Below are positions 1 through 44,880 of a stretch of 44,880 bases of DNA, in pieces (positions within the stretch are counted from its first letter, which is position 1; each line of letters begins with the position of its first letter). Under the pieces are notes generated by a model. It did not search any database, was not told where the DNA came from, and saw only the letters and a list, made by a program, of their open reading frames with translations. Both the position numbers and the translations under genes were made by a program. Source of the DNA: an uncultured Candidatus Saccharibacteria bacterium (lineage in GTDB: Bacteria > Patescibacteriota > Minisyncoccia > UBA6257 > UBA11618); assembly GCA_964488085.1 (NCBI GenBank), contig CAZATK010000002.1, positions 1-44,880 on the forward strand. The letters are read 5' to 3'.

Positions 1-75
1 TATAGCGCAAAAATTAGGGGCCTCTCATTATGAGATAATAACCCGTATCAACCCCTTAATTCAAAAGATTATTCA

Positions 76-618
76 ATGAGATTAGTATTTTTAATTTTCG
101 TTTTCATTTCTTCTTTATTTATTAGCGTTTATTATTTATGGAACGGTTCTTCGGCAGATTTATTGAGTTCTTTGCAGTCAAATAATAATAAAATACGAGA
201 ATACGGAGTTTTTTGTATTGGTGAAGAGCGACTGGATATCTGCTATTGGTTTGATAATAATGGCGTTTTAATAAATAAAGCTACCACTATTGTGGGTAAT
301 GTTTCTTTAAAAATTAACGAAATTTCCGATTACAAGCCAGAAATTAATAAGCAATTTTTGGATGATTATTTATGGAAAAATATGGCGTTTATAATGGAAT
401 TTTTAAAGAGTGGCAAATTGAATGTTAAAAATATTTTATTTATAAGAGACGATCAAGACTTAATTGTTATCACTAATAATGATGTAAAAATACTATTTAG
501 TTTAAGATTTAATCCTCAAAATAATATCGTCGGACTTTTGTCTGCTCTGGAAAAAAACAAAATAAAAAATGTAAGCCAAATAGATTTGAGAGTAGAAAAT
601 AAAATTTTTTATAAATAA
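76..618 (+). CDS. hypothetical membrane-anchored protein (FtsQ/DivIB-like only as a guess)
   Basis: 180-aa ORF with ATG start and an N-terminal hydrophobic helix (LVFLIFVFISSLFISVYYLW). No catalytic motif recognised. The FtsQ-like idea rests only on size and topology. Confidence 0.5.
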   Translation: MRLVFLIFVFISSLFISVYYLWNGSSADLLSSLQSNNNKIREYGVFCIGEERLDICYWFDNNGVLINKATTIVGNVSLKINEISDYKPEINKQFLDDYLWKNMAFIMEFLKSGKLNVKNILFIRDDQDLIVITNNDVKILFSLRFNPQNNIVGLLSALEKNKIKNVSQIDLRVENKIFYK

Positions 619-626
619 ATATTAAA

Positions 627-900
627 GGGGGTCCTGTCTGGTGTTTGTCTCGAAAGTACGTGGTTGATTTTCTCCAGCGAGAAAATCACCACTCGACTCT
701 CGGCTGAATTATCTAAAAAGATTGTTAAGAAGTAAATTTTAACAATCTTTTTAGAACCATGCTAATTCAGCCTCCGAGACGCCTTTCTCAACAAACACCA
801 GCCACCCCTTCACCAGCGCTTTGTAATTTATTTTTGCCTGCCTGCTGGCGGGATTCGCCTCCACGGCCTCGTCGAGGAAGAGCGGGTGGTGGCTTATATC
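627..900 (-). ncRNA. unassigned GC-rich structured element (long irregular hairpin with side arm plus GC-rich tail)
   Basis: Long-range pairing 638-648 ctggtgtttgt with 791-801 acaaacaccag. Side hairpin 660-692. Perfect 17-bp apical stem 712-728/739-755. GC-rich tail 809-900. An extended -10 (TGGTATAAT, minus strand, plus coordinates 924-932) points into it, and a U-rich tract follows the helix on the minus strand. Family not recognised and strand is tentative. Confidence 0.35.
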
Positions 901-903
901 TAA

Positions 904-960
904 ATTAAATTATTTTTAGTCAAATTATACCAACGCAGTCTTGACTAAAAATAATTTAAT
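904..960. repeat. perfect 20-bp inverted repeat with 17-nt spacer
   Basis: attaaattatttttagtcaa (904-923) is the exact reverse complement of ttgactaaaaataatttaat (941-960). The right arm carries the -35 of the plus-strand promoter and the spacer carries a minus-strand TATAAT. Confidence 0.85.
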
Positions 961-969
961 AGATATACT
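941..969 (+). promoter_or_regulatory. sigma70-type promoter TTGACT-17 nt-TATACT
   Basis: -35 TTGACT at 941-946, 17-nt spacer, -10 TATACT at 964-969. AAGGAGG at 995-1001 lies 6 nt before the TTG start at 1008. Confidence 0.6.
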
Positions 970-1007
970 GTTGTTGGTTTTTTGAAAGACAGAAAAGGAG
1001 GTGTGTC

Positions 1008-1751
1008 TTGGAAATTCAACACTGCATTGTTGGTAAAGAAGGAGTTGATTTTGGTTCCAGAGTGGGAAGACCCGAAAGAGTTCATAGAATTAGAGAGGAA
1101 CTAAAAGCCAGAGGCATTAAAAAGGTTTTTTTGCCGGATTGTGCATTTACAACAAGAATTGTGGAATTAGGGAACAATAATGAAGAGCCATGGGGTTCAG
1201 AAGTAGTTTGGACAAAAGAAAAAGCTGACGGAGTGGTGGTATCAGAACCGAATGTGGCAGTAGGCCTCTGCAATGGCGATTGTCCCGCAGTAATTATTCA
1301 TGATACAGACACCAATAGACTTATCCTTTTACATTGTGGAACGCGGTGCTTAATTCCAAAGCATGACGATAGTATAATTTTACATGCTTTCCGTCAATAT
1401 AAACTCAATCCGAAAAGAGTACGGATTATAGTTGGGTATGGTGTTGGACCTTGTTGTTATGGGATTGGTTTTTTAAGAAAAATAATTTTTCAAGTCACAA
1501 ATTTTCCAAGAACAGTTGGTTTGCCTGTTCCTTATGAACTCAAATTTGGCGTGGCTTGCAAGGGTCCAAGAAGGGGAAAGACTTCTTTAGATCTATATAA
1601 TCTTATAAGAAAACAATTGTCTTGGCAGCTTGAAGTTCCCAGAGATAATATAGAGATTAATGATTCATGCACAGCTTGTGCTGGCTACCATTCTTATAGT
1701 TATAAAGGAAAAAATGCCGGCAGAAACTTAGTATTGGCGTGGATGGCGTAG
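1008..1751 (+). CDS. YfiH/PgeF-family (DUF152, laccase-domain) protein, divergent
   Basis: 247 aa with TTG start behind a strong SD. Family-like motifs ADGVVV, NGDCPAV, LLHCGTRC and C-terminal CTAC..YHSYSY. GC visibly higher than neighbours. Confidence 0.55.
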   Translation: MEIQHCIVGKEGVDFGSRVGRPERVHRIREELKARGIKKVFLPDCAFTTRIVELGNNNEEPWGSEVVWTKEKADGVVVSEPNVAVGLCNGDCPAVIIHDTDTNRLILLHCGTRCLIPKHDDSIILHAFRQYKLNPKRVRIIVGYGVGPCCYGIGFLRKIIFQVTNFPRTVGLPVPYELKFGVACKGPRRGKTSLDLYNLIRKQLSWQLEVPRDNIEINDSCTACAGYHSYSYKGKNAGRNLVLAWMA

Positions 1752-1767
1752 ATTTTTTCAAAAGTAG

Positions 1768-1791
1768 TCCCCTTTATAGGGGATTTTTTTT
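1768..1791 (+). terminator. rho-independent terminator
   Basis: Stem tcccc/gggga with loop tttata, followed by T8. Confidence 0.6.
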
Positions 1792-1813
1792 ATGCTAAAA
1801 TCAAGTCCTATTT

Positions 1814-2671
1814 ATGAATAAATTATCTATTGGCATTATTGGTCTGCCCAATGTTGGAAAATCTACGCTGTTTAAACTTTTAACCAAAAAAGAGGTCAAT
1901 ATTGCCAACTATCCTTTTTGTACTATTGATCCCAATATTGGCGTGGTGACTGTTCCCGATGAGCAATTAGAAAAATTAGCTTTAATGAGTAAATCAGAAA
2001 AAATTATTCCGGCTGTAGTGGAATTTTATGACATTGCCGGATTAGTTAAGGGGGCTAATAAGGGGGAGGGATTAGGCAATAAGTTTCTTTCTCACATAAG
2101 AGAAGTAAATGCGATAGTGGAAGTTTTAAGAGTTTTTAAAGATGAGGACATTATCCATGTGGAAAATTCCGTGGATCCTATTCGTGATTTAGAAATTATT
2201 GACACGGAATTGAAATTGAAAGATTTAGAGTCTAAAGAAAAAATAAATCTTCTTGCCGTTAAACCAAAAATATATTTTATAAATGGTAGAGAGGAAGATG
2301 TAAGCCAAGCATTGAAAGACAAAATAAACAGCGAGGGCTCTGCTTATATCGTGGCGGATTTAAAAGAAAATCCCGACATGTCTTTTTTAATCAAAGAGAC
2401 ATATAAAATTCTTAATTTAATGAGTTTTTTTACAACCGGAGAGAAAGAGAGTAGGGCATGGACGATTATTAAGGGTTCTAAAGCACCTCAAGCCGCAGGA
2501 GTAATACACACGGATTTTGAGAAAAAGTTTATTAGAGCGGAAGTAATTAATAATTTGAAATTGCTTGAAGCCGGAGGGTGGCAACAAGCAAAAGCAAAGG
2601 GATGGATAAGATTAGAAGGGAAGGACTACATCGTAGAAGAAGGGGATGTATTAGTTATAAGACACGGCTAG
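1814..2671 (+). CDS. ychF: ribosome-binding ATPase YchF (short form)
   Basis: GLPNVGKSTLF P-loop, NYPFCTIDPN, and C-terminal TGS-like HTDFEKKFIRAEV..EGKDYIVEEGDV. At 285 aa versus about 360, the central helical insertion appears absent. Confidence 0.9.
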   Translation: MNKLSIGIIGLPNVGKSTLFKLLTKKEVNIANYPFCTIDPNIGVVTVPDEQLEKLALMSKSEKIIPAVVEFYDIAGLVKGANKGEGLGNKFLSHIREVNAIVEVLRVFKDEDIIHVENSVDPIRDLEIIDTELKLKDLESKEKINLLAVKPKIYFINGREEDVSQALKDKINSEGSAYIVADLKENPDMSFLIKETYKILNLMSFFTTGEKESRAWTIIKGSKAPQAAGVIHTDFEKKFIRAEVINNLKLLEAGGWQQAKAKGWIRLEGKDYIVEEGDVLVIRHG

Positions 2672-5199
2672 CCCCCATTCGCCTTAACATACTTTAAGAA
2701 GGCGTTCCAAGTAGCGTAAGTAAAATCTTTATTATTACTCTTAACCTCTTTTATTATTTGGGCAAAATCAGTATCGTCGGTTTTTTTATTTTTGTTTGCC
2801 CAAGCAGCTAATACATTTTTCATGAAAAAGACGGCATCGGCGGTTGTTGCTCCGTATGTTCCCGGCTTAACAGTTCCTTTTTTAAATGAAGTGGCTAAAC
2901 TTTCTGCTTGCGGTCCCATTTTAACTTTAGCCAGAACTTCTGTTTGGAGCGTGGCAACATTTTCCCCCTTACTTCCTGATTTAAGAGGGATTGTCATTAT
3001 ATATTTAACCATTTTAGAAATCGGTGTTTCTACTGGAGCCGAAGCTTTTGGAGTTGGTTGTACTGGGGCGGTAACAGTTGGCGCAACCGTTGTAACAGCA
3101 ACCGTAGCAACAGCGACTGGGGCGACTCCTTCATTTTTTATAGCTATTGCAACTCCAAATTTAGAATCATTAATATCTTTAGGTTCCCAATTTAATCCCC
3201 ACGTATCAGTTTCAGAACCATATACAGCCGTAACATCGGCGGCTGTCCAAGCTGTGGTACTGGCATTGTCTGTGCCTACTATACTGCCATTCTTTACTAA
3301 TTTGACTGATAAATCTTTAATAACCTCCGTACCGCCTTCTGTTCCTCTTTTTATTTTAACTTTAATACCATCAACTTTTTTAGCGTTGGATGCAATAAAG
3401 AATTTACAATCAGTTGCTTTAAGCCATTTCGTTTCTTTATTAGGCATCGTGGTTGCATTTGCCTTAACATTGTCGGTTACTCCAGCTTTTTCTGGTGATG
3501 ACCATTCTATTGAACCAGTTCCACTTTCATTGACAAAAGAATTACAATTATTTATTTTGCCTTTATTTTCATATCCAACTTTACTAAATTCTCCATAAAC
3601 TGTTATTTCAACGCTATCTATTGTAGCTTTTGTTGATTTAGTTGGTGCGGATACTAATATGTCCTTATTCATCGCTTCTAATATCTTATCTTTATAATCT
3701 TTAACAGAAGAGAAAGAAGACTTACCTAACCTTTTACAACCATTAACTATAACGACCATATCCTCAATTTTCTTATTGTCTGATGAATCAGATTTATAAA
3801 TTCTGCTGACGGCATCCACGGTTTCATCAAAGAACCATAATAAATATCCATAAACTTCTAATTCGTCATCTAATACGCCTGTTTCAATTTTACCTTGCAA
3901 AACTTGTGTTAAACACGAAACAAGACCTGGTTGAATCTGGCTAGATTCATTGAAATAATTAATGCCACCACCTCCGGAAGTAAATGAACCCGGCGCCGCA
4001 GTATAGGTTAAGGTAGTGGGCAGGGCTTTAGCTACTAAATCAGAAACATTATTAACTTTTTTCCAGTACTGATCTTGATAATAAGATTTTGTTGACAGTT
4101 GTTTATCTCTATTGAGTGACTGCGCCAAGTACATGCGGTTATTATTGCTTACTACTGGTTCTGATAGTAGTTTTTCTTTTTGGGATGGATTTTGGCCGCG
4201 GAAAAATTCTATTAAAGGGGCAAGAGACTCACGGTAAAAACTGCTGGCTTTGATTGTTCTGATGATATCTGACCCTATTGAGCCAACGGTGCCAGCGGTT
4301 GGAAAGAATCTTTCTAAAACTTTTCTTCCTCTTCCTCTTTTTTCTTCTACTACTGCCGATATCTCATTTTCTTTAAGCCCCCCAATTCTTTCTTCAGATA
4401 ATCCTTTTGCGGGTTCGCTAATATAGGGAATGTCAACGATTGGTAGTTGTGGCTCAACTATTTCTTGTTTTTTAGGCAAAAGATTTTCAGCTGCCTTGGT
4501 ATATGCATTTATTGTAGATTCATTAGGATTTTGTATAATTATCCAGGACCATTCAGCGAATATTTTAATAATCTCTTTATTTTTTTCAGGGTCATTATTA
4601 TTTAAGTAATACATAAGGACTCCTTCAAAAGCCTTATCCAACTTACTTATTGCATTAAGCAAGCTAAGGTTATTACTTGGTTGAGATATTAAATTATCCA
4701 TATTAAAAGCTAGATTTGACACAGCAGCAGCTGTTTCTGGAGACATGCCTATTGTATTTATTATTGCATTCACTACGAGAGTTAGGGCCTTTGTAGTGGC
4801 AGATTCTCTAATTATTGGCGTTCCTGGTGGAAGATTATAGGTTGTTGGGGCATAGGAAGTTCCTGACGGCATAGTCGGATAAATTGTTTCCGTTGTTGCT
4901 GGATAGGTTGTTCCTGTTGGTGCTGGATAGGTTGTTCCTGTTGGTGCTGGATAGGTTGTTCCCGTTGTTGTATCTACATATGTTCCTGTTGGTGTTGATG
5001 GAGCAGTGTATGTTGTTGGATATGTTTCAGTTGTTGGGTAGGTTGTCCCTGTTGTTGGATAAGTTGTTCCCGTTGTTGGATAGGTTGTTTCTTGTAGAAA
5101 AAAAATCCGAAACCAAGAAGGAAATTCTATCGCATTAACGACCGATAAATTATTGCTCAATAAAAAAGCGATTAACAAAAAAGAAAAAATTTGTCCCAT
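2668..5199 (-). CDS. secreted Thr/Pro/Tyr-repeat protein with C-terminal peptidoglycan-binding-like domain
   Basis: 843 aa with signal peptide MGQIFSFLLIAFLLSNNLSVVNA. TTYPTTG/TTYPAPTG repeats. The C-terminus, GSKGENVATLQ...PGTYGATTADAVFFMKN, resembles PG_binding_1. Confidence 0.8.
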   Translation of the reverse strand: MGQIFSFLLIAFLLSNNLSVVNAIEFPSWFRIFFLQETTYPTTGTTYPTTGTTYPTTETYPTTYTAPSTPTGTYVDTTTGTTYPAPTGTTYPAPTGTTYPATTETIYPTMPSGTSYAPTTYNLPPGTPIIRESATTKALTLVVNAIINTIGMSPETAAAVSNLAFNMDNLISQPSNNLSLLNAISKLDKAFEGVLMYYLNNNDPEKNKEIIKIFAEWSWIIIQNPNESTINAYTKAAENLLPKKQEIVEPQLPIVDIPYISEPAKGLSEERIGGLKENEISAVVEEKRGRGRKVLERFFPTAGTVGSIGSDIIRTIKASSFYRESLAPLIEFFRGQNPSQKEKLLSEPVVSNNNRMYLAQSLNRDKQLSTKSYYQDQYWKKVNNVSDLVAKALPTTLTYTAAPGSFTSGGGGINYFNESSQIQPGLVSCLTQVLQGKIETGVLDDELEVYGYLLWFFDETVDAVSRIYKSDSSDNKKIEDMVVIVNGCKRLGKSSFSSVKDYKDKILEAMNKDILVSAPTKSTKATIDSVEITVYGEFSKVGYENKGKINNCNSFVNESGTGSIEWSSPEKAGVTDNVKANATTMPNKETKWLKATDCKFFIASNAKKVDGIKVKIKRGTEGGTEVIKDLSVKLVKNGSIVGTDNASTTAWTAADVTAVYGSETDTWGLNWEPKDINDSKFGVAIAIKNEGVAPVAVATVAVTTVAPTVTAPVQPTPKASAPVETPISKMVKYIMTIPLKSGSKGENVATLQTEVLAKVKMGPQAESLATSFKKGTVKPGTYGATTADAVFFMKNVLAAWANKNKKTDDTDFAQIIKEVKSNNKDFTYATWNAFLKYVKANGG
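4897..5092 (-). repeat. in-frame tandem coding repeats (3 x 24 nt and 3 x 21 nt)
   Basis: tgctggataggttgttcctgttgg at 4897-4920 and 4921-4944, with a variant copy at 4945-4968. 21-nt units gttgttgg[gr]ta[ga]gttgt... at 5030-5092. They encode the TTYP repeats. Confidence 0.85.
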
Positions 5200-5206
5200 G
5201 CTCTAA

Positions 5207-5998
5207 TTATAGCAAATACCCAACTTTTTTTAACCAATATTCATTTTCCCACTCCCATAATTTTTTTGCCCCCAAAAAAGCTTGAAAATCCTCTTGCCAA
5301 TAGGGAAATTCTTTAAGTTCTACCACTCCCTTTAACTCCATCCACTCGTGTTTTCCACAGCCCTCCTTATCTACACAGTCTTTCCAGCCATAGGGCAGGG
5401 GATATGGTTTTCGTATTTTATCTCTTCCGCCCTTGCTTCTCATTGTGGATCTGCATATTTCGCAAGTTTTAATTTGATCAATGCGCATTATCCAGCGAGT
5501 TTGTAAATTTTTGAATTGATCTTTTAAAGCGTCAACATAAGCTGATGTTTGTAAATTATAATCTCTATATATTGATTGCGATGTTTTGATGTCTAGAACG
5601 CCGAATTTACCATCAATCAGAGCCAGCGTGTCTACTGTGCCCGCATAGCGATGTTTGGGATTAACAACTCTTTTTTCCACATATTCCGGAGAGACCTGAA
5701 TTTTATTTTTGCTTATAAAATTTACGGCCGCTTTTATTGCGGGAGCGATTGATGGGTCAATGGTGGGGGATTCCCCTATTAAAATCTTTTCAAATGCCTC
5801 ATGGATTAATGTGCCTTCGGCAGCTGACTTAGTTTTTATATCTTCACCGGCCTGAAATGTTCCGAGCTCTGCATAAAACTTATATAATGCTGGTTTGGCT
5901 TTTATTTCCACTATCTTAGTCACTCGGGGATACCAGATACCGTCTATGACATATCCGCACTGCTCTTTAAAATTATCGGCATTATTAAATTGATACAT
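5207..5998 (-). CDS. PD-(D/E)XK (RecB/Cas4/lambda-exonuclease-like) nuclease with Cys-rich insertion
   Basis: 263 aa. GTLIHE, GTVDTLALIDGKFGVLDIKTSQ (D..D-x-K) and QTSAY (QxxxY), then CEIC...C..C..H, a zinc-ribbon-like segment. Confidence 0.7.
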   Translation of the reverse strand: MYQFNNADNFKEQCGYVIDGIWYPRVTKIVEIKAKPALYKFYAELGTFQAGEDIKTKSAAEGTLIHEAFEKILIGESPTIDPSIAPAIKAAVNFISKNKIQVSPEYVEKRVVNPKHRYAGTVDTLALIDGKFGVLDIKTSQSIYRDYNLQTSAYVDALKDQFKNLQTRWIMRIDQIKTCEICRSTMRSKGGRDKIRKPYPLPYGWKDCVDKEGCGKHEWMELKGVVELKEFPYWQEDFQAFLGAKKLWEWENEYWLKKVGYLL

Positions 5999-6042
5999 TG
6001 TTGTTTGTGTTTGATTTTAACACAGATTACCTTCAGAGACCC

Positions 6043-6231
6043 AAACCAAAATCCTTACTTCTCTCAACCCCTTACGGTCGCTCCAGCGGCGACCTCCAGT
6101 TCTTCTCGCCACGGCGAAGTTTTTGTTTTAAGGATAATTGTAACAAAAACACCTCGCTCGTGATTCTATTAAGAATCACTTCGCTAGCTTCGCCTGCTCG
6201 AAAGGTTTCGAGTAAGTAAGGATTTTGGTTT
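6043..6231. ncRNA. unassigned GC-rich multi-helix element closed by a perfect 18-bp helix
   Basis: aaaccaaaatccttactt (6043-6060) is the exact reverse complement of 6214-6231. Internal hairpins at 6076-6094, 6102-6119, 6119-6150 (9 bp), 6160-6179 (8 bp) and 6197-6212. Family and strand unknown. Confidence 0.4.
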
Positions 6232-6285
6232 ATTGAAAAGAGAACCCTTTTATATACTGTCGCACAATATACCTTTTGCGACACA

Positions 6286-7611
6286 CTACTCATTATGATT
6301 ATGATGATCCTCGTCTTCTGATTCAAATAAGCCACCGCTTCGGCCCATGTTTTCGATGTACAAAGCCAGTCCCTGTGAATCCAAATAACTTAATGGATTA
6401 ATATCTCCTCCTGATGGCATTAATCCGCAACTTTTACTTGATCTCATACTAAATGAATTTCCATCATAAACGGTAAAGTGCAAATGAGATCCAGTAGAAT
6501 AGCCAGTATTGCCGACATATCCAATAATATCCCCCCTCTTAATTTGTGAGCCAGGAGTAGTTGATATTTGAGAAAGATGGGCAAAAAGGGTCACTAAATT
6601 GTTTGAGTGTCTTATTACTATGTATTTTCCATACGCTCCTTTACGACAAAATTGGTCCTGATTACCAGTATTGAGGACAATTCCGTCATCTGGAGCCACG
6701 ATAGTCGTCCCAATTGGCGCTCCGATATCTATGCCGTTATGCCACTTACCTTTATAACCATAGCGTGCAAATTTAGTCGCTCCATATCCCTGGGTCATCT
6801 TACGTCCGATAATTGGCCAACTTAAAACTCCGGCCCTGCGCGCCGGTAAAGCGTTAGGATCGATCCTAGCACGCAAATCCGCTTCAAATTGTTCGATTTC
6901 TTCGGCAATTTGAACTTGTTTCTTCGCTAATTCATCAATTATCTGCTGATAAATTTTTTCTTGATTCTTAGTATCGGATAATAATATTTGCCTCTCTTTT
7001 TTCTCATCTTCTACTAATACTTTGCGAACTTTTAAGTTTTGTTGTTCTTTTTCTTTGCTAGATTTCTTTTTGGATGCAGTTTCTAATTTTTCATCCAAAT
7101 TTAATTTGAGATCTTGTAACTCATTTTCTTCTTCATATAATTGGTTTTTGACATCGCTTAGGGCCTCGCTTTCCGTAATTCCTTCTGCCAGGGTTTTATT
7201 TTTTAAAAATACTATCAAGAAATCTTCGGCGTCTTGCGACTGTATTTCTCTTAATATTTTATTGATTGCGCTTTTTTTTAGGTCAATTTTTTGTTTGGTC
7301 TTATCTATATCATATTGTAAGGATTCAATTTCTAAATTCAGTTTATCTATAGTTACCTCGCTAAGATTGATATTCAAATTAAGCTGATAAATATTACTGC
7401 TGGCCTTTTTCAATTCTTGCTGTAATGTTTGACTTTTTTCTGTTGTTTCCAGTAATGTTTTTTGCGTTTCTTGAATTTTGTTATTAATTTCTTGTAATTG
7501 TTTAGATTTATCTAGTATGGAGTTTTGTAATTGTTCTGGAGCTAAAATGCCCCATGCCTTGTTAGTTAGTATAAAAACAATAAAAAATATGACTGATAGA
7601 AGGCGTTTCAT
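6286..7611 (-). CDS. M23-family metallopeptidase with N-terminal coiled coil (EnvC-like)
   Basis: Signal peptide and a long heptad-rich region. HNGIDIGAPIGT and GNTGYSTGSHLHF motifs. Acidic, His-rich tail. Confidence 0.9.
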   Translation of the reverse strand: MKRLLSVIFFIVFILTNKAWGILAPEQLQNSILDKSKQLQEINNKIQETQKTLLETTEKSQTLQQELKKASSNIYQLNLNINLSEVTIDKLNLEIESLQYDIDKTKQKIDLKKSAINKILREIQSQDAEDFLIVFLKNKTLAEGITESEALSDVKNQLYEEENELQDLKLNLDEKLETASKKKSSKEKEQQNLKVRKVLVEDEKKERQILLSDTKNQEKIYQQIIDELAKKQVQIAEEIEQFEADLRARIDPNALPARRAGVLSWPIIGRKMTQGYGATKFARYGYKGKWHNGIDIGAPIGTTIVAPDDGIVLNTGNQDQFCRKGAYGKYIVIRHSNNLVTLFAHLSQISTTPGSQIKRGDIIGYVGNTGYSTGSHLHFTVYDGNSFSMRSSKSCGLMPSGGDINPLSYLDSQGLALYIENMGRSGGLFESEDEDHHNHNE

Positions 7612-7628
7612 TATTAATTTAATTAATT

Positions 7629-9029
7629 TTATTGTAACTTATTAACGGCAATTTGAATTCTTCTTAAAGATTCTTCTTTGCCTAGTATATCTATTATTTC
7701 TAGCGGACCAGGAGATTCTTTTAAGCCCGAAAGAGATACTCTAAGCGGCCAAAATATTTCTCCACGTCCTTTTTTTTCTGCGACTTCTGGAATATCCCTT
7801 TCTTTATTTTCTTCGATTAGCTTGTAAACTATCTGCAAGGATTTCGCAATTTCTTCTTTTGTCATGTTTTGCCATCCTAATATTTGCGCGTCATAATCGG
7901 GCAGTTGAAAGAAAAATAAGGATAAATCGGCAAATTGACCGATGGTTTGAGCGCGATCCTTATACAGCTTTATTATTTTTAAGTTTTTATCAGAAACTTC
8001 CCAATTTAATTTTTGAAGTATTTCTTCATTAGATAGTTTTTTAATGTATTGAGCGTTAATCCAGGCCAATTTATCGGCATTAAAAACAGCGCCGGCTTTT
8101 TGCGCTTTTGATAAATTCATTATCTGAATTAATTGCTCCAATGAAAAAATTTCCTGATTATCTTGAGGATGCCAGCCTAAAAGAGAAAGAAAATTTACTA
8201 CAGCTTCCGGCAGATATCCCCGATTTCTGTATTCTTCAATGGTAGTTGCAGAAAACCTCTTAGACATTTTACTTCTGTCAGGATCAAGAATGAGAGGCAG
8301 ATGGGCATAATGAAGTTTATTAAAATCAAAGGCCTCGCCAAGAAGAATTTGTTTTGGAGTATTGGCAATATGATCCTCGCCCCTTATCACATGAGTTATT
8401 TGCATCTCTTGGTCGTCAATAGCAACGGCAAAATTATAAAGCGGTGTTTTTATATCTTTAGCTATTGCTATGTCGCCCATCATTGCGGTATCAAAACTAA
8501 TTTCTCCCCTAATCATATCCCTAAAAGAAACTTTTCTTTCCGGCATTTTAAACCTAATGAGCTGCGGTTCTCTGTTTTTAGGCGGATTGTTAAGACAGCG
8601 TCTGCTATATCTAGGGGCTAGTCCTTGAGAAAGCATGGCTTGTCTTTCCTCCTCTAATTCTTCTTTAGTGCAATAGCAATAATAGGCGTTTCCTTTGTCT
8701 AATAATTGTTTAAGATATTTTTCGTAGATATCTAGTCGTTCGCTTTGTCTGTATGGCCCAAAGCCACCTTTATATTCATTAGTAAATAATTGTCCTTCAG
8801 CCGCAATATTTTTTGGCCCTTCGTCCCAATCTAGTCCTAACCAATGCAAACTTTCTATTATGTCTTTTTCAAATTTTTTATCCGATCTTTCTAAGTCGGT
8901 ATCTTCAATGCGCAGAATAAATTGCCCATTATTTTTTTTAGCAAAAAGATAATTAAAAAGAGCGGTACGAGCAGTACCTATATGCAAAAAACCCGTCGGT
9001 GAAGGGGCTATCCTTACCCGAACTTTCAT
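7629..9029 (-). CDS. gltX: glutamyl-tRNA synthetase
   Basis: HIGTAR (HIGH) and KMSKR (KMSKS) motifs; 466 aa. Confidence 0.93.
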   Translation of the reverse strand: MKVRVRIAPSPTGFLHIGTARTALFNYLFAKKNNGQFILRIEDTDLERSDKKFEKDIIESLHWLGLDWDEGPKNIAAEGQLFTNEYKGGFGPYRQSERLDIYEKYLKQLLDKGNAYYCYCTKEELEEERQAMLSQGLAPRYSRRCLNNPPKNREPQLIRFKMPERKVSFRDMIRGEISFDTAMMGDIAIAKDIKTPLYNFAVAIDDQEMQITHVIRGEDHIANTPKQILLGEAFDFNKLHYAHLPLILDPDRSKMSKRFSATTIEEYRNRGYLPEAVVNFLSLLGWHPQDNQEIFSLEQLIQIMNLSKAQKAGAVFNADKLAWINAQYIKKLSNEEILQKLNWEVSDKNLKIIKLYKDRAQTIGQFADLSLFFFQLPDYDAQILGWQNMTKEEIAKSLQIVYKLIEENKERDIPEVAEKKGRGEIFWPLRVSLSGLKESPGPLEIIDILGKEESLRRIQIAVNKLQ

Positions 9030-10150
9030 GAGTTAATTGTATCATTTAGATGGCTAATTACCAATATATCCTTAGCTATAACTTCTGCCGCGTTTGGTTT
9101 TGCAAATAATCTAGCCGCTTCAGACATTTTATTATATAAATTTTTATCAGAAAGTATTTTTTCTACTTGATTTAAAAATGTTTCAGCAGAAAGATTATTT
9201 TCTTCTATGACAATACCCGCGCCACTTTTAGCGTATTCAATGGCATTAATCTTTTGATGATTATTGGCTGATTCCGGCAAAGGAATCAAAATCGATGGTT
9301 TTTCAAAGAATGCTATTTCAAATATGGATGAGCCAGAACGAGATATTATCAAATCGGCGGCCGAATAGGCCTCGCTGATATTATTTTTAAAAAAAGCAAA
9401 GCACTTATACCTCTCTTTAACGCTTTCCGGCCAATTTTTGCTTATAGAATTATATGATTCGATATATTTTTGATGATTAGCTGAACCAACTTGGTGCAAT
9501 ATTTGAAATTTGGGCAAAAAAAGTTCTAAATTTTTTAATATAAAATTGTTAATTCTTTGTGCCCCTTGTGACCCTCCTAAAATTAAAATTACAAAATCTT
9601 TTTCTTTGAAATTAAAACTTTTTTTTGCTTCTAGCTCATTTATCTTCTTATTGACAATTTCTTCTCTTAATGGTATTCCAACTACACTTGTATTTTTATT
9701 GGGAAAATATTTTTTAGTATAATCCCATCCTAATTCAATTTTTACGGCTAGTTTCCCCGATAATCTATTGGTAATGCCAGGTATTGTATCTGATTCATGA
9801 ATAATTATTGGTATTCTATATATCCAGCACGCTAAAAGCACCGGAAGCGCGCCTGTTCCCCCTTTAGAAAAGGCGACATCAGGCATGAATAGCGCTATTT
9901 TTAATAGTGACTGAATAATGCTGATTGGTATTTTGATAAAATCTATAAAATTTAACCATGACCAATAACGACGAAATTTAGCGCCTAATATTTTTTCTAT
10001 GGCAATGTTTTCCGATTTTAAATAATTGTTGTAGCTACTATTGGGACCATAATATCTAATTTCAGCTAACTGTCTTAATTTTTTGGCTACGCTTGCTAAT
10101 GGATATATATGACCGCCCGTTCCTCCGCCGGTTAAAAGTATTTTCGTCAT
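9026..10150 (-). CDS. murG: undecaprenyl-PP-MurNAc-pentapeptide GlcNAc transferase
   Basis: ILLTGGGTGGHIYP N-terminus, GGSQGA motif, and dcw context. Confidence 0.9.
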   Translation of the reverse strand: MTKILLTGGGTGGHIYPLASVAKKLRQLAEIRYYGPNSSYNNYLKSENIAIEKILGAKFRRYWSWLNFIDFIKIPISIIQSLLKIALFMPDVAFSKGGTGALPVLLACWIYRIPIIIHESDTIPGITNRLSGKLAVKIELGWDYTKKYFPNKNTSVVGIPLREEIVNKKINELEAKKSFNFKEKDFVILILGGSQGAQRINNFILKNLELFLPKFQILHQVGSANHQKYIESYNSISKNWPESVKERYKCFAFFKNNISEAYSAADLIISRSGSSIFEIAFFEKPSILIPLPESANNHQKINAIEYAKSGAGIVIEENNLSAETFLNQVEKILSDKNLYNKMSEAARLFAKPNAAEVIAKDILVISHLNDTINS

Positions 10151-11283
10151 TATTTATTGGAATATTTAGATATGTTATTTGCAATTCCTATAATTGTCAT
10201 AAAAATAGCTAGGGCAGTTCCGCCATAACTAATAAACGGCAGAGGTGTGCCAGTTAGGGGTAATAGCCCAGAAATCGCTCCGATATTAACAAAAGATTGC
10301 AGAGCAATCAAGCACCCAAAACCAACTAATAAAAGCTGTCCAAATTTATCTCTAACCTTTTTAGCAATTAAAAATATTCTTAAAATCAGCATAAGCAGAA
10401 GTCCTATTAAAGTAATACTGCCAACAAATCCAAATTCTTCGGCAACGACTGCAAAGATTGAATCGTGGAGCGGTTCTGGTAAATAATTTATTTTTGTTGT
10501 TGACTGACCATAACCTACCCCCCAGAGACCACCCGAACCAATAGCAATTTTAGCTTGGTTTACTTGATATCCAGAAGTTTGTAAATTTTGTTCTGGCTTC
10601 AAAAAGGCAGAAATACGATCCCAACGATAGGGGCTGGTGTAAATAGCGATGCCCAATACTGAAGCGACGAGAGCTATAATGCAAATTATATAAATAAAAC
10701 GAGTTCCGCTTGCAAAATACATGGCTATTGATGTCGCGACTAAAATTATGGCGGTGCTGGTAGCTGGTTGTTTAATTAGCAGAAAAAATATTGATCCCAA
10801 AATAATTAAAAACGGTACAAGTCCTTTGCTAAAATTCTTCTGTCTCTGATCATCATGGCTTAACCAAGCGGCAAGGTAAATTATAAATATTAATTTTATT
10901 ATTTCTGAAGGTTGGAAACTAATGGGGCCTAGTTGAATCCAGCGTGTTGCGCCTCCAATATTTATTCCTAAGGGCGTAAATATTAATAACAGAAGAATAA
11001 CCCCAATAATTAATAGTGGTAAGGCCAATTTTTCGTGATAGCGATAATAAATTTTTGCGCCCAGCAAAAATCCTATTAATCCTAAACTTAATCCATAAAA
11101 AATTTGGTGTTTTAAGTAGTAATAACTATTTCCGATATCTTCTTTTGCTAAATATGATGAGGCGCTACTTAAAACAACCAAGCCAAAAATAATTAACAAT
11201 ACAGTGGTGAATATAAGAATATAGTCATTATGACCGCCACTTTTTAAGATTTTAAGTTTGCTTATCATGCAAGATATGGCCAA
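10150..11283 (-). CDS. ftsW: SEDS-family FtsW/RodA
   Basis: Polytopic membrane protein with LPLTGTPLPFISYGGTA. The start could be an internal Met (11268), because 11283 overlaps the upstream gene by 32 nt. Confidence 0.88.
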   Translation of the reverse strand: MAISCMISKLKILKSGGHNDYILIFTTVLLIIFGLVVLSSASSYLAKEDIGNSYYYLKHQIFYGLSLGLIGFLLGAKIYYRYHEKLALPLLIIGVILLLLIFTPLGINIGGATRWIQLGPISFQPSEIIKLIFIIYLAAWLSHDDQRQKNFSKGLVPFLIILGSIFFLLIKQPATSTAIILVATSIAMYFASGTRFIYIICIIALVASVLGIAIYTSPYRWDRISAFLKPEQNLQTSGYQVNQAKIAIGSGGLWGVGYGQSTTKINYLPEPLHDSIFAVVAEEFGFVGSITLIGLLLMLILRIFLIAKKVRDKFGQLLLVGFGCLIALQSFVNIGAISGLLPLTGTPLPFISYGGTALAIFMTIIGIANNISKYSNK

Positions 11284-12652
11284 AATTTGATTCTCCGTTT
11301 ATCACAACTCTTCGCGCTTCATTATTTTCTAACAGAACTAAATCGGCAAAATAATTTTCTTTTATCATTCCCCTATTTTTTAAATTCAGAATTTGAGCGG
11401 GCAGAGACGTTATTTTAGCAATGGCTTTTTCTAACGGCCAGCGTTTCTCATTGGTTATAGATAAAAAGTTATTAAATGGGGGTTTAATTAGCGCTTTATT
11501 GTCTTCAATTAATTTTAATATCCATTCATAATTAATATTTTTTATTGCGATTAATCCCCTTAAGTCGGTTATTCTCATTAATTCTAAAAGAGCTTTGTTT
11601 TGACTAATTTCTCTGTTTTCTGCAAAATCTTTGATGGTTTTATTAATTAAGTAATTATGTTCGTGCGCCTTTATAATCACAGAGTCGCCTTTTATTTTTG
11701 GCAGTTCCGATAATATTTTTTTTTCGTTGATTGGATTTTTTATTATCAACGTCATTTCTTGTAAATTGCCTTTTTGCGCCCAGAGCGGAAGCAATGTATA
11801 AAAAGGAACAATGTTGGTATCTGTTGGAGAAACCGCAAAGAAGAATCCATCTCCCCCTCTTTGAATAATTTCGTATCCTAATTCAAATTCTTTTTCAAAA
11901 TCTAGAAACGGCAAGAAACGATTAACAATAGTTTTGGCTCCAGTATTTTTATAAATATCATATATTTCATTCACTGATTTCACTATTTCTTCTTTTTCGT
12001 TGCGGAGGTGGGTAGTGTAAATAGCATTGTATTTTGCCACCACAGAAACTAATTCTTTTACTTCTTTTTGAGGCGTTTGTCTTTCATGAGCATAATTTAA
12101 GCCAGTTGATAAACCTTTGGCGCCTTCTTTCAGGGCTTGTTCTAGGATTGTCTTAAACATTGATGTTTCTGGATCCGTTAAATCAGTGGAACTTTCTCCC
12201 ACCAAATCTCTTCTTATAGTTGAATGTCCTACTAAACTGCAGAAATTAATTCCCATTGGCAATTTTTTTATTGTTTTAGTAAATTCCTGAAAAGTATGCC
12301 AATTTACATTAATTTGATTAATGTCCGTCCATTTTCTTATTGATTTTAATGAGCCATATAAAAGTGGCGCTAGAGACGCTCCCCCGTGTCCGCCAACTGT
12401 CGTTGTTATGCCTTGTTTTGTTAAATCTTGTTGTTTGGGATTAGTAAAAATTGATAAGTCGTGGTCAATTTCTGAATTAACATCTATAAATCCTGGAACT
12501 AAATAATTGCCCAAGCCCTCTATTGTGACTTCTGTTTTTTTGTTGGAAAAATTGCCGATAGCCGATATTTTTTCTCCAGAAATTAAAACATCTCCCGGAA
12601 AAGCCGGCTTGCCGGAACCGTCAATAATCTTGACGTTTTTAATGAGAATCAT
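11252..12652 (-). CDS. D-aminoacylase-like amidohydrolase-fold protein, metal-ligand motif degenerate
   Basis: KNVKIIDGSG...GFIDVNSEIDHD, where the family has DxHxH. GITTTVGGHGG, YTTHLRNE, and C-terminal SLPAQILNLKNRGMIKENYFADLVLL. Confidence 0.7.
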   Translation of the reverse strand: MILIKNVKIIDGSGKPAFPGDVLISGEKISAIGNFSNKKTEVTIEGLGNYLVPGFIDVNSEIDHDLSIFTNPKQQDLTKQGITTTVGGHGGASLAPLLYGSLKSIRKWTDINQINVNWHTFQEFTKTIKKLPMGINFCSLVGHSTIRRDLVGESSTDLTDPETSMFKTILEQALKEGAKGLSTGLNYAHERQTPQKEVKELVSVVAKYNAIYTTHLRNEKEEIVKSVNEIYDIYKNTGAKTIVNRFLPFLDFEKEFELGYEIIQRGGDGFFFAVSPTDTNIVPFYTLLPLWAQKGNLQEMTLIIKNPINEKKILSELPKIKGDSVIIKAHEHNYLINKTIKDFAENREISQNKALLELMRITDLRGLIAIKNINYEWILKLIEDNKALIKPPFNNFLSITNEKRWPLEKAIAKITSLPAQILNLKNRGMIKENYFADLVLLENNEARRVVINGESNFGHILHDKQT

Positions 12653-12684
12653 TGATTAGATTATAGCACGAAACAACCCCCTCT

Positions 12685-13710
12685 TTATAAAAACCTATTT
12701 AAGAAAAATAGAATCAATCCAATTGTTGTTGTTACCACCGAAACAATCCAGAATCTCATTGTGATTTGTGATTCTGGCCATCCGATTGCTTCAAAATGGT
12801 GATGAATGGGCGTTGATAAAAATATTTTTCTGCCAAAAAGTTTTTTACTGGTTAATTGCACTATTACTGACAGAGATTCAATAACTGGAATAAAAGCAAA
12901 AAAAGGCAAAAACAACGCCGTATTAGTTAGCATCGCCATGACTCCTAATGTAATTCCCAAGGCCATCGCCCCTGTATCGCCCATAAAAAATTTTGCCGGA
13001 TAAATATTGAACCAAAGAAAGGCAAGTAGTGACCCGACTATAGCGGCGCTGAAAGATGCCAATGAGAAACGCCCCAGAGTAAAAGCAACGACAGTTAACG
13101 CGGCAAAAGAGAAAAGCATTACTCCGCCCGCTAACCCATCCAGCCCATCTGTTTCGTTTACAGAAAAAGCGCTGGCGATAATTATAAACATGAAAAATGG
13201 AATATATAACCAACCAATGCTTACATTCCCCCAAAACGGCACATTCAAAACATCCCATCCCAAACGATAGTAAAACCACATTGCGCCAACAAAGGCGACG
13301 AATGTGTATAAGGCCAATTTATGCCTGACAGACAACCCACCTCCATGCGGACCAATTTTTAAGATACCCAATATGTCATCAGATAATCCTAAAATTCCCG
13401 CTATTAATATCGTTACTATTGGCAAATAAGTTTGAGCGCGATCCACAAAATTCAATAAAGGATGAAACCAGAAAATTGTCACTAATAAAATAACAGTTCC
13501 CCAAATAATAACTCCCCCAGCTGTTGGCGTGCCACTCTTTTTCTGATGGAGCTGTGAAAATATTGGAGCTCTCTCGCTAGTTCTAATTTGTTTGTTGGCC
13601 TGATATTTAAATAAAATTTTTGTTAGTACGGGCACGAATAATAAAGCCGTCAAAAAAGAGACAATAGATATGCTAAAAACTTTTATAGCTTGTAATATTG
13701 AAAAATCCAT
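12685..13710 (-). CDS. mraY: phospho-N-acetylmuramoyl-pentapeptide transferase
   Basis: Ten-TM-type profile, motifs NETDGLDGLAGG and MGDTGAMALG, and dcw context. Confidence 0.92.
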   Translation of the reverse strand: MDFSILQAIKVFSISIVSFLTALLFVPVLTKILFKYQANKQIRTSERAPIFSQLHQKKSGTPTAGGVIIWGTVILLVTIFWFHPLLNFVDRAQTYLPIVTILIAGILGLSDDILGILKIGPHGGGLSVRHKLALYTFVAFVGAMWFYYRLGWDVLNVPFWGNVSIGWLYIPFFMFIIIASAFSVNETDGLDGLAGGVMLFSFAALTVVAFTLGRFSLASFSAAIVGSLLAFLWFNIYPAKFFMGDTGAMALGITLGVMAMLTNTALFLPFFAFIPVIESLSVIVQLTSKKLFGRKIFLSTPIHHHFEAIGWPESQITMRFWIVSVVTTTIGLILFFLNRFL

Positions 13711-14510
13711 TCCAATAAATTTTTTGTTTGCTCAAACCTTTCAATTTTGTTTGCGGTGCCAAGGGCAATAATTAATATGGGTTTTTGCGGTGAAGAAAAA
13801 ACTGATATTAAATTTCCGCTTGCCTCATCTGTCCAGCCAGTTTTGCCTCCAAGAAAATCCGACCGTTCAACGAATTTGTTTATATTAACATATTTCAAGC
13901 CGTTAATATTCAACTCCCTTTCTCTGCTCCACTGTAGTATTTGGGGGCGGTATATGCTGATATAACGCACTAGCTTATACAGATCATTAGTGGTTGATTG
14001 GTTTAAAAATGATAAACCACTAGGATCAAAAAAGCTAGTTTGATACATCCCTAATTCGTTGGCTTTTTGGTTCATAGCTTCTATGAAATTTTCATTGCCA
14101 AATATATTAGCTAATTGATCTGCCGCATCGTTATCGGATATCAGCATCATTGCTTTTATTAAATTTTCTATTTGATTGTTTTTCTCTATTTTTTCTAAAG
14201 CAATGACACCGGTCATAAGTTTAGTGAGTGAAGCAATAGGCCAGCGTTGTTGAGGATTTAATTCATAAAATATCGTTTCGCCGTTTAGTTCTCGAGCTAA
14301 GGCGGATTGGCCTTTAAAATTAAATGGTAATTCTAAAATCGGCTCTTGAGCGGGCGCTGTATTAATTATTAAACTAGAAGAAAGTATGTTTTGATCAATT
14401 GTATTGTTTTTTTGGAAATTATCTTTTTTGGGTTGAGTCAGCATTAAAGAAAATAAAATAACCAATACAAAAATAAATGGCTGAATCGCTTTATTTCTAA
14501 AAAAATTCAT
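13683..14510 (-). CDS. serine-type D-Ala-D-Ala carboxypeptidase (peptidase S11)
   Basis: SLTK (SxxK), SDN and KTGWT motifs, with a signal anchor. Confidence 0.85.
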   Translation of the reverse strand: MNFFRNKAIQPFIFVLVILFSLMLTQPKKDNFQKNNTIDQNILSSSLIINTAPAQEPILELPFNFKGQSALARELNGETIFYELNPQQRWPIASLTKLMTGVIALEKIEKNNQIENLIKAMMLISDNDAADQLANIFGNENFIEAMNQKANELGMYQTSFFDPSGLSFLNQSTTNDLYKLVRYISIYRPQILQWSRERELNINGLKYVNINKFVERSDFLGGKTGWTDEASGNLISVFSSPQKPILIIALGTANKIERFEQTKNLLEWIFQYYKL

Positions 14511-14529
14511 TATCTGCTACTTTTATTTT

Positions 14530-15621
14530 ATGTCGTTGGCGCTTTATCGTAAATATAGACCAAAAAATCTTGATGACCTAATCGGCCAATCTTATTTAGT
14601 TGATGTTTTTCGTAATGCTGCCAAAAAAAAGAAACTCGCTCACGCTTATATTTTTTATGGACCAAGAGGAACTGGCAAAACAACAACAGCTCGTTTAGTG
14701 GCCAAAATTGCTAACTGTTTATCGGAAGAAAATTTGTCCAAGTTTGGTGAGCCGTGCAATAAATGTTCGGTGTGCCGAGAAATTGATAACGGTCAGGCAA
14801 TGGATGTGATAGAAATTGACGCGGCATCAAACAGGGGTATAGATGAAATTCGAGATTTAAAAAACAGCATCCGGCTTTTTCCCAACTTTTGTCGCTACAA
14901 GATATTTATTATTGACGAAGCGCATATGTTAACCAAGGAGGCCTTTAACGCGCTTTTAAAAACTTTGGAAGAACCGCCAGAACACGCAATTTTAATTTTA
15001 GCTACCACGGAATACGAAAAAATTCCGGCTACTATATCCTCTAGAGCCCAGCGTTTTCATTTTAATAAATTATCTTTGGCGGATATTATCGGAAAATTAA
15101 AAATTATAATTGCTAAAGAAAAATTTAAAATTACCGGTGATGCGATAGAGTTGATTGCGTCTGCGGCAGAGGGCAGTTTGCGCGACGCCGAATCTCTTTT
15201 GGACCAAGTTGTTTCATTGTCCGGGGAAGCCGATTTAAAAGTTGTTGAAAATATAATTGGCAAGGTTGGATTTAAAAGAATTGCGGACTTAACTGATTTA
15301 ATAATAAATCGTAATTTAAGTGGTAGTTTAAAATTTTTACATCAACTCAATAATTCCGGCGCTAATTTAGTGGAGTTTAATAAGGAATTGATAAATTATT
15401 TGCGTCGAGTGTTGGCCTTAAGTTGCGATAAAGATATGGAAACGGTTTTTCAAAAAGATTTAATTAAGGACGAAATCAGCAAAATAAAAATTCATAGTCA
15501 AAAAATAAGCAAAGAAAAGTTGATTAGCTTGTTGCGCGCTCTTATAAAAGCTTATAGCGACATGCGCTATTCTCCTTTTCCACATATCCCTATAGAACTT
15601 GCTTTAATTGAAAACTTATGA
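14530..15621 (+). CDS. dnaX: DNA polymerase III subunit gamma/tau (short)
   Basis: GPRGTGKTT Walker A, IIDEAHML, zinc module CNKCSVCREI, and SRAQRF sensor. Confidence 0.9.
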   Translation: MSLALYRKYRPKNLDDLIGQSYLVDVFRNAAKKKKLAHAYIFYGPRGTGKTTTARLVAKIANCLSEENLSKFGEPCNKCSVCREIDNGQAMDVIEIDAASNRGIDEIRDLKNSIRLFPNFCRYKIFIIDEAHMLTKEAFNALLKTLEEPPEHAILILATTEYEKIPATISSRAQRFHFNKLSLADIIGKLKIIIAKEKFKITGDAIELIASAAEGSLRDAESLLDQVVSLSGEADLKVVENIIGKVGFKRIADLTDLIINRNLSGSLKFLHQLNNSGANLVEFNKELINYLRRVLALSCDKDMETVFQKDLIKDEISKIKIHSQKISKEKLISLLRALIKAYSDMRYSPFPHIPIELALIENL

Positions 15622-15636
15622 TAAGATGGACCCACT

Positions 15637-16809
15637 ATGAAAAATGTTAACTATCTATTACTAGTCGCTTTTGTCAGTTCTTTTTTGAACTTTAGTCCGG
15701 TCGTAGCTGATGGCGGAGTTCGTAAAATCGTTGTTTGGAAAGACGGTGTTGATGGTTTTGGTGGAGTGGAAAAAGATAATTTAATAAAAAAACATGGCGG
15801 AGCCAAGCATAAAGATTTGGATATAGTTAATGGTTCTGTTGTTTCATTGTCAAATGAAGCAGTGGCGGATTTATTGAAAAAAAATCCAAAAGTTTTGAGA
15901 GTTGATGATGATGTAGAGGTGTTTACTTTGGCGAAGTCGAATGTTTCGGCTCAAGCGGTGCAGGTTTTGCCTTGGGGTATAGATAGGGTTGATGCTGAAT
16001 TAGTTTGGCCAACAGGCAATAATGCCAATCCTATTAAAGTTGCTGTCATTGATACTGGTATTTCTAAAGATCATCCAGATTTAAAAAATAATATTAAGGG
16101 AGGCGTTAATACTATTAATTCTCGTAAAAGTTGGAATGACGACAACGGTCACGGTTCTCACGTTGCCGGTATTATTGGCGCTGTAAATGACGCTTATGGC
16201 GTAGTCGGAGTTGCTCCATTAGTTGATCTTTATGCGGTAAAGGTTTTAAGTGCCAGTGGCTCCGGTTATCTTTCCGATGTAATAGAAGGATTACAGTGGT
16301 CAGCAACTAATGGTATGAAGGTTGCTAATATGAGCTTAGGGACATCATCTGACATTCAGTCTTTTCACGATGCGGTTATTGCCGCTCGCAATGCTGGTGT
16401 GGTTTTGGTAGCGGCTGCCGGTAATAGTGGCGCAGCGGTTGGTTTTCCAGCGGCCTATTCTGAAGTAATTGCAGTATCAGCTACCGATTCTAATAATAAT
16501 TTAGCTTCTTTTTCCAGCCGTGGGCCGGAAGTTGATTTAGCGGCTCCGGGCGTTAGTATTTTCTCTACTTATAAAGGAAGCAATTATGCAACTTTATCCG
16601 GGACATCAATGGCTTCGCCTCATGTAGCCGGTTCTGCGGCGCTGGTATTAAATACTTCAGTGGGTGCTTATGATTTGGATGCTGATGGCCTTTGGGATCC
16701 AGTAGAAGTGCAAAATAAATTACAAGGCAAGTCTGTTGATTTGGGTGTGGCCGGATTTGATAATTTATTTGGCTGGGGGTTGGTGAATGCTTGGAATGCG
16801 GTGCAATAG
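15637..16809 (+). CDS. secreted subtilisin-like serine protease (S8) with I9-like propeptide
   Basis: Signal peptide and catalytic triad contexts VIDTGI, HGSHVAGI and SGTSMASPHVAG. Counted 60-nt lines give 45% and 62% GC. Confidence 0.9.
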   Translation: MKNVNYLLLVAFVSSFLNFSPVVADGGVRKIVVWKDGVDGFGGVEKDNLIKKHGGAKHKDLDIVNGSVVSLSNEAVADLLKKNPKVLRVDDDVEVFTLAKSNVSAQAVQVLPWGIDRVDAELVWPTGNNANPIKVAVIDTGISKDHPDLKNNIKGGVNTINSRKSWNDDNGHGSHVAGIIGAVNDAYGVVGVAPLVDLYAVKVLSASGSGYLSDVIEGLQWSATNGMKVANMSLGTSSDIQSFHDAVIAARNAGVVLVAAAGNSGAAVGFPAAYSEVIAVSATDSNNNLASFSSRGPEVDLAAPGVSIFSTYKGSNYATLSGTSMASPHVAGSAALVLNTSVGAYDLDADGLWDPVEVQNKLQGKSVDLGVAGFDNLFGWGLVNAWNAVQ

Positions 16810-16835
16810 ATTAAAGTTTATCTGTTAAAACAGCA

Positions 16836-16867
16836 AAAGCCCCCATTTGTTTCAGGTGGGGGTTTTT
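16836..16867 (+). terminator. rho-independent terminator
   Basis: aaaagccccca ... tgggggtttt followed by a T-run. Confidence 0.6.
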
Positions 16868-16884
16868 GTTAATATTACAAGCAC

Positions 16885-16955
16885 TGCCGGATCGTCTAAT
16901 GGTAGGACAGGAGCCTTTGAAGCTTCTAATCTTGGTTCGATTCCAAGTCCGGCAG
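16885..16955 (+). tRNA. tRNA-Gln (anticodon UUG)
   Basis: Hand-folded cloverleaf. Acceptor tgccgga/tccggca, D arm gtct-aatggta-ggac, anticodon arm ggagc-CTTTGAA-gcttc, T arm cttgg-ttcgatt-ccaag. No encoded CCA. Confidence 0.9.
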
Positions 16956-16960
16956 CATAA

Positions 16961-16990
16961 AAAAAGCCCCGCATATTGCGGGGCTTTTTT
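16961..16990. terminator. bidirectional hairpin terminator
   Basis: aaaaagccccgc-atatt-gcggggcttttt, with an A-run before and a T-run after. Confidence 0.65.
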
Positions 16991-17003
16991 GTATCAGTAT
17001 ATT

Positions 17004-17144
17004 TTACGCAAACGCCAACAATCCCCAGAGAACACTCATCCCCGCCCAAATGTAATTTACCCAACTAGGCCATTTAAGAAATGTGGTTAGGGCAACCAAA
17101 ACACCAAGTAATACCGGACCGCCAACTGTTGTGTATGTATCCAT
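17004..17144 (-). CDS. possible 46-aa small membrane protein
   Basis: My own translation (below the ORF-track cutoff): MDTYTTVGGPVLLGVLVALTTFLKWPSWVNYIWAGMSVLWGLLAFA. It starts 8 nt downstream of the preceding gene's stop and has two hydrophobic segments. Confidence 0.35.
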   Translation of the reverse strand: MDTYTTVGGPVLLGVLVALTTFLKWPSWVNYIWAGMSVLWGLLAFA

Positions 17145-17151
17145 AATAATA

Positions 17152-17820
17152 TCAATTAAATTTTACCGACCTTTTTAACGCTCTCAATCCAATCAGATGT
17201 AACACTAGGGATATCGGCACAGCAAAAAGCGGAATCATCACTAAAGGATACAATGAAAATTGTTCGGTGGAAATAGCCATTGGTATAAATTGAACGGGTC
17301 TGGGGAAAACTAAAATACCGACGCCTAAGGCAATTATTAAATCAATAATGCCAATAATATTCCAAATAAAAACCGTTTGTTTAGCATACGGTTTTTTTAA
17401 GAAATAAATAATTGCAACTATTGGCGCTGTCACGCCGACAATGATATCGCCGATACCGGCTGGAAAAGCAAAAATAGCGGGCAATAGCTGTTGCTGATAT
17501 AAAGTGAAAAAAACATAGCCCATTATTCTATATGTTTGGATAACTGTTAATAGCGGTATAGAAACTGATTCTACGAAATTTTTTATTGCGGTTGAGGATA
17601 ACAATCTTCTTAAGATATCAAAAAGAATTAGGAAAGCTAAAAGAATATTAGGAGCGAATAAAGGATTTTTAGCAAAAAAACCTAACTTTCCAAGCCAAAC
17701 AACTCCTCCAAACCAAATAAACAAAACCACGCCGCTTATTAAAAAAATCTTCCAGTTTGTACTCTTAAAAATCACTAATAAGGCTAGTAAAATAAATATT
17801 AAAGTTGGGATAATAATCAT
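17152..17820 (-). CDS. integral membrane protein, unknown function
   Basis: 222 aa with about six hydrophobic helices. Follows the helicase gene on the same strand after a 9-nt gap. Confidence 0.7.
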   Translation of the reverse strand: MIIIPTLIFILLALLVIFKSTNWKIFLISGVVLFIWFGGVVWLGKLGFFAKNPLFAPNILLAFLILFDILRRLLSSTAIKNFVESVSIPLLTVIQTYRIMGYVFFTLYQQQLLPAIFAFPAGIGDIIVGVTAPIVAIIYFLKKPYAKQTVFIWNIIGIIDLIIALGVGILVFPRPVQFIPMAISTEQFSLYPLVMIPLFAVPISLVLHLIGLRALKRSVKFN

Positions 17821-17829
17821 TTATGTTAA

Positions 17830-19038
17830 TTATAATCTAAATCTTCTATTTCTATTAAAAGAGCGTGGGCGCTCTTGATGTCTTGCGGGAGGCATGTCTG
17901 GTAATGCGGAAAGTGGCAATGTTGCCTTAATAAGCCGTTCTATATTGCGGATGTCTTGTTTTTGATCGGGCGTGGCAAACGAAATGGCGTGTCCGGCGCC
18001 ACCGATTCTTCCGGTTCGTCCGATACGATGAACATAATCCTCTGGACTTTGAGGAAGATCATAATTCAACACAAGTTCTATGCCTTTTACGTCTATACCA
18101 CGAGAGGCAATGTCAGTAGCAACCAGAATTCGGTAAGTGCCGTTTCGAAATCCTTCAAGCGCTTCTTTGCGCTGATTGAGCGATCGGTTAGAATGAATTT
18201 CCGCCGCTTTATAACCAAGAGAGCGAATGTGCGCAGTAATTCTTTTCGCGCCGAATTTCATTCGGGAAAATATTAGAACTGATCCACGATACTCCATTAA
18301 AATTTTTTCAAGGAGTCGTGGTTTGTCTTGTTTTTGTACGAAAAAAAGTTCTTGAGTAATTTTTTCCGCAAGAGTTCCTGACGGAGCAACTTCAATTCGA
18401 AGCGGAAGTTTCATATGTGTCTGCGCTATAACAACGATGTCTTGTGGCATCGTGGCCGAGAAAAGCATTGTTTGCCGTTCTCGAGGCAAGACATTAAGAA
18501 TGCGATTAAGCTGTGGGGCAAAACCCATATCAAGCATTCGGTCCGCTTCATCAAGAACAAGAATAGCAACGGATTTTAGCGAGACCGTTTTTTGTTCTAA
18601 ATGGTCAATAATTCTTCCCGGAGTCCCAATTACTATTTGTGGATTTTTACGGAGCGCTTGAATTTGACGACTGATTGGTTCTCCCCCAATTAAAACGGCT
18701 GTTCGAACACCTACTGACAATCCGACTTTATGAAAAACATCGCTTACTTGAAGCGCGAGTTCGCGCGTGGGCACAACAATAAGTCCCGGCTTTCCGCTAA
18801 TCGCGGCTTGAATCATAGGTATACCAAAAGCAAGTGTTTTTCCCGTACCAGTTTGAGCAATGCCAATCATATCTTTTCCCTCTATTGCCAATGGTATAGA
18901 TTTATATTGAATTGGCGTAGGAATAGTAAAATTCAGCTTATCAAGTACCGATAAAATATTTGGCGCAATGCCAAGATTATAGAAACCAGATTGCTTAATC
19001 ATTTCGGTCATTATACCATTAAAAGTAGTAAATAGCAA
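17830..19038 (-). CDS. DEAD-box ATP-dependent RNA helicase
   Basis: AQTGTGKT, DEAD (LDEADRM), SAT and HRIGRTGR motifs. The start may be an internal Met (MTEMIK). Confidence 0.92.
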   Translation of the reverse strand: MLFTTFNGIMTEMIKQSGFYNLGIAPNILSVLDKLNFTIPTPIQYKSIPLAIEGKDMIGIAQTGTGKTLAFGIPMIQAAISGKPGLIVVPTRELALQVSDVFHKVGLSVGVRTAVLIGGEPISRQIQALRKNPQIVIGTPGRIIDHLEQKTVSLKSVAILVLDEADRMLDMGFAPQLNRILNVLPRERQTMLFSATMPQDIVVIAQTHMKLPLRIEVAPSGTLAEKITQELFFVQKQDKPRLLEKILMEYRGSVLIFSRMKFGAKRITAHIRSLGYKAAEIHSNRSLNQRKEALEGFRNGTYRILVATDIASRGIDVKGIELVLNYDLPQSPEDYVHRIGRTGRIGGAGHAISFATPDQKQDIRNIERLIKATLPLSALPDMPPARHQERPRSFNRNRRFRL

Positions 19039-19086
19039 TATTTTTGTGTAATTGTAATAATAAATAGGTTATCATAATTTATATAT

Positions 19087-19647
19087 ATGCGAGATGGTTC
19101 AAAGAAACTTCATTTGATTAAGGACGTTGCTATTTTGGCTCTCAGTATCGCGTTTGCTATTATTCTTGCAAAAAATGGTTTTTGGGAATCTATCATAACA
19201 ACTTATCAGGAATTAAGATTTATAGGCAGTTTTGTTGTCGGAATGTTTTTCACATCTATTCTTACTACGGCTCCAGCTATTATTATGCTGGCAGAATTAT
19301 CTCAAAAATTCCCTCTTTTAGAAGTTGCTTTTTTTGGAGGACTGGGTGCTGTGGTGGGAGATTTGATAATCTTTCTTTTTATTCGAGAATCAGTAATGGA
19401 AGATATTTCTTATTTGTTAAAAAAATCCAAGTTAGAAAGATTAGGGCACATTTTTCGTCTAAAAACCTTCAGAAGATTAATTTTTTTATTGGGCGGTTTG
19501 GTGCTCGCCTCCCCCCTGCCCGATGAATTGGGGTTGGCAATGATGGGATTATCCAAAACTCGAACTTTAATATTTATACCAACCGCCTTTATTTTTAATT
19601 TCTTAGGAATTATGGCTATTGGAATTATTGCTAGATTTTTTAATTAA
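19087..19647 (+). CDS. integral membrane protein, unknown function
   Basis: 186 aa with multiple hydrophobic helices. The overlapping 114-aa ORF in another frame is rejected. Confidence 0.65.
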   Translation: MRDGSKKLHLIKDVAILALSIAFAIILAKNGFWESIITTYQELRFIGSFVVGMFFTSILTTAPAIIMLAELSQKFPLLEVAFFGGLGAVVGDLIIFLFIRESVMEDISYLLKKSKLERLGHIFRLKTFRRLIFLLGGLVLASPLPDELGLAMMGLSKTRTLIFIPTAFIFNFLGIMAIGIIARFFN

Positions 19648-19652
19648 ACGGG

Positions 19653-19790
19653 ATGAAAACTGTTTTTTTCATAATATTAATGCCAATAATAATTATATTT
19701 TTTGTTATTGGACTAATTTATTATTTATTTACTAAAAGCGACGTCGTTTTAGAAACGTGGAACGATATTCTCGAGCCTTTTTGGGTTTAG
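19653..19790 (+). CDS. possible 45-aa small membrane protein
   Basis: My own translation: MKTVFFIILMPIIIIFFVIGLIYYLFTKSDVVLETWNDILEPFWV. Starts 6 nt after the previous stop. Confidence 0.3.
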   Translation: MKTVFFIILMPIIIIFFVIGLIYYLFTKSDVVLETWNDILEPFWV

Positions 19791-19801
19791 CACAATATAT
19801 C

Positions 19802-20608
19802 CTAATTAACTATTAATGTTAATTTAGCAGACGAATATTTTTCTGAGTAAAGATTATGTTGTCCTAAACTAAATACGTTTGTTGAAAGCTCGTAAGATTC
19901 TCCAGGATTTAATAGTTTAATGGATTGGCCAAGATTGCTTATGTTATGTGTAACGCTATCTGCATTTACAAAGATAATTTTATCACCTTTTCTAACAGTC
20001 AATTTTTCCGGAGAAAATTTAAAATCTTTAATCGTTACATTGTGAATAGGCACTTGTATTTGTTCTTTATAGAGAATTTGAAAAGGAGCGCTTTGGCCTT
20101 CCGTACCTTTATTATCTAAAGCAACTTTAATAATATAAGCGCCTATTTGAATGTCTTTTCTCACTGGGTTGTCTTTACTTAAAGAAACACTCCTAGTATC
20201 CCATGTGTGAGAAGTTTGATTATAATTAAGTCCCGATGTAATCCAGCCAGCTATTTCTTTAGTTTGCGCATTAACGAGATAAACTCCGCCAATCAGTCCC
20301 ACTGTATAGCCGGTGGCGTTGTCCCATTTTATAGTATGGCTTTTACCAAATTCCCATTGTTCGTTGGCTGTTGGTGAAAGAATAATTGGTGCTTTAGGAG
20401 TCTTCCATTTTAGCGTTGTAGTTTTTTGTTGAGTGGTGTTTCTAGTTGTCTCGGTTGTCTGAGTTTGGCTTGTAGATTGAGCAGTAGATTGAAGAATAAT
20501 CAGCTTGGTTTTTATTGATTTTAATTTAAGATTTTGAAAGTAAACGACGGTCAATAAAACGACAATAATACCGGCAATCCAAAAGTATTTTTTGTTTATT
20601 AGTTGCAT
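19802..20608 (-). CDS. secreted protein with C-terminal cupredoxin-like fold lacking the Cu-ligand Cys
   Basis: Signal anchor and T/Q-rich linker. C-terminus VTIKDFKFSPEKLTVRKGDKIIFVNADSVTHNI...LYSEKYSSAKLTLIV resembles a plastocyanin-type domain, but no Cys is present. Confidence 0.6.
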   Translation of the reverse strand: MQLINKKYFWIAGIIVVLLTVVYFQNLKLKSIKTKLIILQSTAQSTSQTQTTETTRNTTQQKTTTLKWKTPKAPIILSPTANEQWEFGKSHTIKWDNATGYTVGLIGGVYLVNAQTKEIAGWITSGLNYNQTSHTWDTRSVSLSKDNPVRKDIQIGAYIIKVALDNKGTEGQSAPFQILYKEQIQVPIHNVTIKDFKFSPEKLTVRKGDKIIFVNADSVTHNISNLGQSIKLLNPGESYELSTNVFSLGQHNLYSEKYSSAKLTLIVN

Positions 20609-20628
20609 CTACCTATAATAGCACAAAA

Positions 20629-20645
20629 CCTGCCTTTAGGGCAGG
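20629..20645 (-). terminator. hairpin after RNase P RNA
   Basis: cctgcc-loop-ggcagg flanked by A/T runs, immediately 3' of rnpB on the minus strand. Confidence 0.5.
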
Positions 20646-20652
20646 GTTTGTG

Positions 20653-21072
20653 AGTGGCAAGCAATAAGCCGGATTCTGTCGAGGACAACCATTTATCTAA
20701 GCGGCACCCCGCCAGTGCAACGCACTGGCGGTACGGCCTTGCATTCAAGTAAGGATTTAGCTGTTTCACTTCTGGCTTGTGTCCCTATACCAGATTTAGA
20801 CCAACTAGCTTGGGATTGGGTCTCCTCGCGACTTTCGTCGCGGGGCATCACTGTTCGCACCTCTGTATTACTACTGACGAGCTTGCGCTCGCTACCTTAT
20901 TACTTTTCTTCAAAGTGAATGTCCGGACTTTCCTCCAACTTTGTTTGAGCGAAGCGAAACTACAAAGTTGAGAGCCTCGCCGAAGCCCTAAAGGGCGAAG
21001 GCGGGCACATCATATTTTGTAATTTATCACTAGCTTGAAAACAAAATCAGCGATTGTCTAACTTACCACTGT
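20653..21072 (-). ncRNA. rnpB: RNase P RNA (bacterial type-A-like)
   Basis: Minus strand carries GAGGAAAGTCCGGAC (plus 20921-20935, P4 5' strand) and ACAGAATCCGGCTTA (plus 20665-20679, P4 3' strand). P1 pairs agtggtaag (21062-21070) with cttgccact (20653-20661). TATAAT lies at plus 21077-21082. Ends are approximate. Confidence 0.85.
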
Positions 21073-21096
21073 CCGTATTATAACATATTTATAATA

Positions 21097-21510
21097 TTAA
21101 AGCAAGTGGCTGTCTAATTCTTCATTCACTAATTTATCCGCCTCAACGTTTTTTTCTCTTGGCACTAAATTAAATTTAACGGACTTGAAGTCCTGTTTTA
21201 AATTCCAAACCTCAATGAATAATAATTGCAAATCAACATCCTTAACTTTATATTCTCCACCAACTTGTTTATAAAGAAGTTCGCTATCCACATTTATTTC
21301 CAAAATAAATTCTTTGGCTTTATCTTTGCCAAATATCTGAGTGACTTTTTTTAAAGCAAAAATAACAGCTTTATATTCAGCAACATTATTAGTTGTTTCT
21401 CCTATATATTCTTTATATCCGCGATCTCCTATCAATGCGCCTATTGCGGCATGACCCGGATTGCCCCTAGCTCCTCCATCAGTGAATATGATTAATTTAT
21501 TATGGACCAT
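21097..21510 (-). CDS. rnhA: ribonuclease HI
   Basis: FTDGGARGNPG, NNVAEYKA, DSELL and NVEADKL supply the D-E-D-D set. Confidence 0.85.
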   Translation of the reverse strand: MVHNKLIIFTDGGARGNPGHAAIGALIGDRGYKEYIGETTNNVAEYKAVIFALKKVTQIFGKDKAKEFILEINVDSELLYKQVGGEYKVKDVDLQLLFIEVWNLKQDFKSVKFNLVPREKNVEADKLVNEELDSHLL

Positions 21511-22328
21511 GGTAATGGTTTATTAATTTCTACCGTAAAACCTGCTGATGCTTTATGGCCACCACCGCCAAATTTTTCGGCAATTTCGGCAACATCAACA
21601 CTGCCGTCAGAACGCAGGGATACTATAATTTTACCGTCTTTTTTGCTCCACACAATACCTATAGGAGGCATTTTTTTAACTAAAGCGCTTCCGAGATCAG
21701 ACGAAAAAAAACTAGGACCATTAGCGGCAAGAGTTTTATATTTCTCAAATTCCACTTGTTCGCTATAACTATTCACTATTTTTTTTATCAAATGTTCTTT
21801 ATAAGAACTAATTATTTTTCCTTGCTCTATTATTTTTTTCTTTTTTAAAGAAACATCTATATTTTTTATAATCTTATCCCATTTATTAAAATCAAATTCC
21901 GTTGTTTCTAAAACATTCATAATTTCTCTGGTATGAGGAATTTTAAAACGCCACAAATCAATATCTTCTATGTGCTTTAATAATGTCGGCACCGGTTTGT
22001 CTGGATGAAAATATTTCCAAGATAGGATAGCCCCTGATTGATTGATGTCAAATAAATAATCTTTGGTAATCATTACCGCGTCTTTTGCCGTTATGTGATG
22101 ATCAATCGCAGTAACTCTTTTATTATTTTTTATCAAATCTTTAACAACATTAATAGAATAAGAAAAGTCTATAAAATATAACTCTTTATCAATTAAACCT
22201 TCTACTACTTGTTTATGATGCTGAAGGCCTATGTACTCAGCATTGTTTTTAAATTTTTTCCAAGCGGCCCAAGCACCGCCAAATCCATCTGGACAGTTGC
22301 CGTGATATAAAACAACTATATTTTTCAT
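21492..22328 (-). CDS. DHH/DHHA1-family phosphoesterase
   Basis: HGNCPDGFGGAW, AIDHH and GGGHKASAGF motifs. Confidence 0.85.
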   Translation of the reverse strand: MKNIVVLYHGNCPDGFGGAWAAWKKFKNNAEYIGLQHHKQVVEGLIDKELYFIDFSYSINVVKDLIKNNKRVTAIDHHITAKDAVMITKDYLFDINQSGAILSWKYFHPDKPVPTLLKHIEDIDLWRFKIPHTREIMNVLETTEFDFNKWDKIIKNIDVSLKKKKIIEQGKIISSYKEHLIKKIVNSYSEQVEFEKYKTLAANGPSFFSSDLGSALVKKMPPIGIVWSKKDGKIIVSLRSDGSVDVAEIAEKFGGGGHKASAGFTVEINKPLPWSIIN

Positions 22329-22453
22329 CCCTCACTCAAGAAGAATTAGCTTCGCTATATAGCTAATTCTAATAAAAAAGACCTTTAATGATCGTCTTGT
22401 TTGATTGTGTATTCTATAATTAATCATTCTTAGATATTCTTCTTGAGTGAGGG
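22329..22453 (-). promoter_or_regulatory. structured leader with an 18-bp perfect long-range helix abutting the DHH start codon
   Basis: ccctcactcaagaagaat (22329-22346) is the exact reverse complement of 22436-22453. A 9-bp inner hairpin lies at 22343-22369. On the mRNA strand the 3' arm ends ...GAGTGAGGG immediately before the ATG. Confidence 0.5.
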
Positions 22454-22474
22454 ACAAGTCAAGGCATTATATAG

Positions 22475-23458
22475 TTAAAGGCTGTTGTTTTCTAGTGCCT
22501 CCAGAGCAGGTAGTTTTTTGCCGGATAAAAACTCAAACATTGCCCCTCCGCCAGTAGATATGAAACTAAAACGATTTTCTATACCTAGTGTTTTAAGCAG
22601 TTGATTAGTGTCCCCTCCTCCCACTACCGTAAATGCGTTTGAGTCGGCAACCGCTTCCGCAATTTTTTTAGAACCATTTAAGTATTTAGGATTTTCAAAC
22701 AAACCCAACGGCCCACTCCAAATAATAGTTTTGGCCTCCCTAATTATTTCCGAATATTTTTTTATGGTTTCGGGGCCAATATCAAAACCATCATTATTAT
22801 CAGTTGAAAATATAACATTCCGATGGGCGGGTAAATTGGAGATTGAAGATTTATTGTATGCGCCTCCCATTAAAAAGTAATCGGCCTTATCTTTAAAATT
22901 TTCTATCATGCCAGCTTTGTCGGCAATTTTAATTCCGCCAATAATAACAATCAAGGGTTTTTCCGGGTTTATCATAACCTTAGAGAGATTTTCAATTTCT
23001 TTTTCTAAAAGTAATCCTGCGTAAGACGGCAAAAATTTAGTAATGGCCACTAATGAAGCGCACGAGCGATGACTTGTCGCAAAATCGTCATTAACAAAAA
23101 AATCTCCCCTACTGGCCAATTCTTGACCAAATTCCACATTATTTTCTTGTTCGCGACGATCAAAACGAAGATTCTCAAGCCACTCTAATTTATGGCCTAT
23201 TTTTTTGGACAATATTTCAATAAACGGCGCGAGCGATAATTCTAGGTCTATACCATCAGGCCTTCCACGATGACTCAAGATAATAATTTTCGCCCCGTTT
23301 TCTTCTAGAAATTTTATAGTAGGAATAACTGCGTCTATTCTTAGAGATTCCTTATCGGGATTTTTAATATCTAAATTAATTCTTAAAAGGCAAGTTTTGT
23401 TATTTATACCGCCTTTTTCAAGTTGACTTAAAAATTGCATAAGTATATAATATATCAA
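22475..23458 (-). CDS. pgk: phosphoglycerate kinase (short)
   Basis: ILSHRGRP, VGGGDT and STGGGAMFEFLSGKKLPALEAL. The start may be the internal MQFLSQ (23440). Confidence 0.9.
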   Translation of the reverse strand: MIYYILMQFLSQLEKGGINNKTCLLRINLDIKNPDKESLRIDAVIPTIKFLEENGAKIIILSHRGRPDGIDLELSLAPFIEILSKKIGHKLEWLENLRFDRREQENNVEFGQELASRGDFFVNDDFATSHRSCASLVAITKFLPSYAGLLLEKEIENLSKVMINPEKPLIVIIGGIKIADKAGMIENFKDKADYFLMGGAYNKSSISNLPAHRNVIFSTDNNDGFDIGPETIKKYSEIIREAKTIIWSGPLGLFENPKYLNGSKKIAEAVADSNAFTVVGGGDTNQLLKTLGIENRFSFISTGGGAMFEFLSGKKLPALEALENNSL

Positions 23459-23478
23459 TCAATTAAAAATTAGAAATT

Positions 23479-23751
23479 ATGGCGCATACAAAATCTTTAG
23501 GCTCAACAAAATTAGGCAGGGACTCGGCATCTAAACGTCTTGGCATCAAGAAAAATCACGGAGAACATGCTGATTCGGGGCAGATTATTTTAAGACAAAG
23601 GGGTACTCGTTATATTCCCGGCGCAAATGTGGGGCGTGGCGGAGACGATACTCTTTACGCTCTCAAGACTGGAGTTGTAAAATATGCTTCGAGTAAAAAG
23701 GTAAATTTCGATCGCTCTAGAAGATTTATTAAGATTGTTAGTGTCCACTAA
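23479..23751 (+). CDS. rpmA: ribosomal protein L27
   Basis: MAHTKSLGSTKLGRDS..KRLGIK...ILRQRGTRYIPGANVGRGGDDTLYA. Confidence 0.95.
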   Translation: MAHTKSLGSTKLGRDSASKRLGIKKNHGEHADSGQIILRQRGTRYIPGANVGRGGDDTLYALKTGVVKYASSKKVNFDRSRRFIKIVSVH

Positions 23752-24163
23752 CAAGTATTTTAATCTTTTCTTTTACTCCTTTTCCAAAGTTTATTTCTAT
23801 TTCATTTTCCCCATTCTTTTTTATGGGATTGTCTATTTCCACTTTAACTTCTTTTAATCCTCTCTGAACAAGGGATTTTTCTATATCTTCTTTTTTTACA
23901 GAACCATAAACCTCTCCCCTCTCTCCAACTTTTAATTTAAATTCCAAAGGATTTTCAGTTAATTCCTTTAAATATTTTTTAATTCCCAATAACCTGTTTT
24001 TTTCTTTTATTTCCGTTTCCGTTTTTATTTTTAATCCTTCGGCATTAAGCGGTGTAGCCATTTTTTTAGGAATTAAAAAATTACGAGCGTAGCCATCATT
24101 AACTTCTTTTACGTCAAATCTGCGTCCCACACCGCGAATATCTTGCAATAAAACAATCCGCAT
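23738..24163 (-). CDS. rplI: ribosomal protein L9
   Basis: MRIVLLQDIRGVGRRFDVKEVNDGYARNFLIPKKMA. Its 3' end converges on rpmA with a 14-nt overlap. Confidence 0.92.
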   Translation of the reverse strand: MRIVLLQDIRGVGRRFDVKEVNDGYARNFLIPKKMATPLNAEGLKIKTETEIKEKNRLLGIKKYLKELTENPLEFKLKVGERGEVYGSVKKEDIEKSLVQRGLKEVKVEIDNPIKKNGENEIEINFGKGVKEKIKILVSGH

Positions 24164-24169
24164 TGTTTC

Positions 24170-25393
24170 TTATTTAACTAGTCCTTTAATTACTTCCAGC
24201 GCTTTGTCTAATTGAGGATCTTTCTTTTTCTCAATATCTTCATCGGATAGTTTGACTACGAAATCTGGTTCTAGTCCGTTTTTGTCAATTTGTTGCCCTT
24301 TAGGTAATATCCAGTGAGCTATTGTTATTTTTATAGTTGATCCATCGTGCAAATTCTTTAATTCTTGAACCGTTCCTTTGCCAAAGCTTTTTTCACCAAC
24401 TATTTTTATTCCTAGATGATCCCGCAATGCGCCGGCTAAAATTTCACTGGCAGATGCCGAGCCACTGTTAATTAAAATTATGATAGGAATATCTCCTACT
24501 ATACTGCCACCAGTTGCTTTAAATGTTTCTTTTTTACCGGAGCGAAATTCTTCGTAAACCACATCTTTTCCAGATTCTAAAAATAATCCAGCTATGGAGA
24601 TTGCGCTGTCCAAATATCCTCCGGGATTATTTCTTAAATCTAAAATAATTCCTTTAGCATTTTCATTTTTAATTTTTTCTATCGTTTCAGCCATTAAAAC
24701 AGGACTTACTTCGTTAAAAGTAAATAATTGAATATAGGCAATCTGTTCGTCTTTCATCTTCCATTCTATAACAGGTATCTTAATAATATCCCTGATAATT
24801 GTTTTTTTAATTGGTTTTTCCTGCCCGTTCCTTCCAATGGTCAAATTAACTTGCGTACCCTTAGGGCCTCTTATTAATTTTACGGCGTCGTTAATATTAA
24901 AACTGCTGGTAGAACTTGCATTAACTTCTAATATTTTATCGCCACTGCGTAATCCAGCTTTTTCTGCCGGTGAGTCCTTAAGAGGCGCTATAATAATCAA
25001 TTGATCATTTTTAAATCCTATTTCCGCGCCTATTCCGCCGAAACTGCCATTCAGGTCTTCAGAAAACTTTTTAGAGTCTGAAGGGCTGAAAAATGTAGAA
25101 TGCGGATCTTTTAAGGCCTCTACTAAACCGCTAGCCGCTCCATAAACTAAATCTTGATTTTTAATGTCACCGGCATTAAGATGTAACTCCTTAATAGTTT
25201 TCCATGTTTCCCAGAACACTCCAAAATCAGCGTTGGTTACTAACCCGTCTTCAATATTATCGACGCCTTTAATAATTATCGTTTTTGGATAATAAGTTCC
25301 TGCGTAAAATCCTGCAAGGGCTGTTCCACAAAGTATTAAAAGCGCTATCAGTACGAAAATTTGGGTGTTATATTTTTTGAAAAATCTGTTCAT
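24170..25393 (-). CDS. ctpA: carboxy-terminal processing (S41) protease
   Basis: GGIGAEIG, a PDZ segment and LINSGSASASEILAG. Start set at MNRFFKKY; the 13 upstream codons of the ORF track lie in a GC hairpin. Confidence 0.88.
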   Translation of the reverse strand: MNRFFKKYNTQIFVLIALLILCGTALAGFYAGTYYPKTIIIKGVDNIEDGLVTNADFGVFWETWKTIKELHLNAGDIKNQDLVYGAASGLVEALKDPHSTFFSPSDSKKFSEDLNGSFGGIGAEIGFKNDQLIIIAPLKDSPAEKAGLRSGDKILEVNASSTSSFNINDAVKLIRGPKGTQVNLTIGRNGQEKPIKKTIIRDIIKIPVIEWKMKDEQIAYIQLFTFNEVSPVLMAETIEKIKNENAKGIILDLRNNPGGYLDSAISIAGLFLESGKDVVYEEFRSGKKETFKATGGSIVGDIPIIILINSGSASASEILAGALRDHLGIKIVGEKSFGKGTVQELKNLHDGSTIKITIAHWILPKGQQIDKNGLEPDFVVKLSDEDIEKKKDPQLDKALEVIKGLVK

Positions 25394-25582
25394 CCCGTTA
25401 GAGATAGGTCGCCTTGGGCGACCGCAACACAACTATTTTATTTAATATCGACTTTGTTTTGAGAAAGTTCTTGTACTTCATAATTAGCTAATTTAGTTAT
25501 CTCTAACGGGATTCATAGTTAATATTTAATATGATAATGATTTTTTGATAATTTAACAAGATTATGATAGATTAAAGCCGAA

Positions 25583-25849
25583 GTGGACCCCTTTGATTTA
25601 CTAAGCGAAAATTATTTTGAAGAGATAGATGATAGGGCGAAAAAATCAAAAGTTTATAAATCGTATCAATTAATTGGTTTGCAAATTGCTGAATTACTGG
25701 GTGACAATAAATACAAGGCCTTATATATCAAGCTTGCCAAGAAATATGACAATACTCATTTATTAAATCTGGCAAAAAGCGTATCAGAAAATAAAAATAT
25801 TAAAAATAAAGGAGCGTATTTTATGAGTATTTTATTTAAGAAAAAATGA
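25583..25849 (+). CDS. hypothetical small protein
   Basis: 88-aa ORF with GTG start. Overlaps def by 4 nt (ATGA-type), which suggests translational coupling. No motif recognised. Confidence 0.5.
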   Translation: MDPFDLLSENYFEEIDDRAKKSKVYKSYQLIGLQIAELLGDNKYKALYIKLAKKYDNTHLLNLAKSVSENKNIKNKGAYFMSILFKKK

Positions 25850-26316
25850 CAAAATTATTTACCATAGACAATAAAGAAGAAGAAAAATTTTTAAGGAAAA
25901 AACCAGCTGATTTTGATTTCTCTAAATATTCTAAAAAGGAAATAAAGGAATTAATAAAAACCATGAGAACAATAATGAAGTTATCTGACGGCATAGGATT
26001 GAGCGCTAATCAGATAGGATTGAATTTAAATTGTTTTGTAGCTGAAGTGGATAATAAATTTTATGCTATTTTTAATCCTAAAGTTATTAAACTTTCTAAA
26101 GAAAATGATGACATGGAAGAGGGGTGTTTAAGTGCGCCTAATAATTTCGGAGTTGTTAATAGGGCTGATAAAATTTGGTTGGAGAGCTTCGATTCTAACG
26201 GTAAAAAAATAAAACTGAAAGTTTGGGGTTTTTTGGCAAGAATTTTTCAACACGAAGTTGATCATCTTAATGGTACGCTTTTTGTAGATAAGTGTAAGGA
26301 TTTACGCAAAATATAA
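25846..26316 (+). CDS. def: peptide deformylase
   Basis: GIGLSANQIG, EGCLS and HEVDHLNG. Confidence 0.93.
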   Translation: MTKLFTIDNKEEEKFLRKKPADFDFSKYSKKEIKELIKTMRTIMKLSDGIGLSANQIGLNLNCFVAEVDNKFYAIFNPKVIKLSKENDDMEEGCLSAPNNFGVVNRADKIWLESFDSNGKKIKLKVWGFLARIFQHEVDHLNGTLFVDKCKDLRKI

Positions 26317-26427
26317 AATCCCAAGCACCAATGTCCAAATCCCAACAAATGACCAAATCACAAATCCCAATAATTTGGGATTTTAACTATTGGGATTTTA
26401 TTGGTCATTGGTCATTGAGATTTGGGG
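26316..26427. repeat. nested imperfect palindrome built from AAATCCCAA / TTGGGATTT units
   Basis: aaatcccaa at 26316, 26337 and 26362. ttgggattt at 26375 and 26390, and atttgggg at 26420. aatgaccaa is mirrored by ttggtcatt x2. Confidence 0.8.
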
Positions 26428-26431
26428 TTTT

Positions 26432-27298
26432 ATGAAATATATTTTCTTCGGTACGCCGGAATTTTCAGCTATTATTTTAGATAAATTAATCAAAGCGGAT
26501 TTTGTTCCGACAGCCGTTGTCACAAATCCTGATCGCCCTGCTGGCAGAGGAAAGATTTTAACAGCTTCGGCTGTTAAAACGAGAATAATGAATCAGGAAT
26601 CAGGAATTAGGAATACAATTAAAATTTTACAGCCGGAAACTTTGGATGGTCTATTTATTAACGAGCTTGAGTCAGTTGGCGCTGAAGCGGGTGTTTTAGT
26701 AGCTTATGGTAAAATTATTCCTAAAGAAGTTATAAATGTTTTTCCAAAAGGAATAATTGTTATTCACCCCTCTTTATTACCTAAATATCGAGGCGCGACA
26801 CCCATTCAAAACGCCATCTTAAATGGCGATGAAAAAACTGGAACAACTTTATTTTTAATGGACGAGAAGATTGATCACGGACCAATTATCGCGAATAAGA
26901 AAGCAGGAATTATGAATGACGATACTTATGAAACTTTATCGCAAAAACTTGCGGGATTAAGTGGAGATCTGCTTATAAATACTCTACCGGAATATTTAGA
27001 AGGAAGGGTTTTACCTAAGGAGCAGAATCATTCTCAAGTTACTTATACTAAAAAATTTACCAGCGAAGACGGATTTGTTGATCCAGTTGATCTAAAAGAG
27101 GCCTTAGAAAAAAAACGCCCCCCCAAAGCAGAAATTATCTGGTGTAAGGTGAGGGCTTTAAATCCCGAACCGGGCGTGTGGACGATATGGAAAGGAGGCA
27201 GGCGTATGAAAATTTTAGAGGCAGACCTTATTAATGGCAATCTGAATCTGAAGAGGGTTCAGTTTGACGGGGAGAAACCTCGTCTGATGGCGGAATAG
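26432..27298 (+). CDS. fmt: methionyl-tRNA formyltransferase
   Basis: IFFGTPEFS and HPSLLPKYRGATPIQ. Start moved to MKYIFFG because the upstream 14 codons are repeat sequence. Confidence 0.9.
   Translation: MKYIFFGTPEFSAIILDKLIKADFVPTAVVTNPDRPAGRGKILTASAVKTRIMNQESGIRNTIKILQPETLDGLFINELESVGAEAGVLVAYGKIIPKEVINVFPKGIIVIHPSLLPKYRGATPIQNAILNGDEKTGTTLFLMDEKIDHGPIIANKKAGIMNDDTYETLSQKLAGLSGDLLINTLPEYLEGRVLPKEQNHSQVTYTKKFTSEDGFVDPVDLKEALEKKRPPKAEIIWCKVRALNPEPGVWTIWKGGRRMKILEADLINGNLNLKRVQFDGEKPRLMAE
26583..26617 (+). repeat. degenerate heptanucleotide tandem repeat (GAATNNN x5) inside fmt
   Basis: gaataat gaatcag gaatcag gaattag gaataca. Confidence 0.8.
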
Positions 27299-27446
27299 TT
27301 TGAACTTGTTGACCGCATTTCATGCAACAATCTCTTATTACAGGTTGTCCGCAACATTGACTTAAGGGGAATTTTACTTCTTCCGGAATCATTTTTCGAT
27401 ATTTTTCAAGTCTGCGCTTTATAAGCTCTCTCCACTTCATATTCAC
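27231..27446 (-). CDS. possible small Cys-rich protein
   Basis: 71-aa ORF with GTG/ATG start 6 nt after GGAGA. CC-x8-CC-x2-C cluster. The last 22 codons overlap the fmt 3' end convergently, which lowers confidence. Confidence 0.3.
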   Translation of the reverse strand: MNMKWRELIKRRLEKYRKMIPEEVKFPLSQCCGQPVIRDCCMKCGQQVQTIPPSDEVSPRQTEPSSDSDCH

Positions 27447-27480
27447 GAGTTTTCTCCGTTATTTTAAGAAGCTAAAAGTA

Positions 27481-28050
27481 TTATAATATTTTTTCTACTT
27501 CTTGCCAATTTACTAAATTCCACCAATTTTCCACATATTCCGAACGACGATTTTGATATTTAAGATAATAAGCATGCTCCCAAATATCTAATCCCAATAA
27601 TGGCTTTTTTCCCATTGAGATGGGAGTGTCTTGGTTGGGCGTAGCCATAACAGTCAGCGAACCATCACTATTTTTAATAATCCACACCCAACCGCTACCA
27701 AAAAAACTGATAGCTATTTTGTTAAATTCCTCTTTTAAATTTACAATACTAGGAATCGGCGTACCATTTTTTCCAGCGGGAGCAAGCGTGTTCCAAAAAA
27801 AAGAATGATTATAGTGACCTCCGCCATGGTTACGAACAGCCGAACGAACTTCTTCGGGTACTAAATCCAAATTACTCAATAATTCTTCTAATGTTTTACT
27901 TTCTAATTGTGGAGCTTTGGTTAATGCTTCGTTTAATTTATTAACGTAAGTTGAGTGATGTTTGGTGTGGTGAATTTCCATCGTTTGAGCGTCTATAAAC
28001 GGCTCAAGGGCATTGTAAGAATAAGGCAACGCGGGCAATTCATACCTCAT
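27481..28050 (-). CDS. sodA: Fe/Mn superoxide dismutase
   Basis: [28 protein letters not shown] and DIWEHAYYL. Confidence 0.93.
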
Positions 28051-28529
28051 TATTGTTTCTTATATTCCAATATAATTTGTTGATTATCCGCAAGAATTAA
28101 GTCCCCCCACTCTTCATTGGGTATATTATTAACAATCATTTTTAGATTGTAACCATCTTTATTTAATTTTTCTCCCCATATATCAAAAAATGTTTTTAGC
28201 ATAAACTGTTTACCTATTTCCGCGGTTTCTATATGAATTTTTCCAGTATTATCGTGAATATGAATTTCCGCCATGCAATTTTTTAATATGCCAACATTTG
28301 CCGGGATTTCCATTTTAGTTCCATCAACTGATATTGTTAAATCCGAATGGATATGTTGGGCTAGATTAGCATGTTCGTTTTGTAAGCATTCTACATTAGA
28401 AGCGGACCATTTTTTTATCATTTCTTTATTAGGATCATTTATTTTTGGCCAAATAAAAAGGACTCCGAGGATTATTATTAGGATTCCGAAACATAGATAA
28501 ATTTTAAGTTTTGATTTGTTATAATTCAT
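28050..28529 (-). CDS. membrane-anchored protein with paired HxH motifs
   Basis: 159 aa with an N-terminal TM helix. [12 protein letters not shown] and [12 protein letters not shown]. The stop overlaps the sod start by 1 nt. Confidence 0.65.
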
Positions 28530-28544
28530 CTTTTTAAGTATAAT
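28516..28544 (+). promoter_or_regulatory. sigma70-type promoter TTGTTA-17 nt-TATAAT upstream of tRNA-Gln(CUG)
   Basis: -35 at 28516-28521, -10 at 28539-28544, about 24 nt before the tRNA 5' end. Confidence 0.55.
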
Positions 28545-28567
28545 GTTGTATTCTTAAAAAGACAACT

Positions 28568-28638
28568 TGCCGGATCGTCTAACGGTAGGACAGTGGACTC
28601 TGAATCCACTAATCTTGGTTCGATTCCAAGTCCGGCAG
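28568..28638 (+). tRNA. tRNA-Gln (anticodon CUG)
   Basis: Same acceptor, D and T arms as the 16885 copy. Anticodon arm gtgga-CTCTGAA-tccac. Confidence 0.9.
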
Positions 28639-28640
28639 CA

Positions 28641-29363
28641 ATGGAAATAATTATAAAATTATTGAAATTAGTTAGGCAAAAGCCAGCATATTTTGAGGAT
28701 GATCTGCTCACTTATCATTTATGTGAATTTTTGCGTGAAGATCGTTTTAAAAAGAGCTTAGACATAGCGGAAAAAGAAGGACATTTTTATTTGGGAATGC
28801 CGGCAAATTGGCGTAAACATGTAGCATGTTGGGCGGCGGATATTGGAAAAAAATTAGACGGTGATTTTGTGGAATGTGGTGTGGCTTACGCCTCAACGAG
28901 TCGTGTGGTTATGGAATATATTGATTTTAAGAATCTAAATAAGAAGTTTTATCTTATAGATACTTATGAAGGATTAGATGAACGGTATCTTTCTCTCAAG
29001 GACAAGTTTCGTAATCAGTCTTATAAAAAAATATATACTCCAAATATGTATGAGTTTGTTGAAAAAGCATTTAAAGTATTTTCTAATGTTATTATCATAA
29101 AAGGTGTAGTACCAGAAGTATTAGAGCAAGTGAGGCCAGAAAAAGTGGCTTATTTACACATTGATATGAATTGTGTGATTCCGGAAATAGCTGCTGCCGA
29201 GTATTTTTGGAATAAAATGACAAGCGGGGCGATTGTGCTTTTAGATGATTATGGACACAAGGGCTACGAAGAACAACATGACGCATTTGATAAATTTGCA
29301 AAAGAAAAAGGAGTGCCTATTTTGTGTTTGCCAACGGGTCAGGGAATAATAATAAAACCCTAA
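28641..29363 (+). CDS. TylF/MycF-family class I SAM-dependent methyltransferase
   Basis: GDFVECGVAYASTS and LHIDMNCVIPE...GAIVLLDDYG. Start set at MEIIIK because the ORF-track N-terminus is tRNA sequence. Confidence 0.75.
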   Translation: MEIIIKLLKLVRQKPAYFEDDLLTYHLCEFLREDRFKKSLDIAEKEGHFYLGMPANWRKHVACWAADIGKKLDGDFVECGVAYASTSRVVMEYIDFKNLNKKFYLIDTYEGLDERYLSLKDKFRNQSYKKIYTPNMYEFVEKAFKVFSNVIIIKGVVPEVLEQVRPEKVAYLHIDMNCVIPEIAAAEYFWNKMTSGAIVLLDDYGHKGYEEQHDAFDKFAKEKGVPILCLPTGQGIIIKP

Positions 29364-30367
29364 AGGCCTCTCTTTAGTGTTTCAAGGCGTTCTTTGTTTA
29401 TTCTTAAAATACTTTCGTTTTCTTGAAGACCCTTCAACATCTTATTGTATTCTTCTGTTGTGGGATTACGTGATTTTCCATAAAATAATACATATTCGGT
29501 GCTATGCTTGAGAAGATTCTCAAGAGCCATAACATAACCCTCGCGTAAATATAACTCTTCCGATTTGAATTTTTTTATATTTTCATTATTACTAAAAAAT
29601 TCTTTAAAAAGAAGAACAATTTGGGAAGAATCACGAAAATTTTGCCATAACACATTTAAATACTCTTCGTTATATTTTTTTGGATTTGTTTCATATTTCT
29701 CACGATCAAGATTAAATTGTTCAAAAGCTCGTTTTAATGTCTCAATATCTTCCAACTGAAATAATTTCCCTCCCGCGTCATTAACGGGACACTCTATGCC
29801 ATTTATTAGATTTTTTATTCTTTCTAAATCTGATAGGGTAAACAATCTTCCGGACATATCCGGAATTTCTATTCCCTTCATGCTCTGGTCAAGAAATTTA
29901 ACTGAATAATCTTGTGATTTATGAATAATTCCAAGAGGGAAAATTATGCTAAATAATATTTTTCGTCCCAATGACCCTGTTCCTCTTATGTTGCCTGTTT
30001 CAATAAGTTCTTTTATGCGAGCTAATGCCAATTTTTGATCTTGATTAAGATTTTGTTTTTTAGCTAGGGCATTCCCCGCATATTCTAAATACTTTAGAAA
30101 ATTATAACGAAAAACAGAGTCATTTTTAAATTCATTATCTAGACTCAAAAATAATTGTCTAACTAAATATTTAGATTTTGGATCATTAGGATCCAAAATA
30201 AAACCGCCGGTATAACCGGTTAAAGTTAAATCTCGCAATCTGGATAAAAGTAAAATTTCTTCCGGTTGCGATGCTTGCCCTGAGTCGCGTCGAAGGGCTT
30301 GTCCCAGTCCGGTTTGTGAAAATAAAAGCGTACCAATAACTAACGGTATTATAAAAAACCTCAGCAC
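29360..30367 (-). CDS. hypothetical secreted protein
   Basis: 335 aa with an N-terminal signal-like helix. No motif recognised. Confidence 0.65.
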   Translation of the reverse strand: MLRFFIIPLVIGTLLFSQTGLGQALRRDSGQASQPEEILLLSRLRDLTLTGYTGGFILDPNDPKSKYLVRQLFLSLDNEFKNDSVFRYNFLKYLEYAGNALAKKQNLNQDQKLALARIKELIETGNIRGTGSLGRKILFSIIFPLGIIHKSQDYSVKFLDQSMKGIEIPDMSGRLFTLSDLERIKNLINGIECPVNDAGGKLFQLEDIETLKRAFEQFNLDREKYETNPKKYNEEYLNVLWQNFRDSSQIVLLFKEFFSNNENIKKFKSEELYLREGYVMALENLLKHSTEYVLFYGKSRNPTTEEYNKMLKGLQENESILRINKERLETLKRGL

Positions 30368-31347
30368 TTCTTAAGTATAACATCTTCATCATCGTTAAAT
30401 ATTTTTATATTTTTTTTATTAATATCGCATATAACCGTAGCAAATGTCTTCCTAGAATCATTTTTGATGAACGGTCTTTTAAATTTAGTAGTTAAAGTTT
30501 TAATCACTTGTTCTTGATAGTCATTTTTGTTTAATAAGCTTGCGCATATCGCTAATCTCGCCTTGCTTGTGCCAAAGTTTTCTTTATTAGTATATTTTTT
30601 AGAAAATTTATTATGAATGTGGTGATTAGTGTGGTAAAAAAAATTATTTATTTTTTTTACGCTAGTTGTTTTGCCGGATTTTTCTATGGACACCGCTTTT
30701 TTATTTAAAGTGTCGGCCAATAGATAATGAAATCCGGAACAATTCCTATTTTTTTTAAGAAACTGAATGGCGTTTTTTAAACTAGCCTGTTCTATCAACA
30801 GGGCTGATTCAAAATATCTGGGTAAATAAGATAGATTATCGCAATTAAATGGAACGATTGTATCCACACAACAAAAGATTCCGGCCATATTCCATGAAAA
30901 TGCATTGTTAGGTAATTCTCCTATTAATACAAATGAATTGTATCGTAAGCCGTTTTTTAAATTAAATTGAATAAGAGCAAAATTTTCATTTATTAAAGAA
31001 TCATCCTCGTCTTCGTTATGGGCAACAAAAAAATCTTTTTTATTTTTTATTAATACTGTAGTGCATCCGCCTGAAGAATTAGTTATTTCAGGGAAATTTC
31101 TTAAAAATATAAAATTATAATTAACTTTTGCGCCCATGGCTATGCCCCGCAGTTCTTCCAGTAAATAGGGCGCTTTTTTTTGAATAAACTTTTGAGTTTT
31201 TTCAATTTGCAATCTCTTTTTATTAAGAACCGTTTCAAATATTTTACGGTTTTTTTGTAAAAGTTGTTTAATTATTTTCCTTCCAAAACTGCCTATTTGG
31301 TATCCAACATCAAAATAACTGCCAGTTACGGTCAGTTCTCTAATCAT
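30361..31347 (-). CDS. peptidase C45 / Ntn-hydrolase family protein
   Basis: SSGGCTTVLIKNKKDFFVAHNEDED (nucleophile Cys plus HNED). Start set at MIRELTV. Confidence 0.7.
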   Translation of the reverse strand: MIRELTVTGSYFDVGYQIGSFGRKIIKQLLQKNRKIFETVLNKKRLQIEKTQKFIQKKAPYLLEELRGIAMGAKVNYNFIFLRNFPEITNSSGGCTTVLIKNKKDFFVAHNEDEDDSLINENFALIQFNLKNGLRYNSFVLIGELPNNAFSWNMAGIFCCVDTIVPFNCDNLSYLPRYFESALLIEQASLKNAIQFLKKNRNCSGFHYLLADTLNKKAVSIEKSGKTTSVKKINNFFYHTNHHIHNKFSKKYTNKENFGTSKARLAICASLLNKNDYQEQVIKTLTTKFKRPFIKNDSRKTFATVICDINKKNIKIFNDDEDVILKKC

Positions 31348-31428
31348 TATATTTTCTAGCGAGCCCACGCGAAAATTTATTTTCGTGATGGGCGAGCGAC
31401 GGAAATTCAAGAAATGTCATAGCATTTC

Positions 31429-32337
31429 TTATATTTTCAAATATTTTCTTATAGCAAAATTACTGGAAATAATTCCTAAACCAATGCCGAATAAAAGCTG
31501 ATATCCAAATAATTTAAAAATATTATCAAACAGATATATTCTTAAATCTAAATTAGTAAGAAAAAATTTTAAATATGGCGATGCCCAATAAGCAATCGGC
31601 CAAAATATTAACATGCTGATTACAGCTGCTAATACCCCATAAATTATTCCCTCAACTATATATGGGCCTGTAATAAAATAATTGGGTGCTCCCACCAAAC
31701 GCATAATCCCAATCTCTTCTCGGTTGGAGTAAATTGCCAAACTAACCGTGTTGAATGTTACAAGAATTGCGGAGATAGACAATAATATTGTTAGAATTAA
31801 TCCTAATTTATTACCAATGTCCACTATTTTTCCCAGTCTTTCAATAACTACTTTATTTTGAGTATAAGTAACCTTTTCTATTAGTGGGCGCCATTCGTTG
31901 TTATCTAATTTGGAAGCAATGACGGAATAAAAGGTCGGGTCTTTGGCTTTAATATTTATTAATGAAGATAAGGGATTTTCGTCTAATTCTTCCAGCGCTT
32001 GAATTATCGTCGGGTCATTTTTATGTTTTTCTTTGAATATTTCTAACGCTTTTTCTTTAGAAATATATTCCGCCTTATCCACTTCGGACAATTCTTCTAT
32101 GGTCTTTTTTATTTTCAGAATTTCTGCTTCGGGGGTCGCTATTTTAAAATAAACAGAAATATCAATTTTATCTTTAAGAATTTCTAGGCCGGTTTTCGTT
32201 ATAACGCTAAAAACAATCAGCATTTCAAAAACTATAAGAGCAAGCACGATAATAAACAATGTGGCCAAAGAAAGCCATTTGTTTCTCCAAAAATGTTGCC
32301 ATCCGTATTTAACTAATCTTAACAGTGAATTTAGCAT
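31429..32337 (-). CDS. ftsX: cell-division permease FtsX
   Basis: Four-TM topology with a large first periplasmic loop. Immediately follows ftsE (1-nt overlap). Confidence 0.88.
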   Translation of the reverse strand: MLNSLLRLVKYGWQHFWRNKWLSLATLFIIVLALIVFEMLIVFSVITKTGLEILKDKIDISVYFKIATPEAEILKIKKTIEELSEVDKAEYISKEKALEIFKEKHKNDPTIIQALEELDENPLSSLINIKAKDPTFYSVIASKLDNNEWRPLIEKVTYTQNKVVIERLGKIVDIGNKLGLILTILLSISAILVTFNTVSLAIYSNREEIGIMRLVGAPNYFITGPYIVEGIIYGVLAAVISMLIFWPIAYWASPYLKFFLTNLDLRIYLFDNIFKLFGYQLLFGIGLGIISSNFAIRKYLKI

Positions 32338-33026
32338 TACAATATATATCTCCCATTTTTTTCATCGCGAATAATTTTTCCATTTTCCATACTGATAACC
32401 CTTTTGCCTAAAGCGTTAATAATGTCTTTGCTGTGAGTTGCGAGAATAATTGTTGTTCCTAGCTCATTAATTTTTAATAATAATTTTATAATTTCCCAAG
32501 TATTCATTGGATCTAAATTTCCCGTTGGCTCATCAGCGACTATTACCGCCGGCCGATTTATCATGGCTCGGGCAATAGCCACTCTTTGTTTTTCTCCACC
32601 GGATAATTCATGGGGAAAATTGTGAGTTTTATCTATTAAGCCAACCATATCCAATATTTGAGGCACTGTTTCTTTAATTTCTGTTTGGCGCCTTCCTTCC
32701 ACCTCCATAGCAAAGGCAATATTTTCATAGGCATTTTTGCCTTGTAAAAGTCGGAAGTCCTGAAATATTACGCCTACTTGACGGCGCAGTTGAGGCAGTT
32801 CTCTTGGTTTGAGTTTATTTACTTCTTGGCTTCCCAATATAATTCTGCCCTTGGTCGGTTTTTCTTCTCCTATCAGTAATTTTATAAGGGTTGATTTGCC
32901 AGCTCCTGATTTTCCTACCAAAGCAACAAACTCCTTGTGTTCAATTTTTAAATTGACATCTTCAAGCGCTACGGCTTTATTTCCATTGCTATTATATATT
33001 TTAGAAACATTAACAAACTGAATCAT
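32337..33026 (-). CDS. ftsE: cell-division ATP-binding protein FtsE
   Basis: [17 protein letters not shown] and [12 protein letters not shown]. Confidence 0.92.
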
Positions 33027-33045
33027 TTTTTAGTGTATAACACTA

Positions 33046-33765
33046 CTATTCTAGCTCTGCTGATATAAACTTATCAAGTTCGCCGTCAAGCACCGCGTCG
33101 GGATTATGATGTTCAACTTTAGTCCGATGGTCTTTAACTAATTGGTAAGGATGGAGCACATAAGATCTTATTTGATTGCCCCATTCGGGAGTTACTTTTG
33201 TTTTTAAATTACTTAATTCTTTTTCTTGCCTTTGTTCCATTAATTGAAATAATTTCGCTTTCAGAGCCTTGAGAGCTCTTTCTTTATTTTGTACTTGCGA
33301 GCGTTCCACTTGGGAAGCAGCGCTAATGCCGGTGGGTAAATGCACAATGCGGACAGCCGTTTCTCTTTTATTAACATTTTGTCCGCCGGGTCCGCTAGAG
33401 CGGGACATTTCCACTTTTAAATCTTCTGGGGGTATTTGCAAATTTCGTTCATCCATCTCCGGCAGTTCCGGCACTATTTCTACGAGTGCAAACGAAGTAT
33501 GCCTTAGTTTTTTTGCGGAGAACGGAGAGATTCTTACTAGTCGGTGCACGCCGGTTTCTTTTTTTAAATTTCCATAAACATACTCCCCCTTTATTTCCAT
33601 TACCCTATCGTCGGTAATAATAATTTTCCACCCTCTTTTTTGGGCATATTTAATATACATATTAAATAGCATATTGGCCCAATCTTTAGCGTCATCTCCG
33701 CCGGCGCCGGCGTAAACAGTAAGATGGGCATTATTCTTGTCGTATTTTCCAGTTAATGGTTGCAT
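33046..33765 (-). CDS. prfB: peptide chain release factor 2 lacking N-terminal domain 1
   Basis: SPF (RISPFS) and GGQ (SGPGGQNVNK) motifs. Alignment by eye to E. coli RF2 starts near its residue 115. An in-frame TAG lies 10 codons (27 nt of open frame) upstream of the ATG. Confidence 0.85.
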   Translation of the reverse strand: MQPLTGKYDKNNAHLTVYAGAGGDDAKDWANMLFNMYIKYAQKRGWKIIITDDRVMEIKGEYVYGNLKKETGVHRLVRISPFSAKKLRHTSFALVEIVPELPEMDERNLQIPPEDLKVEMSRSSGPGGQNVNKRETAVRIVHLPTGISAASQVERSQVQNKERALKALKAKLFQLMEQRQEKELSNLKTKVTPEWGNQIRSYVLHPYQLVKDHRTKVEHHNPDAVLDGELDKFISAELE

Positions 33766-33833
33766 AAATTTTGCCTGCCCGCCGTAGGTCGCCTAAGGCG
33801 ACCGAAGGAAGGAACTACGTCGGTGTAATTATA
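33766..33833 (-). promoter_or_regulatory. prfB promoter (TGGTATAAT) and structured leader
   Basis: Extended -10 at plus 33828-33836. The leader helix ccgacgtag/ctacggcgg encloses the hairpin GGTCGCC-TTA-GGCGACC (33787-33803) and a UUCCUUCC tract. Confidence 0.5.
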
Positions 33834-33911
33834 CCAACAAACAACTTCCCCTATTAAGTCTAGTTCGCAATTAAAAGAATAATATATGCTGTGTGAAAGT
33901 CAGTCTGAATA

Positions 33912-34775
33912 TTACTCAAAAACACACTTATTTTGCCGACACGCAGGACGAGCACTTTGAAGTCGTCTATCTTCTGAAGAAAGGGAAGGGCATCCACCTA
34001 GCATACTTCTTTGTTTCTTTAGTTGCATTTGTTGGAATTCGTTTTCACGATATCTATTGATGAGAGTCTTAACGGAACATCTTGATTCCAGTACGTGACA
34101 ATCAGAATCTTGTTCACAATACTTATCCTCGGTAAGATATCGATGATTGGGGGCAGAAGCAGGATGCAGGCTAGCAAGAATTTTTTCAAATTCTTCATTG
34201 AGCGCTTCAATATAGAAATGTCCCGCGCAGACATTTTCTCGGTCAAAATTAGTGACGGTAAAAGCATGCCTACCAAATGTCTTGCCATACGGATCGGTGA
34301 TAGTTTGTCCGTCAGAACTTTCAAACGAAAATTGGTAATTCTCATTTATACCAGGTCTTTGCTCATAACCGCAAGGAATAAAAGCATTCTGCTCAACAGC
34401 AAAGAATCCATTACTTAAAAACTCCACAAACTGTGACAATTGCCGTTCATTCAATTGCCCCATCTTTGGAACTGTGGGCTCAGGGCCAAAGTATCGTACT
34501 GCTCCATCGCCCTTAATGTACAAGATGTAATCTTTACGATTGACCAACCTGCCATCCGTAGCAGTTGTGGCAATGGTATGTTGACGAGTGATAAAAATAG
34601 ATGGTGAATATTGCAATGTCTGTGAGGGAACTGGACCGAAACGTGGAGGCATCTCTCCGTTTTGATAGGGAATTGGATTAAATACTGGAAGAGAAGTTTG
34701 TTGCCATATGACAAGAAAAATAATAGTTATGCTGATTAAAGAAAAGAGAGAAATTAGTAGCCACTTTCGTTTCAT
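33912..34775 (-). CDS. hypothetical secreted protein with Cys-rich C-terminus
   Basis: 287 aa with a signal anchor. TGTTAAAAT ends 6 nt before the ATG, consistent with a leaderless mRNA. GC higher than the housekeeping neighbours. Confidence 0.7.
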   Translation of the reverse strand: MKRKWLLISLFSLISITIIFLVIWQQTSLPVFNPIPYQNGEMPPRFGPVPSQTLQYSPSIFITRQHTIATTATDGRLVNRKDYILYIKGDGAVRYFGPEPTVPKMGQLNERQLSQFVEFLSNGFFAVEQNAFIPCGYEQRPGINENYQFSFESSDGQTITDPYGKTFGRHAFTVTNFDRENVCAGHFYIEALNEEFEKILASLHPASAPNHRYLTEDKYCEQDSDCHVLESRCSVKTLINRYRENEFQQMQLKKQRSMLGGCPSLSSEDRRLQSARPACRQNKCVFE

Positions 34776-34870
34776 GTTTTTATTTTAACATACTTTCGTA
34801 GTAGTTTAAAGGCATGTTGGAGCGGACCACCTACTGACGATCCTCTCTCAAAATTGCCAAAGCAATTTTG

Positions 34871-34942
34871 AGCCAGCGGTCGGATTTGAACCGACGGTCT
34901 TTCCCTTACGAAGGGACTGCTTTACCACTAAGCTACGCTGGC
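34871..34942 (-). tRNA. tRNA-Thr (anticodon CGU)
   Basis: Reverse complement: GCCAGCG-TA-GCTT-AGTGGTA-AAGC-A-GTCCC-TTCGTAA-GGGAA-AGACC-GTCGG-TTCAAAT-CCGAC-CGCTGGC-T. An 11-bp hairpin follows at 34846-34871. Confidence 0.88.
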
Positions 34943-34972
34943 AAAATTTATATAATATCGGACATTGTTCTG

Positions 34973-35028
34973 CCCGCCTCGACTCGCCTTGCTCGTCAAG
35001 GCGAGGCGGGCCACTGAACTACGTCGGC
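34973..35028 (-). repeat. tRNA 5'-half-like fragment fused to a GC-rich hairpin
   Basis: Minus strand reads GCCGACG-TA-GTTC-AGTGG, then hairpin cccgcc..tcgccttg-acgag-caaggcga..ggcggg, then CA-GAAC. No anticodon or T arm follows. Confidence 0.5.
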
Positions 35029-35077
35029 GTGGTTAGAAATCTAACAAATTTTTGACTAATTAACAATCTTTTGTAAT

Positions 35078-35115
35078 AAACACAATCTTTTGACGATCGT
35101 CAAAAGATTGTGTTT
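35078..35115. repeat. perfect 38-nt palindrome centred on CGATCG
   Basis: aaacacaatcttttgacga|tcgtcaaaagattgtgttt. Confidence 0.85.
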
Positions 35116-35133
35116 GGAATAATAACAATAATA

Positions 35134-35158
35134 AAAAGCCCCCGTGTTTATTGGGGGA
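35134..35158 (-). terminator. rho-independent terminator of the HAD gene
   Basis: Minus strand: ccccc-aataaacac-ggggg followed by CTTTTT. Confidence 0.6.
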
Positions 35159-35162
35159 TGAT

Positions 35163-35744
35163 TTATCGTGTGGGGAGCGTTGTCGGATCGATTCCCCGCG
35201 CTTCTAACATAAGATTAGCAAAATCACGCAAGGCGCCATTGCCACCTGATCGTGGCGTCACGTAGTGAGCTAGTTGTTTAACAACCTCTTCTGCTTGAGC
35301 TGGGGCAATTCGTAAGGCCGCTTTTTTCAAAAGCGGTAATTGAACTAAATCGTGTCCTATTACTGCGCAATCAGCGAAGGTTAAATAAAGTCTATTAAGC
35401 CATTCTTCAACCGGAGCTATTTGCTCTATACCAACTACACCATCAATAATTTCGACGGCTGGCCATCCTCCTTCGCCTGTTTGTTTAGAGGCAGAAGGAA
35501 GATTATTCCATCTTTTTACAAGATTAACGATGGAATCGGTTGGCTTCAAGACTTCGCTATTTACGAAAGCAATGGGAATGCCGATAGCCCGAAGTAATGA
35601 AATGCCTTGACCATCATAGTGGCTACGCGTCATGGCCATAAATGGCTTGCCATCCAGATCGCCAATTATGTCCTGATTATTATTAAGGACACCGCTGACG
35701 CTAGAAACAAGAGCTTTGATTGATGCGAATCTTTTGTGGGACAT
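35163..35744 (-). CDS. KdsC-like HAD-superfamily phosphatase, motif IV degenerate
   Basis: GDLDGKPF (DxD), and a C-terminus, GGNGALRDFANLMLEARG, like KdsC GGRGAVREVCDLLLLAQG. It has GHDLVQ where KdsC has GDDLID. Confidence 0.6.
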   Translation of the reverse strand: MSHKRFASIKALVSSVSGVLNNNQDIIGDLDGKPFMAMTRSHYDGQGISLLRAIGIPIAFVNSEVLKPTDSIVNLVKRWNNLPSASKQTGEGGWPAVEIIDGVVGIEQIAPVEEWLNRLYLTFADCAVIGHDLVQLPLLKKAALRIAPAQAEEVVKQLAHYVTPRSGGNGALRDFANLMLEARGIDPTTLPTR

Positions 35745-35854
35745 AGAGACCTTTCAATATTGATGTCAAAGTTCTGCGGAAACATTACTGTTTCTTTATA
35801 TATTAAAATTATTAGAAGTTCAACTTTACCCCCATACCAATTGATGTGGTTTTG

Positions 35855-35925
35855 AGCGAGTGAAGGGGATCGAACCCTCGTCTATAGCTTGGGAAGCTAT
35901 TGTACTGCCACTGTACTACACTCGC
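35855..35925 (-). tRNA. tRNA-Gly (anticodon CCC)
   Basis: Reverse complement: GCGAGTG-TA-GTAC-AGTGGCA-GTAC-A-ATAGC-TTCCCAA-GCTAT-AGAC-GAGGG-TTCGATC-CCCTT-CACTCGC-T. Confidence 0.9.
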
Positions 35926-35958
35926 ATGCTTCTAACAGTTGGTATGGGGGCTTGGGAA

Positions 35959-36009
35959 CCTGCCTGCCGGCAGGCAGGGGTCGTGTATTGCCACTATACT
36001 AATCCCGCC
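35959..36009 (-). repeat. tRNA 5'-half-like fragment plus perfect 20-nt GC palindrome
   Basis: Minus strand reads GCGGGAT-TA-GTAT-AGTGGCA-ATAC-A, then cctgcctgccggcaggcagg (35959-35978). No T arm or acceptor 3' strand follows. Confidence 0.5.
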
Positions 36010-36030
36010 TATAGTGAGTTTATTGAATTA

Positions 36031-36564
36031 CTAAAAATCTTTTGTTAAAAGAATAATTTTCGCAGATTTTTCAGCTTGAGAAAGCCAGTCCGAATAGCTT
36101 ACTCCTTCTTCTTGAAGTTGTTTAAGCAATAGTTCTTTCTCTGCTTGAGGAATGACTATTAGCTTATAAAAATCTGCCAGATTTAAGTCATATAGCGCAA
36201 CAGCCGCTTGTTCTAGATTAGGGTTTTCTAAATACGGGCTGATAATGTTATTTATAGAAGCCGTTAGTTCAATATTATTTAATTTTTGTCTTAAGGCATC
36301 TGAAACTAATTTTCTTTCAATAATATTTTTTAAAACAGCTACTCTGACTTGCTTATTATTGTTGTTTTTTAAACCTTCTTTTTCAGAAGTAGTCAACGAT
36401 TGTTGATAATAATATTCCGCAACTCTTGCTTCCTTATCAAGATTATATCCCCAAATAATTTCTGAATTGATTATGGCTACTGGATACCATCCTTGACGAA
36501 CTAAATAAAATGTCCCAAAACCTGAACCTAATACTATAAAAAATATGGTGACAAAATACCTCAT
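36031..36564 (-). CDS. membrane-anchored protein, possibly SurA-N-like chaperone domain
   Basis: 177 aa with an N-terminal TM helix and a helical remainder. The functional guess is weak. Confidence 0.55.
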   Translation of the reverse strand: MRYFVTIFFIVLGSGFGTFYLVRQGWYPVAIINSEIIWGYNLDKEARVAEYYYQQSLTTSEKEGLKNNNNKQVRVAVLKNIIERKLVSDALRQKLNNIELTASINNIISPYLENPNLEQAAVALYDLNLADFYKLIVIPQAEKELLLKQLQEEGVSYSDWLSQAEKSAKIILLTKDF

Positions 36565-36830
36565 TATTTTATTTCCGGAATAATTATTAATACTTTTTCA
36601 TCGGGTAGGGCATAGTCTGCCTTTCTCATCTCTCTTTCTAAGTGTTCTTTTTGGTTAAAATAATCCAAATCGGCAGTTAATTTTTCATTTTCTATTTTAA
36701 TGGCTTCCAGCTCCGCATTTATTGCGAATTGTTCCCTTTTTACATTATTATATTGTCCAATCAGTCTATAAAGCTGGACAGCGAACATTCCGATAGCCAT
36801 CATCAAAATTAACACTAAAAAAAACCTCAT
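36564..36830 (-). CDS. ftsB: septum formation initiator (FtsB/DivIC-like)
   Basis: 88 aa: one TM helix followed by a leucine-zipper-like coiled coil (ELEAIKIENEKLTADLDYF). Confidence 0.65.
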   Translation of the reverse strand: MRFFLVLILMMAIGMFAVQLYRLIGQYNNVKREQFAINAELEAIKIENEKLTADLDYFNQKEHLEREMRKADYALPDEKVLIIIPEIK

Positions 36831-36906
36831 ACCTTTATTCTAGCATTTATTTTTTTAATAATTCTTTAAAAACAGAAGCCGGCCGCCTTACGGCGAGCCT
36901 CGCCAA

Positions 36907-38709
36907 CTACTTCTTAAGTAATTCTTTAAAGATGTTGGCGGGAATTTTTATGTCACTTTGTTGTGCCACTTCTTTCAACCTCGTTTTTCCTCTTTGTTGT
37001 TTTTTCCATAATTTCATTTTTCTGGTTCTATCTCCGCCGTATAGGTAGCCGGTAACATCTTTTTTCATGGCTGGAATTGTTTCTCTAGAAATTATTCTGC
37101 CTTTAACCGCCGCTTGAATGGCTTGTGTAAATTGTTGTTTTGGTAAGAATTCTTTCAATCGCTCTACTGTTATTTTTGCTTCTCTCGGAATTTTTTCTTG
37201 AGGCAAAATTCTTGTTAGTCCCGGAACTAAATGGCCAGAGATTAATACTTCTAATTTTTCCAATTTACTTTTTTCATAGCCAATCAATTCATAGCTCATA
37301 GAAGCGTATCCTTCGGATAATGATTTTAATTTATCGTCTAAATCGCTTATTAAATCTGCCAGAGGTAATTTGGCCGATAATAAAACTTTATTGCCCAAGG
37401 TTTTTGTTTCAAAATTGCCGAAACGAAAAATTTCTTTTAAAGATAAAATACTGCCTAAATATTTTGGCGGAGATAAAATTTCTACTTTAGTGATCGGTTC
37501 TAAAGCCTCTTGGTAGTCCAAGGGAAAATCCTTCGGATTTTTAATTTCTAAATATTCTTGTTGTTTTCCAATTGGAAGAACTTTATAGGCAACAGAGGGA
37601 AAACTGTGAACTGTTTTAATCTTAAATTCTCTTTCTAATCTTTCGGCGGTTATTTCAAAATGCAATCTTCCTAAAAATCCGCCCTTAAATCCCCTTCCCA
37701 ATATTTCGCTAGATTCAGGATGAAAATTTAATGAAGCGTCAGTTAATCTTAATTTTGCCAGGGCTTTTTTTAGATTTTCATAATTATCATTTTCTTCCGG
37801 ATAAAATGATACGAAAACAACCGGTTGCGGTTCTTGATAGCCGGGTAAGGCCAGGTCTTCTAATTTCGAATTTCGAATTTCGAATTTCGAATTTATGATA
37901 GTATCTCCTATTTTTAATAACCCCGGGTCTTTAATGCCGGTGGCAATATAACCAATTTCCCCATCATTTAATTGCTCGCAATTTCTTAATTGAGGATAAA
38001 AATATCCCACCTCCTTAATATTAGCTTGGCTATTGTTGGCTAGAAATTTCACAGAATCCCCTCTTTTAAATTGCCCGCCAAACAAGCGAACAAAAGCAAT
38101 TACTCCTTTATGGTCATCATAAAGAGAGTCAAACACAAGCGCTCTAGATACTTCTTTTTGTTTTTTGGGTGGAGGAATTTGTTCAATTATTTGATCAAGC
38201 AAAAAATCCACACCTTCCCCCGTTTTTCCTGAAATTTTTATAATATCTTCTTTTTTGATATTTAATAACGCGGCCAAATCTTCAATGACATCTTCTAATT
38301 GAGAAGGATTTAAATCTATCTTATTAACGGCTCCGACAATTTTTAAATTTGCCTTTTTAGCATTTTCAAAATTAGCTAATGTTTGGGCTTGGATTCCTTG
38401 AGTGGCATCAACTAATAAAATTGCTCCTTCTACGGCGGTTAAAGCCCGAGACACCTCGTAACTGAAATCATTATGTCCCGGAGTGTCAATTAAATTCAGA
38501 ATATGATCCTTATAAATCATGCGGACTGGCGCCATTTTAATTGTAATTCCCCGTTCTCGTTCCAATTCCAGTTGATCTAAATATTGTTCTTTCATTGCTC
38601 GTTTTTCAATTGTCCCCGTCATTTCCAATAATCTGTCGGCTAAAGTAGATTTGCCGTGATCAATGTGAGCAATAATACAGAAATTTCTTATTTTTTCTAG
38701 ATTTGACAT
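36907..38709 (-). CDS. lepA: translation elongation factor 4
   Basis: NFCIIAHIDHGKSTLADRLL, DTPGH, NKID, and a C-terminal LepA-type tail. Confidence 0.95.
   Translation of the reverse strand: MSNLEKIRNFCIIAHIDHGKSTLADRLLEMTGTIEKRAMKEQYLDQLELERERGITIKMAPVRMIYKDHILNLIDTPGHNDFSYEVSRALTAVEGAILLVDATQGIQAQTLANFENAKKANLKIVGAVNKIDLNPSQLEDVIEDLAALLNIKKEDIIKISGKTGEGVDFLLDQIIEQIPPPKKQKEVSRALVFDSLYDDHKGVIAFVRLFGGQFKRGDSVKFLANNSQANIKEVGYFYPQLRNCEQLNDGEIGYIATGIKDPGLLKIGDTIINSKFEIRNSKLEDLALPGYQEPQPVVFVSFYPEENDNYENLKKALAKLRLTDASLNFHPESSEILGRGFKGGFLGRLHFEITAERLEREFKIKTVHSFPSVAYKVLPIGKQQEYLEIKNPKDFPLDYQEALEPITKVEILSPPKYLGSILSLKEIFRFGNFETKTLGNKVLLSAKLPLADLISDLDDKLKSLSEGYASMSYELIGYEKSKLEKLEVLISGHLVPGLTRILPQEKIPREAKITVERLKEFLPKQQFTQAIQAAVKGRIISRETIPAMKKDVTGYLYGGDRTRKMKLWKKQQRGKTRLKEVAQQSDIKIPANIFKELLKK
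37862..37894 (-). repeat. perfect heptanucleotide tandem repeat (AATTTCG x4 plus partial) inside lepA
   Basis: aatttcg at 37862, 37869, 37876 and 37883, then aattt. Encodes NSKFEIRNSKL. Confidence 0.9.
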
Positions 38710-38773
38710 AATAAAGTTTATGAAGCATTTATACCATATTTTTATAATTAAGTGGAGAATTTAAAATAAAAAA

Positions 38774-38810
38774 AATCGCCTAGAAGATCGATTATATCTT
38801 CTAGGCGATT
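38774..38810 (-). terminator. strong rho-independent terminator (15-bp stem plus U-run)
   Basis: aatcgcctagaagat / atcttctaggcgatt with a 7-nt loop, followed on the minus strand by T8. A second 10-bp hairpin at 38810-38837 contains the stop codon. Confidence 0.75.
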
Positions 38811-38834
38811 AGTAAGTGATGTTTAGTTCACTTA

Positions 38835-39218
38835 CTAGTCTTCCAGGAGGTCCGAATCCCACTCCTCTTCCTCCTCTTCTCCTGGGAAGGGAATGAGTAC
38901 CGGCTCCTGGCTCTCCTCGCTCTCCACACTCGCTTGCGGGAAGCGAATGTGCGAGTAGTTCAGGGCGACGATTCCGTACACCACGACGTCACCGGAGCTC
39001 CTCTCCGCTTCGTCGTAGACGCGCTGGGCATAGCCCTGGGCAATCTTCATGTCGGTGAAGACACGACTATTGCCGAAGAGCTCGCGGACGCATTCGACGT
39101 CCAGTCCGCCGCTCCCGTCGCTCAGGTTCTCGATCGCCTGCGCGTGAGCGATCCTGTACTCCTTTTTGCCACGGCTGCCTTTGGTGGCAAGGACGTAGAC
39201 GCCATCGTTTGCTGACAT
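38835..39218 (-). CDS. orphan GC-rich protein with poly-Glu acidic tail
   Basis: 127 aa. AAGGAG lies 6 nt before the ATG. Counted lines 38941-39000 and 39001-39060 are 58% and 60% GC, versus 20% for 38701-38760. C-terminus GEEEEEEWDSDLLED. No family recognised. Confidence 0.7.
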   Translation of the reverse strand: MSANDGVYVLATKGSRGKKEYRIAHAQAIENLSDGSGGLDVECVRELFGNSRVFTDMKIAQGYAQRVYDEAERSSGDVVVYGIVALNYSHIRFPQASVESEESQEPVLIPFPGEEEEEEWDSDLLED

Positions 39219-39274
39219 GACTAGCTCCTTTTGCTAAGGGAGAAGACGACCCTATGTCATCTTCAACTTTCTAC

Positions 39275-39303
39275 AGTATAGCAGATTAATGATTATTTGT
39301 CAA
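39275..39303 (-). promoter_or_regulatory. near-consensus promoter TTGACA-17 nt-TATACT
   Basis: Minus-strand -35 is plus 39298-39303 and -10 is plus 39275-39280. The leader contains a 9-bp hairpin. Confidence 0.65.
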
Positions 39304-39321
39304 TAGCTTGGCAAAACCAAC

Positions 39322-39345
39322 AAAAAACCCCCGAAAGGAGCTTTT
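39322..39345 (-). terminator. strand-specific terminator hairpin plus U-run
   Basis: Minus strand: GCTCC-TTTC-GGGGG TTTTTT. It needs two G-U pairs, so it folds only on the minus-strand RNA. Confidence 0.5.
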
Positions 39346-39356
39346 TTATTCTAATA

Positions 39357-39487
39357 TAGAACCCCGCCTGTAAGATTCTTCCGGCAAAAGCCAGGTTGGA
39401 TGATCGCAACTTAGTTCCTCAGAACCAAGCGATATTGATCTTCCTAAAAATTGATATTTAGCCCGGAATCTTAAAGGCGGAGTTCTA
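39357..39487 (-). ncRNA. unassigned 131-nt structured element between ndk and its terminator
   Basis: Closing helix of about 24 bp: tagaactccgcctttaagattccgg with ccggaagaatcttacaggcggggttcta. Inner hairpin cttggttc-tgag-gaactaag. One U-G pair favours the minus strand. Confidence 0.4.
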
Positions 39488-39504
39488 TAATTATTGTATC
39501 ACAA

Positions 39505-40059
39505 TCATTCTAAAATACTATTCAACTCTTCTTTTTCAAACCACAAATCTATTTCTTTTACAGCATCAGACGCATTGCCCGAAGCGTGAATTAGATTTCT
39601 TACGGATCGGCCGTTAGTATCGGCCATTTCATAAGAGTCAACGGAAAAATCCCCTCTTATTGTGCCAACATCCGATGTTAGTGGTTCGGTACCGCCAACA
39701 ACTTTTCTTATTATACTAATCGCATGTGGCCCTTCCCATGCCATAATTATCAATGGTTCGGAGCTCATGTAATGTTTAAGATTTTTGAGCACCATCTCTG
39801 CGATTTTTAAAGGATCTTCTGATGGCGGTTTTTTACCCTTTTTCTTATACGAGTCAATGGTTTTTTGTCCGGTTATCAATTTCCAATTAGGGTCAAGAAG
39901 ATAATGCTTTTCAATAAGTTTGGGCGTAGCTGTCATCATTTTCATCCCAACAAGTTTAAGGCCGGTTCTCTCAAAGCGCTTAATAATTTCTCCTGTAAGA
40001 GTTCTTTGTATGCCGTCCGGCTTTATAATAACTAGCGTTCGCTCTTCTTTTAGATTCAC
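39505..40059 (-). CDS. ndk: nucleoside diphosphate kinase (with insertion)
   Basis: ERTLVIIKPDGIQR and NLIHASGN (active-site His). About 40 extra residues mid-protein. Confidence 0.88.
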   Translation of the reverse strand: MNLKEERTLVIIKPDGIQRTLTGEIIKRFERTGLKLVGMKMMTATPKLIEKHYLLDPNWKLITGQKTIDSYKKKGKKPPSEDPLKIAEMVLKNLKHYMSSEPLIIMAWEGPHAISIIRKVVGGTEPLTSDVGTIRGDFSVDSYEMADTNGRSVRNLIHASGNASDAVKEIDLWFEKEELNSILE

Positions 40060-41477
40060 TTTTTTATTTCAAGCCCCAAATCCTTTAACTGATCTTTGCT
40101 TATTTCACTTGGAGATTCCATCATTAAATCCTGCGCATCTCCTGTTTTTGGAAAAGCAATTACCTCACGAATATTTGGTTCGTTCATTAGTATCATTAAA
40201 AAACGATCGATGCCCGGAGCTATACCGCCATGAGGCGGAGCGCCATAAGATAACGCCTCAATCATATGGCCAAAACTATTTATTATTTTTTCTTCGCTCA
40301 TTCCCATTATTTCAAGAACCGCCCTTAACGCTTCGGGTTTATGATTGCGAATGCTTCCTCCGCCAATTTCATGTCCATTGAGAACTAAATCATATTGTTC
40401 TGTTTTTATTTCACTTATATTAGTTTTTTTCATTAACCATTCCATGTGTTCTTTTTTGGGAGCGGAAAAAGGATTGTGGGTAAATGTCCATTTGCCATTG
40501 TCTGTTTTTTCAAAAAATGGAAAATCTGTGATCCAAGCAAAAGCCAATTCATTGGGATCGTTTTTATCTTTTCTTAAATCTGGTTTATCAGTCCCGTATT
40601 TCTCCATAGCTTCTGCGTAAGTAAATTGAGGAAAGGGCGTTTGCGAAATTTTTTTATCAGGAAAGAGCTCTTTAACAATTTTTATATACAAATCTTCAGT
40701 CAAACTCATAATATCTTCTTTTTCAACAAAACTCATTTCTAAGTCAAGTTGCGTGAATTCTTGCTGTCTGTCTCCGCGGGTGTCTTCGTCGCGAAAGCAT
40801 TTGGCTATTTGAAAATATTTTTCAAATCCAGAGACCATTAATAATTGTTTGTATTGTTGGGGAGATTGCGCGAGCGCGTAAAACTTTCCGGGATGGAGTC
40901 GTGAGGGAACTAAATAATTGCGTGCGCCCGTTTCTGTATTGGCTTTGGAAACAACCGGCGTTTCAATTTCCACAAAATCTTTTTCATTAAGATAATCTCT
41001 AATAAAACTAACCACCTCGTGGCGCGCTGTTATGTTTTTTTGCAAACGAGGGCGGCGCAAATCCAGATAACGGTACTTTAATCTATTTTCTTCTCCTATT
41101 TCATAACCATCGGTATCAACGGCAATGGGCGGTGTTTTAGATTGATTTAAAACTTCTAAATCGCTGACAAGAACCTCCCATTTACCACTAGCTATTTCCG
41201 GATTAACAAGATTTTCAGGCCTTTTATTTACCATGCCCGATACTTTAATAACCCACTCGGGACGAAGATGGCCTGCCTTTTCAAATAAATCCTTTTCTTT
41301 TGATAAAAAAACCAGTTGAGCTATGCCGCGCTGATCTCTCATATCTATAAATATTATTTTTCCATGATCTCTTCTTGCCCCAACCCAGCCCATAAGGGTA
41401 ATTTTATTGCCCTCTTCTGACCCAATATCTGCTACGTAAGTTCTTTTCATAATAATCTTTATTTTAATATTTTTCAC
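40056..41477 (-). CDS. aspS: aspartyl-tRNA synthetase, bacterial-type core without GAD insertion
   Basis: GWVGARRDHGKIIFIDMRD, FYALAQSPQQYKQLLM and CFRDEDTRGDRQQEFTQLD. About 460 aa versus about 590. The start may be MKRTYV (41447). Confidence 0.92.
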   Translation of the reverse strand: MKNIKIKIIMKRTYVADIGSEEGNKITLMGWVGARRDHGKIIFIDMRDQRGIAQLVFLSKEKDLFEKAGHLRPEWVIKVSGMVNKRPENLVNPEIASGKWEVLVSDLEVLNQSKTPPIAVDTDGYEIGEENRLKYRYLDLRRPRLQKNITARHEVVSFIRDYLNEKDFVEIETPVVSKANTETGARNYLVPSRLHPGKFYALAQSPQQYKQLLMVSGFEKYFQIAKCFRDEDTRGDRQQEFTQLDLEMSFVEKEDIMSLTEDLYIKIVKELFPDKKISQTPFPQFTYAEAMEKYGTDKPDLRKDKNDPNELAFAWITDFPFFEKTDNGKWTFTHNPFSAPKKEHMEWLMKKTNISEIKTEQYDLVLNGHEIGGGSIRNHKPEALRAVLEIMGMSEEKIINSFGHMIEALSYGAPPHGGIAPGIDRFLMILMNEPNIREVIAFPKTGDAQDLMMESPSEISKDQLKDLGLEIKK

Positions 41478-42339
41478 TGAAGATATGCAAATTTTCTTTT
41501 TCTGGAATAATCTTAATTAAGCCATTGTCTATAGTTGTATAAATAGATGCGCCAACGTCTTTTAATCTGTTAATTGTTTGCGGATTGGGGTGTCCATAAG
41601 AATTTTTTCCTACTCCAATGACGGCAATTTTAGGTTTCACGAATTTTAGAAATTTACTGCTTGTAGAATTTTTAGAGCCGTGGTGGCTGACTTTTAATAA
41701 ATCCGCTGATAGCCCCTTTTTATATTTTCGCAATAACTTTTCTTCCACCGCAAAATTTATATCTCCGGTGAACAATGCGTTAAAATTTTCTTCGCCAGCT
41801 GGCGAATTTAATTCAAACACAATAGTTTTGTCGTGAATGTCCTTAATGTCTTTGGTTGAAGACGGTTCGTTGGAAGATGGCGAAATAATTTCTATCAGCC
41901 AATCTTTATATTTTATTTTATCCCCCTCTTTTACCGTCAAATGTTGAATAGATTTATCAGAGACCTCCTTTTGAAAATCTTTGTATTGGGAGATACTATG
42001 CTCCATTCCATTATCAATAAGAGTCCCAATCTCATAATTTTGAAAAACATCAATCAAACCGCCAAGGTGATCTAAATGCGGATGAGTCAAAATAACCAAA
42101 TCAATATACCTGTCAGTAGTCGGTAATATTTTTTCTAAATTGCTCAAGACTTGCGCGTTAGGACCGCCGTCAATAAGAAATTGAACATCACCAAAATCTA
42201 TTAATTCACTATCGCCTTGACCGACATCTAAAAAATATAGCTCGACAGGCTTGCTGTTGTTTTTATGAAGATTCCAAATTTGAGCCCAAGCGACAATATT
42301 AAAAAGAAATAGCAAAAAGATTAATAATAATCGTTTCAT
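41464..42339 (-). CDS. ComEC-type metallo-beta-lactamase domain protein (separate ORF)
   Basis: Own signal-like N-terminus. YFLDVGQGDS, THPHLDHLGG and SHHGS. Confidence 0.8.
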   Translation of the reverse strand: MKRLLLIFLLFLFNIVAWAQIWNLHKNNSKPVELYFLDVGQGDSELIDFGDVQFLIDGGPNAQVLSNLEKILPTTDRYIDLVILTHPHLDHLGGLIDVFQNYEIGTLIDNGMEHSISQYKDFQKEVSDKSIQHLTVKEGDKIKYKDWLIEIISPSSNEPSSTKDIKDIHDKTIVFELNSPAGEENFNALFTGDINFAVEEKLLRKYKKGLSADLLKVSHHGSKNSTSSKFLKFVKPKIAVIGVGKNSYGHPNPQTINRLKDVGASIYTTIDNGLIKIIPEKENLHIFSEKY

Positions 42340-43504
42340 AAATTAGAAAGACATTGGCGAACCACGCCGTTAGAAAAGAAAGATGATAGGATACAAATCC
42401 CGTTGTTCCAGCTATAAATCCCAAAGCCATTGTATAGGGAATGGCAGGGGTAATAAGAATATTGGCTAATGGAGACAAAGGATTAAATCCGCCAAATTTT
42501 ATCACTATAATAGGAAGAACCGCAAGTTGAGCAGCAATAGTTGGCCAAACTAAATCATTTTTCCAGCGACTTATTTTTTCTAAAAAAGGTTTTATATAAA
42601 TAATTCCCAAAAGCGCTAAAAAGGAGAGTTGAAAGCCCAAATCAAAAACTAGAATTTTCGGATCATATAAGACCATTGCCAATGCTGTGAAAGTTATGGC
42701 GTTGCGATGTTGATAAACCCTTTCATTTTTTTGAGCCACAATTAAAATAATTCCCATAATGGCGGCTCTCACCAAAGACGCCTCGGCTCCAGTCATGATT
42801 ACAAAAGCGATAATAAATAAAACTGTCGGCCAGAATCCAAGAAGCCAGCCTAAATTATTTGTTATGATATTGATATTGTAACCGGAAAGCGCAACTAAAT
42901 GAGAAGTACCGCTGGCTTTTATTTTTTTATCAAAATCCGGAGATATTTCGCTAATATCGCCCACAGTTAATCCGGAAAGAAAAACGGCTTTGTCGTGAGG
43001 AAGAACTCTTTTAATATTTTCTTCAAAAGCGATTCTTAATTTAATTAAATTAGCTTTTATTGCGTTGCCTTTATTTTGAGCAATTAAATTAATATCTGGA
43101 TAACTTACAAAACCAATAAAGTGCGGAGATTGCGATTCTTTAATTTTTCCTTGAAATGTAATTTGATCGCCATAATAATATTGAGGATATCTGGTCGTAA
43201 TAATTTTTATTTTATTATCTAAAACAAGCTCTTGATAATTAAGGCGTTGTTTGGCTTGAATTATTATCCCTTCGGAAGCAATGCTTTCTGGTTTTTGATA
43301 AAAATCAAAAGCAATATAATATACTGACCCTACTATTATTATCAGCGAAAGCAATGCCAGGTATTTTTTATTGAAAAGTAAAAAAATAATAAAAAACAAA
43401 AAAGCCATTATTACGGCAAATAAAAAACTTGGAATCAAAGATGCTAAAAAAATGCCGATTAAGAAAAAAACGGACAGCCAAAAGAATATATCGTGCAATA
43501 ACAT
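42299..43504 (-). CDS. comEC: ComEC/Rec2 membrane channel portion
   Basis: Polytopic. The N-terminal OB-like part is followed by competence-domain helices (GTSHLVALSGYNI). Overlaps the next ORF by 41 nt in another frame. Confidence 0.8.
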   Translation of the reverse strand: MLLHDIFFWLSVFFLIGIFLASLIPSFLFAVIMAFLFFIIFLLFNKKYLALLSLIIIVGSVYYIAFDFYQKPESIASEGIIIQAKQRLNYQELVLDNKIKIITTRYPQYYYGDQITFQGKIKESQSPHFIGFVSYPDINLIAQNKGNAIKANLIKLRIAFEENIKRVLPHDKAVFLSGLTVGDISEISPDFDKKIKASGTSHLVALSGYNINIITNNLGWLLGFWPTVLFIIAFVIMTGAEASLVRAAIMGIILIVAQKNERVYQHRNAITFTALAMVLYDPKILVFDLGFQLSFLALLGIIYIKPFLEKISRWKNDLVWPTIAAQLAVLPIIVIKFGGFNPLSPLANILITPAIPYTMALGFIAGTTGFVSYHLSFLTAWFANVFLIYETIIINLFAISF

Positions 43505-43514
43505 TTGCCCGATT

Positions 43515-44594
43515 CTAGCAAATTACTCCCCCACCCAGCAATTCTTTGTCTTTACTATAAAAAACAGCAGATTGTCCCGGAGCAATAAATTTTTGAGGCC
43601 TATCAAATAATAATTTACCATCTTTAAATAATTTAGCTTGTGCGAGCGGTTGTCGATATCTAACTCTGGCAAAAATTTTAACCGGACTATTGATAATTCT
43701 AGAATTAAGAAAATTTATTTTTTCTAACATAACTTCTTTTTTATAGAGGGCCGAATTTTTCTTCCCTTCCGCAACTGTTAATGTGTTTTTCTCTGAATTT
43801 TTTTCAGCTACATATAACGGTGATTTTGTACCGCCAATATTTAATCCGTGGCGTTGGCCGATAGTATAAAAATGAGAGCCGTCGTGTTCCCCTATTATTT
43901 TTCCAGAAGTAGTTAAAATTTCACCTCTTTTTTCTGGAATGTATTGTTTTAAAAAATCTTTTAAAGTTATTTTGCCCAAAAAACAAATCCCCTGCGAATC
44001 CTTTTTCTCCGATGTTAAAAGGTTGAATTTTTTGGCTAATTTTCTGACTTCTGATTTTTTATAATCACCTATAGGGAAAAGACAGCGTTTTAATTGTTTT
44101 TGAGTTAATGTCCAAAGAAAATAGGACTGATCTTTATTGGTATCGCGTGCAATTTTCAATGTATAATTTTCTCCGCCAGCTGGCGGATTCAATTTAGGTA
44201 TTTTTTTTGAAAATTTTCTAACATAGTGTCCAGTAGCGATGTAATCTGCTCCAAGTGACAATGCTTTTTTTAAAAAAAGACCAAACTTGATTTCTTTATT
44301 ACACATAACATCGGGATTGGGCGTTAATCCCTTTTTGTATTCTTCAACCATATAGCGGACAACTTTTTCCTTATACTCTTTTTCTAAATCAAAAACATAA
44401 AAAGGAATATCTAATTGTTCGGCAACACGTCTGGCGTCTTCGGCATCTTTTTTTTCGCAACCGTCTATATTAAAGCACTTAATATGGGCCCCAATCACAT
44501 CAAATCCCTGTTGTTTTAAAAGCGCGGTGGCCACAGAGCTGTCCACTCCTCCGCTCATGGCGACAAAAACCTTTTTTGCTTTTAGAGACTTCAT
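43515..44594 (-). CDS. mnmA: tRNA 2-thiouridine(34) synthase
   Basis: VAMSGGVDSSVA PP-loop and catalytic Cys contexts. Start set at MKSLKAKK. Confidence 0.92.
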   Translation of the reverse strand: MKSLKAKKVFVAMSGGVDSSVATALLKQQGFDVIGAHIKCFNIDGCEKKDAEDARRVAEQLDIPFYVFDLEKEYKEKVVRYMVEEYKKGLTPNPDVMCNKEIKFGLFLKKALSLGADYIATGHYVRKFSKKIPKLNPPAGGENYTLKIARDTNKDQSYFLWTLTQKQLKRCLFPIGDYKKSEVRKLAKKFNLLTSEKKDSQGICFLGKITLKDFLKQYIPEKRGEILTTSGKIIGEHDGSHFYTIGQRHGLNIGGTKSPLYVAEKNSEKNTLTVAEGKKNSALYKKEVMLEKINFLNSRIINSPVKIFARVRYRQPLAQAKLFKDGKLLFDRPQKFIAPGQSAVFYSKDKELLGGGVIC

Positions 44595-44664
44595 TTTATT
44601 AATTATTTTATTATTTATTTTGCCAATTACCCAAAATAACACAGCATTTATTTTCAGTCAAAAT

Positions 44665-44698
44665 ATAGCACTTTTCCACGATCGTGGAAAAGTGCTAT
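44665..44698. repeat. perfect 34-nt palindrome centred on CGATCG in the mnmA/efp divergent region
   Basis: atagcacttttccacga|tcgtggaaaagtgctat. Confidence 0.85.
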
Positions 44699-44738
44699 GT
44701 TTTGATTTTATTGATATCTCTATTATCTCTATGCTAAA

Positions 44739-44880
44739 ATGTCTTTCACTATGCTTGATTATAATGATTTAAGAATAGGTACCGTCTTTATTTACGAAGG
44801 CGCTCCGTACGAAGTTTTGGAATACTCTTTTGTAAGAATGCAACAAAGAAAGGCTGTGGCTCAAGTTAAAATGAAAAATT
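44739..44880 (+). CDS. efp: elongation factor P (5' partial; the start may be 44751)
   Basis: My own translation: MSFTMLDYNDLRIGTVFIYEGAPYEVLEYSFVRMQQRKAVAQVKMKN. It matches the EF-P domain I pattern and runs off the window. Confidence 0.85.
   Translation, partial: MSFTMLDYNDLRIGTVFIYEGAPYEVLEYSFVRMQQRKAVAQVKMKN

Follow-up and report, generated by a model that had tools for sequence, protein, structure and literature searches.

Why should one short gene in an AT-rich chromosome hold about 60% GC over almost exactly the length of its reading frame? The window analysed here (the whole stretch of DNA, 44,880 nt) carries at 38835..39218, on the minus strand, the 127-aa ORF that the original prediction had described; it begins with ATG, ends in GEEEEEEWDSDLLED and has a GC content of 0.599, compared with 0.357 for the window without the gene. 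Three readings had been offered for this island: a very recent acquisition from a high-GC donor, an ORF kept GC-rich for an RNA-level reason, and an assembly chimera. The RNA-level reading has the best support of the three, from folding z-scores, sense/antisense asymmetry and covarying hairpins, and an mRNA that is base-paired to an unusual degree is a better explanation of the 60% GC than recent import or assembly error.

Composition and layout of the cassette

The gene lies 5.6 sd out when compared with all 384-nt windows outside it (mean GC 0.357, sd 0.043, max 0.516). In 30-nt steps the GC profile rises from 0.20–0.33 to 0.57–0.70 and comes back down within about 30 nt of the start and stop codons, so the composition jump does coincide with the ORF boundaries; the flanks, originally put at 20–30% GC, are AT-rich as stated, but their actual range is 20–43%. 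The GC contents of the three codon positions are 0.65, 0.38 and 0.77 (GC3 0.773), against a GC3 of 0.21–0.36 in all other genes of the window, ribosomal proteins L27 and L9 included, and host-rare codons make up 24% of the gene. Amino-acid composition was rejected as the sole cause, since recoding the 127-aa protein with host codon usage gives an expected GC of only 0.428 against the actual value of 0.603. Codon bias from translational selection was also rejected, the ribosomal protein genes having a GC3 of only 0.23–0.34.

The predicted position between lepA (36907..38709) and ndk (39505..40059) is correct, and aspS, DivIC, prfB, ftsE and ftsX are further neighbours; no phage genes were found within ±10 kb. 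The stretch from ndk to the cassette described below also contains a conserved ncRNA-like element of 131 nt, which has a terminator of its own. A three-way alignment delimits a cassette of 613 bp (38728..39340, minus strand). The window shares it with L001, another contig of this sample, and L198, the closest relative, lacks it. The unit is made up, in order, of a terminator, a promoter, a UTR hairpin, the gene, a 3′ hairpin and a terminator, and every expression signal named in the original prediction, from the promoter to the T8 run, was found. At the upstream edge is a terminator-like hairpin (39322..39346, minus strand), which would insulate the gene from read-through out of ndk and the ncRNA-like element; the hairpin of L001 at this position differs in sequence. 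The sigma-70-type promoter TTGACA-17-TATACT (39275..39303, minus strand) was located by a consensus scan with 11/12 matches and an extended -10 TG, and TTGACA/TATAAT-type promoters also lie upstream of the homologs in L001, L007, L109, L113 and L205. It is followed by a 5′-UTR hairpin, GAAGAUGAC-AUAGG-GUCGUCUUC (39242..39264, minus strand), which is 100% identical in the diverged allele of L001, and by the RBS AAGGAG (39225..39230, minus strand), 6 nt upstream of the ATG.

On the other side of the gene, the 3′ hairpin GUAAGUGA-ACUAAACA-UCACUUAC (38812..38835, minus strand) starts within the stop codon, after which an in-frame TAA comes next, and related loops of the form (U)ACCUnnAAAC occur in the post-stop hairpins of L001, L004, L005 and L113. 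The intrinsic terminator (38764..38810, minus strand) consists of a 15-bp stem (38810..38774) and T8, and L001 has a different stem at this position. A search of the cassette ends for a target-site duplication or att repeats gave only an AT-rich 7-mer of no weight, in agreement with the original prediction that an att-like duplication is absent. No convincing antisense promoter was found in 38600–39600 by consensus scan.

Sharp GC boundaries such as these could arise if reads of a high-GC organism had been joined into an AT-rich contig. However, the gene and its flanks are alike on the NCBI contig and the ENA contig, with identical junctions, and the independent contig L001 carries another allele with matching promoter, UTR and lepA junctions. 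The boundaries fall on the RBS, the stop-codon hairpin and the terminator, and the GC-rich pattern recurs in homologs from several other Patescibacteria genomes. The chance of an assembly chimera is so slight as to be nearly negligible, and the cassette is a real self-contained accessory gene unit of a Patescibacteria (Parcubacteria-type) chromosome.

The protein family and its fold

The description of the protein as an orphan without a recognisable family was right for curated libraries but not beyond them. The MSADNG[IV]YIL family, defined in the present analysis by a core of about 95 aa, has 148 representatives by phmmer (E≤1e-3) and at least 709 proteins by profile search (E≤1e-5, in a database clustered at 90%), and links large phages, Firmicutes mobile elements and Patescibacteria (CPR) chromosomes, in all of which it is frequent. 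The window protein carries the N-terminal MSADNG[IV]Y[IV]L, E20-Y-R22-V, AIEN, FG..VF.D, A60...A64, EYG and the C-terminal FP by which members are recognised. Nearly invariant in the core are M1, S2, D4, N5, Y8, L10, E20, R22, V23, I29, F48, A60, A64, E80, G82, F93 and P94. Searches of Pfam, PHROGs, NCBIfam and PADLOC with the window protein and 65 family members gave only single chance-level matches; the PADLOC anti-phage defence models had none to the window protein and three single-member chance-level matches among the 65 members. Pfam had no match to 10 longer fused family members, tblastn of INPHARED phages with the window protein and one phage member gave no match, and nothing relevant was found in the literature on the family motif or on GC-rich structured ORFs in the candidate phyla radiation. 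Judged by these searches, the protein family is large and absent from every curated library. There are 161 IMG/VR matches of the family, which lie in modules that include ribonucleotide reductase, glutaredoxin and exonuclease, and the phage members sit within DNA/nucleotide-metabolism (replication) modules.

As modelled by AF2 (pLDDT 85–87.5), the protein is of a small α/β type. Its folded core, residues 1–97 (38928..39218, minus strand), is predicted to have the order β-β-α-α-α-β and has no PDB fold match: Foldseek with the full-length and core models reached a best E of 0.16–0.18 and a TM of ≤0.37 against the PDB, and the best hit of a PDB sequence-profile search was a designed protein (E 0.02). 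Against BFVD, the sole Foldseek match was an uncharacterised family member.

The remaining residues, 98–127 (38838..38927, minus strand), form an acidic tail (EEEEEEWDSDLLED) that is predicted to be disordered (pLDDT 59–68). The tail had been likened to those of SSB or DNA-mimic proteins, and it could then be the functional part, either as an SSB-like partner-binding segment or by mimicking DNA and so titrating DNA-binding proteins. SSB combines an OB fold with a conserved acidic C-terminal tip, and Ocr and ArdA are DNA-mimic proteins. The window protein resembles them in a C-terminus that is acidic, predicted to be disordered and equipped with an aromatic residue; the L001 tail is acidic too, with aromatic residues, the phage relatives are found in replication and nucleotide-metabolism modules, and two Patescibacteria clade members adjoin dnaB or dnaG. 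In contrast to these proteins, the tail is unconserved within the family, where it ranges from poly-Glu to poly-Arg (Arg-rich in L003, L195, L196 and P0027, neutral in L002), its model is of low confidence, and the core had no SSB, OB-fold or DNA-mimic structural match. The comparison with SSB and DNA mimics finds no support as a family feature, and a functional tail of this kind is very unlikely.

A structured non-coding RNA, in which the 127-aa ORF would be an accident of high GC, would agree with the strongly negative folding z-scores reported below and with the GC peaks of this genome, which mark structured RNAs, namely RNase P RNA (the window's other GC peak) and tRNAs. GC-rich DNA also yields long chance ORFs, for example a 93-aa antisense ORF; it was rejected as a conserved gene, being absent as a conserved frame in L002. 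Against a non-coding RNA, members of the conserved protein family that range from 26% to 64% GC have the N-terminus and core residues in common, indels between homologs are multiples of three, pS exceeds pN, AF2 models the fold with confidence, the ATG has a consensus RBS at the proper spacing, and there is no Rfam match. The dN/dS is 0.33 between the window and L001 alleles and 0.3–0.7 across the clade. Family size, dN/dS and the confident fold establish that the gene is real and coding, and an accidental ORF is scarcely credible.

Alleles and GC excess in the Patescibacteria clade

The window protein belongs to a Patescibacteria chromosomal clade (average-linkage cluster 7) together with L001, L002, L003, L195, L196, L109 and others. 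The clade is marked by RG..GKKEYRV, a PDYP-type insert and KIAEGYA motifs and by a monocistronic unit with its own promoter, although the window protein is without most of the PDYP insert. It is the one clade of the family that persists as single-gene units in Patescibacteria chromosomes. Its mean GC excess is +0.106, with 12 of the 13 complete members positive; the clustering took in 12 of these members, all positive, and L205 was added later. L205, from a 47% GC host, has no GC excess, which fits a GC floor and equally plain amelioration to a mid-GC host. The excess is -0.005 in the phage clade (n=93) and +0.006 in the Firmicutes clade (n=19), and among the family members compared it thus appears only in the CPR chromosomal clade.

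The two alleles from one sample differ far more than the DNA around them. Between the window and L001, dS is 0.56 for the gene and about 0.04 for the lepA fragment, and there are no changes in the 113 nt upstream; identity along the gene is mosaic, with one 47-nt block identical. By these divergences the alleles are far older than their near-identical flanks, which implies allele exchange by homologous recombination across the conserved flanks and UTRs. Both alleles have a GC3 of 0.77–0.78. A diversity-generating retroelement (DGR) target was considered and rejected, as genes within ±10 kb have no RT domain and the variation, which in a DGR target is confined to adenine-templated positions, is gene-wide here, with indels and all kinds of substitution. 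L198, at 90% LepA identity, has ndk, the ncRNA-like element and lepA in direct succession, with 190 nt from ndk to lepA, and other relatives have different inserts in this slot, at host-like GC. Among close relatives the cassette is polymorphic for presence and absence.

Recent import from a high-GC bacterium or phage, with the gene seen before amelioration and its GC content without function, would account for the deviant composition and the host-rare codons, and absence from the closest sibling is equally expected of a recent gain. The L002 homolog is next to transposases and that of L196 is at the margin of an island that carries recombinase genes. Polarised third-position changes point the same way, with 21 of type S>W and 9 of type W>S where 78% of the sites are S (small counts, with a biased parsimony); S>W still outnumbers W>S, and this leaves room for slow decay of an imported gene. 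However, the two alleles of one sample keep the same high GC3 at a dS of 0.56 between AT-rich flanks, and since homologous replacement needs donors with matching AT-rich flanks, AT-rich genomes must be where the alleles reside. The excess is also clade-wide: alleles 0.44–1.3 apart in dS all have a GC3 of 0.77–0.92 in hosts of 35–52% GC, even where dS between members is above 1, and none of the 13 complete clade members analysed, which come from the part of the family for which DNA context was obtained, has a high-GC host (≥0.58), host GC being 0.35–0.52. A Giovannonibacteria homolog (43% identical, with a LepA that is 48% identical) has the matching position upstream of lepA, although this shared position could be a coincidence. 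The promoter, RBS and terminators are host-like, and neither the folding z-scores nor the strand asymmetry is explained by recency. The substitution pattern gives an equilibrium GC3 of about 0.6, compared with 0.28 for the host, again from small counts and biased parsimony. Of the originally proposed acquisition, the cassette nature is supported and the recency and the high-GC donor are not, and recent import as the cause of the island is unlikely. If GC is instead kept up by selected base-pairing, the island would be a maintained property and not the sign of a recent import.

With GC-biased gene conversion at a recombination hotspot, frequent recombination of diverged alleles would give heteroduplex mismatches in the polymorphic ORF alone, and their GC-biased repair would raise GC precisely from one conserved UTR to the other. 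Allele exchange is evident here, the segment that is polymorphic is also the one where GC jumps, the conserved UTRs being AT-richer, and a link between recombination and GC3 has been reported in bacteria (PMC4450053). Such conversion does not predict folding energies below those of shuffled sequences, a sense-strand bias or covarying pairs, and the other variable inserts of the ndk–lepA slot have remained at host-like GC. Reported bacterial gene-conversion effects amount to a few percent of GC3, and the gap between 0.28 and 0.77 exceeds them. Biased conversion is a distinctly improbable source of the island.

Predicted mRNA structure and the proposed role of the gene

Compared with dinucleotide shuffles, the coding sequence has a folding z of -3.8 to -4.4 in the window, -4.1 to -4.9 in L001, -5.0 to -7.6 in L109 and -7.0 to -7.4 in L004. 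The z-score is negative in 14/14 clade members (mean about -3.2), with weak values in L193 (-0.7 to -1.5) and in L003 and L005 (about -1.6 to -2.1); it averages about -1.0 in other family clades and lies between -1.0 and +1.0 in 7/8 other gene segments of the window. Folding is better on the sense strand (-3.22) than on the antisense strand (-1.84; Wilcoxon p=0.003). In the predicted fold AAGGAG pairs with codons 9–10 (GUC CUU) and the AUG with codons 5–7, and most clade members, along with some of the phage members, have a predicted pairing between the SD and an anti-SD as well.

Two hairpins lie within the coding sequence. The first, a two-tier hairpin over codons F48–G62 (FGxxRVFTDxKIAxG; 39035..39078, minus strand), is kept across the Patescibacteria clade with covarying pairs: 82% of alignment cells are paired, against 25–47% with the partners slid, pair 13–42 is AU in six and GC in five sequences, and pair 21–34 is GC in six and UA in three. 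The structure evidence is computational and comes from 12–14 related sequences; the covarying pairs overlie a conserved peptide motif and could reduce to just two or three independent events. The second, an 11-bp hairpin CACAUUCGCUU-CCCGC-AAGCGAGUGUG (38925..38951, minus strand), falls within the 47-nt block that is identical in the window and L001. Nine compensatory pairs were counted among three alleles. A conserved inner stem of the FG..RVFTD hairpin in Saccharibacteria members was rejected, only 3 bp being kept and the inner helix being 75% paired. Rfam gave no gathering-score match in the window and only chance-level matches at E≤10 over 38650–39560; at E≤1, the best matches at four homologous loci were well below gathering scores and outside the gene, with none for L196.

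The reading preferred here, which has about an even chance of being right, is that of a self-contained accessory cassette of about 613 bp whose GC is kept by selected mRNA base-pairing, whose alleles are exchanged and whose protein acts in phage–host conflict. The coding RNA of the clade would be selected for extensive base-pairing, which would raise GC, and above all GC3, far above that of the host. The structure probably controls mRNA stability and/or translation, with SD and AUG sequestered in the predicted fold, and alleles are swapped by homologous recombination via the conserved flanks and UTRs. Because of the phage origin, the polymorphism and the fast evolution of the protein, a role in phage–host conflict is, from context, most likely; the product could, for instance, be an early phage protein that has been domesticated and interferes with phages that infect the cell. 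A more specific version can be put forward tentatively, and is rather more doubtful: a dual-constraint gene peculiar to Patescibacteria, in which a phage-derived protein is encoded by a selected base-paired mRNA with conserved leader, internal and 3′ hairpins, producing an ORF-delimited GC island that mimics horizontal transfer, while hypervariable alleles recombine in the course of phage–host conflict.

The cassette can be compared with several known systems. Morons are autonomous transcription units of one gene each, found inserted between genes that are neighbours in related phages (PMC4378225). Like a moron, the cassette consists of one ORF, has a promoter and a terminator to itself and is inserted where genes adjoin each other in the close relative L198 (ndk, the ncRNA-like element and lepA); its composition deviates from that of its neighbours, it has no recombinase or recognisable target repeats, and its protein family is of phage provenance. 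Unlike a moron, it sits between the core chromosomal genes ndk and lepA, outside any phage or prophage, its deviant composition is clade-wide and seemingly maintained, and its mRNA is unusually structured. Searches of GC-rich intergenic regions such as DIMPL build on the structured ncRNA islands of AT-rich bacterial genomes (PMC8723152). The gene shares with these islands a sharp GC peak, a folding energy below that of shuffles and covarying stems, but here the peak is an ORF that is translated into a conserved protein, and it has no Rfam match.

Type I toxin–antitoxin systems of the hok/sok type have highly folded, translationally silenced mRNAs that encode a hydrophobic toxin of <60 aa, together with an antisense RNA. 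The gene is similar in its compact, monocistronic transcript, which has extensive predicted structure and a promoter and terminator to itself, in the pairing of its SD and start codon in the predicted fold, and in a family tied to mobile elements. It differs in its product, a 127-aa soluble α/β protein, and in the antisense promoter, which was not found in 38600–39600.

If the base-pairing reading is true, a GC island with sharp ORF boundaries can, in an AT-rich genome, be a maintained and selected mRNA property and not the footprint of a recent transfer, which is a caveat for compositional detection of horizontal gene transfer, in reduced genomes especially. The clade would then represent an undescribed kind of structured-mRNA accessory gene in the candidate phyla radiation, and possibly a new defence or exclusion determinant. 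Phage–host conflict in Patescibacteria is, to our knowledge, almost unexplored. An own promoter, structured UTRs, hypervariable alleles and presence/absence polymorphism are typical of phage–host conflict genes, and the clade with these strong signals is tractable to experiment. The 5′ and 3′ UTR elements and the ncRNA downstream of ndk are, in addition, candidate new RNA motifs.

Composition, signals and setting of the gene

The gene at 38835..39218 (minus strand) encodes a 127-aa protein that terminates in GEEEEEEWDSDLLED. The original observation of an ORF with a sharp jump to about 60% GC at its own boundaries is correct and reflects no artefact. The gene has a GC content of 0.599 against 0.357 for the remainder of the 44,880-nt window, which places it 5.6 sd outside the 384-nt windows beyond the gene (mean 0.357, sd 0.043, maximum 0.516), and GC steps up and down within ~30 nt of its start and stop codons. 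GC1, GC2 and GC3 are 0.65, 0.38 and 0.77, and GC3 is 0.21-0.36 in all other genes of the window, the ribosomal proteins L27 and L9 among them. Recoding the protein with host codon usage gives a GC content of 0.428, so that ~0.07 of the excess is due to amino-acid composition and 0.175 to synonymous codon choice. In the proposed comparison with host codon usage, codons rare in the host make up 24% of the gene and 7-11% of lepA, ndk and L27. All the signals first noted were found: the consensus promoter TTGACA-17-TATACT with an upstream TG (39303..39275, minus strand), AAGGAG, and two hairpins, the 3' one starting in the stop codon and the terminator having a 15-bp stem followed by T8. Tandem in-frame stops, TAG TAA (38832-38837, minus strand), close the ORF, the first sitting in the stem of the 3' hairpin.

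The genes run in the order aspS, ndk, the gene, lepA, DivIC, a hypothetical gene, a prfB-like gene, ftsE and ftsX. The best named relatives of LepA are from a 'Patescibacteria group bacterium' (90% identical) and from Parcubacteria-type lineages (62-66%). Comparison of the lepA-ndk region with the closest relative, L198 (LepA 90% identical), shows ndk, an ncRNA-like element and lepA to be contiguous there, with a gap of 190 nt between ndk and lepA. Relative to L198, the window has 613 extra bases (39340..38728), made up of a terminator, the promoter, the leader, the gene, its 3' hairpin, a second terminator and, for lepA, a -10-like box. The cassette is real, autonomous and polymorphic. As first noted, no integrase lies near it: no integrase, transposase or reverse transcriptase was found within 10 kb of the gene, and no convincing target duplication at the cassette ends.

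The slot upstream of lepA is variable among these Parcubacteria-type genomes. It is empty in L198, and in more distant relatives it holds a 347-aa ORF on the opposite strand (L201), ORFs of 87 and 75 aa (L203) or a 279-aa ORF (L199), all of host-like GC and without a match in Pfam. In Giovannonibacteria, where LepA is 48% identical, a homolog (43% identical) lies directly upstream of lepA-DivIC-...-prfB-ftsE-ftsX. Either the linkage to lepA is ancient and has been lost repeatedly, or genes land preferentially in this slot.

The ncRNA-like element, conserved and ~130 nt long, lies immediately downstream of ndk (39352-39482, minus strand) and is followed in the window by its own terminator (39346-39322). 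It is ~88% identical in L198 and 100% identical over the 113 nt available in L001, the contig carrying a sibling allele. Its predicted three-way structure has 39 pairs, two with compensatory changes, and no Rfam family matches it.

In architecture, the cassette comes nearest to the phage 'moron', in which one gene of deviant composition, with a promoter and a terminator of its own, lies between genes that are adjacent in relatives (PMC4378225). The cassette shares all these features; however, its neighbours are core genes of the chromosome and its composition seems to be maintained.

A phage-associated protein family

The protein had been regarded as an orphan of no recognised family. This holds for the curated resources, since Pfam, PHROGs, NCBIfam, PADLOC, PDB sequences and PDB folds gave zero matches, but not for sequence space at large. 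With a word-indexed search, no more than two close relatives came up (65% and 58% identical), whereas an exhaustive phmmer search gave 148 cluster representatives at E<=1e-3 and a profile search 709 proteins at E<=1e-5. The gene thus belongs to a sizeable phage-associated family that nobody has previously characterised. Its members are 85-190 aa long and share the motifs MSADNG[IV]Y[IV]L, EYRV, AIEN, FG..VF.D, A...A, EYG and FP. AlphaFold2 predicts, with confidence (pLDDT 85-87.5), a beta-beta-alpha-alpha-alpha-beta core at residues 1-97, with a disordered tail; in BFVD the sole match, a Caudovirales member of the family, is itself uncharacterised. The acidic tail, for which a likeness to those of SSB or DNA-mimic proteins was suggested, is no feature of the family, in which tails range from poly-Glu to poly-Arg. 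The gene also failed the tests for an SSB-like protein, a DGR target, an Rfam family and a PADLOC defence protein.

The family has 161 matches in IMG/VR. At ~55 loci of large freshwater-type phages, the gene lies in a module for DNA and nucleotide metabolism with ribonucleotide reductase, glutaredoxin, a phrog_107 exonuclease and GIY-YIG endonucleases, and with phrog_11903 immediately downstream. A second clade occurs in Lachnospiraceae and Clostridia elements. The third is chromosomal in Patescibacteria (Saccharibacteria, Taylorbacteria, Giovannonibacteria and the lineage of the window), where the genes are stand-alone units adjoining unrelated housekeeping genes, namely dnaK (L004), dnaG (L007), glycosyltransferases (L005) and cysS/dnaB (L205). 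On the Saccharibacteria-like contig L196, the homolog lies on the margin of a low-GC island that carries recombinase genes. In this region (3000-12500), the GC content is 0.38-0.45 in the island against 0.5-0.6 elsewhere; a serine recombinase is inside the island and a tyrosine integrase a few kb beyond.

When the GC of 143 distinct family genes was compared with the rest of their own loci, the mean difference was -0.005 in the phage clade (n=93), +0.006 in the Firmicutes clade (n=19) and +0.106 in the 12 complete Patescibacteria members, all of them positive. The excess is +0.24 in the window, +0.20 in L001, +0.17 in L002 and L195, +0.13 in L196, +0.12 in L003 and L193, and lowest in L109 (+0.03). 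L205, added later from a 47% GC host, has none, leaving 12 of 13 positive. Gene GC in this clade stays at 0.47-0.64 over host GC of 0.35 to 0.52, so that the excess is greatest in the most AT-rich hosts. The GC excess is clade-specific and largely synonymous.

Alleles older than their flanks

L001 and the window's contig come from one ENA assembly. Between them, the upstream element is identical (113/113 nt), the promoter and 5' UTR hairpin are the same and the start of lepA has 2 differences in 135 nt, whereas the genes match at only ~80% of DNA and 65% of protein positions; they differ by codon indels, their identity is mosaic (with a block of 47 identical nt) and their terminators are not the same. 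A diverged allele between near-identical flanks argues against the assembly chimera once considered; both it and a spurious ORF can practically be dismissed. The alleles show a higher pS than pN (dN/dS 0.33) and differ by indels of whole codons, indicating that the ORF is translated and is no accident of a GC-rich RNA.

With dS of 0.56 for the gene against ~0.04 for the lepA fragment, the alleles predate their flanks and must have been exchanged by recombination. As homologous replacement requires the same flanks, GC-rich alleles must reside in AT-rich genomes. The gene is accordingly not simply a very recent acquisition, as had been proposed, and recent import from an unseen high-GC donor is unlikely, since GC3 is kept at 0.77-0.92 in all alleles and clade members separated by dS of 0.44 to >1. 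Of the third-position changes polarised among the window, L001 and L002, 21 are S>W and 9 are W>S, where S makes up 78% of sites; the per-site rates, from small numbers and biased parsimony, point to an equilibrium GC3 of about 0.6 rather than the 0.28 of the host. A recombination hotspot with GC-biased gene conversion appears less probable still as the source of the GC.

L001 also carries a MITE-like insertion of ~139 bp (169-317) within the -35 box of its promoter for the cassette, with 21-nt inverted arms (81% complementary) and, on its flanks, a duplicated TTGAC that regenerates TTGACA; the window has no copy. This 1090-bp contig terminates in an Illumina adapter (1055-1090; AGATCGGAAGAGCACACGTCTGAACTCCAGTCAC), left untrimmed in the public assembly.

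Folding of the mRNA

The best-supported explanation is that selection for a heavily base-paired mRNA would maintain the GC island, acting on stability and/or translational control. An RNA-level reason is also the best of the three options first offered, given the folding z-scores, strand asymmetry and a covarying hairpin, all in silico and from related sequences. Over its full length (38770-39272), the transcript has a folding energy of -220.8 kcal/mol, whereas dinucleotide shuffles give -168.6 +/- 7.2 (z -7.3); the CDS alone has z -4.0. CDS z is negative in every Patescibacteria clade member (mean -3.2 to -3.6), weakly so in some and lowest in L109 (-5.0 to -7.6), L004 (about -7), L113 (-5.4 to -6.0) and L001 (-4.1 to -4.9). 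It averages about -1.0 in twelve genes of other clades and lies between -1.0 and +1.0 in 7 of 8 control segments from window genes. Folding is stronger for the sense strand than for the antisense (mean z -3.22 vs -1.84; paired Wilcoxon p=0.003, n=14), as expected if G-U pairs in the transcript play a part.

Twelve clade members retain a two-tier hairpin spanning codons F48-G62, with 82% of cells paired against 25-47% in slid controls. Its pair 13-42, which joins a synonymous third position with a non-synonymous first position, is AU in 6 sequences and GC in 5; at pair 21-34, 6 sequences have GC and 3 have UA. For three alleles, RNAalifold predicts a structure of 124 pairs, of which 9 show compensatory changes. 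In the predicted fold, the SD and AUG are paired with codons 5-10. The leader hairpin is seen again in distant members, as is a hairpin at the stop codon whose loop is related.

The sole other GC peak of the window is the bacterial RNase P RNA (20650-21069, minus strand; GC 0.516, second only to the gene). GC peaks in this genome do mark structured RNA. At 58 bits (E 4e-17), it falls below the Rfam gathering score of 100 and goes unreported by a default scan. The gene resembles the GC-rich structured-RNA islands of AT-rich genomes, yet it is translated, and its likeness to the folded mRNAs encoding type I toxins is limited to RNA architecture. A sharply bounded, clade-wide GC excess combined with evidence of mRNA structure is unusual enough to merit follow-up.

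More tentatively, the product may act in phage-host conflict, as suggested by phage provenance, presence/absence polymorphism, the variable slot, the island-edge location and diverse alleles whose dN/dS (0.3-0.7) is relaxed or diversifying.

Saccharibacteria-type members (L003 6400-6500, L006 654-760, L195 7094-7200, L196 8373-8480) have in common a long conserved 3' UTR element (GGCGGCAAGGACAGGGCAACCUGGUGAAUAUGAAG...CAUAUUCUUUACCUUGCCGCC) and a 5' leader (ACCGGAUACUCAAC...UUGAGUAUCCGGAGAUGCCGGUACC) that is structured and in which some changes appear compensatory. Neither was matched by Rfam on L196, and both are candidate new cis-regulatory RNA motifs. In the window, a segment (41600-41983, minus strand) inside a 291-aa metallo-beta-lactamase-fold gene (41464..42339, minus strand) has a folding z of -4.8, far below the other control segments.
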